Positions 1-64,000 of a stretch of 64,000 bases of DNA are shown one piece after another. How positions within the stretch are numbered: position 1 is the first letter of the stretch; each line of letters opens with the position of its first letter. A model generated the notes under the pieces. It saw only the letters and a program-made list of their open reading frames with translations. It made no database searches and was not told the origin of the DNA. This stretch comes from Terriglobia bacterium (GTDB taxonomy: Bacteria; Acidobacteriota; Terriglobia; JAJPHL01; JAPKYU01), in assembly GCA_965206645.1 (NCBI GenBank), contig CBDBKE010000004.1, forward strand, positions 1,920,001 through 1,984,000, in the 5' to 3' direction. Position numbers and translations under genes: made by a program.

Positions 1-337
1 CAGTAGCCTTGGGGTCTGCCGACTTCCACAGCCTTCATGACCTTTACCTTGCCATCGTCGATCTTCGCGATGACCACCCATGTCCACGCCTGATTATGTT
101 CGTCAAACCTGACATGTCCAGCGATTGTCTTCAGATCCACCTTTGTCAGTCCTTCCCTTATGGCGTCGGGTGTGGCTGCTTGTGATATCCTGATTGCCTC
201 CGCGATCAACTGAACACCAACATAGCTATAAGCGGAATGTTCAATGAGGTCATATCCCCACCTCGCGATATAATCCTCCTCGAACTTCTTGTTCATCGGA
301 TCCTGTATCTTGGATACCAGGATTCACAGCCAAACAA
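1..337 (-). pseudogene. C-terminal part of branched-chain amino acid (LivJ/LivK-like) ABC substrate-binding protein, cut off from its 5' part by IS1380
   Basis: Minus-strand translation reads ..DPMNKKFEEDYIARWGYDLIEHSAYSYVGVQLIAEAIR..GHVRFDEHNQAW..; continues the fragment at 3034-3872. Confidence 0.75.
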
Positions 338-1347
338 CCCGGATTTCCTTTTTGGAAACGCAGCGGCAACCTTCAGCTAACCTCCAACGTCAATGTTGAT
401 ACTGGTTGCAGCATCAATCGGAGCGTTCGGAGGCGTAAACCCAATGGGTGAGAGCGGAAAACAGGGATTTCAGCTGTCGTTCAACCGATTCCTGCGAGTC
501 GGATTTCAGGGATCACGGGTGACTTCCAATGGTGGACTGATTCTGGTCTGGGAGTTGGATGAGCGTCTGGGATTCAGCGAACTCATTGACGAGCACCTGA
601 CCGATTCGCGGGCAAACAATGCTCGGTTTTCTTTCGCGGACTTGCTGCGGCAGTCGGTCTACAGTCGCCTAGCTGGATACGAGGATGTAAATGATGCCGA
701 GCGGCTGTCGCAAGACCCGACCTTTCGGCTGATTGGTTCAGAGAAGACTTGGGAACGAGGCGCGGCGCTGACCTCCAGGTTGCAAACTTTCGAGACGGAG
801 ATGCTGGCGAAGGTGGAGAACTTCGTCGGGTTAGCCCGGATCAACCGGGAACTGATCGGAAAGGTCGAAGCCTTCCAGTGGCACTACCGAGCGGTGCTGG
901 ATATGGACTCAACCGAGATTCCGGTCTGCGGGGAGCAGGAACAGAGCGCCTACAACGGACACTTCGAGTCCACTTGCTATCACCCGCTGCTTTTGTTCAA
1001 TCGAGACGGCGACTGTCTGGCGGCCCAGCTCCGTCCGGGCAACGTGCACAGTGCCGAGGGTTGGGAGAAACTCCTGTTACCCGAGATTGAGCGCCAGCAA
1101 AGAATGGGAAAAGAGATTGCGTTTCGGGCGGACGCGGCCTTTGCCAAGCCGGAGGTGTACGAGGCATTGGAGGAACGGGGTGTGAAGTACGCAATTCGCA
1201 TCCCGGCCAACGATATTCTGCAGCGAGACATCGAAGAGCTACTGAAACGCCCCGTGGGAAGGCCCACCAAGAAACCGCTGGTCGAGTACAAGGGGTTCTT
1301 GTACCAGGCAGCCGGTTGTGACCTGCCGGCTTTCTTCGGACCACCGA

Positions 1348-2271
1348 TTACTGGAGAACAGCGCCAGTCGGCATGGTTAAGTCGCTCTCGTGTTCTTCTT
1401 GGTCAGCGTGAGCCGGCATCGCCGGCGAGCGCCCACCGTCATCCGAGCCAGCACGGAGCTGCGCTTTGAACTCGGCTGGCGTCAGATAGCCAAGGCTCGA
1501 GTGCGGTCGCACGTCGTTGTAGTGCCGTCGCCATTGCTCGATCCCCACCTTCGCGTCCACGCGGTTCCGAAACCACTGCAGGCTCAGATACTCGTCGCGG
1601 AACTTCCCGTTGAACGATTCGTCGGTCGCATTCTGCCACGGCTTGCCCGGCTCGATGAGCGCGGTTTCGATCTGCGCCTGGAGCAGCCACCGGAGAATCG
1701 CACCCGCGACAAACTCGGGGCCGTTGTCGGACCGGAGGTAACGTGGGGCTCCGTGGACGCTCACGAGCTGCGTGAGCACCTCGATAACGCGCCCGGACCG
1801 AATGCCGCCGGCCACGTCGATCGCGAGTGACTCGCGGGTCCATTCGTCGACGACGGTGAGGCACTTGAGCGTCTGCCCATTCGCGCAGGTGTCGAACACG
1901 AAGTCGTACGCCCAGACGTGATTGACCGCAGTGGCGGGCACCGGGCGGGGCCGGCTCAGGGCGACCCGGCGCCGCGGCCGCCGCCGAGGCACCTGCAACC
2001 CCGCCTGGCGCCAGAGGCGATGGGTCCGGTCCGTGCTCATCGTGTGCCCTTCGCGTTTTAGGAAAATCCGAATCCGGCGATAGCCGTACCGCGGATACTG
2101 CGCCGCCAGACGACGCATCGCGGCCAGCGCCGGGGCATCCCGGTCGACCAGCCGCGACTGGTAGCCCAGCGTGGACCGTGCGACGGAGAGCAAGGCGCAC
2201 GCGCGGCGACCCGACAGACCGCGTGCACGTGCATACGCGACCTGCGGCCGGCGCACGCGTGCGCCTACCAT
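1348..2271 (-). CDS. IS3 transposase OrfB (rve integrase core)
   Basis: WAYDF, RSDNGPEF, ESFNGKFRDE motifs. Confidence 0.9.
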   Translation of the reverse strand: MVGARVRRPQVAYARARGLSGRRACALLSVARSTLGYQSRLVDRDAPALAAMRRLAAQYPRYGYRRIRIFLKREGHTMSTDRTHRLWRQAGLQVPRRRPRRRVALSRPRPVPATAVNHVWAYDFVFDTCANGQTLKCLTVVDEWTRESLAIDVAGGIRSGRVIEVLTQLVSVHGAPRYLRSDNGPEFVAGAILRWLLQAQIETALIEPGKPWQNATDESFNGKFRDEYLSLQWFRNRVDAKVGIEQWRRHYNDVRPHSSLGYLTPAEFKAQLRAGSDDGGRSPAMPAHADQEEHESDLTMPTGAVLQ

Positions 2272-2528
2272 TTTTTTCGGGTGATCTCCTTGAGCACGTC
2301 GATCTCCAGATCTCGATCGGCCACCATCTTTTTCAGCCGGCCGTTCTCCTGCTCGAGCTGCCGCAGCCGCTTCACATCGGCGGGCTCCAACGTGCCGAAG
2401 TGTTTCCGCCAGGCGTAGAGCGTCTGGGCGCTGACGCCGTTCTTTTTGGCCACCTCCGGAACGGGCCGCTGATCGGCCTCGCGGAGGATCGTCACCATCT
2501 GCTCTTCGGTAAACCGGGTCTTCTTCAT
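2265..2528 (-). CDS. IS3 transposase OrfA (HTH)
   Basis: MKKTRFTEEQMVTILRE..RLRQLEQENGRLKK. Confidence 0.9.
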   Translation of the reverse strand: MKKTRFTEEQMVTILREADQRPVPEVAKKNGVSAQTLYAWRKHFGTLEPADVKRLRQLEQENGRLKKMVADRDLEIDVLKEITRKKW

Positions 2529-3033
2529 GGCTCCCTCGTTTCTCCGAGGGCGCCATTCTCTCAGGCTTCAGCTGGTCCGGAAATCGCCAGGCAGGTCAGT
2601 TGGAAGACGGCTCGAAGGGTGCTGGCGAAAGTAGAGCATCATTCCGGGGAGTTGTTCCCGCGAGTGGGGTTCATTGTAACGAATCTGACGCTGCCGAATC
2701 GGGCGGTGGTGCGGTTCTATAACAAGCGCGGCACCGCAGAACAGTGGATCAAGGAAGGCAAGCAGGCGGTGAAGATGACGCGGCTCAGTTGCCACAAGTT
2801 CCGATCTAACGAGGTACGGCTTTGGCTGACGATCATCGCCTACAACCTGGGCAACCTGTGGCGACGGCTAGTGCTGCCACAGAGAATCGAGAAATGGTCC
2901 TTGACGAGCCTCCAGCAGCGGCTGGTGAAAACCGGAGGACGGCTCCTAAAACACTCACGGTACTACTGGCTCCTGCTGGCCGAGGGCCATTTGACCCGAC
3001 GGCTGTTTGCCAGCATCCTGGGGCGGATCGATG

Positions 3034-3872
3034 ATTAGTCCTTGGGCGATTTCTTTTCCCACCAGCTTCACAAATTGCTCGTTGACCATCTCGCCCTGAT
3101 TGAATACAAGCATCTTCATTCCGAGCTCGGTATATTGTTTCATAATGACAGCACCGCTTCCCGTCCTTGCGGCCACGAGAAGCGCATCTGGGTTAAGCCC
3201 TTTGATTTTTGTAAGTACGGACATGAAATTAGTCTCGCCTTCTTCATAAGAATCGACGTTGAGGACCTTTCCACCTTCACTTTCGACGACTCGTTTGAAC
3301 GAACTCGCTACCCCTCGCCCCCAGTCGTCATTGACGAGCAGAAAGCTGACGTTCTCTCCCCCAGTTCCACGATCATCTGTTGAGTTCCACGATCATCTTG
3401 GCAAAAACGGTAGCATTCATGTCGTCGGGAAGGTTGGCACGGAAGATCCATTGATTGCCACCCACCCCTGCTCTCACCGTGATCATCGGGTTCGTTGAGG
3501 TCTCAACGACATGTGGAATCTTTCCTGTTGATTGATCGGCATGGCCGCCAGCGCGGCCGAACTGCATCCGTGTCCGATTGTGGCTACAACTCTATCTCTC
3601 GTAATGATCTTTCTTGTGGCCGAAACCGATTCTGCAGGATTGCATTTGTCATCCGCCGCATACAACCTAAGGGAGCGGCCCAACAATCCACCGGCAGCAT
3701 TTATCTGCTCCACCGCAAGCGTCGCACCCTTCACGCCTTCGCTGCCCACAAGTGCAACAGAGCCCGCAAGGGGACCAACATACCCAATCCGGATCGATTC
3801 TATTTTAGATGCACAAGAAGAGAGGAAAATGAAGGCCATTAACGTCGCCGTGACTATCCCTTTGTTCTGCAT
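3034..3872 (-). pseudogene. N-terminal part of ABC substrate-binding lipoprotein (LivJ-like), frameshifted
   Basis: Lipobox LSSC, IRIGYVGPLAG, AVEQINAAGGLLGR, DDKCNP; spread over three frames, with a 16-bp sequence repeated at 3363 and 3383. Confidence 0.85.
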
Positions 3873-3948
3873 GATCCTTCCCTCTTTTTCAGTGTTACGT
3901 TCCTTGGACCTACACACCTTCATCTTTTCTGTCTCTATCATCTGCCCC

Positions 3949-4662
3949 TCAGAATTGTTTCAGTAACCTTCCGAAACCCGAGATGGAATCTCCACATCCA
4001 ATCTTTCGGAGGGCAGCCCGGAAGGTCGCTTGATTGCTCGTCACCACCGGTTTCTTGCAGTCCTTCTCCAATCGTTTTATGATGTCCATCGTTCGGAAGT
4101 TCGTACAGCTAATGAAAATCGCGTCCGCAGAGGAATCATCCATGCCTTTTACGAATCGGTATGTATTGTCTGGCATCTCGCAGCCGATTAGGAAGGCATC
4201 TCTAATTTCCAGCCCTTTTATCGTGAGAACTCCGAAACCGTTTTCTTCGAGATACAATTTCTCCAATCGATTAATCTCATCAGGGTAGGGTGTCGCAACG
4301 ACAAGCATCTTTGCCTCGAGGTTTTTCAACGCTAGTACCACGGCCCCTGATGTGGTCACTGAAGGGATATGCGAGGTTCTCTCGATTCTCTCCTTCAGCT
4401 CGTCTTCACCCGTTCCACCCTTCACAAAACTGCCGGACGTGCAAGTGAAGGCAATGACATCCACGTGTGCGCTGGCCAATTCATCTGCGGCCCTTTCGAC
4501 ATGCTTGAGCATCGCCAAGGTATCGTCATAGTCAGTGCTGGTGTTTCTTATCCTCGCCGCAAAACATGAAACTCCTTCAGGAACAGCCCGATTCATTTCT
4601 GGCTTCGCAACTGTGTTCGCGGAAGGGACCAACAATCCGATTTTTCCCCGCCAGCCGTACAT
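3949..4662 (-). CDS. Maleate cis-trans isomerase / Asp-Glu racemase family protein
   Basis: IGLLVPSANT, CTSGS, TPYPDEIN, ISCTNF, VVTSNQA; GGAGG RBS before ATG 4662. Confidence 0.85.
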   Translation of the reverse strand: MYGWRGKIGLLVPSANTVAKPEMNRAVPEGVSCFAARIRNTSTDYDDTLAMLKHVERAADELASAHVDVIAFTCTSGSFVKGGTGEDELKERIERTSHIPSVTTSGAVVLALKNLEAKMLVVATPYPDEINRLEKLYLEENGFGVLTIKGLEIRDAFLIGCEMPDNTYRFVKGMDDSSADAIFISCTNFRTMDIIKRLEKDCKKPVVTSNQATFRAALRKIGCGDSISGFGRLLKQF

Positions 4663-4755
4663 GTTCAACCTCCTTTGCACCATCCCATTGACCTGACCGG
4701 CACTTTTTGTACCAAGTGGAAAGAGAGAGAATCCACTTGAGGAGGAAGTGAGGTC

Positions 4756-5034
4756 ATGCCGACAAGGAGTTACAAGCCGGAGCAGATTGTAGCGGTGCTA
4801 CGGCAGATAGAAGTGCAGATGGGGAACGGGAAGACTGCGCCCCAAGCCTGCAAAGAAGCTGGAATCCACACCCAAACCTACTACCGGTGGCGGAAGGAAT
4901 ACGGCGGGCTGAAGGTGGTGCAGGCAAAACGGCTAAAGGAGTTGGAGAAGGAAAACACGCGGCTGAAGCGGTTGGTAGCGGAGCTTTCTCTGGAGAAGCA
5001 GGTGCTGCGGGATGTGGCACAGGGAAACTTCTGA
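4756..5034 (+). CDS. IS3 transposase OrfA
   Basis: YKPEQIVAVLRQ..RLKELEKENTRLKRLVAEL; GGGAAAC slippery site near the end. Confidence 0.9.
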   Translation: MPTRSYKPEQIVAVLRQIEVQMGNGKTAPQACKEAGIHTQTYYRWRKEYGGLKVVQAKRLKELEKENTRLKRLVAELSLEKQVLRDVAQGNF

Positions 5035-5900
5035 GCCCTGAGCGGCGGCGTTGTGCGGTGGAACGTGCGTGGGAGCAACACGGGTTGTTGGAACGGCATG
5101 CCTGCCGGCTGCTGGGGCAATGGCGAGGGACACAACGATACGAGCCGATTCATCGGGTGGACGAGGATGCTCTGACCCGAGCGATCATTGCCCTGGGAGC
5201 GAAGTACGGGCGATATGGCTACCGGAGGATCACAGCGTTGCTGCGGAGTGCGGGCTGGGAAGTGGGCAAGGACCGGGTGCAGCGGATTTGGCGGCGGGAA
5301 GGGCTGAAAGTGCCGCAAAAACAAAGGCCGCGAGGACGGCTGTGGCTGAACGACGGTTCCTGTGTACGACTGAGGCCGGAGCGACCGAACCACGTGTGGA
5401 GCTACGACTTCATGAGTGCCAGAACGCACGAGGGGAGAACGCTGCGGCTGCTGACCTTGCTGGATGAGTACACGCGGGAATGCCTGGCGATCCGGGTGGA
5501 GCGGAGGATGGGCAGCCAACAAATCATTGAGGCGTTGTCGGACGTGATGTTGTGGCGAGGGATACCGGAACAGATTCGATCCGACAATGGTCCCGAGTTC
5601 ATCGCCAAACAACTGCGCCAGTGGTTGGCAAATCTAGGGACCGGGACACTGTACATCGAACCGGGCAGTCCCTGGGAGAACGGGTACTGCGAGAGTTTCA
5701 ATGGGAAGCTGCGGGACGAATGCCTGAATGGAGAGATCTTCTACTCGTTGAAGGAGGCACAGGTGGTGATTGAACAGTGGAGGGTGCAATACAACACGGT
5801 GCGGCCGCACTCGGCGCTCGGCTATAGGCCCCCGGCGCCGGGGGCCTATAGCCCTCCCCTGCCACTGAAACCAGTTTCACAGCCCCAGGCTGCGATGTAA
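5031..5900 (+). CDS. IS3 transposase OrfB
   Basis: WSYDF, RSDNGPEF, ESFNGKLRDECL. Confidence 0.9.
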   Translation: MSPERRRCAVERAWEQHGLLERHACRLLGQWRGTQRYEPIHRVDEDALTRAIIALGAKYGRYGYRRITALLRSAGWEVGKDRVQRIWRREGLKVPQKQRPRGRLWLNDGSCVRLRPERPNHVWSYDFMSARTHEGRTLRLLTLLDEYTRECLAIRVERRMGSQQIIEALSDVMLWRGIPEQIRSDNGPEFIAKQLRQWLANLGTGTLYIEPGSPWENGYCESFNGKLRDECLNGEIFYSLKEAQVVIEQWRVQYNTVRPHSALGYRPPAPGAYSPPLPLKPVSQPQAAM

Positions 5901-5938
5901 ACTCTCACTACGGTTGGTACAAAAAATCGGTCTGGTCA

Positions 5939-6597
5939 GCTGAGGCGTTCAGCTCCATGAAAACCGGGATGTCGAGAGAGGCGATGAGCTCCCAGAACGG
6001 GCTCATGCGTGCATCGTTGAAGGCCCACCGGAATCCATAGCGGGCGAAGGAATCCACCGAGTAATAGAGTCCGCGCAGGCCCAGGCGGCGGTAGGCGCGT
6101 TCCACCTCTTCCATCCACCGGGGGGTGTAGGCCATGGCGTCGTCCACGTGTAAGAGGCCGGTGAATTTGGTAGGGTGCGCGCTTTGCGCGCAAGCGTTGT
6201 AGTCGTTCATCATGCCGTAGGTCGGCCCCGCTTGAAGCACGCAGTGGCTGACCCCCGCGTAGCCCATCTGGGCCAGCATCAGCTCAGGCGGAGATTGTAT
6301 CGCGGCCATGCCAACGGGATAATACTGGACGAAATAGTCCGTGCCGTCGATGGTGAACTCCATGCGGCCGCATGTTCCCACCCGAAACCCGATATCGTCG
6401 CGCAGACCGTCCCAAGAGTTGTCGCCCGGGCGAAAGAGCAGTTGGGCATCGGCAGGGGCGCTGTCGCGCGTCCGGAAGACCCGCGCCGCCGGTCGAGTAA
6501 GGTTTTTCTGGATATACTTAAGATGAAGATCCTTGGCGTCATGCTCGCATTTGCCGTGCCAGTTTCCGAAGATATGGGCATGGGAATCGACGATCAT
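5939..6597 (-). pseudogene. Amidohydrolase family protein, 3'-truncated by IS3
   Basis: MIVDSHAH (DxHxH) start with GGAGG RBS; reading frame runs into the IS end. Confidence 0.75.
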
Positions 6598-6647
6598 CGG
6601 TTTGCTCCTCCAACGGAGGAATTGTCTCACGACTGTCGGCCAAGCGG

Positions 6648-6730
6648 GCCTAACGATGGGCTGCAACAGAGCCGGGCTGCAGCAAAGCCGCCAAAAGCGA
6701 GGGTTTGGCTGCAGCGCCTGGTCGTTAGGC
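6648..6730. other. attC-like integron recombination site (imperfect)
   Basis: Begins GCCTAAC (RYYYAAC), ends GTTAGGC (GTTRRRY), internal GCTGCAAC/GCTGCAGC boxes, 83 bp. Confidence 0.55.
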
Positions 6731-6815
6731 ACAACGTGCAGGCAAAGCGTGAACGACTATGCATAGTGACAAGCTAGGCCAGTTGTCACCGGAGATCAAC
6801 CTTTGCCTGGGTGAA

Positions 6816-6994
6816 GTGCTGGAGTTCAGACGCTCGCTCACTGAGAAGGCCGATCGGACTTGTGCTCTTCTAGCCGGCTCCTTGTGGACGGCGAGCTCGA
6901 GAAGCTCATGAGAGAACTTCTCGTCGGGGACGCCGATGTTGCCGGCCGGCTCTTCAGGCCGGATGGGACGCAGGGTCTTGGAAGGGCATGTTGA
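6816..6994 (+). pseudogene. Degenerate MltR (mannitol repressor-like) family fragment
   Basis: FRRSLTEKADRTCALLAGS, then a frameshift, then ELEKLMRELLVGDADVAGRLF; resembles the ESDRGCAL..LEKLL motif. Confidence 0.4.
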
Positions 6995-6995
6995 T

Positions 6996-7017
6996 GCCTA
7001 ACAAGCCGCTGCAGCCG
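6996..7017 (+). other. Left half of an attC-like site
   Basis: GCCTAAC-AAGCC-GCTGCAGC directly after a stop codon; no right half found. Confidence 0.5.
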
Positions 7018-7070
7018 GGCAGGCACACAGGCACGTGAACCCGGGGGCGCAAGCTTTGTCATTCGTCACA

Positions 7071-8165
7071 CTACTGCGCGTGGTGCGGATGATAGCCTCT
7101 AACGTTGAGCCGGACCCGGTAAAGGCTGGTGTCGATGGTCACATAGAGCACGTTCGCCTCTTCGCCGATGCCGAATTCGACATTGCTTGGCAAGCCCACT
7201 AGTTTCTCTGCGCCTTCCTGGTGGGGCGGACCCGTGGGGATGAACCCGAGTTCTTCGCCTTCGGGATTTATGATCACTACCCCGGGTCGTTTCGCGCTGC
7301 GGACCGCCAGATAGATGTTTCCTTCTTCGTCCACGGTCATGCCGTCGCAGCCGGCTTGGTCTCCAAAGTCCACTAGGGTCTTCCGTTCGCCCGATACCAA
7401 GCCATCTGGACTGAGTGGGAAAGCATAGACTTTCATTGGTCCCTGCGTTGCGGGCGGCGCATTAGGGTCGTCGACATGCTCACTCCCGTTGTCGAGGTCG
7501 GCTGCGTAAAGCGTTTTCTCATCCAGGCTAAGGGCCACACCGTTCGGTTTAGCTACCTCGCGAGTAATTTCAATGACCGTCCCATCTTTGTTGACCCTGA
7601 AAATAGCGAAGTAGTCGAGATCGCGAGTTTCTGGGCCCAGGTATCGCGGATCGCTGAAGTAGACGCGTCCCCGGTTGTCGATAGCGACGTCGTTGGGCGC
7701 GTTAAATTTCTTGCCCTTGTAGTTGTCCGCCAATGTTGTGCGCTTGCCGGTTTCAACGTTCCAGCGCGAAATCTGCCGGCCGCCGTAGTCGGCCCCCTCG
7801 GCGGCAATCAAATGACCCTCGGCGTCGAAGGCTAGCCCGTTGGACTTGTGGCTGTCTTTGGCAAAGACAGTGGTCTCGCCTGTTTTCGTGTCGAAGCGCA
7901 GGATCATGCCTTTATCTTTTCCGAAGGCGATGTCCGAAAAGTAGATGCTGCCGTCGGGTGCCACTGCCGGTCCCTCTGTCAGGCCTCCCTTGATGTCGGC
8001 CGTTCGCGTGAAAACGTGTTCCAGCTTGGCGTCGGTCGGGACGATTTTTCCCTCGACTGGAGCAGTGGCCTTCTCGGGCGCTTTTGGTGTACCGCATGAA
8101 AACAGAAATCCTGTTATCAACAGGAAGGGGAAAGTGGTTTTGCTAAGTTGCATGGGTTGTTCCAT
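7071..8165 (-). CDS. SMP-30/gluconolactonase/LRE family lipoprotein
   Basis: Lipobox LFSC; TEGP, SNGL, NAPND, KPNGV, CDGMTVD motifs. Confidence 0.9.
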   Translation of the reverse strand: MEQPMQLSKTTFPFLLITGFLFSCGTPKAPEKATAPVEGKIVPTDAKLEHVFTRTADIKGGLTEGPAVAPDGSIYFSDIAFGKDKGMILRFDTKTGETTVFAKDSHKSNGLAFDAEGHLIAAEGADYGGRQISRWNVETGKRTTLADNYKGKKFNAPNDVAIDNRGRVYFSDPRYLGPETRDLDYFAIFRVNKDGTVIEITREVAKPNGVALSLDEKTLYAADLDNGSEHVDDPNAPPATQGPMKVYAFPLSPDGLVSGERKTLVDFGDQAGCDGMTVDEEGNIYLAVRSAKRPGVVIINPEGEELGFIPTGPPHQEGAEKLVGLPSNVEFGIGEEANVLYVTIDTSLYRVRLNVRGYHPHHAQ

Positions 8166-8351
8166 TCATCACGACACCTACCGCGAACCGACGGTCTTCC
8201 CGGTCCGTGCACGCGTCGTAGTGGCGAAAAACGCGTTTGCGAGGCTCTCGCGTCCCGACGCTTAGCCCCCAGAGCCTGGCGCTTCAGACACGGATCGACC
8301 AATTATGCCAGATAGATCCTCCCGGCGTCCAGATACGTCCAGGTTGGAACG

Positions 8352-8392
8352 TAGGTAAACACTAGCCCGCTAGTGTGGACCTATCCGGCATT
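8352..8392 (+). repeat. REP-like hairpin repeat, copy 1
   Basis: TAGGT-AAA-CACTAG-CCCG-CTAGTG-TGG-ACCTA hairpin; related copies at 8950, 9032 and 27361. Confidence 0.6.
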
Positions 8393-8405
8393 GCTGAACC
8401 CGACC

Positions 8406-8930
8406 TCAGCGCACTTTAACGACGAAGTAGAGGAAGGGCGCCTTCACTTGCTTGAACCAGTGGGGCGTGCTTTGAGGCACGATGATGACGTCGCCTTTAA
8501 CTAACTGGTGAGTCTTGCCGTCGCGGATGGATGCCCCAAGGATCTCATTCGGCGCGGTTGTCTTTCCGCCCACGACCGTGCCTCCGGTGACGAAAGTTGC
8601 GGTGCCTCGGAGCACATAAAAAATATCCGTATCCAACAGGTGTACTTCAACCTCGCCGGCCTTTTCCCGCCGACTGGCGTGCACCTGGTAGTTGCGCCCG
8701 GGCTCTTCGCCCAGCACCACCGCGCCCCGGTCAAAGGCGGCAGCCACCTGGGTGGTGTCGAAATAGAGAACCGGCAGAGAGGTCGTGCTGCTCGCAGTCA
8801 GGGCACCGACGGCGGTTTTCGCCAGCGCAACATCAACAGTCAAAATCCTCTTGTGGTCCGCCGCGAGAGAGATCGCCGACACCGAGACCAATAGAAAGAG
8901 CGTCGAAACCAGGGTTGATCTTCGAATCAT
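8406..8930 (-). CDS. Secreted cupin-domain protein
   Basis: Signal peptide; EVHLLDTDIFYVLRG and GDVIIVPQSTPHWF cupin motifs. Confidence 0.85.
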   Translation of the reverse strand: MIRRSTLVSTLFLLVSVSAISLAADHKRILTVDVALAKTAVGALTASSTTSLPVLYFDTTQVAAAFDRGAVVLGEEPGRNYQVHASRREKAGEVEVHLLDTDIFYVLRGTATFVTGGTVVGGKTTAPNEILGASIRDGKTHQLVKGDVIIVPQSTPHWFKQVKAPFLYFVVKVR

Positions 8931-8949
8931 GAACCACCTCCTCGAACTA

Positions 8950-8994
8950 TTGCCGTGACAGATAGGTCCCGACTAGTCGGTTAGTGTTTACCTA
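8950..8994 (-). repeat. REP-like hairpin repeat, copy 2 (inverted)
   Basis: Reverse complement TAGGTAAACACTAACCGACTAGTCGGGACCTATC matches copy 1. Confidence 0.6.
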
Positions 8995-9031
8995 TCCTTA
9001 CTAAGGAACACCATACCATCCAGGCAGAACA

Positions 9032-9072
9032 TTGGTAAACGCTAGCCCGTTAGGGAAGACTTATCCGGCATT
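9032..9072 (+). repeat. REP-like repeat, copy 3
   Basis: TTGGTAAACGCTAGCCCGTTAGGGAAGACTTATCCGGCATT. Confidence 0.55.
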
Positions 9073-9074
9073 TA

Positions 9075-9326
9075 GGATCACGGGGCAACCATGCGAGCAG
9101 GCTATGCCACCGGGGAATCAGTGGCGCGGCTAAGGGCATAATGAAGAGATGTGGCAGAGTCTAGGTCGCGCGGGCCTTAAACTGTCAACGACGGCAGAGC
9201 TAACGGCGCTTGGCCGGGTCGCCGCGTTGACTTGGCTGCGGGCGGGGCGTAGCATGGCCGGCAAGAGGGCGGCGTGTGACCGGCCAGACTCTGGAACCGA
9301 GCAAGGGTTGAAACCGGAAATTCCGG
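9075..9326 (+). mobile_element. Probable orphan right end of an IS1380-family element (left limit uncertain)
   Basis: Ends in GGAAATTCCGG, identical to the IRR of copies b, c and d; preceded by a sigma70-like promoter. Confidence 0.5.
9227..9255 (+). promoter_or_regulatory. Putative outward sigma70 promoter
   Basis: TTGACT-17 bp-TAGCAT upstream of the lipoprotein gene. Confidence 0.45.
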
Positions 9327-9340
9327 CTAAGGGACACCAT

Positions 9341-9676
9341 ATGAGCGTTCGAGCAATTCCCGCAATCCTTCTTGTCACGTTATTTCTGTCCAGTTGTGGC
9401 AAACCAGTTCCGGCTGACAAAGCAGACTACGTTGGCCAGTGGAGGGCCCCAGAAATGTATCTGTTAATTACACAAGACGGGAGCATAGAATACGAACGGC
9501 TTAAGGAAGGGAGAAAAACGTCAATTACTGGACCTCTCCAAGGATTCCAAGGCGACGATTTCTCTGTTGGCATCTCATTCCTTTCAACCATCTTCGTCGT
9601 TTCCAAGCCGCCTTACCAAGAAGGCGGTAGATGGGAAATGGTCGTGGACGGTGTTGAACTAACTAAGGATCAATGA
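9341..9676 (+). CDS. Small hypothetical lipoprotein
   Basis: MSVRAIPAILLVTLFLSSC lipobox; AAGGGA RBS. Confidence 0.75.
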   Translation: MSVRAIPAILLVTLFLSSCGKPVPADKADYVGQWRAPEMYLLITQDGSIEYERLKEGRKTSITGPLQGFQGDDFSVGISFLSTIFVVSKPPYQEGGRWEMVVDGVELTKDQ

Positions 9677-9781
9677 GCAGGTCGGTAAATTGACCCTGGG
9701 GTAGTGGCTGAGGTCAACGAGTCGAGGGATGGGAAGCGCGACAGACGATCCGGTTTACGTTTCCAATCCCCACCGTCTCAT

Positions 9782-11439
9782 CCGGAATTTCCATTTCGAG
9801 CTTCCTCTTCACCCGAAAAGCTATGCCTCGTACCCTGTCGTGTCAACCGCAAACAGCTCTGGCCTCTTTGAGGTGGTAGTGCGGCACATTTTGGCTGTTC
9901 TTCGGAGTCGCTGTGCGGGTTTCGCCTGCCCAGCCTGCCGCGCCGCTGACACTTATCCGGCCCGACCACTTCTGAGCACCTAAAATTACCCTCTCTCCCG
10001 GTTCGCTAGCCGTCTGGCAGCGGCAGTGCCGAGATCGTTCGCAGCATGCTGCTGAACAGCCTCCGGCTCAAGTGCCCTTCGGCCAGCAAAAGCCAGTAAT
10101 ATCGCGCATGTTTCACCAGCCGTCCTCCCGTTTTCACCAACCGCTGTTGCAAGCTCGTCAGGGACCAGTTCCCGATTCTCTGTGGCAGCACCAGTCGCCG
10201 CCACAGGTTGCCGAGATTATAGGCAATGATGGTGAGCCACAGCCGGACCTCGTTCGACCGGAACCGGTGACAACTGAGCCGCGTCATCTTCACTGCTTGC
10301 TTTCCTTCTTTGATCCACTGCTCCGCTGTCCCCCGCTTGTTGTAAAACCGCATCACCGCCCGACTTGGCAGAGTCAAGTTCGTAACGATAAACCCTACTC
10401 GCGGGAACAGCTCCCCTGGATGATGCTCCACCTTGGCCACCACCCTGCGGGCTGTCTTCCAACTGGCCGCTTGGTATAGAAAGCCCTTGAACTCCACCAA
10501 CGGCTTCTTGCTGGGTCTCCCCACCGGCCGAGTCAGCAACTCCTCAATGTCCCGCTGTAGGCTGTCGTTAGCCGGGATGCGGATGGCGTACTTTACCTCC
10601 CGCTCCTCCAGAGCCTCGTAAATCTCCGGCTTGGCAAAGGCCGCGTCGGCACGAAACACCACTTCCTTGCCCAGCTGCTGCTGCCGCTCGATCTCCGGCA
10701 GGAGAAGTTCTTTCCAGTCCTCGGCGCTGTGCACGTTGCCCGGTCGCAGCTTGGCCGCCAGACAGTCACCCTCGCGATTGAACAGCAACAACGGGTGATA
10801 GCAGCTCGACTCGAAATGCCCGTTGTAGGCACTCTGCTCCTGCTGGCCGTAGACCGGAATCTCGGTCGAGTCCATGTCCAGCACCACCCGTTGCGGGGAA
10901 TCCATAGCTTCCGCCCTGGCGATTAAATCCCGGTTGATCGCTGCCAAACCAGCCAGGTTCTCATCTTGCGTCAGTAGTTCTGTCTCGAACGATTGCAGCC
11001 GGGAAGTCAACGCGGCTCCTCGCTCCCAGATCTTTTCTGAACCGATCAGCCGGAACGTCGGATCTTGAGAGAGCCGTTCCGCGTCATTCATATCTTCGTA
11101 ACCCGCCAAGCGGCTGTACACGGACTGGCGCAGGAGGTCAGCAAAGGGCAACCGTGTGTTCTTTCTCCGAGGATCGGCCAAGTGCTGTTTGATGAGTTCT
11201 CCGAATCCCAAATGTTCGTCTGATTCGCGCACGAGGATCAGGCCGCCGTCGGAAGTAACCCGCGACCCCTGGAAATCGACCTTCAATGCAGCATTGAAAG
11301 AGAACTGAAAGGGCTGATTTTGCCTCTCACCCACTCGGTTTCTACCTCCGGAAGCTGTATTGACGCTGGAACCGGCATAAATATTGGCGTCGGAGGTCAG
11401 TATAAGGTTAGCTTTGGAGTTTTAAAACGGAAATCCGGG
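9782..11439 (-). mobile_element. IS1380-family element (copy b), complete
   Basis: IRR CCGGAATTTCC at 9782, IRL GGAAATCCGGG at 11429-11439; no flanking duplication seen. Confidence 0.92.
10006..11334 (-). CDS. IS1380 transposase
   Basis: VTSDGGL, LDMDST, RADAAF, RGTAEQWIKEGK. Confidence 0.93.
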   Translation of the reverse strand: MGERQNQPFQFSFNAALKVDFQGSRVTSDGGLILVRESDEHLGFGELIKQHLADPRRKNTRLPFADLLRQSVYSRLAGYEDMNDAERLSQDPTFRLIGSEKIWERGAALTSRLQSFETELLTQDENLAGLAAINRDLIARAEAMDSPQRVVLDMDSTEIPVYGQQEQSAYNGHFESSCYHPLLLFNREGDCLAAKLRPGNVHSAEDWKELLLPEIERQQQLGKEVVFRADAAFAKPEIYEALEEREVKYAIRIPANDSLQRDIEELLTRPVGRPSKKPLVEFKGFLYQAASWKTARRVVAKVEHHPGELFPRVGFIVTNLTLPSRAVMRFYNKRGTAEQWIKEGKQAVKMTRLSCHRFRSNEVRLWLTIIAYNLGNLWRRLVLPQRIGNWSLTSLQQRLVKTGGRLVKHARYYWLLLAEGHLSRRLFSSMLRTISALPLPDG

Positions 11440-14400
11440 GGAAGGACCAGCGGGACGGCGCCCGTCGCAACGCCGGTGGGCACCACCACGTTCACCTGGT
11501 AGAGGCCCACAAAGCCGGGCGCCAGACCCTGATAGGCTATCGCGGCGTCGAGCCCGCCGATGGTCACCGTCACCGGCAGTTGCACGGTGCTGAACGGGGG
11601 CGCGGGGGCTCCCGTCTCCACCTGCTCCTGCACGGCGCCAAGACCGGTGCAGAAGATCTGTATCGTGTCTCCAGCGCGCACCGGGTTCTGCGCCGTCACC
11701 AGCAGGAACGAGGCGTCCAGGATGGCGGCGTTTTCACCCGCAATGAAGATGCCCGGCTGCACCGGAGCAATCCGGTAGTTCTGCGGTGAAGTCAGCAGGT
11801 CACCTACGTTGACGGTGACCCCAACGTCATCGCCGGGGCGGGTCTCAAACGGCACCTGCGCGTTGATCTGCCCCGGGCCGGCGAAATACAGCGGCGCATC
11901 TCGATCGCCGATCCGTACGCTGTCCCCGGCCAGGTCCCGCTCCAGCGGCAGCTGGGTGGCGAAGTTGTTCTCGGTCGCGAAGCGTGCGCCGAACAGGGAG
12001 ATGATGCCACCCGGCGCCAGCGGCCGCCGCGCGGTGAAACCGGCTCCTTCCACCACTCCCTCGGGAAACAGCACCGGCAACTGCACGGCTCCGGGCGCCG
12101 CCGCCGTGGAAACCGTGAAGGAGCGGCGCGCCGTAGCAAACGAGGGATGCAGCGCCACAAACGTCACCGTCACCTCGGCCGCCTCGCTCACCGGCGTCCA
12201 GGTGCCAGTGTAGAAGCCGTCGCCCAGTGACCGCAGCGAGATATTCAACCCTTCGATGCTGGCCAGCACGGTGGCATCGCTAACGACTGTGCCGCAGGTG
12301 TCTACCGTCACCGCCACCAGCACCCTGGGGAAAGACACCGGCAGGCTGAGGCCATTGCCGATGGTGGTGGCCAGCAGCTCCAGCCCCGATGGAGCGCACT
12401 GGGCCGTGCGTGGCGGACCCACCGCCTGCGTCCGGAGCGCCGTGCCCGGCGGCGTCACGATCAGCAACACGCCTACCTGCTGCGGCACGCCTGCGGAGAA
12501 GGTGCCGGTGATGGTGCCCCGGCAAACGCCAGCCGCCAACCGCGCCTGGTTCACCGAAACCTGGGTCGTGAACGGACCCCCCGACGCGGTCCCGCTCGTC
12601 GGGCTCACCATCAGCCAGTCGCCGCCGGAACTGGTCGCAGCCACGAAGTCAGCTGTGAGTGTTCCTCCCCCAGCGTTGCTCACCGTCAGGTCTTGCTCCG
12701 CCAGCAGCGCGCCATCCTGCTCGGCGACGAACAGCATCCCGTTAGGGCCAATGTCCGCCGTTACCGGCGTGTTTGTAGGCACCACGTGCAGCGTCGTCGT
12801 GAACAGTTGCGGATCGTTGCTGGCCCCCGGCGCCGATACCGTCACCAGTACCTGCAAGACCCCGGCCGCCAGCCCCGACGGGTTCGCCGCCAGAGTGATC
12901 GCCGAAGCCTGGGCCGCGCCGACGCCGGCCGTCCCCGACTGCGGGGAAGCCGTCAGCCAAGGAGGCAACTCGGAGAGGGACCAGCTCACCGGCTCAGTCC
13001 CGTTGTTCAACACCCGCAGCGTCTGTGCCGGCGGCGCGAATCCGCCTTCCGCCACCCGGAACAGAAACGCCGTCTGGTCCAACAGTAGCTGGCCGCCCGG
13101 CGAGGTCACGACCGCCTGCACGGGAACCGCAATGGAAAAGCCAGTATCCGTATTGGTGACGCTGACCACCGCCTGGAACACTCCGGCGGCGGCCAGCGCG
13201 GCAAAGTTGACCTCCACGGTGACAGTCGCCGGCTGCTGTAAGGTGGCGCTGCCGGAGGTGGGAGAAACAGTGAGCCAGCCGCTTCCATTCAGCAGCTCCA
13301 CCGTGGCGCTCCAGTTCACCGTGCCGGCGTCGCTGCCAACCTGCAATGCCTGCTGCGCAGGGGGATCACCGACGGCCCCGGAAAAACTTAGCGTCAAGGG
13401 CGATACGGTCAAGGCGGAAACCGGAGCCGTTCCGGCCTGGGTCACCGTGAAGGTCTGCCCGGCAATCGTCATCGTCCCGGTGCGCGAACTGGCGCCGGGA
13501 TTGGCCGCCACCGAGTATTCCACCGTGCCATTGCCACTGCCGCTCTCGCCCGAGGTGATGGTGATCCAACTGTCGTTGCTTGACGCCGTCCACATACACC
13601 CGTCTGGTGCCATCAAGGCCAGGCTGCCAGTTCCCCCACTGGCCGGGAAGGATTCACTGGTCGGGGCAATGGAGAAAGTGCAGCCCACTGCCACGTCGCT
13701 GATCTTGACAATGAAGGCGTCCGAGCTTCCGGCCTTAGTGGCCTGAAAAGGGCTTGCCGTGGGGAAGTTGGTCGAATCGGTGTTGCCGGTCACATAGGCG
13801 CTACCGGAGGTGTCCACAGCGATGGCGTTACCATCATCGTTGCCACTGCCGCCCAGGTAGGTGGAGTAAACCAAAGCGTTGCCTGCGGCATTCAATTTCG
13901 TCACAAAGGCGTCCCGGCCGCCGCCGTGGGCCGGCTGGATTGGATTGGCCGTGGGGAAGTCGGCCGATTCAGTAACGCCAGTCACATAGGCGTTCCCGGC
14001 GGCGTCCACGGCGATGCCTCCGCCAAAACGATTTTCAACGCCGCTGCCTCCCAGGTAAGTGGAATAAACCAGAGCGCTACCGGAGGCATTTAATTTCGTC
14101 ACAAACACGTCGCCGCTGGTGGCGCTACTGGCCTGGAAGGGACTTGCCGTGGGGAAGTCGCCCGACCGCGTCAGGCCCGTCACATAGGCGTTGCCGGAGG
14201 TGTCAACAGCGATGCCTGCGCCCTGATCGAGGCCGTTACCGCCAAGGTAGGTGGAATAAACCAGAGCGCTGCCGGCGGTATTCAATTTCGTCACAAACGC
14301 GTCCACGACACCGAAAGCGAAAGTAGGCTGGAAGGGACTGACCGTGGGGAAGTCGGTCGACTCGGTGTCGCCCGTCACGTAGGCGTTGCCGGCGGCGTCT

Positions 14401-15506
14401 ACGGCGATGCCCTCACCATTGTCGAAGCTACTGCCGCCCAGGTAGGTGGAGTAAACCAGAGCGTTGCCGGCGGTGTTCAATTTCGTCACAAAAGTGTCGT
14501 CGTCGGAGATGTTGCCGGCGAAAGCGGCCTGGAAGGCATTGGCCGTGGGGAAGTCCGTCGATTTCGTAGTGCCCGTCACGTAGGCGTTGCCCGCGGCGTC
14601 TACGGCAATGCCGCGGCCACGGTCCCGGGCGCTACCGCCGAGGTAGGTGGAGTACACCAGTACCGGATCAATGATCAGAGGCTTGCCGGCATCATACGCA
14701 GCCACCTGGAAACCCACCTGGTACCCGCCGTTGAGCACATAAGACCCGGCGATTTCCCGCCGGATGCCATCTACCTCCTGGTAGACCAGAGGCTTGTGCT
14801 GGCGGATTTCCCCGCCAGCGGTCTCAAGCACCAAGTCGCCCTGGGCATCAATCCGGAGCTTCTCCACGCCGTCAAAGCTGAGCGCGATGGCGTCCGGATC
14901 GGCGCCAGGAGCGACAACCAGGTCGTATTCCAGTTGGCGCTGGTTGCCGTAGTAAACCAGGTCCACGCCGGGATAAACGTCCTGATACTGCACCCGGGCA
15001 TAGTTGGGGACGTCCGTGTGCCACTTGTCGGGATCGTTTCCGAGGAAATAGTTGCTCTTGCCGGGCAGTTCCTCCAGCCCGGTCACCCGTGGCGATGGGT
15101 TGGCGCCGACCAGCTTCATACGTAGCACGGCCGTTGGGGCAGCAGGAGCCTGCTCCGCTTCTGCATTGCGCGGCGTCCCATTGTCTCTGCGCGGTCTGTT
15201 GGACGCGACGGGCTTGCGCAAGGCCAACACTGCCTCAGTGGGAGTCAAGAACAGGGTGTAGCCGCTGCCCCGCGACAGGAAGTCCACACGGTTGTCGGTC
15301 TGCCCCTCATTGGCTTCAAAGCTTAGCGGCAGCTTGCCGTAAGCCTCCACGACCTGCAGCTTGTTGGCCGCCGGAGTGTTCGCTGTGGAGGATGGCTTAT
15401 GGACAAGGAGTGGGCCTGTGTCGAACTTCATCAGGCCGATGGCCAGCAGCCCGAGCGGTAGCAGCGCCATTCCCGGTCCTGCACTACGAAGCAAGGTCCT
15501 GCGCAT
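11440..15506 (-). CDS. Secreted SBBP-repeat beta-propeller protein with BACON/Ig-like domains and TIGR03437-like C-terminal domain; last residues replaced by IS1380
   Basis: LPLSFEANEGQ; repeated LVYSTYLGG..IAVDAAGNAYVTG..DFPT; C-terminal YQGLAPGFVGLYQVN; RBS GAGGGGG before 15506. Confidence 0.88.
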
Positions 15507-15861
15507 GGCTGTCCCCCTCGGATGTGAAGGACCAAAGATTATCGCCTGCGGGGTCGCATGTCCACTTGCCGAGAAAATGTTCTGCGGCATGGGCCGCATT
15601 TCGCTCGCATCTATTCCTGGAAGCTGGTCCACTGGAAGTTGGCGAGATACCTCCTTCTCATCAGCGATGCCGGATAAGTTCCGCCTTGTATCTCAGTCTA
15701 TGTAGAATCCTCCAGGGTTCTGCTACTCCAGGGCGCTGGGGTAAAGGGAGGCGTGAACCCAGGTCCACTCCGGGATAGACGTCCCCGTACTGCATACCCA
15801 AAAAGTTTCTTAAAGCCAGGAGTGAGGTACTCGTTGTCGGGTGGCCTGATAGAATTTCCCT

Positions 15862-16308
15862 ATGAGCGGTTACACCGAAGAACACGCGCGCGCGGGCATC
15901 CGGACCAAGCTGCCGGCGCTGGAGACCTGGCCCAACCAGTACGGCGGCTACACGATCACCATCGAATACCCGGAGTACACCTCGATCTGCCCCAAGACCG
16001 GCCTGCCGGATTACGCCACGATCACGATCGAATACGCGCCCGCCGAGCGGTGCGTGGAGTTGAAATCGCTGAAGATGTACCTGCTGGCCTACCGGAATCT
16101 GGGCATTTTCTACGAGAACGCGGTGAACCGGATTCTGGCGGATCTGGTGGCAGCCTGCCGGCCAGTTTCGGCCACCGTCATCGGCGAATTCACGGCGCGG
16201 GGCGGCATGCGCAGCACTGTCGTGGCCCGCTGGCCCAGACCGGAAGGTTTAAAGTCCAAGGTCCAAAGCCCAAGGTTCAAGACCCAAGGTTCAAAGCCGA
16301 AGCGGTGA
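15862..16308 (+). CDS. queF: NADPH-dependent 7-cyano-7-deazaguanine reductase (unimodular QueF)
   Basis: EYTSICPKTGLPDYA, VELKSLKMYL, FYENAVNRI, F-x-ARGG. Confidence 0.92.
   Translation: MSGYTEEHARAGIRTKLPALETWPNQYGGYTITIEYPEYTSICPKTGLPDYATITIEYAPAERCVELKSLKMYLLAYRNLGIFYENAVNRILADLVAACRPVSATVIGEFTARGGMRSTVVARWPRPEGLKSKVQSPRFKTQGSKPKR
16245..16300 (+). repeat. Degenerate heptamer tandem repeat at the 3' end of queF
   Basis: AGGTTTA AAGTCCA AGGTCCA AAGCCCA AGGTTCA AGACCCA AGGTTCA AAGCCGA. Confidence 0.7.
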
Positions 16309-16355
16309 TACTGGAGAGCGGGCTTAGGAGACGGGCGCAGCGGGACTGGAATCAC

Positions 16356-19300
16356 TCAGGGTCGCGTGTCGAGAGTCGCCTCGGCGAGGATTCTGCCAAC
16401 CACGCCGTTCGAAACCTTGCGCAGAATGAAGCGATAGACGTGCCCGGGCTCGATGAAATCGGCCTGCTGTTCGCCAAAGACGAATCCCGCGAAGAGCACC
16501 TCTTCGCCGCCATCTTCGGTGACGAAAACCTGCGCGGCGCTCGTGTTGGTGGTTGACCAGGTCACCAGGCCCTCGGGAGTCACGCTAATCTCCCCTGCAG
16601 ACAAATCGCGGACGGGCAGGAAAGTTTGGTTGGCCGAAAGCGAGCCGACGAACACTATTACTTGAGCGTCATCGCCGTCCTCAAACAGGTTCGCAGCCAC
16701 CTGCACATTAAACTGCAGCACGCCGACGAAGCCCGGAGCCAGTCCGGCAAACTTGATGGCAGCGTCTTTACGCTGGATCGAGACGCTGGCGATGGTGCTA
16801 ATCAGTGCATCCGCGGGAGAAGCTTCGCCAGTGACTGCCACCGGCAGGTCCGAGATAGTTCGTAGAACGAAACGATACAGACGCCCTGCCTGGTAGAACC
16901 CCGTTTCTTCCCCCTCCGTGCCATCCTCGAACAGGGATTCCTGCTCGCCATCTACGGAAATGTGGACGCGCGCGGCCGTCACGTCGGTGGTGGACCAAGT
17001 CACCGTGCCCTCGGAGTCCACCGAAATGTCCCCGGAGGCTCCGTTGGAAACCGTTACAAATGTATCCAGAGAGGCGCTGGCGAGCAGCTCGCCCTGCAGT
17101 CCCTCGATGAACATCCACAGCGTGAACTGGTAGTGCTGGCCGGGCGTGATGAAGTCTGCTTGCTTGGTGCCGGAGAGGCCCGTGGCGAATGGCTCGGGCG
17201 GCGCGCCGTCCACTGAGACCAGGACGCGGGCGTCCGGGACACCAGCGGCTGACCAGGTAACCAGGCCCTCCGGGGTCACCTCAATCTGCCCGGAACCTCC
17301 GTCCGTGGCTTGCCCGCGCGTGTCCAGCACCGCGATGGCAACGATGTCGCCCACGCCGCCGCCGTCGAACGGCCTGAGGATGAAACGGTAGATGTGCCCG
17401 GGCTCGATGAAGTCGGCTGTTTCCGTACCCTCGGCGCCCTCGGCGAAGAACACTTCCTCGCCCCCATCGGTTGCAACGAACACCTGGGCGCTTTCGCTGA
17501 AGGAAATGGACCAGGTCACCGCCCCGTCGGCGCTTACCCGGAGCTCGCCTCGGTCGCGGGTATCCAGGATGGCAGTAGCTAACGCGTCGCCCGGCAAGCC
17601 CAATACTTGTACGCCAGTGCCATAGAAGACGATTATCCCGCCGGGCACAAGCGGATGCTCGTCGTCCACGGGGGTGAAATCCGGGTGGAAGGCGAGCAGC
17701 CGGCCTATTCCATTTCCGGAAACAGTAAACAAGCCGGTGGTCAGTTGGTTGAGGCCGACGGGCATGGCGTTGGACAGGAGCACTTCTCCTGACTCGGTGC
17801 GCTTGCGGATGACCACGCTGGCGTTTCTGCCCTCTGTCTCCCAAGGGACCTGGAAGTTGATCTGGGTTTGGGAGACAAAGAACAACGGGGCGGGCACGCT
17901 GTTGACCAGCACACTAGTGCCCGCCAATTCACGCGGGAGGGGAATCTGCTCAGCTACGGCCGTCTGTGGGGCCAGGTCGCGCCCAAACAGGGCGGCGATA
18001 TTGCCGGGCGTCACCTCTAGGCGAGGCCCGCCGAAGTTGATGCGGGAAATGTCCGGAAGCAAGCTGCTGATTTCCACTAGAAGTTCGGTGGGCTCACCGT
18101 TCTCGGGTGTTTCGCCTTCCTCGCCTTCCTCGTCTCCCTCGGGCCCGCCGAGCCCTATGGGTTGGAAGTAGACGACCTGTCCGCCGGGCGAGCCGCCAAC
18201 ATAAGCGCGATAGTTGGTCGCACCAGGCACTTCATCGAAGGTCACGATCAGCTTGCTGTTCTCCGGCACCGTCACCATGACCTCTTCGGAGGGTATGCTC
18301 TCGAAAAGGAGGTCGCTGTTTTCCGCGGTCATCTTGATGTAGTAGTCGCCCGCGCCGAGGAACCCGTCGGGCTCGACCTGGACGGTGACGCCGGTGGGGC
18401 GGCCCAGGCCGTTGCCGGAAAAGCTCGCTGCGCTCAAAACCGAACCCTGGTCGAACAGCGGCACTCCCGGCTCGAATTTCACGACGCGTCGGTTAATGCT
18501 GTCCGCTACCAGCACGCCCGACTCGGTGGCCGCCAGCGCGATGGGCAAAGCCAGCACGCCGGCGGTAACCTGATTGGGAAGATCCTGCGGGTCCAAAACA
18601 CTGAAGAAGTCCTTTTGTCCGAGCACCAAATCGGCCGGCGTGCCGTCGCTGGTGGGAATCTGGTTGAAGACCAGGACCCGGTTGTTGCCCGTGTCGGCAA
18701 TGAACAGCCTGGTCCCATCGGTTAAGGCGTAACGCGGGAAATTCAGCGAGGCCGGGCCGGTGCCGGCCGTGTCGGTGGTGAAGTCCGGCTGCCCCACCAC
18801 CACGTCGGCTGGTGCGTTGTTGCTGGTGGGAATTTGATTGTAGATCAGCACGCGGTTGTGTCCCAGGTCGGTGACGATCAGGCGCACTCCGTCGGAGAAT
18901 ACCGCGGTGGGGTCGCGCAGACTGGTGTTGCTGGCCGGCAGATCTTCGGCGGAGTTGAAGTCGGCTTGTCCCAGCACTACGTCGGCTGGGACCCCACTCA
19001 AAGTGGGGACAGCGTTATAGATCAGCACGCGGTGGTTAAACGTGTCCGCCACGAACATTTGCTGCCCGTCTAGGAACACGCCGTTTGGCCCGCGCATGCC
19101 GGTCTCATCGGTATTGGCGGCTGCGCTTTCGAAATCGCTCTGGCCGACGACCACATCGGCGGCGGCCCCGTTGGCCGTGGGGATGTTGTTGAACAACAGC
19201 ACGCGGTTGTTTCCCCAGTCAGCGACGGCTAGGCGCTGGCCGTCGCTGCTGATCCCCACCGGCCGGTTCAGGGAACTCTGGGAAAGCCCCGGGTCCGTCT

Positions 19301-19688
19301 GGCCGAAGTCCGGCTGTCCGATGACAACGCTGGCCGAAGATCCCAGCGTCAGTTGTGAAAGGTTATCGAAGACCAGGATTCGATTGTTGGTGGGCGCGGT
19401 AAACGGCAGGCTGCCATCGCACACAATCAGCCGGTCGCCGGCTACCGCCAGGCCAGTGACCGAGCCGGCCTCAGCGGCGGCAGTGCCGGGAGTGCTCGAG
19501 CTGAAATTCCTCTGGCCGATGACGGCGACGGCAGCTTGACCGGTAACGTAGCGGCTGCTGTCGGCGGTCTCTTGCGCCAGCACGGTCGGGGCCGGCAGAG
19601 CCGACAAGCCGACTACTAAGCCAACCAGGGTAAGTACGCGGGACACTAGACTGACCGTGCTCCTGGAACGAGTCGCAAAAACTACCAA
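16356..19688 (-). CDS. Secreted NHL-repeat protein with split TIGR03437-like domain and four ~80-aa beta-rich repeats
   Basis: Signal peptide; ADxxNNRVL..ADVVVGQPDF repeats; PLFFVSQTQINFQVP and FAGLAPGFVGVLQFN. Confidence 0.85.
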   Translation of the reverse strand: MVVFATRSRSTVSLVSRVLTLVGLVVGLSALPAPTVLAQETADSSRYVTGQAAVAVIGQRNFSSSTPGTAAAEAGSVTGLAVAGDRLIVCDGSLPFTAPTNNRILVFDNLSQLTLGSSASVVIGQPDFGQTDPGLSQSSLNRPVGISSDGQRLAVADWGNNRVLLFNNIPTANGAAADVVVGQSDFESAAANTDETGMRGPNGVFLDGQQMFVADTFNHRVLIYNAVPTLSGVPADVVLGQADFNSAEDLPASNTSLRDPTAVFSDGVRLIVTDLGHNRVLIYNQIPTSNNAPADVVVGQPDFTTDTAGTGPASLNFPRYALTDGTRLFIADTGNNRVLVFNQIPTSDGTPADLVLGQKDFFSVLDPQDLPNQVTAGVLALPIALAATESGVLVADSINRRVVKFEPGVPLFDQGSVLSAASFSGNGLGRPTGVTVQVEPDGFLGAGDYYIKMTAENSDLLFESIPSEEVMVTVPENSKLIVTFDEVPGATNYRAYVGGSPGGQVVYFQPIGLGGPEGDEEGEEGETPENGEPTELLVEISSLLPDISRINFGGPRLEVTPGNIAALFGRDLAPQTAVAEQIPLPRELAGTSVLVNSVPAPLFFVSQTQINFQVPWETEGRNASVVIRKRTESGEVLLSNAMPVGLNQLTTGLFTVSGNGIGRLLAFHPDFTPVDDEHPLVPGGIIVFYGTGVQVLGLPGDALATAILDTRDRGELRVSADGAVTWSISFSESAQVFVATDGGEEVFFAEGAEGTETADFIEPGHIYRFILRPFDGGGVGDIVAIAVLDTRGQATDGGSGQIEVTPEGLVTWSAAGVPDARVLVSVDGAPPEPFATGLSGTKQADFITPGQHYQFTLWMFIEGLQGELLASASLDTFVTVSNGASGDISVDSEGTVTWSTTDVTAARVHISVDGEQESLFEDGTEGEETGFYQAGRLYRFVLRTISDLPVAVTGEASPADALISTIASVSIQRKDAAIKFAGLAPGFVGVLQFNVQVAANLFEDGDDAQVIVFVGSLSANQTFLPVRDLSAGEISVTPEGLVTWSTTNTSAAQVFVTEDGGEEVLFAGFVFGEQQADFIEPGHVYRFILRKVSNGVVGRILAEATLDTRP

Positions 19689-19789
19689 GCATTACTATTT
19701 TAACGCGAACCTCTACGATTGCGCAACGATGCTAGAGCGGCCGTCCCGAAAGGCCTCCATGGCAGCATGATAGAATTTCCCATCCACTT

Positions 19790-22700
19790 ATGACGGTTGT
19801 CCTACGCTGGGTCACGTGCTCTGTTCTGGTCCTGTTCCACGTCTTGGCTGGGGGCCCGGCGGCTTTCACTGCAAACGGTAGCGACGCTGCGGGAGAGCGA
19901 GGGTATCGTTGTGGCACCAGCGACTGGGGCGTGCTGAACTCCCTGGGCCGTGAAGCGCTTCGAAAACTGCAACTGCAGCGCCAGGGGCACTTTCAGACCC
20001 TCGCTCGGCAGCAGACGGCTTCCGCCGATGTAGGCGACATCGCAGTCCTCGACGACGATGGCACATTGCTGGTGCAGGCGAATGCGTTTGACCTGGCGAA
20101 CCGCAGCTTGCGTTTCACCCCTACCGGCACCGGCTACCAGATCGCCGCCGGGGACGCAGCGCTGGATACCGCGGCAGCCGCAGCCGGCACGGTGCTCACG
20201 CTGGCCGACGATGATACTCAGGAGATCCCCCTGGGCTTTTCCTTCACCTTCTACGGAAACACTTACACGTCGGTCTTCGTCAACTCGGACGGCAACCTGA
20301 CCTTTACCGGAGGTGACGTGGCGACCACGCCGCGCGACCTGAGCCGTTTCCTGACGGGAGTCCCGCGTATCGCGCCATTCTTTGATGACCTGAATCCGGC
20401 CGAGGGCGGCCAGGTGACCTATAGCGCCGAAGCGGGCCGGTTCGTGATGAGCTGGACCGATGTCCCAGAGTGTTGCCTGCCGGCGATCACGCCCAAGTCC
20501 ACGTTCCAAGTGGCGCTGTTCCCGGACGGCCGCGTGGAGTTTGCTTATGGGACTGTGAGCGCCAACGATGCGGTGGTGGGCATCTCACCGGGAGCCTTCA
20601 CGGGCGCCGCCGAGATCGTGGACCTTTCCGCCACCGACGGCACCGAGACGATTGAGCTGCCAATCGCCGAAGTGTTTTCGTCCCGGACCCTGCTCAGCGA
20701 GGTGGCGGTGGCCAACCGCTTCTATACCACCCACGAAGACGCCTACGACTTCCTGGTCATGTGGACTAACTTCCCCGTGAACCTCGGCCAGAACGTGTTT
20801 GCTTTTGCCCTGAGCATTGTCAACAGCACGTCCGGCATTGGCCGGCCAACTTTTGACTTTGCCGAAGCCCTGGGCAGCGAAGGACGCCTCTCCACCCTGG
20901 TCATGATGGGCGACCTGGACAAGTATCCGGCCGATCCAACGCAGGTAATTCAGAGTGTGCCGCCGAACGACACTCTGAGCGTGCTGGGGCAGGAGGCGGG
21001 GCATCGCTGGCTGGTCCACTTCCGCTACCCTTTCCTCACGGATCCGAGCAGCACCATCCTGTTGGGTCGCGACTTGGCCCACTGGAGCTTCTTCTTTAAT
21101 TCAGAAGCGTCGGTGGTGGAGGGCAACGAAATCCGGGATAATGGCGACGGTACCTTCACGACCACCGATGCTGTCCGCCGCTACGGCTCCTTTGAGCAGT
21201 ATGCGATGGGACTGCTTGCTGCAGGAGAAGTCCCGCCAAGCTTCGTGGTGCCGGATCCGGACCGGCCCGCTTTTGGCCATCGTCCCGAGATTGGGGTCAC
21301 CTTCAGTGGCACGCGGCTGGATGTGACCGTGGAAAAGCTGATCGAGGCCAACGGCAGCCGCCTGCCGACCGCTGTTGTGGATCAGAAGAATTTCAGCTTT
21401 GCTTTCATCCTGATCAACGCCCGAGGCAGCACGGCCACCTCGGAGCAGATCGCCAAGCTGGAGACCCTTCAGCAACAGTGGGAACAGTTCTGGGCCGAAG
21501 CCACCGGCGGGCGGTCGCAGGCCAACACGCGTCTGGTGCGAGCACTTTCTTTCGGCGGGCTGCCAGCCGCTGTCGCGCCCGGAGCGCAGGCCACCGTAAG
21601 CCTACGGACCGGCAGTCCGGCGGATGAGTTGCGGACCTTCACCCTAGCCAGCTCGGCTCCCGGCGTGGCTTCCGTGCCCTCCGCGGTCACGCTTCCGGCA
21701 GGGACCCGCGAGGTCGAGTTCCAGGTGATCGCCGGCGCGTCCGGGGTGGCGCGTATCACTGCCACGGCGCCGGGCTTCGAAACCGCAGAGGGCGCCCTCT
21801 CGGTGGCCGAGCCAGCCGCGGTGGAGTTGACCGCCATTTCCGGCGGCGGGCAGATGGGACCCCAGGGGGCAACCCTGGCAGAACCGATGGTGGTCGAGGC
21901 GCGCGAGCCCAACGCGCTGCCGGTGGCCGGGGCCGAGGTGCGCTTCTCGGCCACGGGCGGCGCCATCGTTGCACCCGCGGAGGTCACCACCGATGCCGGC
22001 GGGCGGGTCCAGACCAGTGTGACGTTAGGGTCCTCGGTGGGAACCCTGACGATCACCGCTTCCTTGGTTGGCCTCGACGAAGCGCGAGCTGCGTTCACCG
22101 CGACCGCTCTCACGCGGCCGCAGGTGCCGGAAGGCTCGGCGGTGAACGGCGCCAGCTTTGCCCATGCACCTGCGCCGGTCAGCCCGGGCTCCATCATCTC
22201 TATCTTCGGCACCAGCCTTGCGCCGGAAACGCAGCAAGCCACCTCGCTGCCGCTGCCCACAATGCTGGGAAACGTCACCGTGCGGATCAATGAGATTGCG
22301 GCGCCCCTGTTTTTTGTCTCGCCGGGACAGGTGAACGCGCAGGTGCCCTTTGCAATTTCCGGAACCAGCGCCACCGTTACGGTGGACAATGGCACCTTGC
22401 CCAGCGCGTCGATTACGCTTGGCATCGCTCCCGCTGTACCGGGCATTTTTACCCTGTCGCAAGACGGCACCGGGCCGGGCGCGGTGTTGCATCCGGACGG
22501 CTCGCTGATCACCGTAACTTCACCCGCTACGGTGAACGGAGTGGTGGCGATCTTTCGCACTGGCCTGGGGAGCGTGACGCCAGCGGTGGAAAGCGGGCAG
22601 CCGGCCCCACTCTTCCCAGCAGCCACTACCTTACCCCCCCCGCAGGTCACCATTGGAGGCGAGCTGGCTGAAGTGGTGTTTTCCGGTTTGGCGCCGGGCT

Positions 22701-22816
22701 TTGCCGGACTCTACCAAGTGAACGCTCGCGTTCCCGCCGGTCTCGAGGCCGGCGCGCAGCCGCTGGTGATTACCAGCGGTCTCAGCAGCAGCTCCGTGAC
22801 CCTGGCGGTCGAATGA
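19790..22816 (+). CDS. Secreted nidogen-like / putative metalloprotease-like protein with Ig-like and TIGR03437-like domains
   Basis: LGFSFTFYG..VNSDGNLTF, IAPFFDDL, GQEAGHRW, C-terminal FSGLAPGFAGLYQVN. Confidence 0.8.
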   Translation: MTVVLRWVTCSVLVLFHVLAGGPAAFTANGSDAAGERGYRCGTSDWGVLNSLGREALRKLQLQRQGHFQTLARQQTASADVGDIAVLDDDGTLLVQANAFDLANRSLRFTPTGTGYQIAAGDAALDTAAAAAGTVLTLADDDTQEIPLGFSFTFYGNTYTSVFVNSDGNLTFTGGDVATTPRDLSRFLTGVPRIAPFFDDLNPAEGGQVTYSAEAGRFVMSWTDVPECCLPAITPKSTFQVALFPDGRVEFAYGTVSANDAVVGISPGAFTGAAEIVDLSATDGTETIELPIAEVFSSRTLLSEVAVANRFYTTHEDAYDFLVMWTNFPVNLGQNVFAFALSIVNSTSGIGRPTFDFAEALGSEGRLSTLVMMGDLDKYPADPTQVIQSVPPNDTLSVLGQEAGHRWLVHFRYPFLTDPSSTILLGRDLAHWSFFFNSEASVVEGNEIRDNGDGTFTTTDAVRRYGSFEQYAMGLLAAGEVPPSFVVPDPDRPAFGHRPEIGVTFSGTRLDVTVEKLIEANGSRLPTAVVDQKNFSFAFILINARGSTATSEQIAKLETLQQQWEQFWAEATGGRSQANTRLVRALSFGGLPAAVAPGAQATVSLRTGSPADELRTFTLASSAPGVASVPSAVTLPAGTREVEFQVIAGASGVARITATAPGFETAEGALSVAEPAAVELTAISGGGQMGPQGATLAEPMVVEAREPNALPVAGAEVRFSATGGAIVAPAEVTTDAGGRVQTSVTLGSSVGTLTITASLVGLDEARAAFTATALTRPQVPEGSAVNGASFAHAPAPVSPGSIISIFGTSLAPETQQATSLPLPTMLGNVTVRINEIAAPLFFVSPGQVNAQVPFAISGTSATVTVDNGTLPSASITLGIAPAVPGIFTLSQDGTGPGAVLHPDGSLITVTSPATVNGVVAIFRTGLGSVTPAVESGQPAPLFPAATTLPPPQVTIGGELAEVVFSGLAPGFAGLYQVNARVPAGLEAGAQPLVITSGLSSSSVTLAVE

Positions 22817-23547
22817 ACCCGACGAAGCTCAGATTCCTGGCGATTACTGCGCATCCCGACGATGAAACCGGCTCGTTCGGCGGCACGCTGGCTCTCTATG
22901 CCGCTCGCGGGGTTGCTATAGATGTGGTGTGCGCCACTCGCGGCGAAGCCGGGCGCAACCGCGGCTCGGCCCGTACGCGCGAAGAACTGGCCAAGATGCG
23001 AATTCGGGAGTTCCATCAGGCTTGCGAACTGCTGGGCGTTTCCTGGCACGAGATCTGGGACTACCCCGATGGGGGGCTGAACTGCGTCGGCTTCCTCGAT
23101 CTGGGGCTGCGGCTGTGCCAGGTGATCCGCCAGCGCCGGCCTGCTGTGGTGTTGACTCTGGGGCCGGAAGGTGGTTTCACCGGGCATCGGGACCACGCGG
23201 CGATTTCCCACTTTGCCATCTTCGCCTTCCATGCGGCCGGACGCCAGGAGCTTTTCCCGGAAACAGGCCAGCCACACCAGGCTCAGCGTCTTTACTACGC
23301 CACCGGGCCCAAATCCCTGGCCGGCTATCCCCAGGTCTGTTTTTCTCCGGTGACTGTCGAGGTCGATATTTCGGAAACGTTCCAGCGCAAGCTCGAAGCC
23401 TTCCAGTGCCACCACACCCAAGCACCGCTGTTTCCCCGCTTCCGTGCAGCTGTTCAGCAGGTTGGTCCCCGGGAATGGTTCCACTTGGCGGCCGCGAATG
23501 CTGCTTTGCCGCCAGGGATGGACCGCGACTTGTCCGTCGGACTCTAG
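22813..23547 (+). CDS. PIG-L/LmbE family deacetylase
   Basis: AHPDDE, TRGEAG, GHRDH, HHTQ; 4-bp overlap with the upstream gene. Confidence 0.9.
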   Translation: MNPTKLRFLAITAHPDDETGSFGGTLALYAARGVAIDVVCATRGEAGRNRGSARTREELAKMRIREFHQACELLGVSWHEIWDYPDGGLNCVGFLDLGLRLCQVIRQRRPAVVLTLGPEGGFTGHRDHAAISHFAIFAFHAAGRQELFPETGQPHQAQRLYYATGPKSLAGYPQVCFSPVTVEVDISETFQRKLEAFQCHHTQAPLFPRFRAAVQQVGPREWFHLAAANAALPPGMDRDLSVGL

Positions 23548-23658
23548 CCGGACTCTAGTAAGCTGCTCGAATTTCTACCGTCTTGCCAAGACCAGCCCGG
23601 GGGGGACTCCGCGCAGTTCGTCCCGGCAGCCAAAGCCGGCAGCCAAAGAACGCGGGGT

Positions 23659-24864
23659 GTGACTCCCCTGGCGGTTCCTGCTATCCTGCTACCCCTTCCT
23701 ATGGCCTTCGACAAAGTTCGGCTTGACGGACCAGAAAGGGCAAGCGGCTTGCCTGGAGTGCTCTTGTTGTTCTTGCTTCTGTTGCCCGTCGAATGGGCGG
23801 CTGGCGCGCCGGCCGCGCGGGCTGAGGACGAGGTGTATGTCTATGACTTGTTTGTCGAGGGAGCCAATTGCGGAACCGTGCTGGCTCGCTTGAAGGAACT
23901 TCCCCTGCGGCCCACCCTGATCCTGAGCATCGAGCAAGGAAAACGATTCGTGCTGGATGATCCCGGAGGGGAACGGTTGCTGGCCTGCGTCCTAGACCAT
24001 CTGCACGGCTCCGACCGCACGGTGAAGGCCATGCTGCTGCAAGACCCCTCGTTTACCGAGCGCACCGGGGAGGCCGTGAGGCGCGCCGCGCGGCTCGGGC
24101 AGTTCATGAAGCGGCATCCCGGTCGGCTGGCAGGCGCGCACATAGACGTGGAGCCCTACACCACCGAAGACTGGAAATGCGGTGATGCCGAGGAGCGCGG
24201 GCGCCTGGTGCAGGAGCTGCTTCAGTTATTGAACCTGGTTCGCCAGCAACTCCGCGGGCTGCCGCTGGGCGCGGCCGTCCCTTGGTGGTTCCCGCGGATC
24301 AGCGACGAGGTTCCCGAAGCCGCTCCCGAAGCCCTATTCAGCGCAGCAGACGAGATTTATCTAATGACCTATGGGGACAAAGGGGGACCGGTGGTGGGAG
24401 GTACGGCCAACCGAGTGCTGCGGCGCGTGGACGCCCCGGAATTTTTCTCCGGCACCGGGCGCATATACATCGCCCTGGCCAGTTACGAGTTTCCCTCGGC
24501 GGCCGACCTGGAGACAACAGTGGGAACTGTACACCAGCGCCTGGACAGGCACGCGAATTTCGCCGGCACGGCAGTCTTCCACGCCGCCTCCGTCTCCAAG
24601 GCCCCTTTGCTGCGGCTGGTATCCGGCCAGGTGGTGGACGAAGCCGGAGAGGGCGTGGCTGGCGTCAACATCGATGCCGGCGAAATCCGAAAACGCTCCA
24701 ACAAGTGCGGGAAGTTCGTGCTGCGCGGCGTGCCGGAGGGGCAAGCGGAGCTGATCCTGGAAAAGGAGGGCTTCCGCACTCGGAAGCTTCCCATCCGCCT
24801 TGCCGGTCCCGGCCGGATCCGGGACCTGGGAAACATCGTCCTGGAAAAGAGCCCCGGCTTTTAG
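23659..24864 (+). CDS. Exported hypothetical protein (hydrolase-like barrel plus carboxypeptidase-regulatory-like domain)
   Basis: GAHIDVEPY, IYLMTY, C-terminal VSGQVVDEAGEGVAGV..GKFVLRGVP. Confidence 0.6.
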   Translation: MTPLAVPAILLPLPMAFDKVRLDGPERASGLPGVLLLFLLLLPVEWAAGAPAARAEDEVYVYDLFVEGANCGTVLARLKELPLRPTLILSIEQGKRFVLDDPGGERLLACVLDHLHGSDRTVKAMLLQDPSFTERTGEAVRRAARLGQFMKRHPGRLAGAHIDVEPYTTEDWKCGDAEERGRLVQELLQLLNLVRQQLRGLPLGAAVPWWFPRISDEVPEAAPEALFSAADEIYLMTYGDKGGPVVGGTANRVLRRVDAPEFFSGTGRIYIALASYEFPSAADLETTVGTVHQRLDRHANFAGTAVFHAASVSKAPLLRLVSGQVVDEAGEGVAGVNIDAGEIRKRSNKCGKFVLRGVPEGQAELILEKEGFRTRKLPIRLAGPGRIRDLGNIVLEKSPGF

Positions 24865-24884
24865 TTGATATTTGACCTGCTCTT

Positions 24885-27245
24885 ATGATGCTAGCAGCTT
24901 TGCGTCGGGCCGCAGGTTCCTTGAGAACCCGAGTGGCTCGGCTTGGCCGGGGCCTAACTGTCTCCGTGTCAGATAAACCCGCCCTTCCGGAAAACCACTC
25001 CACCTACAGGAAGCGCCTTCACAGGGAAATCGAGCGCTACAAGGCAGACGGAAACGTTCATGACCTGCCAGAAATCTTTCACTTCTGGTCGAACAAGTAT
25101 ATCCGCCCAAAAATAGAGGAAGTTATTGGTGTGTCGGGCTTTGAAGAGTTTTATGTGAAATACATCTCCCGGTACGCATCCGACCATCCGGGTGAACCCA
25201 TCGAGATCGCCAGCCTGGGAGCAGGTAACGCTGACATGGAAGTCGGAATAGCGCAGGCCTTGCGAAACCGCGGCCTTATGAACTTCCGCATCCGCTGTCT
25301 GGACATTAATCCAAGCATGCTGGGACGCGGCCGGGAACTCGCATTGCAATCGCAACTTGCGGATCGATTTGAATTTCTCGAGGTCAACCTTGCCCGCTGG
25401 CGTGCAGAGTGCCCCCTGGCAGTGGTGATCGCACACCACAGTCTGCACCACATCGTAGCACTGGAAGAAGTTTCCCAAAACATCCAGGAGGCAATCGGCA
25501 ACAGCGGCTATTTTCTGACATGCGACATGATCGGCCGCAACGGTCACATGCGCTGGCCAGAGGCCCTAACAGTCATCCACGAGATCTGGCGGACCATGCC
25601 TGACCGATATAAATACAACCATCAGTTGCGGCGTTTTGAGAAGATGTTAGACAATTGGGACTGTTCCACAGAAGGTTTTGAATGACCTGCCGGCTTTCTT
25701 CGGACCACCGATTACTGGAGAACAGCGCCAGTCGGCATGGTTAAGTCGCTCTCGTGTTCTTCTTGGTCAGCGTGAGCCGGCATCGCCGGCGAGCGCCCAC
25801 CGTCATCCGAGCCAGCACGGAGCTGCGCTTTGAACTCGGCTGGCGTCAGATAGCCAAGGCTCGAGTGCGGTCGCACGTCGTTGTAGTGCCGTCGCCATTG
25901 CTCGATCCCCACCTTCGCGTCCACGCGGTTCCGAAACCACTGCAGGCTCAGATACTCGTCGCGGAACTTCCCGTTGAACGATTCGTCGGTCGCATTCTGC
26001 CACGGCTTCCCCGGCTCGATGAGCGCGGTTTCGATCTGCGCCTGGAGCAGCCACCGGAGAATCGCACCCGCGACAAACTCGGGGCCGTTGTCGGACCGGA
26101 GGTAACGTGGGGCTCCGTGGACGCTCACGAGCTGCGTGAGCACCTCGATAACGCGCCCGGACCGAATGCCGCCGGCCACGTCGATCGCGAGTGACTCGCG
26201 GGTCCATTCGTCGACGACGGTGAGGCACTTGAGCGTCTGCCCATTCGCGCAGGTGTCGAACACGAAGTCGTACGCCCAGACGTGATTGACCGCAGTGGCG
26301 GGCACCGGGCGGGGCCGGCTCAGGGCGACCCGGCGCCGCGGCCGCCGCCGAGGCACCTGCAACCCCGCCTGGCGCCAGAGGCGATGGGTCCGGTCCGTGC
26401 TCATCGTGTGCCCTTCGCGTTTTAGGAAAATCCGAATCCGGCGATAGCCGTACCGCGGATACTGCGCCGCCAGACGACGCATCGCGGCCAGCGCCGGGGC
26501 ATCCCGGTCGACCAGCCGCGACTGGTAGCCCAGCGTGGACCGTGCGACGGAGAGCAAGGCGCACGCGCGGCGACCCGACAGACCGCGTGCACGTGCATAC
26601 GCGACCTGCGGCCGGCGCACGCGTGCGCCTACCATTTTTTTCGGGTGATCTCCTTGAGCACGTCGATCTCCAGATCTCGATCGGCCACCATCTTTTTCAG
26701 CCGGCCGTTCTCCTGCTCGAGCTGCCGCAGCCGCTTCACATCGGCGGGCTCCAACGTGCCGAAGTGTTTCCGCCAGGCGTAGAGCGTCTGGGCGCTGACG
26801 CCGTTCTTTTTGGCCACCTCCGGAACGGGCCGCTGATCGGCCTCGCGGAGGATCGTCACCATCTGCTCTTCGGTAAACCGGGTCTTCTTCATGGCTCCCT
26901 CGTTTCTCCGAGGGCGCCATTCTCTCAGGCTTCAGCTGGTCCGGAAATCGCCAGGCAGGTCATGAAGGTATTCGATCTCAAGATATCCTCCCTCTGTTGG
27001 TAAAGAATTTCCACTTTGAAGCGTTTGTGGCGTATGGAAATTTGCCAGATATTTTCGTGGACCGCGGGTTTGGCCACAATTGTGATGTTGCAAACGCAGA
27101 AGATACCAACTTTATTGATCGTATTGGAGCATTGAACGACCGGCAGATTAGCGATGGCCTAATCAAGCCGACACAGATGGTTGCGGTCATGCGCGCTTGC
27201 CCGACTGTAGACGGCAGATGCTATAAAGACGAACAAGCTCGATGA
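24885..27245 (+). pseudogene. Class I SAM-dependent methyltransferase split by IS3
   Basis: SLGAGNAD, SLHH; ..STEGFE|IS|GIRSQDILPLL rejoins at the TGAA duplication. Confidence 0.85.
25683..26962 (-). mobile_element. IS3-family element type A, copy 2
   Basis: 1280 bp, near-identical to copy 1, TGAA target duplication; orfB 25712-26635, orfA 26629-26892. Confidence 0.95.
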
Positions 27246-27330
27246 TGGCTTCGATGCCTCTCCCGCTGTCGTGGATAAGGAAATCTACCTCCGCGGCCGC
27301 CGGTACCTCTACCGCATCTCAGAAAACTAA
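27229..27330 (+). pseudogene. C-terminal remnant of a PQQ-like beta-propeller protein
   Basis: NKLDDGFDASPAVVDKEIYLRGRRYLYRISEN*. Confidence 0.55.
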
Positions 27331-27360
27331 GCGTGCAAGCCCCTTCTCAAACGTTGCCAG

Positions 27361-27389
27361 GGTAACGGTTAGCGTTTACCGATGCTGCC
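27361..27389 (-). repeat. Partial REP-like repeat, copy 4
   Basis: Reverse complement GGCAGCATCGGTAAACGCTAACCGTTA resembles 9023-9052. Confidence 0.4.
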
Positions 27390-27807
27390 ACGCAGCTGAC
27401 TTGGACGTATAACGCCCTTCTCGGAAACTGAGGACCCAGAGTACCAAAACCATTTACTTGATCATTAAGGAACGACTTGGCTGTAATGGGGCCATGCGGA
27501 AATTCCTTGGAGGCGACCCTACTTTATCCAGGCAGAGGCGCTGGCAACTGCGAAAGAAAAGCCAAGGGAAGTGTAGAATCTGCGGGACGAAGGCAGTATC
27601 TCCGGAATTTTCGATTTGCCCTTCCCCTTCGACCAAAAGCATACGCCCGTCGCCCTCCGTGTCAACCTCAAGTCACGATGACCTCTCGTGGTTAGCATCG
27701 CGGGCTTCCGTTGCGGTGGGACCGGCGAACCAAGCTGCGGAAAAGGTTGCCTGCGATCAGGAACGTACGGGAGAGAATCCGGGGAAAGTCTTGGGGGGGT
27801 TGCGAGG

Positions 27808-28161
27808 TTAGTGCATGTCTTCGTCAACGGAAATCTTCAACGCCTTGAGGAATTTCGTGTCCTGGGTGGTGAACCGCAGTCGTCCCGAGGGATTCGTCAC
27901 GCTCTTCAGCGGCTCTTTCTTGATGCTTTCTTCCCGCCGGTTAAATCCGATCTTAGCTTCCAGCACCAGAAAGACGTCGTAGCCGGCGTGCTTGATGTTG
28001 CCGATGACTTCGCCAATCCGCTCAGATTCCAACAGCGATTCGTTGATCGCGTCGCTCATCTCCTTCATCAGCTGCTTCAGCTGCTCGTCCAACTTAGCAA
28101 TCCTTCTCTCGGTAGCATTGTCCCCTTGCGGTCCCGGGGTACCCGCCCCAGCTTCTCCCAT
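27808..28161 (-). CDS. Conserved hypothetical protein (start may be near 28092)
   Basis: LKQLMKEMSDAINESL..GYDVFLVLEAKIGF..DTKFLKALKISV, natural-looking composition. Confidence 0.65.
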   Translation of the reverse strand: MGEAGAGTPGPQGDNATERRIAKLDEQLKQLMKEMSDAINESLLESERIGEVIGNIKHAGYDVFLVLEAKIGFNRREESIKKEPLKSVTNPSGRLRFTTQDTKFLKALKISVDEDMH

Positions 28162-28285
28162 GCATCTTCTGCGACGGTAACCTTACGGTGCAATTCTGTC
28201 AACGAGAACCAGGAGAACTTGGCCCGAGGCGGGCCTTTCACCATTTCCCACCACACGGTTGGATAGATTTCCGGCGGGCAGTTTC

Positions 28286-29884
28286 CTAGCGGTTCAGCTG
28301 TTGCGCCAAAGTGCGCCGAGCGGTCTCCGCCAATTCTTTGGCCTTTGGCAGAAGTTCGATCGCCTTCAACACCTGCCGGTCGGTCTCAAGAACGCTCCGG
28401 TCCCCTTCCATTTTTCCGAAAACCGAAATAAACAGGTGCTGCTTGATGCGCCGCTGGATGGTCTCCAGGTGTTCCTGAACATCCTCTTCAGTGTAGACGA
28501 TCTTCTCCCTATCCAGAAACCGCCGGAACTCGTCCAGCACCGACTCGTCTACCTGGAAGTCCCGGCCTATCGTCTCGTGGGTAGCCAGGTAAAACCTGGC
28601 GAAGTTAAACAACGCGTATTTCCGCCCCAGGGTGCGCAGGAAGCCCTTCAGGGGCGGCGTCAACATCTTCACATCGGGCGTAATTCCGCCCCCGCCATAG
28701 ACGGGGCGCCCGCTGTCGGTCATCCGGATTTGTCGCCCAGGGCGCTCATTGTCATCCGATTCGTCTTCGTCCCGATAATAGTAGTAGTCGTAAAGAGTAA
28801 TACCGGTGAACTCTCGCTGGATCAGGCGACCGCTGGGCGTGTAATACCTAGCGGTGGTTAGGGCCAATCCCGTGTTCTCTCTGAGCGGGTACACGGTTTG
28901 CACCAAGCCTTTGCCGAAGCTGGTTTCGCCGACCACCAGACCGCGGTCGTGGTCCTGCACCGCGCCGGCCACAATCTCTGCGGCACTGGCGCTCTGGCGG
29001 TTGATCAGCACCACCAGCGGATACATCACTCCCCCATTGCCTCGCGCAGCTCGGTAGACCTTTTCGCCCGAAGCGCGTCCGCGGTGGCTGACAACCACCT
29101 GGCCCCGGCTCAGGAACATGTCGGCGACGCTGACGCCCTCCGAGAGCAACCCGCCCTGGTTGCCGCGCAGGTCCAGGATCAGTCCGCGAAGGTTCCTGTG
29201 GTTCAGCTTTCTGAGCGCTTTGGCCAGTTCCCGGCTGGCGGTCTCGCTGAAGCTGGCGATCCTGATAAAGCCGATGCCGGGCCGAATTTCAAAGGCGTGC
29301 TCGATGCTGGGGAGAAGAATCTCGGCGCGGGTAATGGCAAACTCCAGCGGTGCCGGAGTCCCTTCGCGTAACACCAGGACCCGTACAGTGATCCCCTTGG
29401 GTCCCCTCAGCAGTTTCACCACCTCACCGGTGGACAGGTTATCGGTGGGTGTGTCGTCCACCTGCACAATAATGTCGCCGGGCCGCAGACCGGCCTGATA
29501 AGCAGGCGAGCCAGCGAACGGCGCCACCACGATGGTCTCGCCGCCGCGTGGAGCCACCGTCATGCCGACCCCGTAGTACTTGCCGCGCTGCTTTTCTCGC
29601 AGTAATTGAAAGCTCTTGGGATCGAAGAAATCCGAGTGTGGGTCCAGGGTCCGCAACATCCCCTGAATTGCGCCGTGGTAAATTGCCTTCTCCGGGTCTA
29701 CCGCGTCGGCATAGTTTTCCTCCACCGCCGAGTACACCTTGGTGAGCAACCTGAGGTTGGCCCGAATATTGTCATCGCTAGAGCCCGGAGTGGCTTTGAC
29801 TCGCCCCCCGTAGACCCCTGCCAACACGGCGCAGGACAGAATCACCAGCGGAATCGTCAACACGAATCGCCGCCAGCTGTTCAT
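28286..29884 (-). CDS. S41 carboxyl-terminal processing protease (CtpA/Prc family)
   Basis: LDPHS, PDZ region, DLRGNQGG, SASAAEIVAG, SFGKGLVQ, TTARYYTPSG. Confidence 0.93.
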   Translation of the reverse strand: MNSWRRFVLTIPLVILSCAVLAGVYGGRVKATPGSSDDNIRANLRLLTKVYSAVEENYADAVDPEKAIYHGAIQGMLRTLDPHSDFFDPKSFQLLREKQRGKYYGVGMTVAPRGGETIVVAPFAGSPAYQAGLRPGDIIVQVDDTPTDNLSTGEVVKLLRGPKGITVRVLVLREGTPAPLEFAITRAEILLPSIEHAFEIRPGIGFIRIASFSETASRELAKALRKLNHRNLRGLILDLRGNQGGLLSEGVSVADMFLSRGQVVVSHRGRASGEKVYRAARGNGGVMYPLVVLINRQSASAAEIVAGAVQDHDRGLVVGETSFGKGLVQTVYPLRENTGLALTTARYYTPSGRLIQREFTGITLYDYYYYRDEDESDDNERPGRQIRMTDSGRPVYGGGGITPDVKMLTPPLKGFLRTLGRKYALFNFARFYLATHETIGRDFQVDESVLDEFRRFLDREKIVYTEEDVQEHLETIQRRIKQHLFISVFGKMEGDRSVLETDRQVLKAIELLPKAKELAETARRTLAQQLNR

Positions 29885-30005
29885 TAACAGATTCTCCTTG
29901 CCTCCCCTCTCGTCAAGCGTGTTTGGGCTCAAATCGGGGCCCTTGCCCCTTGACCAAAGATCCGGAGGTCTGCTGTCAAGCTAACTATATCAATCGTTGG
30001 GTCGA

Positions 30006-31385
30006 TCAGTGCAGGATCAGCCATAGCCAAAGCGCAACAACCACAATGATCGCTACCACAGTAAGTTGCTCGATCAGCGAGAAACCTCTCTGTTTGCTTG
30101 ACCTGCCGGCTTTCTTCGGACCACCGATTACTGGAGAACAGCGCCAGTCGGCATGGTTAAGTCGCTCTCGTGTTCTTCTTGGTCAGCGTGAGCCGGCATC
30201 GCCGGCGAGCGCCCACCGTCATCCGAGCCAGCACGGAGCTGCGCTTTGAACTCGGCTGGCGTCAGATAGCCAAGGCTCGAGTGCGGTCGCACGTCGTTGT
30301 AGTGCCGTCGCCATTGCTCGATCCCCACCTTCGCGTCCACGCGGTTCCGAAACCACTGCAGGCTCAGATACTCGTCGCGGAACTTCCCGTTGAACGATTC
30401 GTCGGTCGCATTCTGCCACGGCTTCCCCGGCTCGATGAGCGCGGTTTCGATCTGCGCCTGGAGCAGCCACCGGAGAATCGCACCCGCGACAAACTCGGGG
30501 CCGTTGTCGGACCGGAGGTAACGTGGGGCTCCGTGGAGGCTCACGAGCTGCGTGAGCACCTCGATAACGCGCCCGGACCGAATGCCGCCGGCCACGTCGA
30601 TCGCGAGTGACTCGCGGGTCCATTCGTCGACGACGGTGAGGCACTTGAGCGTCTGCCCATTCGCGCAGGTGTCGAACACGAAGTCGTACGCCCAGACGTG
30701 ATTGACCGCAGTGGCGGGCACCGGGCGGGGCCGGCTCAGGGCGACCCGGCGCCGCGGCCGCCGCCGAGGCACCTGCAACCCCGCCTGGCGCCAGAGGCGA
30801 TGGGTCCGGTCCGTGCTCATCGTGTGCCCTTCGCGTTTTAGGAAAATCCGAATCCGGCGATAGCCGTACCGCGGATACTGCGCCGCCAGACGACGCATCG
30901 CGGCCAGCGCCGGGGCATCCCGGTCGACCAGCCGCGACTGGTAGCCCAGCGTGGACCGTGCGACGGAGAGCAAGGCGCACGCGCGGCGACCCGACAGACC
31001 GCGTGCACGTGCATACGCGACCTGCGGCCGGCGCACGCGTGCGCCTACCATTTTTTTCGGGTGATCTCCTTGAGCACGTCGATCTCCAGATCTCGATCGG
31101 CCACCATCTTTTTCAGCCGGCCGTTCTCCTGCTCAAGCTGCCGCAGCCGCTTCACATCGGCGGGCTCCAACGTGCCGAAGTGTTTCCGCCAGGCGTAGAG
31201 CGTCTGGGCGCTGACGCCGTTCTTTTTGGCCACCTCCGGAACGGGCCGCTGATCGGCCTCGCGGAGGATCGTCACCATCTGCTCTTCGGTAAACCGGGTC
31301 TTCTTCATGGCTCCCTCGTTTCTCCGAGGGCGCCATTCTCTCAGGCTTCAGCTGGTCCGGAAATCGCCAGGCAGGTCAGGCTCAT
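30006..31385 (-). pseudogene. Prepilin-type N-terminal remnant interrupted by IS3
   Basis: Removing the IS gives MSKQRGFSLIEQLTVVAIIVVVAL.., then an early stop. Confidence 0.55.
30099..31378 (-). mobile_element. IS3-family element type A, copy 3
   Basis: 1280 bp; orfB 30128-31051, orfA 31045-31308; flanks TGCT/GGCT (imperfect duplication). Confidence 0.95.
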
Positions 31386-31525
31386 GTTGCTTTTCCACTC
31401 GTTCCCTGCATTCGGGGGGAAGGCAATTTCAATCTATATGCCTGGAAGGTCCATCAGCAACCCTCAAGTTTGATTGCTGAGGTCAGGCCCGCTTGATGCC
31501 CGTGTTCCCTGATTGAAGTAACTAG

Positions 31526-32527
31526 CCGGAATTTCCTTTTTGGCCTTCCGGCGATTGAAAATATACACGCATCTGCGTCCCAGCGAGTACAATGTTTTCT
31601 CCGCGAGGACCATCGGCTCCGAGCGTCCCTTTCGGGGTCCCCTAAAACCGTCCGATCAGCATCCAAACCCAGCTTTTTCAGACAACTCTCCATACCTGGG
31701 GGATAGCGGCATCGTTTTCTTGTGTGCCGTAGCCCAGGCTATCCCGACGGGAGTGCCCATCCATCGATCCGCCCCAGCATGCTGGCAAACAGCCGTCGGG
31801 TCAAATGGCCCTCGGCCAGCAGGAGCCAGTAGTACCGTGCGTGTTTTACGAGCCGTCCTCCGGTTTTCACCAGCCGCTGCTGGAGGCTCGTCAAGGACCA
31901 TTTCTCGATTCTCTGTGGCAGCACTAGCCGTCGCCATAGGTTGCCCAGGTTGTAGGCGATGATCGTCAGCCAAAGCCGTACCTCGTTAGATCGGAACTTG
32001 TGGCAACTGAGCCGCGTCATCTTCACCGCCTGCTTGCCTTCCTTGATCCACTGTTCTGCGGTGCCGCGCTTGTTATAGAACCGCACCACCGCCCGATTCG
32101 GCAGCGTCAGATTCGTTACAATGAACCCCACTCGCGGGAACAACTCCCCGGAATGATGCTCTACTTTCGCCACCACCCTTCGAGCCGTCTTCCAACCGGC
32201 TGCCTGGTACAAGAACCCCTTGTACTCGACCAGCGGTTTCTTGGTGGGCCTTCCCACGGGGCGTTTCAGTAGCTCTTCGATGTCTCGCTGCAGAATATCG
32301 TTGGCCGGGATGCGAATTGCGTACTTCACACCCCGTTCCTCCAATGCCTCGTACACCTCCGGCTTGGCAAAGGCCGCGTCCGCCCGAAACGCAATCTCTT
32401 TTCCCATTCTTTGCTGGCGCTCAATCTCGGGTAACAGGAGTTTCTCCCAACCCTCGGCACTGTGCACGTTGCCCGGCCGCAGCTTCGCCGCCAGGCAATC
32501 GCCTTGCTGGTTGAACAGCAGCAGCGG
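31526..32527 (-). mobile_element. IS1380 copy c, 5'-truncated by IS3
   Basis: IRR CCGGAATTTCC at 31526; ORF 31739..32467 nearly identical to copy a C-terminal half. Confidence 0.9.
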
Positions 32528-32805
32528 TGACCAGACCGATTTTTTGTACCAACCGTAGTGAGAGTTTACATCGCAGCCTGGGGCTGTGAAACTGGTTTCA
32601 GTGGCAGGGGAGGGCTATAGGCCCCCGGCGCCGGGGGCCTATAGCCGAGCGCCGAGTGCGGCCGCACCGTGTTGTATTGCACCCTCCACTGTTCAATCAG
32701 CACCTGTGCCTCCTTCAACGAGTAGAAGATCTCTCCATTCAGGCATTCGTCCCGCAGCTTCCCATTGAAACTCTCGCAGTACCCGTTCTCCCAGGGACTG
32801 CCCGG
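32528..32805 (-). mobile_element. IS3 type B right-end fragment
   Basis: Reverse complement of the last ~280 bp of 4689-5938. Confidence 0.9.
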
Positions 32806-32890
32806 TGACCTGACCGGCACTTTTTGTACCAAGTGGAAAGAGAGAGAATCCACTTGAGGAGGAAGTGAGGTCATGCCGACAAGGAATGAC
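32806..32890 (+). mobile_element. IS3 type B left end (continues at 41622)
   Basis: TGACCTGACC..ATGCCGACAAGGAATGAC. Confidence 0.88.
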
Positions 32891-32996
32891 CCCGGATTTC
32901 CTTTATGAACTATCGGCGGCAACCTTCTGAATGACTCCAACGTCAGTATTGATGCGGGTTCCAGCATCAACATTGCCTTCCGGAGGTGTACACCGA

Positions 32997-34325
32997 ATGG
33001 GTGAGAGCCAAAAACAGGCGTTTCAACTGTCATTCAACCGGTTTCTGCGGGTCACATTTCAGGGATCGCGAATCACTTCCGACGGCGGTCTGATTGTGGT
33101 GCGCGAGTTGGACGAACGTTTGGGGTTCGGCGAACTTATCGAACAGCACTTGATCGACTCTCGGGGGAAGAACACCCGGTTGCCCCTCGCTGACTTGCTG
33201 CGGCAGTCCATCTACAGCCGCTTGGCAGGATACGAAGACGTCAACGACGCCGAGCGGCTTTCCCAAGATCCGACGTTCCGGCTGATCGGTTCGGAGAAGA
33301 TCTGGGAACGTGGCGCAGCCCTGACTTCCCGGTTACAGTCGTTCGAGACAGAACTGCTGACGCAAGACGAGAACCTTGCTGGTTTGGCAGCGATCAACCG
33401 GGATTTGATCGCCAGGGCGGAAGCTATGGATGCGCCGCGCCGGGTGGTGCTGGACATGGACAGCACCGAGATCCCGGTCTACGGCGAACAGGAGCAGAGC
33501 GCCTACAACGGGCATTTCGAGTCGAGTTGCTATCACCCGTTGTTGCTGTTCAGTCGCGAGGGTGACTGTCTGGCGGCCAAGCTGCGACCCGGCAACGTGC
33601 ACAGCGCCGAGGATTGGGAAGAACTTCTCCTGCCAGAGATCGAACGGCAGCAGAAGCTGGGCAAGGAAGTGGTGTTTCGCGCCGACGCCGCCTTCGCCAA
33701 GCCGGAGATCTACGACGCACTGGAGGAGCGGGACGTGAAGTATGCGATTCGCATCCCGGCCAACGACAGTCTGGAGAGGGACATCGCGGAGTTGTTGACG
33801 CGGCCAGTGGGGCGACCGAGCCACAAGCCGGTGGTCTGGTACAAGAGCTTTCTCTACCAGGCAGCCAGTTGGAAAAAGGCGCGGCGGGTGGTGGCGAAGG
33901 TGGAGTTCCACTTTGGCGAACTGTTCCCTCGCGTGGGGTTCATCGTCACCAATCTGGAGACCGACAGCCGGGCGGTGGTCCGGTTCTACAACAAGCGGGG
34001 CACCGCAGAGCAATGGATCAAGGAAGGCAAGCAGGCGGTAAAGATGACCCGGCTGAGTTGCCATCGGTTTCGGTCGAACGAGGTGCGCCTATGGCTGAGC
34101 CTGATCGCCTACAACTTGGGAAACCTGTGGCGGCGGCTGGTGCTACCGAAGAGGATCAACAACTGGTCGCTGACGAGTTTGCAGCAGCGGCTGGTGAAAA
34201 CGGGCGGACGGCTGGTGAAACATGCGCGATATTACTGGCTTTTGCTGGCCGAAGGGCACTTGAGCCGGAGGCTGTTCAGCAGCATGCTGCGAACGATCTC
34301 GGCACTGCCGCTGCCAGACGGCTAG
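32997..34325 (+). CDS. IS1380 transposase
   Basis: Full-length, same motifs as copy b. Confidence 0.93.
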   Translation: MGESQKQAFQLSFNRFLRVTFQGSRITSDGGLIVVRELDERLGFGELIEQHLIDSRGKNTRLPLADLLRQSIYSRLAGYEDVNDAERLSQDPTFRLIGSEKIWERGAALTSRLQSFETELLTQDENLAGLAAINRDLIARAEAMDAPRRVVLDMDSTEIPVYGEQEQSAYNGHFESSCYHPLLLFSREGDCLAAKLRPGNVHSAEDWEELLLPEIERQQKLGKEVVFRADAAFAKPEIYDALEERDVKYAIRIPANDSLERDIAELLTRPVGRPSHKPVVWYKSFLYQAASWKKARRVVAKVEFHFGELFPRVGFIVTNLETDSRAVVRFYNKRGTAEQWIKEGKQAVKMTRLSCHRFRSNEVRLWLSLIAYNLGNLWRRLVLPKRINNWSLTSLQQRLVKTGGRLVKHARYYWLLLAEGHLSRRLFSSMLRTISALPLPDG

Positions 34326-34484
34326 CGACCCAGGAGAGAGGGTAATTTTAGGTGCTCAGAAGTGGTCGGGCCGGACAAGTGTCAGCGGCGAGGCAGGCTG
34401 GGCAGGCGAAACCCGCACAGCGACTCCGAAGAACAGCCAAAATGTGCCGCACTACCACCTCAAAGAGGCCCGGGCGATTTGCGA

Positions 34485-34513
34485 TTGACACGACAGGGTA
34501 AGAGGCATAGGTT
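34485..34513 (+). promoter_or_regulatory. Putative IS1380 outward promoter
   Basis: TTGACA-17 bp-TAGGTT just inside the IRR; copy b has TTGACA-17-TAGCTT. Confidence 0.55.
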
Positions 34514-34603
34514 TTCGGGTGAAGGTGAAGCTCAAAATGGAAATTCCGGATAATATGAGTCAACAGGACCTTCTTGGCTTTCTAGCCGTTGGAGTGCGAC
34601 TTC

Positions 34604-35284
34604 ATGAGAGCTCATTACTTGCAGCACGTTCCATTCGAAGGACTCGGCAGCATCGAGTCATGGCTCCGCTCAGCCCGATATGAGATAACGCGCACCCCGT
34701 TCTTCGAATCGACCGATCTGCCTGCGGCCCGAAAGGTCGACTTCGTGACCGTGATGGGCGGTCCCATGAGCGTGAATGATGACACCCGGCATCCCTGGCT
34801 GGTGGACGAGAAACGTTTCATTCGCGACTGCATCCAGACGGGGAAGCCGGTTCTAGGCGTGTGTCTCGGCGCCCAACTGATTGCCAGCGCTATGGGTGCC
34901 AAGGTCTATCCGAACCCCGCGAAGGAGATCGGCTGGTTTCCCGTCGAAGCGGCGTCCTCGGACAACGAGTTTGGCTTGCCTTCCGCTATAACAGTGCTCC
35001 ACTGGCACGGCGAAACGTTCGATTTGCCGGATGGTGCGCGATTGCTGGCCAGGAGCGAAGCCTGTGAAAACCAGGCGTTCCAGTTTGGGAACCGGGTGCT
35101 GGGTCTTCAGTTTCATCTGGAAACCACACCCGATGCGGCCCGGCAGCTTGTCGAACACTGTCGGGGAGAGCTGCTGCCGTCAAAGTACGTGCAGTCCGAG
35201 GAGGAGATTCTTGCGGCACCGGCCGAAAGGTATCAGACGATCAACAATCTGATGGCTCAGATACTGTTCCGACTGAATGGTTAG
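34604..35284 (+). CDS. Type 1 glutamine amidotransferase (GATase1-like)
   Basis: QHVPFEGLG, MGGPMS, GVCLGAQL, HWHGE, QFHLE triad. Confidence 0.9.
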   Translation: MRAHYLQHVPFEGLGSIESWLRSARYEITRTPFFESTDLPAARKVDFVTVMGGPMSVNDDTRHPWLVDEKRFIRDCIQTGKPVLGVCLGAQLIASAMGAKVYPNPAKEIGWFPVEAASSDNEFGLPSAITVLHWHGETFDLPDGARLLARSEACENQAFQFGNRVLGLQFHLETTPDAARQLVEHCRGELLPSKYVQSEEEILAAPAERYQTINNLMAQILFRLNG

Positions 35285-35679
35285 TAGGACACGAAAGACG
35301 GAACCTTGGCTTTTCCTGAGTCGATTGCTCCGGCCTTCCCGGAAACATCTCTCTCCGACACCAACGGACGAAGAAGAACCGTACACGGTTATGGAAGTTC
35401 TGCAGCTCCTTCGGGTTAAGCAGCGGCCGGACGCATCACTACCTTATATGCATCTTTGGAGAGGTCATGTTCAGCTAAAGAGCCGCCTCGATCCGGTTTT
35501 CGTGGATCTCGGCTAATACCAGTGTCAAGTGTCAATTGACCTTTAATAGATTCGGGCCGTAAAGTTGTTACAGGTTAAGTCATCCCTGTCGCCAGCCCGA
35601 GGATCCTCTCCGGCGGTGCCCATCGGGTTCTGGAGACGCTTGGGTTCGAGGGAGAGTATTCAAGACCATGGTTGCCCAC

Positions 35680-35890
35680 TTTGCAACCGCCACGCTTGTC
35701 AGTTTCGGGAACGGAATGGCATCGTCAGCGGTGAGAGCGTGCCCTTCTTCCCGCCGCACCTCGGGCAGTTCGATGCCTTGGCTGGAGAGCTAGCCGAAGG
35801 AAACACTTTTTGTCCGGGTGTACTTGAACAGGCGGTTGACCACGTTGCGGATATGCACGGCGGTCTGCACTCTGTAACCCTCGCCGAGCT
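35680..35890 (-). pseudogene. Possible degenerate tyrosine-recombinase fragment
   Basis: GYRVQTAVHIRNVVNRLFK..QGIELPEVRREEGHALT with an internal stop. Confidence 0.3.
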
Positions 35891-35995
35891 TGCAGTTGAA
35901 TGGATAGGGGCTGCTATAATCGGGGAGGCCTCAAAGCGACGGTACCGTGACGAGCCTGTTTCTCAGCGTTTTCCGGTCATGCAAGGAGTGAAGCC

Positions 35996-37432
35996 ATGAA
36001 CTTCGAGGAATTCCAGCGGATTCAAACGCGGCGCAGTTTTTTCCGGGACTGCGTGGGTGGCTTGGGCTCGATTGCTCTATGGCACTTGCTGGCCTGCGAA
36101 GGGTGGGCGGGAAGCACTGGGGAAGCGGCACCGAACGCCAATCCTCTGACGGTCAAGCCGCCCCATTTTCCGGCCAAGGCCAAGAACGTCATACTTCTGT
36201 ACATGGACGGCGGCCCAAGCCAAATCGATCTGTTCGATCCCAAGCCGGAGATGAAGAAATGGGAGGGCCAATCTCTGCCGCCTTCCATGACCAAGGATTT
36301 GAAATTGGCCTTCATCAAGCCGACGGCCAAAGTTTGGGCGAGCCCGCGCACGTTCCGGCGCTGCGGGCAAAGCGGCATTGAGTTTTCGGATTGGATGCCT
36401 CACCTTGCGAACCATGCCGACGACATGTGCATGATCCGCTCGATGTACACGGAGCAGTTCAACCACCACCCCGCCCAGTTAATGCTCCAGAGCGGAACGG
36501 CGCTGGTGGGGCGCCCCACGATGGGCGCGTGGGCACTCTACGGACTGGGAAGCGAGTCCGACAGCCTGCCGGGTTTCGTCGTGCTGCGAACGGGATCGGT
36601 TTCCCCCGGCGCGGGCAGCGGGAATTGGTCGAGCGGATTCCTGCCATCCACCTACGCGGGCGTTCCCTTCCGCAGTAGTGGTGACCCGGTCCTCTACCTG
36701 TCCAACCCAGGAGGCGTTACTCAAGAGCTGCAACGATCTACCCTCGACGGGCTCCGCGATCTAAACGAGATGCGCCACCTGGAAACCGGGAATGTGGAAA
36801 TCGCTTCTCGCATCGCTTCCTACGAGCTGGCGTTCCGAATGCAGATGGCGGCTCCGGAACTGGCGGACCTCTCCAAAGAGTCGCCCAGCACGCTGGAGAT
36901 GTACGGCGTGAACAAGAAACCGACCAAGGTCTTCGGCACCAACTGCCTGCTGGCCAGGCGGTTAGTCGAGCGCGGGGTTCGGTTTGTGCAGTTGATGCAC
37001 GGGAGTTGGGACCACCATGCCAGTCTCCTTAAGGGTCTCAAGGAGAACTGCGACATCATTGACCAGCCGATTGCCGCATTGCTGAAGGACCTGAAGCAGC
37101 GCGGTTTGCTGGACTCCACGTTGGTCATCTGGGGAGGAGAGTTTGGGCGTACTCCTCTGGTGCAGGACACGAACCCGGAGGAGGGCGGCGAGGGGCGCGA
37201 CCACCATCCGTTTGCTTTCACCATGTGGATGGCCGGAGGGGGCGTCAAGAGCGGGCAGATCGTCGGGCGAACGGACGACCTAGGCCTGCAGATCGTCGAG
37301 GACAAGATCCATATCCACGACCTGCATGCCACCATCCTGCACTGCCTGGGGCTCGATCACAAGCGATTGGTTTTCGATGATTTGCGGCTCACCACCCTTG
37401 GCGGCGAAGTGGTGCATAAGTTGTTGGCATAG
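35996..37432 (+). CDS. DUF1501 domain protein (sulfatase-like fold, Tat-like leader)
   Basis: TRRSFF, GGPSQIDLFDPKP, LLARRLVERGVRFVQ, WDHH, GEFGRTP, GRDHHP. Confidence 0.92.
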   Translation: MNFEEFQRIQTRRSFFRDCVGGLGSIALWHLLACEGWAGSTGEAAPNANPLTVKPPHFPAKAKNVILLYMDGGPSQIDLFDPKPEMKKWEGQSLPPSMTKDLKLAFIKPTAKVWASPRTFRRCGQSGIEFSDWMPHLANHADDMCMIRSMYTEQFNHHPAQLMLQSGTALVGRPTMGAWALYGLGSESDSLPGFVVLRTGSVSPGAGSGNWSSGFLPSTYAGVPFRSSGDPVLYLSNPGGVTQELQRSTLDGLRDLNEMRHLETGNVEIASRIASYELAFRMQMAAPELADLSKESPSTLEMYGVNKKPTKVFGTNCLLARRLVERGVRFVQLMHGSWDHHASLLKGLKENCDIIDQPIAALLKDLKQRGLLDSTLVIWGGEFGRTPLVQDTNPEEGGEGRDHHPFAFTMWMAGGGVKSGQIVGRTDDLGLQIVEDKIHIHDLHATILHCLGLDHKRLVFDDLRLTTLGGEVVHKLLA

Positions 37433-37436
37433 GAGT

Positions 37437-38665
37437 TGCCAGCTCAACCGGTCGATGCAACACAAGCGTTAAATCGTTCTGCCGGAGTTTCAAACTCCAG
37501 CGTCTGACGGGGCCGTTCGTTCAGCTGACGTGCCACCTTGTTCAGATGCGCCTGAGAGTGCACCGACAAGTCCGTTCCCTTGGGGAAGTACTGTCGGAGT
37601 AGACCGTTGGTGTTCTCATTCGAACCGCGCTGCCATGGACTCTGAGGATCACAGAAGTATACGTCAATGTCGGTCGCCAACGTGAACCGTCGATGCTCGG
37701 CGAGCTCCAGGCCTCGATCCCAAGTCAGAGATTTGTACAGTTCCGTCGGCAGCTTCTTCGCGTGCTTGATGAGCGCCGACACGACCGTCTCCGTTTTCTT
37801 GCTGGATACTTTCGTAAGCATCACGTAGCGCGTATGACGTTCGACCAGAGTCGCAATGTGGCTGTTCTTCGATCCGGACAGCAGATCGCCTTCCCAATGA
37901 CCGGGCACGGCACGATCTTCGACCGAGGCCGGGCGCTCACGGATCGATACGATGTCGGTGATCTGTCCTCGTCCATGGCCTCTCAGACTTGCATGTCGGG
38001 ATCGACGAATCGTCCGCTTTGACCGCAGATGCTGCATCAGCTCTGCCTTCAGCGCACCGCGGGCTTGAACAAACAGGCTGCGGTAGATGGTCTCGTGAGA
38101 CACGTGATAGGACGGATCCTTCGGATAGGCTCGTTTCAGCCAGCTGGCGATCTGCTCAGGCGACCAGTTTATGCTGAGCTTTCTGGCCACTACCCGTCGT
38201 AGTTGTGGATGCTTGACCAGCTGACACCGCTTCGGCCGGCGGGCCCTCTCCCCGGCTTGCTCATCGGCCTCCGCTGCTCGATAGTCATTATCGCCGCCAT
38301 TCCGCCGAATCTCCCGGCTCACCGTCGATGGTGAGCGACCCAGCAACCCGGCGATGGATCGTATCGATTGATGTGCCGCAATGCCTCGAGAGATCTCTTC
38401 GCGCTCCGACAACGTCAGTGCCCAACATGAACGGCGTGGTGGCCGAGGACGGATGCCTCCGTACGGAGCAAGCTGATGGTAAACAGACGATGGCTGCTTA
38501 CAAAACACTCGTCCAATCGACTTGAGCGACTCCCCTCGTTTCCACCGATCCCACACCTCCTCCAGTTCCGCCAGCGTGTAACCGCGACGAGCTCTTTGCT
38601 TCATCCGCATACACTCCACCTCCTCCTTTCAAGGCAAAGTGTTGCGTCGATGGGTTGAGACCACC
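37437..38665 (-). mobile_element. IS30-family element
   Basis: IRs CTCAACCGGTCGATGCAACAC / GTGTTGCGTCGATGGGTTGAG; GT 2-bp flanks. Confidence 0.88.
37444..38619 (-). CDS. IS30 transposase
   Basis: WSPEQI, SHETIY, GHWEGDL, PWQRGSNENTNGLLRQY. Confidence 0.93.
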   Translation of the reverse strand: MECMRMKQRARRGYTLAELEEVWDRWKRGESLKSIGRVFCKQPSSVYHQLAPYGGIRPRPPRRSCWALTLSEREEISRGIAAHQSIRSIAGLLGRSPSTVSREIRRNGGDNDYRAAEADEQAGERARRPKRCQLVKHPQLRRVVARKLSINWSPEQIASWLKRAYPKDPSYHVSHETIYRSLFVQARGALKAELMQHLRSKRTIRRSRHASLRGHGRGQITDIVSIRERPASVEDRAVPGHWEGDLLSGSKNSHIATLVERHTRYVMLTKVSSKKTETVVSALIKHAKKLPTELYKSLTWDRGLELAEHRRFTLATDIDVYFCDPQSPWQRGSNENTNGLLRQYFPKGTDLSVHSQAHLNKVARQLNERPRQTLEFETPAERFNACVASTG

Positions 38666-38675
38666 GTTCATTCTC

Positions 38676-41285
38676 ATGTTCGGACGCGTTTTTGCATCCA
38701 GCGTTGCGGTCCTTTTCCTTCCGGGAATTCCTTACGTCCCCCAGTTGGCCGAGGAAGTAGACATCCAGGCTCTGCCTCCTGCGGCAAAGAGCCAGGCTGA
38801 TTTTTCGCGGGACGTCGAGCCGCTGTTTCGGGAGAGGTGCTACACCTGCCATGGTCCGCAGCAGCAGATGAGCGGGCTTCGTCTGGACAGCAAGGCGGCC
38901 GCGCTGGCCGGAGGTTACTCGGGGCCGGTGATCAAGCCTGGCAACAGTGCCGAAAGCAAGCTGATCCACCTGGTCGCGGGGCTAAAAAAAGATCTGATCA
39001 TGCCCATGGGGGAGGAACGGCTCACCCCGGAGCAGGTGGATTTGCTGCGCGCGTGGATCGACCAGGGAGCGGAGTGGCCCGAAGAGGGCGCGGCTGCGAA
39101 GGAACTCCTGGAAGCGAAGAGCACGCATTGGGCGTTCCGTCCGCTGCAACGCCTTTCGCCTCCCAAGGTGCGCAACCAGGCGTGGGTTCGCAATCCCATT
39201 GACGCGTTTATCCTGGCCAAGCTCGAGGCCGAGGGCATCGAGCCGTCGGACGAAGCAGATCGGGCGACCTTGATCCGGCGGCTGAGTTTCGATCTCACCG
39301 GTTTACCTCCGACCCCGGAGGAAGTAGCCCAGTTCCTGGCTGACCAGCGCCTGGGTGCATATGAGCGGCTAGTGGAGCGCCTGTTGGCCTCCCCTCACTA
39401 CGGAGAGAGATGGGCGCGGCAGTGGCTCGACTTAGCGCATTATGCCGACAGCGACGGGTATGAAAAGGACAATCTACGGCCGCATGCCTGGCAATGGCGC
39501 GATTGGGTGATTCAGGCTCTGAACCGCAACATGCGTTTCGACCAGTTCACCGTCGAGCAAATCGCGGGAGACTTATTGCCCAATGCCACGATGCAACACA
39601 GGATTGCCACCGGGTTTCTGCGTAACACCCTGACCAACCGGGAAGGGGGGATCAACAAGGAAGAAGATCGCGTGAAACAGGTGGTGGATCGGACCTCAAC
39701 GGTGGGGACCGTCTGGATTGGCGTGACGATGGGTTGTGCGGTCTGTCACGATCACAAATACGATCCAATCACTCAGAAAGACTTTCATCAATTGTCTGCG
39801 TTTTTCAACACCGCCATGGAGAAGGATATTGAGGCGCCCCGTCCATGGGAATTGGGCGCGTACCTGCAAGGCAGGGCAGCGTACGACAAGAAGAGAAAAG
39901 CATTGCTGGAGGAATATAAAGTCGAAGAATACCAGCCGGACTGGGAACGGAAAGTGCTGCTGGCCGCGGCAAGTCCGGGTGTGGATCCTCCCTATGACAG
40001 CTCCTGGAGCAGTTTGGAAATCGAACTCGACGGCGGGCAGGAGATAGTGAAGCTCGACCCTGCCCTACGAACGCCGAAGCAAAGGGATAAGCTGACCTAC
40101 CATTTCGTCCGGTTTTCGGGAGAACCGTTTGGCGAAATGAAGTACAAGGAACTGAAGTTTAAGGAACTCAAGGGCAAGTTGGATGCGCTGAAGCAAGAGT
40201 ATCCAGGACTGAGCGAAGCTCAAATTCTGGTCGAGAATCCTGATCCTCCCAAGACACACATTTTAATCCGAGGCGAATACACCAATCCTGGGATTGAAGT
40301 CCGACCTGACGTACCGGCAGTTTTGACCTCCATTTCCAATGGCTCAACTCCTACCCGGCTCACCCTCGCCCGGTGGCTGGTTGCGAAGGACAATCCCCTA
40401 ACGGCGCGCGTTTGGGTCAACCGTGCCTGGCAGGAATTCTTTGGCCGCGGGCTGGTGGAAACTTCGGGAGATTTCGGCACGCAAGGAACCCAGCCCACGC
40501 ATCCGGAACTGCTGGATTGGCTGGCGACCGAATTCATGGGTAATGGCTGGAACATGAAGGGGATGCACAGGCTCATGGTGGAGTCGGCCACCTACCGCCA
40601 GTCCGCGAAGATGAGAGATGATTTACAGGAGCGCGATGCTCATAACAAGTTGCTTGCCCGCCAGACGCATCTCCGGCTGCCAGCAGAATCGATCCGCGAT
40701 GCGGCACTGGCGGCCAGCGGGTTGCTGAATCGAACGATCGGGGGGAAGAGCACCCGTCCGCCCCTGCCGCCGGGTGTGATGGAGTTGGGCTTTTGGGGTA
40801 CGGGCAAATGGAAGGAGAGTACCGGAGCGGACCGTTACCGGCGGGGTCTTTACACGATGTTCGTGCGCACCACACCGTACCCGCAGTTGGTCAACTTTGA
40901 CGCGCCGGAGTCTCTGCTGTCCTGCACCCAGCGAGAGCGGTCCACCACGCCGCTGCAGGCGCTGAACCTTCTCAACGATCCGGTATTTGTCGAAGCAGCG
41001 CAGGTGATGGCCGTCAGGATTCTGCGGGAGGAACGAGGCAGCTGGGAGGACCGGCTGAATTACGCCTTCCGGCTTTCCCTGGGTCGAGATCCCCAACCGC
41101 AGGAAAAAGATCGCCTGGCTGGCTACTACCAGCAGCAGAGGCAGCTTCTGGAGAAACAAACAGAGTTGGCAGACAGCTTATTCCCCGCAATCGAGATAGA
41201 AGGGGTTGACCCTTTGGAGGCAGCGGCCTGGTTTGGGGTTTGTCGACTTCTGCTGAATCTGGATGAATTTATCACCAGGAGTTAA
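38676..41285 (+). CDS. PSD1 / planctomycete cytochrome c domain protein (PSCyt1, DUF1549, DUF1553)
   Basis: CYTCH and CAVCH haem motifs, HWAF, RRLSFDLTGLPP, YGERWAR, HPELLDWLA, PLQALNLLN. Confidence 0.92.
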   Translation: MFGRVFASSVAVLFLPGIPYVPQLAEEVDIQALPPAAKSQADFSRDVEPLFRERCYTCHGPQQQMSGLRLDSKAAALAGGYSGPVIKPGNSAESKLIHLVAGLKKDLIMPMGEERLTPEQVDLLRAWIDQGAEWPEEGAAAKELLEAKSTHWAFRPLQRLSPPKVRNQAWVRNPIDAFILAKLEAEGIEPSDEADRATLIRRLSFDLTGLPPTPEEVAQFLADQRLGAYERLVERLLASPHYGERWARQWLDLAHYADSDGYEKDNLRPHAWQWRDWVIQALNRNMRFDQFTVEQIAGDLLPNATMQHRIATGFLRNTLTNREGGINKEEDRVKQVVDRTSTVGTVWIGVTMGCAVCHDHKYDPITQKDFHQLSAFFNTAMEKDIEAPRPWELGAYLQGRAAYDKKRKALLEEYKVEEYQPDWERKVLLAAASPGVDPPYDSSWSSLEIELDGGQEIVKLDPALRTPKQRDKLTYHFVRFSGEPFGEMKYKELKFKELKGKLDALKQEYPGLSEAQILVENPDPPKTHILIRGEYTNPGIEVRPDVPAVLTSISNGSTPTRLTLARWLVAKDNPLTARVWVNRAWQEFFGRGLVETSGDFGTQGTQPTHPELLDWLATEFMGNGWNMKGMHRLMVESATYRQSAKMRDDLQERDAHNKLLARQTHLRLPAESIRDAALAASGLLNRTIGGKSTRPPLPPGVMELGFWGTGKWKESTGADRYRRGLYTMFVRTTPYPQLVNFDAPESLLSCTQRERSTTPLQALNLLNDPVFVEAAQVMAVRILREERGSWEDRLNYAFRLSLGRDPQPQEKDRLAGYYQQQRQLLEKQTELADSLFPAIEIEGVDPLEAAAWFGVCRLLLNLDEFITRS

Positions 41286-41337
41286 TTCTTTCTAGTGGAT
41301 CGAGCCGGCCTAACATTCCAGACGGTCCAGCAGTCAC

Positions 41338-41544
41338 TTGGCGACGGTCGTTGAAGCAAATCACGGCGAGACCGAGAGCCACGTGAGCTTCCTGGCACGG
41401 GGAAGTGGGTACACCCTGTTCTTGACCGCCACCGAAGCCGTGCAGTCTTTGAGTTCACCCCAAAGCTCGCAAGACTCCCAGCAGCAGCCAAACAGTTTTC
41501 GCTCTCATCTTGCTGGCCTCCCTTCCCGAAAAGAGCTTGGGTAA
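41338..41544 (+). pseudogene. Remnant of SBBP-protein N-terminus
   Basis: [30 protein letters not shown] matches [30 protein letters not shown] of 11440-15506. Confidence 0.7.
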
Positions 41545-41621
41545 GCGATCTAGCACTTGCCAGCAATGATAGACCGCTTGGCAAGGCCGGATAGCATCGG
41601 TTGTCTTGGTGGTGATTCCTA

Positions 41622-41855
41622 ATGACAAGCCGGAGCAGATTGTAGCGGTGCTACGGCAGATAGAAGTGCAGATGGGGAACGGGAAGACTGCGCCCCAAGC
41701 CTGCAAAGAAGCCGGAATCCACACCCAGAGCTACTACCGGTGGCGGAAGGAATATGGCGGGCTGAAGCTGGATCAGGCGAAACGGCTGAAGGAATTGGAG
41801 AAGGAAAACGCTCGCCTGAAGCGACTGGTCGCGAAGCTGTCGCTGGAGAAGCAGG
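41622..41855 (+). mobile_element. IS3 type B orfA fragment (continuation of 32806-32890), truncated
   Basis: ATGACAAGCCGGAGCAGATTG..GAGAAGCAGG; diverged from the other B copies. Confidence 0.85.
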
Positions 41856-42304
41856 CTGGCGTCTTCCACGGTTTTCTCCCAACTCTTTCCTCTCATTGTC
41901 CTTACACGGTTTTGGGGCGTCTGCTTTCGCTCGCAACGCCTACGCCTAGCCCGCTTGATGGGCGAGTTTATTGACGGTTTCTTGACGGTAGTTGCTGTCA
42001 CGACCATGCTCTACTGGCTGTGCAGCTTGTTGTCGAGCGCGATCCAGTCGTTGCGATACCAGCGCTTAATGGCCTCCACCTGCTCCCGTAACTCGCTCCC
42101 CGGTGCCGGACCTGAGGTGCTTCCTCAATCAATTGTTGTTGGGGAAATTGTAATCAGTCCTTATTGTATGCCTGCGTAGGTCCAACCCCTTATGCGCTCG
42201 ATTTTGTCGAGCGGGATCTCATAGGTGGTTCTCGGAACTCATCGTGAACAGAGAGTGGCATTGGCCGCTCCTGGACGCCCGAGCAGCCGTGGGAAGCAGC
42301 GCTA

Positions 42305-45300
42305 TTAGTCTTGGGCCGTCGTCTGGCTCTTGGCCGATGGCGGCGCATAGGTCAATCCGAAGACGTTATCCGTCAGCCATCGCCGGAACCCCTCGTTGTC
42401 TTCAAACTGCTTGAAGAGTTGCATGTCGTCGTTGAGCACGGCAGTCATCACGCGCTTCAGGGCTTGGTCATGCTCGATCCGGGCGTTCTGCCTGTCGGAG
42501 TTCTCTCGGGCATTGCGGTAGGCGGTGTCCCCTGCAACCTTGGCTGGAATTTCCTCCGTAATGAGGCGGCGAACCCGGTCCTTGTCCTCCCAGGGGATAT
42601 CCCCGAACTGGTTGTTGAAGGTCTTGAGGATGTTCGAGAGGTGATCGAGTTCAGGTTCTGGGCTGTACCCGCCACCGGTAGCCGACAACGGATCGATCTC
42701 GGCGTCCTCATCCTCCAGTTGGACGCGTATCGACGCCTTCTTCTCGACCCGGTAGCTGTCCATATCGATGGACTCAAGGATGCCTTTGGAAAGATCCTCT
42801 TCTACGGGCGCGGGGAGCTTCGGCACGAGGAAGTTGAGGAAGATGGAGAGCTTCTCCCACTCGGCATTCGTGTAAGGCAGGATTGAGGCGAGGAAGCCGT
42901 ACGCGCGCCCGAACGCCTTGGCCAGTCCACCTGCCCGTCCTCGTCGAGCTGCTCCTTGTAGACCTCAACGCAGGCGTCGAGGATGGGGTCGAGCTGGTCG
43001 CGGTCGGCCCCGCCTAGGTAGAGCGTCACGAGCCGGGCGATCTCCGCGTCGGCATACACCTGATAGCCGTCGAGGGCGGCCTTGAGGTCGTGCAGCTTGT
43101 TAGGATCCGTCTTCTCGCTGAGGATCGTTGTCCGGTAGTAGTCCGCGAACGCCTCTTGGATGGTGTTGGCACTGTTTCTGAAGTCGAGGACGAACACGTC
43201 GTGTTTCTTCGGGTGCGCTCTATTGAGACGCGACAGCGTCTGGACCGCCTTGATCCCCGACAATATCTTGTCCACGTACATCGTGTGCAACAGTGGCTCA
43301 TCATACCCGGTCTGGAACTTGTCGGCACAAATGAGGAACCGATACGGGTCCTGTTGGATCTTGTCGGCGATCCGGCTGGACGGGAAGCCATTGAGGGACG
43401 CCTCACTAGCTTTCACTCCGCCATACTCGTGCTCGCCCGAGAAGGCGACGATGGCCCGATGCTGACTCTTGCGCTCCAGGAGGTACTGCCGGATCGCATG
43501 GTAATACTGGATCGCGTGCTCAATGCCGCCTGTCACTACCATCGCGCGGGCCTCGCCGCCGATCTTGTTGAGCGCCAGCACCTGTTCGTGGAAGTGGTCC
43601 ACCATGATCTCGGCCTTGAGTCGGATGGCGTAATCGTGACTTTCCACGTATCGCCGCAGCTTCTTACGGGCGCGCTTGTTGTCGAACTCGGGATCTCCCT
43701 CGATCTTCTTGATGAGCTTGTAGTAGCTCTCGACCGGCGTGTAGTGCCGCAGCACGTCCAGGATGAAGCCCTCCTGGATCGCATGCTTCATGGTATAGCT
43801 GTGGAAGGGGCGGTGTTTGGTTTGCCCATCCGCGTCGTACGCCTCGCCGAACATCTCCAGCGTCTTGTTCTCGGGCGTGGCGGTGAAGGCGAAGTAGCTC
43901 GCGTTCGAGAGGAGCTTCCGCGCGGCCATGATGCGGTTGATCGCGTCCTCGGTGGTCTCGTCCTCCTCCTCGGCGCCCGCCTCGGAGAGCGCTCGGCTGA
44001 CCGCTGTTGAGGTCTTGCCGCCCTGACTCGAATGCGCCTCGTCGATGATGATGGCAAAGCTTCGCCCCTGCTGCTTGTTCACGATCTTGTCAAGGATGAA
44101 CGGGAACTTCTGCACCGTCGAGATGATGATTTTCTTGCCGCTCTCGATAAACCTGCGGAGGTCACCTGAGCGTTCGGCATGGCCGACGGTGGCCCCGACT
44201 TGGGCGAATTGCTTGATCGTGTCGTGGATCTGCTTGTCGAGGATGCGCCGGTCGGTGACCACGATAATGGAATCGAACACCCCCGCGTCGTCCTTTCTGA
44301 GCCCGATCAACTGGTGGGCAAGCCAAGCGATAGAGTTGGACTTCCCGCTGCCTGCCGAATGCTGAATGAGATACCGTTTCCCTGTACCGTGCTGGCACGT
44401 ATCGGCCAAGAGCTGGCGCACCACGTCGAGCTGGTGATAGCGCGGCCAGATCTGCACCTTCCTCTTCTTGCCTGTCTTCTCATTCTTGATCTCCACAACC
44501 TGCGCGTAATTCTCCAGGATGTTGGTCAACCCGTCGCGAGTGAGAATCCGCTTCCACAGGTAATCGATCTTGAGGCCGTTCGGGTTCGGTGGGTTCCCGG
44601 CCCCGTCGTTCCAGCCCTGGTTGAAGGGCAAGAACCACGAGGTCTTGCCCTTGAGGTGCGTGCAAAACCGCACTTCGTGGTCATCCACAGCGAAGTGCGC
44701 CACGCAACGCCCGAACTCGAAGAGCTTCTCGCGGGGGTTGCGGTCGCGCTTGTACTGTTCCACGGCGTCCTCGACCGTCTGCTTGGTGAGGCTGTTCTTC
44801 AGCTCGAACGTGGCAATCGGAAGGCCATTAATAAACAGGCCGAGGTCAAGTGCTCGCTGAGTCTCATCACGGCTGTAGCGGAGCTGGCGTGTAACCGAGA
44901 AGCGGTTCTGGGCGTAGCGTTCAGTAGCGACGGGATTGCCGGGAGACGGTGTGCCGTAGAAGAGTTCGACGTGATGCGGACCGTCCTTGACTCCATTGCG
45001 GAGCACGTCGATGACTCCGCGCCTGCTGATCTCGCCCTGGATCCGGGCCAGGAACTTCCGGCGCCCTGGACCATCGTCTTCCAGGTGCAGGCCCTCAAAT
45101 GCATCCGGTTGTGTTTCGACAAGGAACGCCAGGAGCTGCGCCAGATCGACCGTGTACTCGCGGTCATAGTCGTTGGGAGCGCCACAGATCCAGCCGGAGC
45201 CACCCGAGGGGGAGGCCGCTTCGCCTTCCAGGCCTGCTTGTGCTACTACGACATCGCAGGGACTGCCGGTCAAGGCGGTACAGATCAGCCGTTCGAGGCC

Positions 45301-45324
45301 GCGTTCGCTGGTGTCAGTCGTCAC
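42305..45324 (-). pseudogene. hsdR: Type I restriction endonuclease subunit R, frameshifted near 42923
   Basis: FELKN, QHSAGSGKS, IIDEAH, FTATP, QTLSRLNR; C-terminus in a second frame (42305..42826). Confidence 0.88.
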
Positions 45325-46754
45325 ACCGCAGCCTCCCCGGTGGTGGTGGCGTCTTCGATGGGCTCTTCTTCGCCGTTGATCAAGGGGTCGGTCTCGTCTA
45401 GAGGTTCGGTTTCCTTGTCCTCGTCCGGCAATCGAGCCGCCGCCGACCTAACGTCGAGCTTGCCGGTGACCACGTCGGCGATGAGGCGGGTACGGTATTC
45501 GCGGAGGAGAGAGATTTCGCGGGCCGCCTGGGCAATTGCCAGTCCACTTGGCCCTCCAACATTTTCTATGAACTCCAGTATGGCATCTTGCGCTTTGCGG
45601 CTCGGATACCAAAACCAGCACCCTCCAAGGGCCTCCCGATTAACTTTCGGCATGGCAACCCGAAGCGAGCAGTCAACAGCGTAATTCGTAAAAGGCAGAG
45701 ACAGGAGCAGCAGCAAGAGATAGGCGGGCCGCAGTTCGGTCTCGCGCACTGCTATCGGATACATGTCGGCGCTGCACAAGCAGTCCAGGGGGGCGATTGC
45801 AGCCTTCCTAAGATTCGGCCGGATCTTGCTGTATATGACTTGACCCCGGCGAACCTCGTACTTACCGGAGTCCGCGCCCTGGTTATCTGCTGTTTCCAGA
45901 TGAATGATTTCACCAGTACCTATCCTGATGTGATTCGGTGCAACAAGAATTTTGCCCCGGTGCTCTGGTCTGCGAGGATCAACTTGGCCGTTTGCGACCC
46001 GCGCCAGGAACTTGAAGCGCTTCACCTCCCAATACTTCGGAACATCCCCCAGCCACTCCACGCCGGAGGGCTTGTAGGCCGGGTAGGGCTGGCCGGTGCG
46101 GACGTCCACTTGGCCCGTCACGGCCTGGTGGATAATGGCCTGCTTCTGCTCCTCCAGCAGCGTGATCAACTTCTGCTTGGCGCGGATGTAGCGCCGAATG
46201 CTCCGGTTAGCGTGGTCGAGGAAACGAACGATGGCGGCTTGTTCGGGGAGGGGAGGCAGGCACCCATAGATCATCTTGAAATGCTCAGGCCGCAGGCTCC
46301 ACATGTCGGATGTGATCCCGTAGGACCACCGCTCAGCCTCCTTTGCGAAGGCAGGAGTCCGCAACAGGTGGTGGAGGTAGTGCGAACTAGCCCCTTTGCG
46401 CGGGCGCTCGACCACATACGCAGGACTCACGATCCCCTGGTAGTCAGAAACCCCAACGGCCCCCTGCCAGGCTCGCATCTTATTGTACGTGATGTCGCCA
46501 GACCGGACGAGCTTGTAAGCGGACTTGTCCTGGTTCGAGCTGTCCTTCTTCGAACTGTCAGCCAAAAGTGCTTGCTGCCGGATGACACCCTTTATGATCG
46601 TCACTGAAAGCATTTGTTCTTCTGGATGGCCGCGTTCCTTCACCTCCGCAAAGAGCGCACGATTCGGCAGCACCTCCCAATGCTTTGGCACAACTCCCAG
46701 CCATTCGATGCCGGAGTTCTTCATCTTCGGATAGGGGATGAGGTTTGCGATCAT
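45321..46754 (-). CDS. hsdS: Type I R-M specificity subunit S
   Basis: SGIEWLG-x-VPKHW twice, PPLPEQAAIVRFLD, LREYRTRLIADVVTGKLDVR. Confidence 0.92.
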   Translation of the reverse strand: MIANLIPYPKMKNSGIEWLGVVPKHWEVLPNRALFAEVKERGHPEEQMLSVTIIKGVIRQQALLADSSKKDSSNQDKSAYKLVRSGDITYNKMRAWQGAVGVSDYQGIVSPAYVVERPRKGASSHYLHHLLRTPAFAKEAERWSYGITSDMWSLRPEHFKMIYGCLPPLPEQAAIVRFLDHANRSIRRYIRAKQKLITLLEEQKQAIIHQAVTGQVDVRTGQPYPAYKPSGVEWLGDVPKYWEVKRFKFLARVANGQVDPRRPEHRGKILVAPNHIRIGTGEIIHLETADNQGADSGKYEVRRGQVIYSKIRPNLRKAAIAPLDCLCSADMYPIAVRETELRPAYLLLLLLSLPFTNYAVDCSLRVAMPKVNREALGGCWFWYPSRKAQDAILEFIENVGGPSGLAIAQAAREISLLREYRTRLIADVVTGKLDVRSAAARLPDEDKETEPLDETDPLINGEEEPIEDATTTGEAAV

Positions 46755-47557
46755 TGGGAGTTACCCATTCGCGTTGACACGCAATCGTCGAGCTTGCGGT
46801 GGAGCAGTGAGATCAGGGACAGATAGTCCGCTGCATCATCCTCACCCTCCCAGAGAATCTTTGGTTCATGCGCTAATGGATTACGAACTGCTCCAAAGCA
46901 GCCCTTGAGCAGGGTCGCAAACCCCTTGTGCAGGGACTTCTCCGTTTCGGTTTGCAGCGCATTCATCGCAAGTAGCGGCCTTTCGATGGAGAAAACGCGG
47001 TCGACCAAGGCTGCTCCATCCGCCTCAATGCTGACCATATCGCGAATTCTCTGCGCCAATCCCTTGGTCGCCTCGAATACCGCGTGAAAGTAGTTAGCTT
47101 GCATTAGCTCCGTTCGGCAGTACTTGAGCACTTCCGGATGCAAGCGCCGACCCTGAAACTTGCTGCGGATCGTCTGAACGCGACGCTCCGCCTCATCAAG
47201 TGTCCGTGCAGCCTCTCGTTGTTTGAACTGGCCATCCGCACCGAGTTCTAAACCTGAGAATGCAAGAAGAGTATTCAGCTCGCTACGATGCTGCTCGAAG
47301 ACCTCTCTGCGTCCGACGAAACGCGTAGGTGTCAGAAAAGATTGAACGAAATCGAGTACTCGATTAGCGCACATGTCCCGCCGCTGCACGTTGAGGAACA
47401 CCCAATAGAGCCGACGCCACTTGGTAGATTGCTCCGAATCATCAGTCAGTTGCCGGTCTACCAGAACACGAGTGATATCCGATCCCGATCCACACTCACC
47501 CAGCAGTTTAGCTAGCCCTTCGATCTGACCTTCCGGCAAGCAGGCAACCTTACTCAC
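46751..47557 (-). CDS. TIGR02391 (Ymh-like) HEPN-domain protein
   Basis: TKWRRLY, NYFHAVFEATK, RNPLAH (Rx4H), SLLHRKLD. Confidence 0.82.
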   Translation of the reverse strand: MSKVACLPEGQIEGLAKLLGECGSGSDITRVLVDRQLTDDSEQSTKWRRLYWVFLNVQRRDMCANRVLDFVQSFLTPTRFVGRREVFEQHRSELNTLLAFSGLELGADGQFKQREAARTLDEAERRVQTIRSKFQGRRLHPEVLKYCRTELMQANYFHAVFEATKGLAQRIRDMVSIEADGAALVDRVFSIERPLLAMNALQTETEKSLHKGFATLLKGCFGAVRNPLAHEPKILWEGEDDAADYLSLISLLHRKLDDCVSTRMGNSQ

Positions 47558-49688
47558 GAGACGTTCTCCCCAATGATCTCCCCGAGTAGCCCTTCGGTCT
47601 CCTTCTCCAGAGTCAGGATGTCCGCGCGGATTTCCTCCAGCGAGCGCAGCGGCTGCGGCTTGTAGAAGTAGCGGGTGAAGCTGATCTCGTAGCCGGTCTT
47701 GACGCTCCCCGACATGTACCAGGCATCAGCCGCATAGGGCAGCACCTCGCGGCGAAAGAATGCCTCTATGCCGCCTTCTTCCAATAACGGCACCTGCTCG
47801 GTGTCCCGCAGTTCGCTGTCGGGTTCGTACTCAACCACGCGGCGCTTGCCTTTCACTGTGGATTCGAACAGACCCCGGATTGGGTCCGGCTCCATCCTGC
47901 CCGGTTTGTGGATCTTCTTGATGACGGGTTCGGCCGCCTCGTCCCGCGCGGCCAATGACGTCTGAAGCAACTTGTTTCGCTTGGCCGTCAACTGAACGCC
48001 ATGCTCGGAGACATCCGTTTCGACGGCAGCCATGAAGCGATTGAAGTCGAGGTGAGGTCCGGCTCCTAACGTCGCTGCCACACGGTCGGCGACGTTTGCA
48101 ATCGGCTCTTCCTGCGCTTCCCAGCAGGCGGCGCGGAAGCGGGCGCGTTGTTCGGGCGACAGATCGACGGCGAGCCGCAATGGTCGTTCGACCGTCACCT
48201 TCCAGTACCCGAACGTGGCGTTCGGGAATATCTTCGACTGCTCGGTTTCCTCAAACGCCAGGAAAGTGTCGCAGATGCGGGTGATGTCCTCCTCAGACAG
48301 CTCGCAGTTTTTCTCGCCCAGGTTCTTGCGGAGCGGCTTGAACCACGGCGTGCCATCGATGAGCTGTACCTTGCCCCGCCGATGCTCTGGTTTCCTGTTG
48401 CTGATCACCCAGATGTAGGTGGCGATGCTGGTGTTGTAGAACATGTTGAGCGGCAGGGCGACGATGGCTTCCAACCAGTCGTTTTCGATGATCCAGCGGC
48501 GGATATTGCTCTCGCCCTGCCCGGCGTCGCCGGTGAACAACGACGAACCGTTGTGGACCTCAGCGATGCGGCTGCCGAGCGGGGTGACCTGCTTCATCTT
48601 CGAGAGCATGTTTGCCAGAAACAGCATTTGACCGTCGCTAGAGCGGGTGATGAGTGAGTACTCGGCATCACCACCGTGTTCGATCAGAAAGCGCGGGTCC
48701 TTGATGCCTGCTTTGCCGCCCATGCGCTCCATGTCGCTCTTCCAGCTCTTGCCATAGGGCGGGTTAGAGAGCATGAAGTCGAACTCGCGGGACGGAAAAG
48801 CGTCGTTGGAGAGCGTCGAGTGTTCCGGACCCCCGACGATGTTGTCAGCGGCTTCCCCCTCACCTTTGAGGAGCAAGTCCGCCTTGGCAATGGCGTAGGT
48901 CTCGGAGTTGATTTCCTGGCCGTAGAGATGTGTGGCGACCTGCTTGCCTCGCTGTTTGGCGATCTGCGTCAACGCCTCCTCGGCCACCGTCAACATGCCG
49001 CCGGTGCCGCATGCACCGTCGTACACCAGATAGGTCCCCGAGTCGATCTGGTCGGCGACAGGCAGCAGGACCAGCTTCGCCATGAGCTTCACAGCATCGC
49101 GCGGGGTCCAGTGCTCGCCGGCCTCCTCGTTGTTCTCCTCGTTGAAGCGGCGGACCAGTTCTTCGAAGATCGTGCCCATCGCGTGGTTATCCAGGCCGGG
49201 GTGCTTGATCGACCCGTCGCCATGCAGAACCGGGTGGGGACTCAGGTTCACGTCCGGCGAGAGAAACTTCTCGATCAGCGTGCCGAGGGCGTCGGCTTTG
49301 GACAGGCGGGGAATCTGGTTCCGAAACTCGAACTTCTCCAGGATGTCCTGGACATTCGGCGAGAAGCCGTCGAGATATGCCTCGAAGTCGGCCTTGAGCT
49401 GCTGTTGGCTGGCGCGGGCCTTGAGGTGAACTTCGATGTGTTGTAGAACGCTTGGCCGGCGGCCTGACGCAGTGCCTGGTCCTGGTGGATGATCTTCCCC
49501 TTGTCGAGCGAGGTCTTCATCTCCAGCACTGCCGGCTTGCTCGGCTCCAGGAGCGAGTCGAGCCGGCGCAACACGGTCATGGGCAAGATCACATCCCGAT
49601 ACTTGCCACGGACGTAGAGGTCGCGCAGCACGTCATCCGCGATGCCCCAGATGAAGTTGGCGATCCAGTTGAGTTGGCTTCCCTCCAA
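47554..49688 (-). pseudogene. hsdM: Type I R-M methyltransferase subunit M, frameshifted near 49425
   Basis: IWGIADDVLRD, GEHWTPR, YDGACGTGGML, NPPY; N-terminus in a different frame. Confidence 0.88.
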
Positions 49689-49780
49689 GCTCAGATCCTC
49701 CCGATATTCTTGGTGTCCCTGGCGAATTGCTAGTTTACGGCCTAATTCCTGGGTTTAGCGGTTCTTGCTAAGATGCTGAG

Positions 49781-50495
49781 ATGCGCAATCTCGTTATCCT
49801 TGTTGTCCATGTCATGGCTACTCTTGCCCGGCTCTTGGGTCCGGGTGGCATTCGCTCTGTGATCGCCGAGTCCGTTCTTGTCAAGCAATAACTCCTGATC
49901 CTTAATCGTTCGCGACAGCGATCTCCCAATCTACGCACTTCAGATCGCCTCGCCGCCGGCCTGTGTGCTCTCCTCATCCGCCCCGCCCGCCTGATCCGCT
50001 CAGCAATCGTGCTGAAGCCTTCGACTCTTTTGGGCCTCCACCGGGCTCTGAGGAACCGAAAATATTGCCTGCTCTTTTCATCCAAGCACCGGCGTAAGCC
50101 CGGACCAAACGGACCCAACAAAGAACTCATCGACGCTGTTGTCCAGATGAAGCAGCGCAATCCCACCTGGGGCTGCCCGCGAATCGCTCAGCAGATTGCC
50201 TTGGCTTTCGACATCCCCATCGACAAAGACGTTGTTCGAAGGATTCTCGCCAGCCACTATCGGCCGAAAAAGGACTCCGGTGGTCCATCCTGGCTGACCT
50301 TCATTGGCCACATGAAGGACAGCCTCTGGAGTATAGATCTGTTCCGGTGCGAATCGGCCACGTTGCGGACCCGCTGGGTCTTGGTCGTCATGGATCAATA
50401 CACTCGCCGGATCATTGGGTTCGGCGTCCACGCCGGAACCGTCAATGGCGTGGCACTTTGCCGCATGTTCAACCGCGCCATTCGATGGCAACCCT
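49781..50495 (+). pseudogene. Integrase-core (rve) transposase with internal stop, truncated by IS3
   Basis: LKPSTLL, NPTWGCPRI, WSIDLF, VMDQYTRRI; TAA near 49888. Confidence 0.75.
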
Positions 50496-51745
50496 TGACC
50501 TGACCGGCACTTTTTGTACCAAGTGGAAAGAGAGAGAATCCACTTGAGGAGGAAGTGAGGTCATGCCGACAAGGAGTTACAAGCCGGAGCAGATTGTAGC
50601 GGTGCTACGGCAGATAGAAGTGCAGATGGGGAACGGGAAGACTGCGCCCCAAGCCTGCAAAGAAGCTGGAATCCACACCCAAACCTACTACCGGTGGCGG
50701 AAGGAATACGGCGGGCTGAAGGTGGTGCAGGCAAAACGGCTAAAGGAGTTGGAGAAGGAAAACACGCGGCTGAAGCGGTTGGTAGCGGAGCTTTCTCTGG
50801 AGAAGCAGGTGCTGCGGGATGTGGCACAGGGAAACTTCTGAGCCCTGAGCGGCGGCGTTGTGCGGTGGAGCGTGCGTGGGAGCAACACGGGTTGTCGGAA
50901 CGGCATGCCTGCCGGCTGCTGGGGCAATGGCGAGGGACACAACGATACGAGCCGATTCATCGGGTGGACGAGGATGCTCTGACCCGAGCGATCATTGCCC
51001 TGGGAGCGAAGTACGGGCGATATGGCTACCGGAGGATCACAGCGTTGCTGCGGAGTGCGGGCTGGGAAGTGGGCAAGGACCGGGTGCAGCGGATTTGGCG
51101 GCGGGAAGGGCTGAAAGTGCCGCAAAAACAAAGGCCGCGAGGACGGCTGTGGCTGAACGACGGTTCCTGTGTACGACTGAGGCCGGAGCGACCGAACCAC
51201 GTGTGGAGCTACGACTTCATGAGTGCCAGAACGCACGAGGGGAGAACGCTGCGGCTGCTGACCTTGCTGGATGAGTACACGCGGGAATGCCTGGCGATCC
51301 GGGTGGAGCGGAGGATGGGCAGCCAACAAATCATTGAGGCGTTGTCGGACGTGATGTTGTGGCGAGGGATACCGGAACAGATTCGATCCGACAATGGTCC
51401 CGAGTTCATCGCCAAACAACTGCGCCAGTGGTTGGCAAATCTAGGGACCGGGACACTGTACATCGAACCGGGCAGTCCCTGGGAGAACGGGTACTGCGAG
51501 AGTTTCAATGGGAAGCTGCGGGACGAATGCCTGAATGGAGAGATCTTCTACTCGTTGAAGGAGGCACAGGTGGTGATTGAACAGTGGAGGGTGCAATACA
51601 ACACGGTGCGGCCGCACTCGGCGCTCGGCTATAGGCCCCCGGCGCCGGGGGCCTATAGCCCTCCCCTGCCACTGAAACCAGTTTCACAGCCCCAGGCTGC
51701 GATGTAAACTCTCACTACGGTTGGTACAAAAAATCGGTCTGGTCA
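50496..51745 (+). mobile_element. IS3 type B, copy 2
   Basis: 1250 bp; orfA 50563-50841, orfB to 51707; no target duplication. Confidence 0.95.
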
Positions 51746-52096
51746 CTGTCTCTCAGTGACGACGCATCGGCGAAGATCGCCTCGGAACTCTGCGGGCAGG
51801 TGACGAAGATCAAGGGATCCTACACCATCAGCGAATCCTCCAAGCACGCCGAAATCTCCCCGCTATCGGGTCGCGCCGGGGGCGGCGGCGGGAGCATGGG
51901 CGCCACCAAATCCTTCCGGGAACAGCGGGAGGCGATCTTTCACCCGCGAGACTTCGCGCTGCTCTCGAACTGTCAGGCGATCTGTCTGCCCTATGACGGC
52001 GCGCAAACGCTGGAGGCGTGCCGGGTCTACCTCAAGCCGCACTATCTCCCCAGAGAGCGGTCCTACTGGCGAGCGCGGGAAGCGGGGCAGATATGA
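51746..52096 (+). pseudogene. C-terminal remnant of a VirD4/TraD-like coupling protein
   Basis: LSDDASAKIASELCG..FHPRDFALLSNCQAICLPYDG; overlaps the VirB11-like start. Confidence 0.55.
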
Positions 52097-53058
52097 GCGC
52101 CGCCAGCGGCCTGGAGCATCTAAAACCGTTTTTGCCGGGCCTGGAGGACGTCCTGGCCGACCCGGAGGTGAGCGAGATCATGATTAACGGCCCCCATAAC
52201 GTCTGGGTCGAGCGGGGAGGGAAGCTCCTATCACACGATGCTCCCCGCCTCGATGCGGCGGCGCTGGAGCGGGCCGCGATCCATATCGCCCGGCCCTTGG
52301 GGCTGGACCCGGCCCACTCGCCCATCGTGGATGCCCGCTTGGAGGATGGCTCGCGGGTTGCGATCTGTGTGCCGCCCGCAAGTCCTCGCGTGGCTATTAC
52401 GGTGCGGCGCTTCGGCAAGCGCTCGTTTTCCGCCGATGATCTGGTGGGGCAAGGCGCACTCCCCGAAAATGTGCGGGCGGAAGCCGAGCGGGTGTTGTGC
52501 TCCCGACGCAACATCCTGGTTTCAGGCGGCACTGGATCGGGCAAGACCACCCTGCTTAACGCACTTATTGAATTGCTTCCCGACGACGAGCGCGTCGTCG
52601 CCATCGAGGACACGCTGGAGCTTCGCATTGATCGCTCTAGTTGCGTCCGCTTCGAGGCTCGCGGGCTGGAAACCGGCGCGGTGACGATCCGCAACCTGGT
52701 GCGCCACGCGCTTCGCCACCGCCCGGATCACATCGTGGTGGGCGAGGTCCGGGGCGGGGAGGCCGCTGATCTATTGCAAGCCCTCAATACCGGCCACGGC
52801 GGCTCCCTCACGACCGTACACGCCAACAACGCCGAGTCGGCCTTGTCGCGCATCGCCAGTTGCGCCATGCAGGGCGGCGGCGAGCTTCCCTGGGAGGTGA
52901 CCTGCCGGGGCGTGGTGGACGGCATCGCTATGGTGATTCACATGACCCGGCGAGAGGGACGTCGGTTCGTGGAGGAAGCGCTGCTCGTCCAGGGTTACAA
53001 CGCGCCGCAAAACCGCTGGCTTATCAAGCCGATCTGGACGGAACACGATGACGGATGA
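52093..53058 (+). CDS. VirB11/TrbB/CpaF-family secretion ATPase
   Basis: EIMING, GGTGSGKTT, IEDTLEL, RHRPDHIVVGEVRG, NTGHGG..TVHAN. Confidence 0.9.
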   Translation: MSAASGLEHLKPFLPGLEDVLADPEVSEIMINGPHNVWVERGGKLLSHDAPRLDAAALERAAIHIARPLGLDPAHSPIVDARLEDGSRVAICVPPASPRVAITVRRFGKRSFSADDLVGQGALPENVRAEAERVLCSRRNILVSGGTGSGKTTLLNALIELLPDDERVVAIEDTLELRIDRSSCVRFEARGLETGAVTIRNLVRHALRHRPDHIVVGEVRGGEAADLLQALNTGHGGSLTTVHANNAESALSRIASCAMQGGGELPWEVTCRGVVDGIAMVIHMTRREGRRFVEEALLVQGYNAPQNRWLIKPIWTEHDDG

Positions 53059-53488
53059 AGACTCTGAAGGACTTCGACCGGGAGCTCGGCCGGGGCGGTG
53101 AGGAGACGCTGGAAGTCCCGGCCTGGATCGCCGAACAAGACGGCGTCTTTCCCGAAGACGCAGGCCGCCGGACTCGCCGATCCGGAGCGGAAGGTGGATC
53201 TGGTAAAGCGCTCGGTCCGGCGTGGAGAGAGGAGAGGACGGGAGTTCGCGTCGGTTCTTCCCAAGACCACGTTCAACTTTTTCAGGGCTCCCCTGTGCTG
53301 CGATAAGCCATAACACCTTTCCGGAGGTCGGAGCGGACAGCGCGACCCTACTTAACAAAGCCCCAAGAGCGGAACTTCAACCTGCGTGTAGCGCTGATGC
53401 GACTGAGTTTTCAGCGTGGGGCAATCGTCATGGCAAGCTTTCACCCAGGTCGCTAATCGTTTTTCTGGACTCTTAAGGGAAGGCAAAT

Positions 53489-53749
53489 ATGGCCCGGACC
53501 AGCTATGAGGAAGGACGGGAAGAATTGATGCCGGGGAGCGCAGAGCGGCGAAATACGGATTTTCCCCTGACCGTTAGAGATGCTTCCATATACCTTGGTG
53601 TTAGCCCTCAAACCGTGTATCTTTGGGTCGAGCGAAAGCAGATTCCCCATCTCCGCGTGATGGGCCGGAACATCCGGTTTCTCAAATCGGATCTCGAGCC
53701 CTTCCGCGCAAGCTTCAGACAGGAGGTGGAGAATGGCAAGGCCGAGTAA
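53489..53749 (+). CDS. Excisionase-like HTH protein
   Basis: LTVRDASIYLGVSPQTVYLWVERKQIPHLRV..IRF; overlaps the integrase start. Confidence 0.85.
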   Translation: MARTSYEEGREELMPGSAERRNTDFPLTVRDASIYLGVSPQTVYLWVERKQIPHLRVMGRNIRFLKSDLEPFRASFRQEVENGKAE

Positions 53750-54875
53750 ACACGATGGCGTCGTTTATAAACGCAATGACGGCAGGATTCTCTGGATGTC
53801 CTATCGGGACCGTAGCGGTAAGCGGATCCGAGAGTCGACGTTTACCGAGGATTGGGATGAGGCGCAGCGGAAGCTCCGAGAGCGCCTCCAGGCAAGGGAC
53901 GATAGGATCTTGGACATTGTCCGGAAAGGAGAGCATTTTCGATTTGCTGAGTGGGTGGATTTTTTCTTGGAGAATTACTCGCAGCCTCCGATTCGCGCGC
54001 ACCGGACCCACGAAGCTAATCTGCGGTGCAGCGCGCATCTTAAGAAGGCTTTCGAGGACAGGAATTTGGGCGATCTCACAGCCGACGATGTGGAGTTCTA
54101 CTTGCGGCGCCGGCTGCAGGATCGAGTGCCAGTCCGAACTGCCGTAGGTGTCGTTCAGCGCGGGCGGCTCAAGCCCGCAACGGTGCATCAGGAATTGCGG
54201 GTACTGCGCCGAATGCTGAACGTCGCGGTGCGGAAGAAACTGCTTCCGGCAAATCCGTGTCTGGGAGTCGAGTTCCCCGTCAAAGTTAAGGGGCTCTTCC
54301 GGCCGCACTACATGTCCTGGTCCGAACAACAGAGAGTTGAACTTCAAGCGCCCGAGTATCTGCAAAACATTATTCGGATCATCACCGAGACCGGACTCCG
54401 CATATACAAGGAGCTGCTGCCGATGAAAAAGGATCAGGTGGACCTGGACAATGCGGTGGTCTGGATTGCGGATTCAAAGACGCCCGACGGAATCTCGGAG
54501 GTCCCACTGACCAACGTTGCTCTGGAAGCGTTTCGTGGTCAGATTCGAATCTCGGGGCCCGGCCCTTGGCTTTTCCCGAGCCACAATAACCCAAGCACGC
54601 ACCAAAAGACTCTGAAGACAGTCTGGCACGCCGTTTTGCGAAGGGCCAAGGTCCCTTACTTCCGCATCTACGATCTGCGCTCGACGTACGCGACACGGTT
54701 GAGCGCCGGCGGAGTGGCGGACGAGTGGGTTACGCAGCTTCTCCGTCAAGGGGACGCGAAAGTGTTCAAGAAATATTCGCAAATGAAGCTGCAAATGAAG
54801 CCTGAGGCTTTACAAAAGCTGAACCGGATGGCAAACGAGGCCAACCGGAGTTTTGTCACGGAGCGACCAAATTGA
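53733..54875 (+). CDS. Tyrosine recombinase / integrase
   Basis: TGLR, SKT, YDLRSTYATRL, C-terminal KKYS; adjacent to a tRNA fragment. Confidence 0.9.
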   Translation: MARPSKHDGVVYKRNDGRILWMSYRDRSGKRIRESTFTEDWDEAQRKLRERLQARDDRILDIVRKGEHFRFAEWVDFFLENYSQPPIRAHRTHEANLRCSAHLKKAFEDRNLGDLTADDVEFYLRRRLQDRVPVRTAVGVVQRGRLKPATVHQELRVLRRMLNVAVRKKLLPANPCLGVEFPVKVKGLFRPHYMSWSEQQRVELQAPEYLQNIIRIITETGLRIYKELLPMKKDQVDLDNAVVWIADSKTPDGISEVPLTNVALEAFRGQIRISGPGPWLFPSHNNPSTHQKTLKTVWHAVLRRAKVPYFRIYDLRSTYATRLSAGGVADEWVTQLLRQGDAKVFKKYSQMKLQMKPEALQKLNRMANEANRSFVTERPN

Positions 54876-54901
54876 GGGGTTTTGTCACGGTTTTGTCACG
54901 G
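54850..54901 (+). repeat. Three GTTTTGTCACGG direct repeats (putative integrase arm-type sites)
   Basis: Copies at 54850, 54879 and 54890. Confidence 0.75.
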
Positions 54902-54987
54902 TCGAGGGGTATTTGGCCCTCTCTGGGGGCGTTCTGGAGTTTCGCAAAATCAGGAAGTGGTTTAGAATCAATAGAGCGACTTCAGTC

Positions 54988-55027
54988 GGGCGGTTAGCTC
55001 AGTTGGTCAGAGCGCCTGCCTTACAAG
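54988..55027 (+). pseudogene. 5' half of tRNA-Val(TAC); att-site remnant
   Basis: GGGCGGTTAGCTCAGTTGGTCAGAGCGCCTGCCTTACAAG; 3' anticodon stem, T-arm and acceptor absent. Confidence 0.85.
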
Positions 55028-55902
55028 TGGCTACCTCTCCTCTTCTCCTTTCACTCTCTCCCTTCTTTTCCATAGCTTTACACTCATTCAGGGACTCTGC
55101 TTTCGCTCAGCACATAACCCTTTTTGGCTGTTTGACTTGCATTTCTGACACATTTTCGGCACAGCAGGAAGTTCATGAGAGCGACTGCCGTGGACAGATG
55201 CTCTGTTTGAAGATCGCCTCCGAGGGAGATTGCTATTCCCACTCATGGGCCGAGGCGCTCGTCTGCGATTACCAGTTGGCGCATGCCTCAAGCACAAATG
55301 CGTCCTGCCCTCTTCAGCTGGACCGGCACGGCCAGTCCGAAAATATCTGGATACAACCTGCAAACTGAGCGAGATACCAAATTGGGTCGTGCCACATTCG
55401 CACTTCGGAAAATGCCACACGCACTCCTTTGTCAGTGTGGCAATCTGGTTGACCCTCTCCTTGACCTCGGCAACTCTTAAACTCTTCCCGTCCGGCACCG
55501 ACTTTTGGGGCTCCATTCTTGTGGTTCATAGGTCCGAATCCGGCCCGCTCAACCGGCTCGTGATCCAAGTGGCGTAGCTGTCGATCGAGCGGCCCCGGTC
55601 CCGCGTCGCTGTCGGAAGTTCTCGCAGCGCAATCAAGCAATCGCTCGCCCCGTTGACATCCCCATACTCGGTACACACCCCCTGATCTGGCCGAGGATTT
55701 GAAGTAGCAAGTGAAGCTCTTGGCAGCCAACTACAGGGAGATCGCCGCAGCGTTGAGAAGGGTCTGAACACTATCCGGCATATCGTCCAGCGGCAGCAAA
55801 ACGGGCCGAATGTGCGTCAGCGCGCGTTCAAGTGCGGCTGGATTGCTGTTCGAGTCCGAGTGGATCCTTGTTCAAGTGTTAGTGGATTCGTGTTAAAGTG
55901 CG

Positions 55903-56520
55903 ATGGATTCAGCAAACATTATAATAAGTTTCGCCGCCATGATCGATTCTGATATCCGCTCGGCTCTCCATCGCAAGCGCCTCCGGCATCAGAGGTCGCA
56001 TCCCGACACCGTGGTCATCGATGAGCTTGGTCTGGCCCATGCCCGAAGCCGAATCGATGTCGCCGTGATCAATGGATATATCCATGGTTACGAGATCAAG
56101 AGCGCCCAGGACAACCTAGATCGCTTGGGAAGCCAGTTGGAAGTCTACCGACAGACGCTCCAGAAACTGACGCTCGTCACGGCCTCCAGGCACTTGTCTA
56201 GAATTCTGTCTGAAGTACCAGACTGGTGCGGTGTGATCGAAGCTAAGCAGGGACCACGGGGTGGAATACGGTTACATTCTGTCAGGTCTGCCAGGTCAAA
56301 CCCAGATATTGATCCCGTTATGCTGGCACACCTTCTCTGGAGACCGGAAATCCTCGACCTGCTCTCCAGGATTGGATACGCTCCGAAGGAACTGCGTCAC
56401 CCCCGGAAGCGGCTCTACGAGCTGCTATGCGAGGTCATGACGACTCGGGAATTGGCCGCCGCGATCCGCGAGTTCATGGCGCGCCGCCAAGTGTGGCGAG
56501 ATCATCCAGCACATGCGTGA
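55903..56520 (+). CDS. sce7726-family protein (PD-(D/E)xK-like)
   Basis: IDELGL..RIDVAVINGYIHGYEIKSAQDNLDRLGSQ..WCG. Confidence 0.78.
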   Translation: MDSANIIISFAAMIDSDIRSALHRKRLRHQRSHPDTVVIDELGLAHARSRIDVAVINGYIHGYEIKSAQDNLDRLGSQLEVYRQTLQKLTLVTASRHLSRILSEVPDWCGVIEAKQGPRGGIRLHSVRSARSNPDIDPVMLAHLLWRPEILDLLSRIGYAPKELRHPRKRLYELLCEVMTTRELAAAIREFMARRQVWRDHPAHA

Positions 56521-57568
56521 TGTGGTGATTGATCGCCACCTCCTTCCATCGTGTCAGATTGCTAGGGCCTTCCTGCCGTGCGGCGCATTTCGCGATGTAG
56601 TTATCACCGCTTGAATATCCCGGCCCCTTGAAAATGTTCTTGCTGACAAGATCCGCGCAGTAATCATGCATCTGCTTGGGATCGTCCCGAAACGCTCCGC
56701 CCTTGCGCACCGACCAACTACGCGGCGTCGTGTAGACGATCTTAGCTGCTGGCTTGATTATGCGCATGTCGCCCGCCGTGAATTCGGGATGGACGATCGT
56801 GTAGTCGCCGAAATTAGGGCGCCTCATCCCGGAGGGCAGTCTTTCCATCAGGGTCTGATAAAATAGCCAATCATGGCGCGGAATTTCATCGGTACCCTTC
56901 GCAACATCCCTAAACGTCTCGGGCATCGCTGTCCCGATCAAGACCAAATTTCGATACGCCTGCAGAGCGCTTAATTTGAGCAAGGTCACAATCATGGCGT
57001 TGGAGAATGCCCCATACGGCTCGAAATTTGGGGCAGCCAAGTCAACGATCAGATCAGTATTCGGTAGCTTGACACCAAGCGAAGATGCCACAGCTCGCAC
57101 CTGCGCATCCGGATTGGGTTTCATCAGGTCTTCGAGCCGAACTGATATGGCCACTCCAAGACCGTCCCTCTTCACAATGGCCGCGACTGCCCGGACCGTA
57201 TTTCCATCTACGTTGAGGGGGATTGCGGGGACGGCATTCGCATCGAACGCTCGCAATTCTTCAAAAACGTAAGTGAAAATATCTCGACCATCATCCATGG
57301 GCTTCTGGACGATACTCTTGTGCACCCCGACCCATGCCGACCGCTTACCCCACTTCGATTTGTAGCGGGCTGCAAAGGGATGGACGTGCTCCTGGGCGGA
57401 TTTCTTCGGCCGCCATTCCTCGAAATCAAACTCAATTGCTGGAATGGTGATGGACGGCACGATTCGATCCTTGACCGGGTCGGTAAGGCGGAGGAGGGCT
57501 TGGTATTCACCCTGCCGCCACCGAAGGGCGGGCACATACGTGTCGCTAGTCAAGATCATTAACCGCAT
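56474..57568 (-). CDS. Beta family protein (phage P4 beta / sce7725-like)
   Basis: YVPALRWRQGEYQAL, FGDYTIVHP, KIVYTT, YSSGD, WKEVAINHHI. Confidence 0.82.
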   Translation of the reverse strand: MRLMILTSDTYVPALRWRQGEYQALLRLTDPVKDRIVPSITIPAIEFDFEEWRPKKSAQEHVHPFAARYKSKWGKRSAWVGVHKSIVQKPMDDGRDIFTYVFEELRAFDANAVPAIPLNVDGNTVRAVAAIVKRDGLGVAISVRLEDLMKPNPDAQVRAVASSLGVKLPNTDLIVDLAAPNFEPYGAFSNAMIVTLLKLSALQAYRNLVLIGTAMPETFRDVAKGTDEIPRHDWLFYQTLMERLPSGMRRPNFGDYTIVHPEFTAGDMRIIKPAAKIVYTTPRSWSVRKGGAFRDDPKQMHDYCADLVSKNIFKGPGYSSGDNYIAKCAARQEGPSNLTRWKEVAINHHITHVLDDLATLGGAP

Positions 57569-58823
57569 CCTCGAATTGTGTGCGGACCTGATTCTGACCG
57601 ACGAGATCGCTTAGAATTGTGTAGTTCCCACGCTCTTTGCGAATGCGGCCTGCGATGATGTTCGGATGAATGCCGAGATTCTCAGCGTCGATGCGCACCG
57701 CTTCCTCGGAAAGCGCGAAGCGCGACAAGCATCGCTCCCAAAGGCCTTCAGGGATTAGCGCGTTCAGCGCGAATTGATCCGCTTCGGCCTCAATGGTATC
57801 GGTGTCTGATGCGCTCTCCTCATCGAAGAAATCATAGCGCAGCCCGTCTAGCAGATGCAGGAATACGTGACCAAGTTCGTGGAGTAGCACGAACCAGAAA
57901 TTGTCCAAACGGTCATATCGAAGCGTGAGGCCAATAACCGGCCGTTCTGCGTCGCCGAGCATGGCCGCACCATCGAGATATGATCCAGGAAGATCCCGTT
58001 CAATGATGAAAGCGATACCTTTCTCCGCGAGTAGTCGGCTCGCACGCTTCGCGCCATCTTTGAACCTTGTCAGGTTTACCAACTCCGGTAGCCAACGATC
58101 ATCCGGCTCGAACTCGGCAAGCTCGTTATGCGTTGCGAGGTCTCGTGCACGCTCCAGGATGCGCGCCTGCCAAGCCAATAGTGCGTACTCGTTCGGCACG
58201 TTTCCGCTGCGCATCTTCTTTCGATGGTACGCCGTCGCAAATTGCGGACCCGCAGCACGGAGGAAGTATTCTTTGGCTTTCTCTAACTGGTTCGCGTTTC
58301 GCGGTACATCGAACCATTTGCGCTTGATCATCTCCCTGTATGGGAGCTGACCCCAGACGATATTATCTGCATCGCCCCACACGAATACGGAGCTGCCGGC
58401 CTGTTCGGCTCCCTCGAACATTCCAGAGGTCTTGACGCCAAGCGCACGGGAGACTTCGATTAATCTGCCGAGGCTCGCGCCCATGTAGTCGGTTGCTTCG
58501 TATCGCTGTATCTGCTGCGGCCTCATATCGAGCTTCTTAGCGAGATTCGTCTGGTTCATGCCAGCCGCGATCCGAGCCTGCACAAGCACGTGCGGCAGTT
58601 CTTCGAGAGCATAGGTCTTCGAGAAAGAAATCTGTCCGGACTTGAGTAGTTTGTACTCCGAGAGTTCCACCTCGATCTCCGCGATCTGACTCTTGAGCGC
58701 ATTGATTTCGGCCTGCTTCAGCCACAGCTGATCCGCTTCCCGACCCTCCGCAGCCGACAATGCAGTCTTCAGCTTTGCGAGTTCCGTGCTTGATACGCGG
58801 TATTGTTTTGTGCTGTAAATCAT
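57546..58823 (-). CDS. XRE-HTH plus ImmA/IrrE (M78) metallopeptidase
   Basis: ARIAAGMNQTNLAKKLDMRPQQIQRYE HTH; LTLRYDRLDNFWFVLLHELGH; EAEADQFA. Confidence 0.88.
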   Translation of the reverse strand: MIYSTKQYRVSSTELAKLKTALSAAEGREADQLWLKQAEINALKSQIAEIEVELSEYKLLKSGQISFSKTYALEELPHVLVQARIAAGMNQTNLAKKLDMRPQQIQRYEATDYMGASLGRLIEVSRALGVKTSGMFEGAEQAGSSVFVWGDADNIVWGQLPYREMIKRKWFDVPRNANQLEKAKEYFLRAAGPQFATAYHRKKMRSGNVPNEYALLAWQARILERARDLATHNELAEFEPDDRWLPELVNLTRFKDGAKRASRLLAEKGIAFIIERDLPGSYLDGAAMLGDAERPVIGLTLRYDRLDNFWFVLLHELGHVFLHLLDGLRYDFFDEESASDTDTIEAEADQFALNALIPEGLWERCLSRFALSEEAVRIDAENLGIHPNIIAGRIRKERGNYTILSDLVGQNQVRTQFEDAVNDLD

Positions 58824-59299
58824 GGCTGCCCCTTTCGCAAAACAACCGGATCGGCCGAAAGCGAAACAGAAACGATTCCTTTCTTTTTGCCGGTGAAACG
58901 ATCCAATTGCAAAAACTCAACAAATGTCTGGCTCACATCTGCGCACGTCATGGACGATGGGAAAAACTCTCCCTTGAATGCCGCTTTCTGCGCAGCTCGG
59001 CCATTGTTGAAATCAAGAAAAATAGGGTCGAGCTTGCTGTGATCGACCCCGACGGGATCCCAACAGACATCGAAGTCTCTTGGCCGCAGCTTTCCCGTCA
59101 CATAGCTTCCGTCCAGGTAGATTATCAAACACCCAGCTGACCAAAGCCGTCCCGCGGCCTCCACCAAGCCGTTGAACAGATCGCGCCGCCACGTGTTCGT
59201 AGCAAATGTGGTCTCAACCTCATCAAGATCAGCCTGGTGTACACTCGGCGGCAGAACTGCCCAAGGCGATCCTTCCAAAGTGACGAGCCCTGGAAGCAT
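58820..59299 (-). CDS. DUF6932-like nucleotidyltransferase-fold protein
   Basis: LPPSVH, YLDGSYVTGKLRPRDFD (GS..DxD), KKGIV. Confidence 0.72.
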   Translation of the reverse strand: MLPGLVTLEGSPWAVLPPSVHQADLDEVETTFATNTWRRDLFNGLVEAAGRLWSAGCLIIYLDGSYVTGKLRPRDFDVCWDPVGVDHSKLDPIFLDFNNGRAAQKAAFKGEFFPSSMTCADVSQTFVEFLQLDRFTGKKKGIVSVSLSADPVVLRKGQP

Positions 59300-59509
59300 A
59301 TTACAACAATACTATTGTAATGCGGCCTTGTCAAGAGCTATCCCAAGGCCTGTAAAGCCCGCAAGAGGCACCCTGATCTCAGTTCAGAAATCCGGGGCCC
59401 CTCAGAATCTATTCAAGGGACCGACGACTATTCGATTCGCTGCAGAATAGTCTCCGCTGACATGTGGCAGGGGTAACAATCACCCTGTCGGGTCCACGCC
59501 CCGCACCCT

Positions 59510-59695
59510 GTGGAAGAACCTTCACGGAAGAACGTCCAGCAGGCGAAGGCCCATGAGCCGACAAAGCGGCTCCGTGTCGACGTGCCGGTATCAGCCCATC
59601 GGCGCGTCAAGACAGCGTGTAGCGCAACCCGCCGTCAGATGATCGCTGAGCCAGGAGACTGGATCGCAGCCTATATAATTGGAGCTTGCAAATGA
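59510..59695 (+). CDS. ParG-like ribbon-helix-helix protein (possibly degenerate)
   Basis: TKRLRVDVPVSAHRRVKTAC. Confidence 0.45.
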   Translation: MEEPSRKNVQQAKAHEPTKRLRVDVPVSAHRRVKTACSATRRQMIAEPGDWIAAYIIGACK

Positions 59696-59942
59696 GGTCG
59701 GCTGGCGGCAGGTGGGGATGCCCCCGCTGATGCGCGTGTTGCCCTGGCGAGGATTCCTGCTGAAATGAAGCTTGTGGCCCCATACCGTTCACTTTGGCAA
59801 GAATACATCCTGCAATTTCCTTCGCGCTGCGTTCCATTCGCCGGAGGATAGCGGTCCGGTTCCAGGTGCCCCGTTCCGGTTGCGATTCCCCCATCAGACT
59901 TGCCGCCTACGACCGGAGAACGGGTGTGGGGTTGCGCCATTA

Positions 59943-60140
59943 GCCGCTGGCCTTCGCTGGTTCCGCTTTGTTCCGACGCAAGGCTCGCGCCAGAACGGTC
60001 CCCTCGCCTGGCAGGCGTCTGGCACTCGCTCTTGCCCTTGTCGGCCCTGCCCGTCACTGGCTTCGGCGGCGCTGTTCCTCCCGTGTCAGGGTTTGGCCGT
60101 TTCCGCCATTTGCGGGTGAGCGGAAACGCTCACAAACCCT
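59943..60140 (+). promoter_or_regulatory. Nested long inverted repeats upstream of a small gene
   Basis: CCGACGCAAGG/CCTTGTCGG, GCCAGAACG/CGTCTGGC, AGGGTTTG/CAAACCCT, CGTTTCCGC/GCGGAAACG. Confidence 0.5.
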
Positions 60141-60164
60141 TAAACTTTCAGGAGGAAACACATC

Positions 60165-60413
60165 ATGGCTAACCCCAAACCCATCTCTGAAGTCCGCATC
60201 GGTCGCGTCAAGGCTGCGATTTGGCCGAACGGAACCGACGGCCGCACGCGGCACAATGTCACCTTCTCCCGTCTCTACAAGGACGGCGAGGAATGGAAGA
60301 GCACGCAGAGCTTCAGTCGCAACGACCTGTTGCTGCTCGCCAAAGTGGCCGATCAGGCCCACTCGCGTATCTTCGAGCTTCAGCAGGCAGAAGAGCCTCA
60401 GGCAGAATCCTAG
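60165..60413 (+). CDS. Small mobile-element protein, possibly PC4-like ssDNA-binding
   Basis: AGGAGG RBS; VKAAIWPN..VTFSRLYKDGEEWKSTQSF..DLLLL. Confidence 0.7.
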   Translation: MANPKPISEVRIGRVKAAIWPNGTDGRTRHNVTFSRLYKDGEEWKSTQSFSRNDLLLLAKVADQAHSRIFELQQAEEPQAES

Positions 60414-60493
60414 TGCGACGCGCATCAGAGAGCGGCGGGGCTAGTCCCCGCCGCGATCCGATCCTTTCGACAAGGAGAATGAACATGAACTGC

Positions 60494-60949
60494 TGCTGTC
60501 TAAGACTCCTGGTTCGATCGGGCAAGTCTCCGCAGACCGGGCCTACGACACGGGTTCCTGCTACGAGGCCGTGCTCCAGCACGACGCTATCGTGACGATC
60601 TTGCCGCGACGCAATGCACGATGCAGCCGAGACTCTCATCCGCCTCCGTGGCGTGCGATGCGTGATACCCATCTCCGGCGTATTAGGACGCAGGGCCGTT
60701 ATGAGTGGCGGAAGTCGAGTGGCTGCACTCGCCAGAGCGTGGCGGAGAATGCGGTCTCACGGTACAAGGCGATACTCGGGGTAAGCCTCTCGGCCCGCAC
60801 GGTCAAGAACCAAAAAGTCGAAGCCGCGATCAAGTGCGCTGTGCTGAACCGGATGGCGGAGCTTGGAATGCCACGATCGGAGCGCGTGTACTGAGGCGGA
60901 TGAGCTTCTCGGCCCGGTTCGCCGCGAGCGCGAATTACGCAACAACGCC
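60494..60949 (+). mobile_element. IS5 (IS903 group) 3' partial copy
   Basis: Matches the last ~456 bp of 61729-62790, including the IR GCAACAACGCC. Confidence 0.9.
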
Positions 60950-61032
60950 GCTTCGATCCGCTCCCGCACGCCGTCCACTGTGTGGACCGAAAGGAAGTTC
61001 TGGCGCGTCGCTTCTCTTCAGGTAAGCGTGCA

Positions 61033-61350
61033 TCACAAGCCGACAGAACTCCTGAGAATGGAGTCAAGAGGTTGAATATCCGAAACATCTACCGTCGCGC
61101 TCGCCATGGTAAGATCGTAGTTTGTCTGCATATTCATCCAGTAAAGAGGCGTTGTCCTGAACACTTTTGCCAGTCGAAATGCCGTATCCGGTGTCATCGA
61201 CGTCTGGCCCTTTACGATGCGCTCTATGCGCGTACGGGGTACGCCCAATTTCTTTGCCAAGGCACCGGCGCTCATCTCAAGGGGTTTGAGGTACAGTTCG
61301 TCCAGAACCTCACCAGGATGCATCGGAGCAAGAATATCAGTCATTTTCAT
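61033..61350 (-). CDS. higA: HigA family antitoxin
   Basis: HPGEVL..LAKKLGVPRTRIERIVKG..WMNMQ. Confidence 0.9.
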   Translation of the reverse strand: MKMTDILAPMHPGEVLDELYLKPLEMSAGALAKKLGVPRTRIERIVKGQTSMTPDTAFRLAKVFRTTPLYWMNMQTNYDLTMASATVDVSDIQPLDSILRSSVGL

Positions 61351-61356
61351 TGATCC

Positions 61357-61638
61357 TCAGTGGTAGTCCACAACCTCGACTTCATCCGGTCCACTATCGG
61401 TCCAGACAAAACAGATACGCCATCGCCTGTTGACCCGAACCGAATAGCGACCTTTGCGGTCGCCTGATAATTTCTCAAGATGATTGCCTGGCGGAAAGCG
61501 AAGATCCTCCAACTCAACCGCCGCATTCAACGCGACCAGCATGGCACGGGTCCTTCGAAGCAAGTCGGGCTGGAATCCCTTTGGTGATAGACCTCGGGCA
61601 ATCTTTTCGGTCCGCTTACTCTTAAAACCCCGTATCAC
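61357..61638 (-). CDS. higB: HigB (RelE/ParE-family) toxin
   Basis: [36 protein letters not shown]; toxin upstream of antitoxin. Confidence 0.9.
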
Positions 61639-61728
61639 GGGATGATATGTATCACGCAATGATACCATCCGTCAACCTGTTTACAGCCGCATGTAAACTC
61701 TAGGTGGCCCGTAACGCCCGTACTGCGT

Positions 61729-62790
61729 GGCGTTGTTGCAGAAATCTGACTCCATCCCCAACGCTCTCCCCCCTGATAGGCTAGGGGAGGGGCAAAAGCG
61801 ACTACACCTTCCGATATAAAGTTCGCAACTGGCCGGAGTACAACCGGGCTCTGGTGAAACGTGGGCAGCTGACACTGTGGTTCGACACGGAGGCAGTCGC
61901 TGCCTGGCGTCATCCAGGACCCTTCGAAGGGCGAGGCCGGCCCAAGGTCTACGCGGATGCGGCGATCCAATGTGCGCTGGTCCTGAATTCGGTGTTTCAC
62001 CTCAACCTACGGACCACTCAAGGGTTCCTTCAATCCATCGTGGCGCTCATGGCGCTCGACCTCCCAGTGCCCAACTACAGCACGGTGAGCCGAAGGCAAA
62101 GCGCCGTCGACGTCCTACTGAGTGTAGGGCCCACGGATCGACCACGACATGTCGTCATCGATTCGACGGGCCTGAAGATCTACGGAGCCGGTGAGTGGCA
62201 CATCAGAAAACACCGAACCCTCCGCCGTAGGACATGGCGAAAGCTCCACCTAGGCGTCGATGAGACGACGAAAGAGATCGTTGCGATGGACCTGACTGCA
62301 AGCAACGTCCACGACGCCCGAAGGCTCTCTTCGTTGCTGTCTAAGACTCCTGGTTCGATCGGGCAAGTCTCCGCAGACCGGGCCTACGACACGGGTTCCT
62401 GCTACGAGGCCGTGCTCCAGCACGACGCTATCGTGACGATCTTGCCGCGACGCAATGCACGATGCAGCCGAGACTCTCATCCGCCTCCGTGGCGTGCGAT
62501 GCGTGATACCCATCTCCGGCGTATTAGGACGCAGGGCCGTTATGAGTGGCGGAAGTCGAGTGGCTGCACTCGCCAGAGCGTGGCGGAGAATGCGGTCTCA
62601 CGGTACAAGGCGATACTCGGGGTAAGCCTCTCGGCCCGCACGGTCAAGAACCAAAAAGTCGAAGCCGCGATCAAGTGCGCTGTGCTGAACCGGATGGCGG
62701 AGCTTGGAATGCCACGATCGGAGCGCGTGTACTGAGGCGGATGAGCTTCTCGGCCCGGTTCGCCGCGAGCGCGAATTACGCAACAACGCC
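61729..62790 (+). mobile_element. IS5-family (IS903 group) element
   Basis: IRs GGCGTTGTTGC / GCAACAACGCC. Confidence 0.9.
61854..62735 (+). CDS. IS5 transposase (true start upstream apparently mutated)
   Basis: IDSTGLK, WRKLHLGVD, ADRAYD; in-frame upstream RYKVRNWPEYNRAL lacks an ATG. Confidence 0.85.
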   Translation: MKRGQLTLWFDTEAVAAWRHPGPFEGRGRPKVYADAAIQCALVLNSVFHLNLRTTQGFLQSIVALMALDLPVPNYSTVSRRQSAVDVLLSVGPTDRPRHVVIDSTGLKIYGAGEWHIRKHRTLRRRTWRKLHLGVDETTKEIVAMDLTASNVHDARRLSSLLSKTPGSIGQVSADRAYDTGSCYEAVLQHDAIVTILPRRNARCSRDSHPPPWRAMRDTHLRRIRTQGRYEWRKSSGCTRQSVAENAVSRYKAILGVSLSARTVKNQKVEAAIKCAVLNRMAELGMPRSERVY

Positions 62791-62879
62791 CCGCCTTGTA
62801 CTTCCTGATCGACATCTCCAGTTTCCTCCTTCGTGAGATTCTCTCTCACTTCAGCTGGTACAAAAGATCGGTCTGGTCA
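62791..62879 (-). mobile_element. Left-end remnant of another IS3 variant
   Basis: Reverse complement TGACCAGACCGATCTTTTGTACCA..GGAGG..ATG (MSIRKYKA). Confidence 0.7.
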
Positions 62880-62968
62880 CGCTGAGCCAGCGGACTCGTT
62901 CTGTGGAGAGGAAAAGCTACGTTCGATGGGATAGATCTAATCTTGGGAAATTCTGATGCACCGCAACT

Positions 62969-63784
62969 CTACTGGCCGAACCGGTAGATGATTGCCCAGC
63001 GTACGATTCCAAGCTTGTTCTCAACATTGTAAGAGCACGGCCTTCGAGGGTTCCCCGGACCGCACCGGTTATTTCCGGAACGATTCACTTTATGCGTACC
63101 CCGCCCGAAATCCAGATACGAGCCTTCGAATCGCAGGCTCCAGGCAGCGGTCAGCGGAATTTCGATCCCACCCCCGATCACCCAGCCGATCTCCGTCGAG
63201 CTGTCGTGAAAGGAATCGTCAGGATCCACCTCTGGCGGCATGCCTGGGGAGAAGTCGATGTCCGTTACCGAATTGGCGATTCTGGCGGTTGCCAATCCCC
63301 CGGTGGCAAATACCCTTGCACCTTCGATGGACTGTTCAATCCCGGCGCGCACCGTGGTGATCCATCGAAACCTTGCTTCCGCAGTCTCGTCCAGACCGAC
63401 GGGGTCGAGCTGTCTCGTTTTCGCCGACAGGTCACCGAATGTCCCGTCCAACTCGATCCTGAGCGGAGCGCCGCCGAGGGTGAACTTCTTCCCGATCAAT
63501 CCCCCGCCGACAACCCCCGTATTGCCGTAATCGAATATCGAACCGGGATGACCCCAGTTCGCAAAGCCATCGACATCGACGATCCGGTTGGCGATGCGCC
63601 AGACGCCGCCTAAGCCACCCGCATAAGTTTCTGCCCATTTCAGAGTGGCCTCGTTGCTCTGGGCGCTCGCCGGAGTGCCGTTTGCGAGCATGAAAAGGAG
63701 CGGCAGCACCACAAACACGTGACGCCATTCGGAGCCGCGACTGGAGGACGGTCGAGGGTTTCTTTCTAGGGTTTTCTTGATCAT
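62969..63784 (-). CDS. Outer-membrane beta-barrel protein (Omp25/Omp31-like)
   Basis: Signal peptide; YAGGLGG, TVRAGI, GWVIGGGIE..WSLRFEGSYLDFG, terminal YRF. Confidence 0.8.
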   Translation of the reverse strand: MIKKTLERNPRPSSSRGSEWRHVFVVLPLLFMLANGTPASAQSNEATLKWAETYAGGLGGVWRIANRIVDVDGFANWGHPGSIFDYGNTGVVGGGLIGKKFTLGGAPLRIELDGTFGDLSAKTRQLDPVGLDETAEARFRWITTVRAGIEQSIEGARVFATGGLATARIANSVTDIDFSPGMPPEVDPDDSFHDSSTEIGWVIGGGIEIPLTAAWSLRFEGSYLDFGRGTHKVNRSGNNRCGPGNPRRPCSYNVENKLGIVRWAIIYRFGQ

Positions 63785-63853
63785 GTAACATTCTTTCTGT
63801 AATTTGTCTGGGAAACAGGTTTCTCCGTAACACTCGAATCCTTCAGATACTAG

Positions 63854-64000
63854 CCCGGATTTCCTTTATGAACTATCGGCGGCAACCTTCTGAATGACTC
63901 CAACGTCAGTATTGATGCGGGTTCCAGCATCAACATTGCCTTCCGGAGGTGTACACCGAATGGGTGAGAGCCAAAAACAGGCGTTTCAACTGTCATTCAA
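63854..64000 (+). mobile_element. IS1380 copy e, left end (runs off window)
   Basis: Matches 32891 onward; transposase ATG at 63960. Confidence 0.9.

Follow-up and report, generated by a model that had tools for sequence, protein, structure and literature searches.

A mobile four-gene cassette related to PD-lambda-2 and gop-beta-cII with a small nucleotidyltransferase as its first gene

The 64,000-nt stretch of a Terriglobia bacterium genome analysed here (the window; assembly GCA_965206645.1, contig CBDBKE010000004.1) contains four genes that form a real, horizontally mobile cassette of 3.4 kb (Table 1). Judged by its proteins, the cassette is a relative of PD-lambda-2 and gop-beta-cII in which a small nucleotidyltransferase (NTase) replaces the usual toxin gene. 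We consider it probable that these genes constitute a horizontally spread anti-phage system of the PD-lambda-2/gop-beta-cII ('TIM-B') kind, presumably acting by abortive infection.

Table 1. Coordinates of the cassette and associated features in the window
Feature	Position	Strand	Basis
tRNA-Val(TAC) 5' fragment, att-type remnant, ~43 nt	54988..55030	+	Nt 1-40 identical to the 5' portion of tRNA-Val(TAC), intact once in the genome
Gene 4, P4 cII/sce7726-family PD-(D/E)xK nuclease-like protein	55903..56520	+	NCBIfam sce7726_fam (NF033832), 1.1e-47
47-nt dual-coding tail-to-tail overlap of genes 3 and 4	56474..56520		ORF coordinates
Gene 3 (position C), P4 Beta-family/TIM-B protein, 364 aa, TIM barrel	56474..57568	-	Pfam Beta_protein, 7.7e-83
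Gene 2 (position B), HTH and M78 (ImmA/IrrE) zinc peptidase, 425 aa	57546..58823	-	Pfam Peptidase_M78, 7.2e-9; HTH_3, 4.5e-8
Gene 1 (position A), DUF6932 minimal Pol-beta-fold nucleotidyltransferase, 159 aa	58820..59299	-	Pfam DUF6932, 8.4e-32
20-bp palindromic operator	59301..59320		Conservation across loci
Sigma-70-like promoter, TTGACA-17-TATTGT	59306..59334	-	10/12 matches

Gene organization and conservation across related loci

The four open reading frames are intact and overlap as the first-pass annotation of the window had described: by 4 nt between genes 1 and 2 (58820-58823), by 23 nt between genes 2 and 3 (57546-57568) and by 47 nt between gene 3 and the convergent gene 4. The motifs listed there are likewise preserved, namely G64-S65 and D75-x-D77 in the DUF6932 protein, H315-E-L-G-H319 in the peptidase and D52...E64-I-K66 in cII. 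The start of cII is uncertain; because homology with distant loci begins at 55933, the ATG at 55939 is favoured over the one at 55903 and is likely the true start.

Among 62 related loci drawn from at least six phyla, 59 have the complete set of genes with unchanged order and orientation (54 of them with all four as full-length ORFs). Shared descent accounts for part of this co-occurrence, since the survey was confined to loci whose B is 61% identical or more. The joint presence is far above chance and bears out the earlier description of a conserved, intact and mobile four-gene module; the proviso attached to it, that the NTase/HTH-peptidase pair and the beta/nuclease pair might rarely co-occur elsewhere, is contradicted among these close relatives. 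The overlaps are conserved as well. The 4-nt overlap of genes 1 and 2 is preserved in 53 of the 58 complete loci, every one of the 58 has B and Beta sharing 8-29 nt, and the convergent overlap of Beta and cII measures 35-85 nt in 57 of 58 loci and exactly 47 nt in 40 of them. A tail-to-tail overlap of Beta and cII is also found in Agrobacterium pAt2788b and in Rac-SA53 (41 nt in the latter). Homology to distant loci covers exactly the genes and the promoter (55933-59341), and dN/dS per gene is about 0.1-0.3 in the informative pairs, most of which fall between 0.06 and 0.3. In the alignments of related loci, all four proteins keep their catalytic residues unchanged: the GS/DxD motif of DUF6932 shows no variation in 53-56 sequences, HELGH of the peptidase none in 57, and D/EIK of cII none in 56. 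E111 of gene 1 (53 sequences) and E41, D52, E64 and K66 of cII (56 sequences) are also invariant, as are 113 residues of gene 2 and 61 of gene 3, many of the latter charged.

Both proposed pairs are contained in the cassette, and each dyad also occurs separately elsewhere. Beta and cII are found without the other dyad in Rac-SA53 and locus L087; DUF6932 with a B-like protein stands beside DUF4186/radical SAM genes in L094 and L095; an Acinetobacter plasmid retains A and B with Beta cut off, so the four genes are not obligately linked. One further locus (L084) combines Beta with a full-length B that has the putative NTase-binding N-terminus, and has neither NTase nor cII. Apart from L084, these partial loci would fit two independent systems lying side by side, an NTase/HTH-peptidase toxin-antitoxin (TA) pair and a Beta/cII pair. 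We regard this as very unlikely, given the joint occurrence of the four genes, the B/Beta overlap in every complete locus, the single promoter and operator before three of the genes, and the observation that defence by PD-lambda-2 requires C along with A and B (PMC9519451).

Genomic setting, promoter and operator

The cassette is shared at 98% identity with the closest foreign locus (L020) over 4.36 kb (54988-59348), and the left end of the shared stretch is the tRNA-Val fragment. A tRNA att site had been proposed here. No tRNA gene is detected by ARAGORN in the window or by Rfam in 53000-61500; what stands of the proposal is the 5' fragment of tRNA-Val(TAC). The window genome harbors two identical copies of the cassette, each beside a related integrase, and at the second copy the tRNA-Val fragment separates a part diverged by 7% from a part that is 100% identical. 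Related cassettes reside on conjugative plasmids and beside integrases, resolvases and T4SS genes. Their flanking genes are heterogeneous and include AbiE, SIR2-HerA, ThsB-like and SoFic genes; taken by themselves, the flanks do not demonstrate defence-island enrichment. A separate higBA pair (61033-61668) lies 1.7 kb away, outside the operon. Of the neighbours described as broken, hsdM and VirD4 are not confirmed as such: the window's N6_Mtase match runs over model positions 3-279 of 311 uninterrupted by a stop codon, and for VirD4 the Pfam model T4SS-DNA_transf has no match anywhere in the genome. The ORF of hsdR, 840 aa long, matches HSDR_N and T1R_D3 in part and may be truncated.

This setting, with conjugative plasmids, adjoining integrases, resolvases and T4SS genes, and two identical integrase-associated copies in one genome, together with a TA-like auto-regulated operon architecture, is also what one would see if the main job of the cassette were to stabilise integrative elements and plasmids, or to act as an addiction module for them, and phage defence were no genuine part of it. 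We judge that reading quite improbable: the two relatives that have been tested were both found or studied as defences against phage, plasmid addiction does not need as much as four conserved genes with two extra enzymes among them, and defence genes also occur in the flanks.

A palindromic operator, TTACAAtAgTATTGTTGTAA as read on the minus strand, lies 1 nt before the ATG of gene 1 and is present as a single copy in the window (0 expected by chance). With at most 3 mismatches, and 1-3 nt before the ATG, the palindrome is found in 58 of 61 loci; the other three have a variant palindrome. Two further settings have it in front of B, namely L084, in which B comes first, and L095, a cyanobacterial variant; ACAAC..GTTGT half-sites precede B-type genes in L082, L084 and L095. 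The operator overlaps the -10 element of the promoter and adjoins the start codon. We note that the promoter is the sole promoter-like match in 55600-59500 and that one match is not above the 2.0 expected from shuffled sequences; its support therefore comes from its position and from the conservation of cTTG and the -10 element across loci, not from the match count. Transcription is predicted to begin at the A of the gene 1 start codon (59299) or at an adjacent position, which would give a leaderless mRNA.

The four proteins and a proposed mechanism

The predicted structure of gene 1 (AF2 pLDDT 88.5) has minimal NTases as its closest folds: 2rff (Z 5.1, rmsd 5.3, 99 aligned), HI0073 (Z 5.0) and the HEPN-MNT structure 8xeh (Z 4.6). 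All of these similarities in fold are weak (Z about 5, Foldseek E > 0.1), the nearest being MNT antitoxins, and sequence searches found no solved relative of DUF6932. The PADLOC models yielded a match only to PDC-M63A (7.8e-7), and none to PD-Lambda-2_A; with an E-value limit of 10, PDC-M63A and JetB were the only matches. Gene 1 is predicted to be an effector or toxin-like partner of gene 2.

The protein encoded by gene 2 consists of an N-terminal helical region (about residues 1-75), an Xre-type HTH (about 78-135), a middle region and the M78 domain with HELGH at 315-319; solved relatives detected by sequence cover the HTH only. Its match to PADLOC PD-Lambda-2_B (PDLC03982, 1.7e-77) is confined to residues 151-419. 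A complex of the NTase with gene 2 is predicted with a median ipSAE of 0.86 over 3 runs, against 0.00 for the best of 3 controls. This is a mark reached by 58 of 80 solved complexes and by 2 of 110 mismatched pairs. The runs concur in at least 78% of contacts, and the pLDDT of the partner is at least 83. The predicted interface on gene 2 comprises residues 3-49 and 103-114, the latter being the recognition helix of the HTH, so that in the model the NTase contacts both the N-terminal helices of the peptidase protein and its HTH. DUF6932 accompanies the first ~135 residues of B even where the rest of the system differs (L094, L095), and in L085, with HigB upstream, the N-terminus of B is not homologous to the one here. 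As far as sequence comparison goes, the N-terminal module of B is swapped together with the upstream gene.

The position of the interface over the recognition helix would also suit a modulator of B. It is possible, if somewhat unlikely in our view, that the polarity is the opposite one: the DUF6932 NTase would be an antitoxin or regulator like MntA that binds, and perhaps nucleotidylates, the HTH-peptidase protein and holds it inactive, and the peptidase protein and/or cII would be toxic. In PD-lambda-2, B is toxic alone and is rescued by A (PMC9519451), and an overexpression toxicity that stems from B and not from A fits poorly with the NTase as toxin; the best fold matches of DUF6932, MNT antitoxins and HI0073, point the same way. 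Against this, those matches are weak, the TIM-B preprint counts Pol-beta NTases among the upstream effectors or toxins (bioRxiv 10.64898/2026.10.19.760177), and sister systems have bona fide toxins in that position (HigB, RES, 2TM, Gop). The preferred reading, for its part, has to reckon with L084, which has the N-terminus of B and no NTase, and with the lack of a PD-Lambda-2_A match to gene 1, owing to which the A-B genetics of PD-lambda-2 may not transfer.

Gene 3 matches PADLOC PD-Lambda-2_C (PDLC03983, 2.1e-43). The P4-type 'beta' model matches marginally (6e-5, residues 10-42 only), and a Beta HMM built here matches P4 beta at 5.4e-6. The AF2 model (pLDDT 85.3) resembles TIM barrels (Foldseek E 1e-5; top Z 13.2 with VIA). 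For TIM-B a specific relationship to deazaguanine transglycosylases (TGT/DpdA) is proposed; here, similarity to archaeosine TGT 1iq8 (Z 12.1, rmsd 4.4, 267 aligned) and to QTRT2 (Z 10.9, 275 aligned) stays within the range of unrelated, generic TIM barrels, which reach Z 13.2; no PDB sequence matched at E <= 1. Gene 4 matches PADLOC 'cll' (PDLC02989) at 1.2e-29.

For the anti-phage reading that we prefer, the following course of events can be proposed. A single sigma-70-type promoter would give rise to a leaderless mRNA for the DUF6932 NTase, the HTH-M78 peptidase and Beta, and the HTH of the peptidase protein would bind the palindrome over the -10 element and repress its own operon. The NTase, with its catalytic triad intact, would be kept in check in the manner of a TA pair, clasped by the N-terminal helices of the peptidase protein and by the face of its HTH, as the complex model suggests. 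A phage cue might then switch on the M78 peptidase, or might lift a restraint that the TIM-barrel enzyme Beta imposes; the released NTase would nucleotidylate a cellular target and the operon would be de-repressed. The candidate PD-(D/E)xK nuclease cII may serve as a second or back-up effector, its expression being coupled to the operon through transcription across the 47-nt overlap. For what triggers the system, for cleavage by the peptidase, for what Beta and cII do and for the phenotype, we argue by analogy.

A more specific version, unlikely to hold in all its steps jointly, is a 'clamp-and-cut' switch: a swappable toxin and its cognate N-terminal clamp on the HTH-M78 protease would be joined to a constant sensor core of TIM-B and the convergent nuclease. 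Both the clamp and the helix with which the repressor reads DNA would hold the active minimal nucleotidyltransferase, so that the repressor could either sequester the toxin or occupy the operator, but not do both at once. Upon phage infection M78 would cut its own protein, gated by a product of TIM-B nucleobase transfer; the freed NTase would then nucleotidylate a target in translation or replication, and read-through over the 47-nt overlap would toggle the back-up nuclease.

The variant is well suited to ask what Beta, the central protease and cII do in TIM-B-type systems. Its first gene encodes a predicted enzyme with an assayable activity, residues and interfaces can be read from alignments owing to the strict conservation across phyla, and three concrete predictions follow: the 20-bp operator, the leaderless start and an NTase clamp that involves residues 3-49 and 103-114 of the peptidase protein. 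If they require a HigB-like A gene, as we assume for the PADLOC rule, current annotation rules would probably overlook the cassette.

Comparison with known systems

The first-pass annotation did not recognise the combination as a named system. This needs correction, in that genes 2 and 3 correspond to PD-lambda-2 B and C and the beta/sce7726 pair to P4 beta and cII; the match with named systems takes in B, C, cII and the TIM-B layout, and the first gene departs from that of PD-lambda-2. An anti-phage role is proven or predicted for PD-lambda-2, gop-beta-cII and the TIM-B systems at large.

PD-lambda-2 of E. coli is an Abi-type defence system (Vassallo et al. 2022, PMC9519451). The shared features are a small first gene, an Xre-HTH and M78 peptidase (B) and a P4-Beta-family protein (C) in one operon, the Beta-family gene here lying directly downstream of B with the 23-nt overlap. 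The cassette differs in its first gene, a DUF6932 nucleotidyltransferase instead of a HigB-like RNase, in the first ~150 residues of B, which lie outside the PD-Lambda-2_B model, and in the attached convergent cII nuclease gene.

The gop-beta-cII locus of satellite phage P4, reportedly described by Ghisotti in 1990, has beta followed by a convergent cII that is annotated as sce7726 family, an arrangement found here as well. In P4 the toxic gene lies upstream of beta in the same orientation; in its place the cassette has the NTase and HTH-peptidase genes, and no 'gop' model is among the PADLOC matches of the four proteins. Beta and cII are 27 nt apart in P4 but overlap by 47 nt here. The P4 locus confers protection from lambda and P1 (Rousset et al. 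2022, PMC9122126) and is triggered by phage orf184 (bioRxiv 10.1101/2023.04.06.535777). As to the NTase, the DUF6932 minimal-NTase fold has MNT antitoxins as nearest solved folds, which recalls HEPN-MNT; no Pfam HEPN match (E <= 0.01) is found in the three neighbouring proteins. The PDC-M63A match to the PADLOC candidate PDC-M63 comes with no PDC-M63B-like partner. Unlike in either system, the NTase partner here is an HTH-peptidase.

RosmerTA and other pairs combine a toxin with an Xre-M78 'antitoxin', and ImmR/ImmA, DdrO/IrrE and CapH/CapP are protease switches. The cassette resembles the RosmerTA and CapP types in having HTH and M78 after a toxin-like gene, but the PADLOC matches to RmrA (4.3e-11) and capP (1.2e-9) are far weaker than that to PD-Lambda-2_B. 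To our knowledge, RosmerTA-type systems, ImmR/ImmA, DdrO/IrrE and CapH/CapP are two-gene or separate repressor/protease pairs, none with Beta or cII.

The full layout is that of the 'TIM-B systems', described in silico from sequence in section 33 of an October 2026 preprint: a Pol-beta effector, an HTH-metallopeptidase, TIM-B and a convergent overlapping REase (bioRxiv 10.64898/2026.10.19.760177). The cassette has the TIM-barrel Beta_protein (PF14350), a co-oriented Pol-beta NTase upstream, an HTH-metallopeptidase between the two, which is optional in the systems of the preprint, and a convergent overlapping gene for a candidate REase (47 nt; D52/E64/K66 invariant). The preprint text on these systems gives no Pfam name for the Pol-beta effector and no 'DUF6932'; the effector is likely of the gene 1 type. 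Section 33 and related passages make no mention of an operator, a leaderless start or an NTase-peptidase interface. To the known layout the present analysis adds the operator, the predicted leaderless start, the predicted NTase-peptidase complex and the apparently swapping N-terminal module of B.

Anatomy, conservation and spread of the cassette

The cassette consists of an NTase of the DUF6932 family (gene 1), an HTH-M78 peptidase protein (gene 2, hereafter B), a Beta protein (gene 3) and a convergent cII gene of the sce7726 family (gene 4). The four-ORF layout reported in the first-pass annotation, with overlaps of 4 nt, 23 nt and (tail to tail) 47 nt, agrees with the ORF listing, and the motifs named there are present in the translations: G64-S65...D75-F-D77 in the NTase, H315-E-L-G-H319 in the peptidase and D52...E64-I-K66 in cII.

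Features of the window discussed in the text, with E-values of family matches
Feature	Coordinates	Strand	Length	Content and matches
876-aa protein	38655-41285	+	876 aa	PSCyt1/PSCyt2/PSD1 (planctomycete-type cytochrome, DUF1549/DUF1553)
Type I R-M set	42802-49251			hsdR-like 840 aa; hsdS-like 477 aa; hsdM 565 aa; Hypoth_Ymh (PF09509) gene between hsdS and hsdM
Insertion sequence	50497-51746		1.25 kb	
tRNA-like fragment	54988-55030			5' part of a tRNA
Gene 4 (cII)	55903-56520	+	205 aa	NCBIfam sce7726_fam 1.1e-47; PADLOC 'cll' 1.2e-29; no Pfam match
Gene 3 (Beta)	56474-57568	-	364 aa	Pfam Beta_protein 7.7e-83; PADLOC PD-Lambda-2_C 2.1e-43
Gene 2 (HTH-peptidase, B)	57546-58823	-	425 aa	Pfam HTH_3 and Peptidase_M78; PADLOC PD-Lambda-2_B 1.7e-77, covering residues 151-419 only
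Gene 1 (NTase)	58820-59299	-	159 aa	Pfam DUF6932 8.4e-32; only PADLOC match PDC-M63A 7.8e-7; PD-Lambda-2_A no match even at E <= 10 (PADLOC)
Palindrome (putative operator)	59301-59320		20 bp	
Promoter-like match	59334-59306			TTGACA-17-TATTGT
higBA pair	61033-61668	-		HigB-like_toxin 1.9e-14; HTH_3 1.8e-9
IS-type transposase ORF	61854-62735			

Using the peptidase protein as query and one genome per species, we identified 62 loci (61-98% identity). Going by record titles, the majority are found in Alphaproteobacteria (48 loci), followed by Acidobacteriota (3), Gammaproteobacteria (3), Nitrospirales (2), Binatia (2), unassigned Pseudomonadota (2), Longimicrobiales (1) and Chloroflexota (1). By tblastn, all four genes are kept in order and orientation in 59 of the 62 loci; two of the remaining loci (L041 and L077) are cut by contig ends, and in the third (L069) another ORF lies downstream. 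The four genes are full-length ORFs in 54 of these 59 loci, the other five being affected by a truncation, insertion or frameshift (L034, L056, L073 and L078) or by the contig start (L066). The overlaps are likewise conserved among the 58 complete loci: that of NTase and peptidase genes is 4 nt in 53, and that of Beta and cII is 47 nt in 40 and between 35 and 85 nt in 57. Estimated according to Nei-Gojobori, dN/dS is 0.06-0.3 for each gene in the majority of informative pairs; it departs from this range where substitutions are nearly absent, and for DUF6932 when the window is compared with the closest foreign locus, L020 (0.83 at dS 0.03). The cassette is genuine, and purifying selection acts on it.

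The peptidase protein of the window shares 82% identity with a copy from Rhodospirillales and 80% with one from Nitrospirales, but only 61-62% with those of Bryobacterales, a pattern that indicates horizontal spread of the cassette. Homology to distant loci extends from 55933 to 59321-59341 and comprises the four genes and the promoter only. Homology to L020 (98%) covers 54988-59348 and starts exactly at the tRNA fragment. The same four genes are found at 54% identity on Agrobacterium pAt2788b, adjoining a reverse transcriptase and a helicase; a Sinorhizobium plasmid match (77%) covers genes for an XRE-family, a beta-family and a hypothetical protein.

Protein folds, predicted complex and putative operator

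Searches of PDB sequences yield nothing credible for the DUF6932 profile (best E 0.7) or the cII profile (best E 0.14), and no hit at E <= 1 for the Beta profile. The AF2 model of DUF6932 (pLDDT 88.5) has no Foldseek match in the PDB at E <= 0.001, the top rows being MNT antitoxins, and ESM Atlas returns DUF6932 clusters only. A VIA-align comparison against 48,161 chains ranks 2rff at Z 5.1 (rmsd 5.3, 99 aligned), HI0073 at Z 5.0 and HEPN-MNT at Z 4.6, with Pol-beta-fold enzymes making up most of the 50 rows. These fold scores are weak yet mutually consistent, and they are in line with the invariant GS, DxD and E111. The Beta protein is, as modelled (pLDDT 85.3), clearly a TIM barrel. It may be specifically linked to TGT: the match to TGT reaches Z 12.1, against a top Z of 13.2 among the structural matches, and its longest alignments are to TGT and QTRT2, save for one apiosidase that also aligns over 267 residues.

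A complex of the peptidase protein with the NTase is predicted with ipSAE values of 0.86, 0.86 and 0.67 in three runs, whereas the best of 3 controls scores 0.00. Of 80 solved complexes 58 attain the ipSAE mark, and of 110 mismatched pairs 2 do so; both counts are approximate, as the alignments used were our own. At least 78% of the contacts are shared between runs, and the partner pLDDT is at least 83. The sequence relatives with solved structures include none for DUF6932 and, for B, the HTH only. To the predicted interface the peptidase protein contributes residues 3-49 and 103-114, and the NTase residues 10-13, 70-72, 82-101 and 113-137; the contacts predicted include those of peptidase residues 41-46 with NTase residues 95-97 and 113-114. 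The stretch 103-114 contains the invariant residues Q103, Q104, Q106 and R107 and is, judging from the register of Pfam HTH_3 and from 434-type repressors, presumably the recognition helix.

Three further observations bear on this interface. In two plasmid loci, L094 and L095, a DUF6932 homologue (E 4e-36 and 1.6e-53, respectively) overlaps the gene of a 487-aa protein that shares only its first ~135 residues with B (a weak M78 match is present in L095 only) and is followed by DUF4186, in L094 also by a radical-SAM gene, in place of Beta and cII. In L085, a locus with HigB upstream, the B profile aligns from position 126 only. Together with the partial coverage of B by the PADLOC model, this shows the upstream gene and the N-terminal module of B to be exchanged together, in support of the predicted interface. 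An exception is L084, where B has its full N-terminus and no NTase is present.

Of 61 upstream regions, that of the window included, 58 contain a 20-bp palindrome (consensus TTACAACATTATTGTTGTAA) with no more than 3 mismatches, set 1-3 nt ahead of the ATG of the NTase gene; the remaining three carry the variant palindrome TACAACA-N4-TGTTGTA. The palindrome of the window is unique (chance expectation 0). Upstream DNA beyond it is unconserved save for a cTTG at the -35 position. The promoter-like match is the sole one in 55600-59500, which is not above chance (shuffle mean 2.0), so its weight derives from position and conservation rather than from the count. The palindrome encloses its -10 element, the end of which is 6 nt upstream of the ATG; given this spacing the mRNA should be leaderless, with a predicted transcription start at 59299, and a protein on the putative operator palindrome should block RNA polymerase. 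ACAAC..GTTGT half-sites are also found upstream of the B gene where that gene comes first (L084) and in Agrobacterium (L082), and two ACAAC-A6-GTTGT palindromes precede the DUF6932 gene of the cyanobacterial variant L095; no such half-sites were found before the HigB-type operon of L085. In these loci the operator accompanies the B-type HTH.

The operator palindrome occurs upstream of cII in 0 of 59 cases. By eye, a CTTGG-type motif (...GTCAGGTGAGTCAGAATGCCACCTTGGCTTGGAGCAGAAC...) recurs there in some alphaproteobacterial copies (for example L024, L028, L032, L036 and L038) and is absent from the window copy; it may be a promoter or regulatory site of cII.

Genomic surroundings

The tRNA att site proposed in the first-pass annotation is reduced to a tRNA-like 5' fragment: ARAGORN finds no tRNA gene in the window, and Rfam none in 53000-61500 at E <= 1. 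The first 40 nt of the fragment occur in seven copies in the genome, only one of which is an intact tRNA-Val(TAC). A second, 11.8-kb copy of window positions 51746-63597 is located at the end of contig C3 of the same genome (G000:C3:1-11847). Both copies diverge by ~7% over the VirB11-like/xis/integrase part up to the tRNA fragment and are 100% identical over ~55000-63000. As the two copies of the module do not differ at all (100% identity), the second one was rejected as a test of selection. A third copy, of the integrase part (96%), lies beside the intact tRNA-Val (C4:2048783-2051487). The arrangement resembles a pair of related integrative elements that target tRNA-Val and abut one cargo segment, or a recent conversion between them. 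It points to a family of such elements that would recombine or undergo conversion at an att-type repeat.

The genome is heavily IS-laden: the insertion sequence of the window is listed in more than 40 copies (~99-100% identity) on all four contigs. Also upstream of the cassette are genes for a VirB11-like ATPase, an excisionase-like HTH protein and a tyrosine integrase, as well as the type I R-M set. Two neighbours had been described as broken, which we cannot confirm: the N6_Mtase match of hsdM contains no stop, and the Pfam VirD4/TraG model PF02534 matches nothing in the whole genome. A higBA pair lies 1.7 kb from the cassette and is followed by an IS-type transposase ORF. The 876-aa cytochrome-type protein is unrelated to the cassette.

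For a survey of flanking genes, we collected the closest ORFs with a length of 180 aa or more to the left and right of each of the 58 complete loci (202 ORFs, 165 clusters), and 121 of the 165 cluster representatives were scanned, 44 being left out. Mobile-element families (Pfam) include Resolvase (3), Recombinase (2), T4SS-DNA_transf (2), TrwB (2), TrbI and RepA. Defence families (PADLOC, Pfam) include AbiEii (2), AbiEi, SIR2, HerA, ThsB-like, SoFic, mad8 (2) and TOTE primase; these are raw counts without a background set, and we therefore claim no defence-island enrichment. Many housekeeping genes are found in the flanks too.

Variant architectures and relation to known systems

Beta is rare: in a sample of 400 genomes from one class, 6 contained it. 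Related loci in other genomes and plasmids consist of Beta and cII (L087), of B and Beta (L088 and L084), of a stand-alone M78 peptidase and Beta with or without cII behind a small, possibly membrane protein (L089 and L090), or of HigB and ImmA/IrrE without Beta (L085). In L069, from an alphaproteobacterial MAG, the place of Beta and cII behind the NTase and peptidase genes is taken by a 268-aa ORF (7277-8083, + strand), which shares 14 nt with the end of the peptidase gene, and by a 291-aa ORF on the opposite strand (8337-9212, - strand). Neither ORF has a Pfam match, and the pair may be an alternative downstream module. The combination of DUF6932, 487-aa HTH protein and DUF4186 genes on a Roseovarius plasmid (L094:2028-5405) and a Tolypothrix plasmid (L095:2061-5405), where the next gene is annotated as radical-SAM and hypothetical, respectively, appears from its gene content to be a further candidate conflict system in which the NTase/clamp dyad recurs. 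The Acinetobacter nosocomialis plasmid pAC1530 (L083) carries the NTase and peptidase genes (37% identity) in a Tn7-like element; its Beta gene breaks off with a 66-aa ORF, and an IS30-family transposase and the blaNDM-1/ble region come next. No cII was found in this locus.

Two tested systems are related to the cassette. According to Vassallo et al. 2022 (PMC9519451), PD-lambda-2 of E. coli has three components, of which A is HigB-like, B is an Xre-peptidase and C is related to a P4 antitoxin; B alone is toxic and rescued by A, defence requires C, and the system is classed with the Abi systems. The gop-beta-cII system of phage P4 gives protection from lambda and P1 (Rousset et al. 2022, PMC9122126), with phage orf184 as its trigger (bioRxiv 10.1101/2023.04.06.535777). 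A 2026 preprint (bioRxiv 10.64898/2026.10.19.760177) renames Beta 'TIM-B', relates it to deazaguanine transglycosylases and lists as partner effectors HigB, REase, a Pol-beta effector, GNAT, sirtuin, RES, caspase and 2TM; it places between effector and TIM-B a metallopeptidase that may or may not carry an HTH, and describes an overlapping convergent REase gene for the P4-type versions. Its main text does not use the term DUF6932, and a full-text literature search on the component families returned, by title and abstract, no paper on this four-gene variant. The range of architectures in the genomes and plasmids described here matches the picture drawn in the preprint.

The pair that the first-pass annotation read as P4-beta and a sce7726-like nuclease turns out to be the P4 beta/cII pair itself, because cII of the P4 record (gop, beta and convergent cII) is annotated in RefSeq as 'sce7726 family protein' and the beta and cII genes of prophage Rac-SA53 overlap likewise, tail to tail, by 41 nt. 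A tblastn search of phages with Beta matched Rac-SA53 and found neither P4 nor PD-lambda-2; by blastn, beta-cII of Rac-SA53 matches E. coli genomes with the same prophage type only (93 genomes, at least 97.9% identity).

By homology to these two systems, the cassette is most likely anti-phage (Abi-type). Save for the conserved anatomy and the predicted complex, the mechanism proposed here is one that we infer. The HigB-like A, one of the defining features of PD-lambda-2, is missing from the cassette, as is Gop, one of those of gop-beta-cII of P4. The cassette is therefore a member of neither named system, nor a new kind, and we regard it as a variant within the TIM-B/PD-lambda-2 kind.
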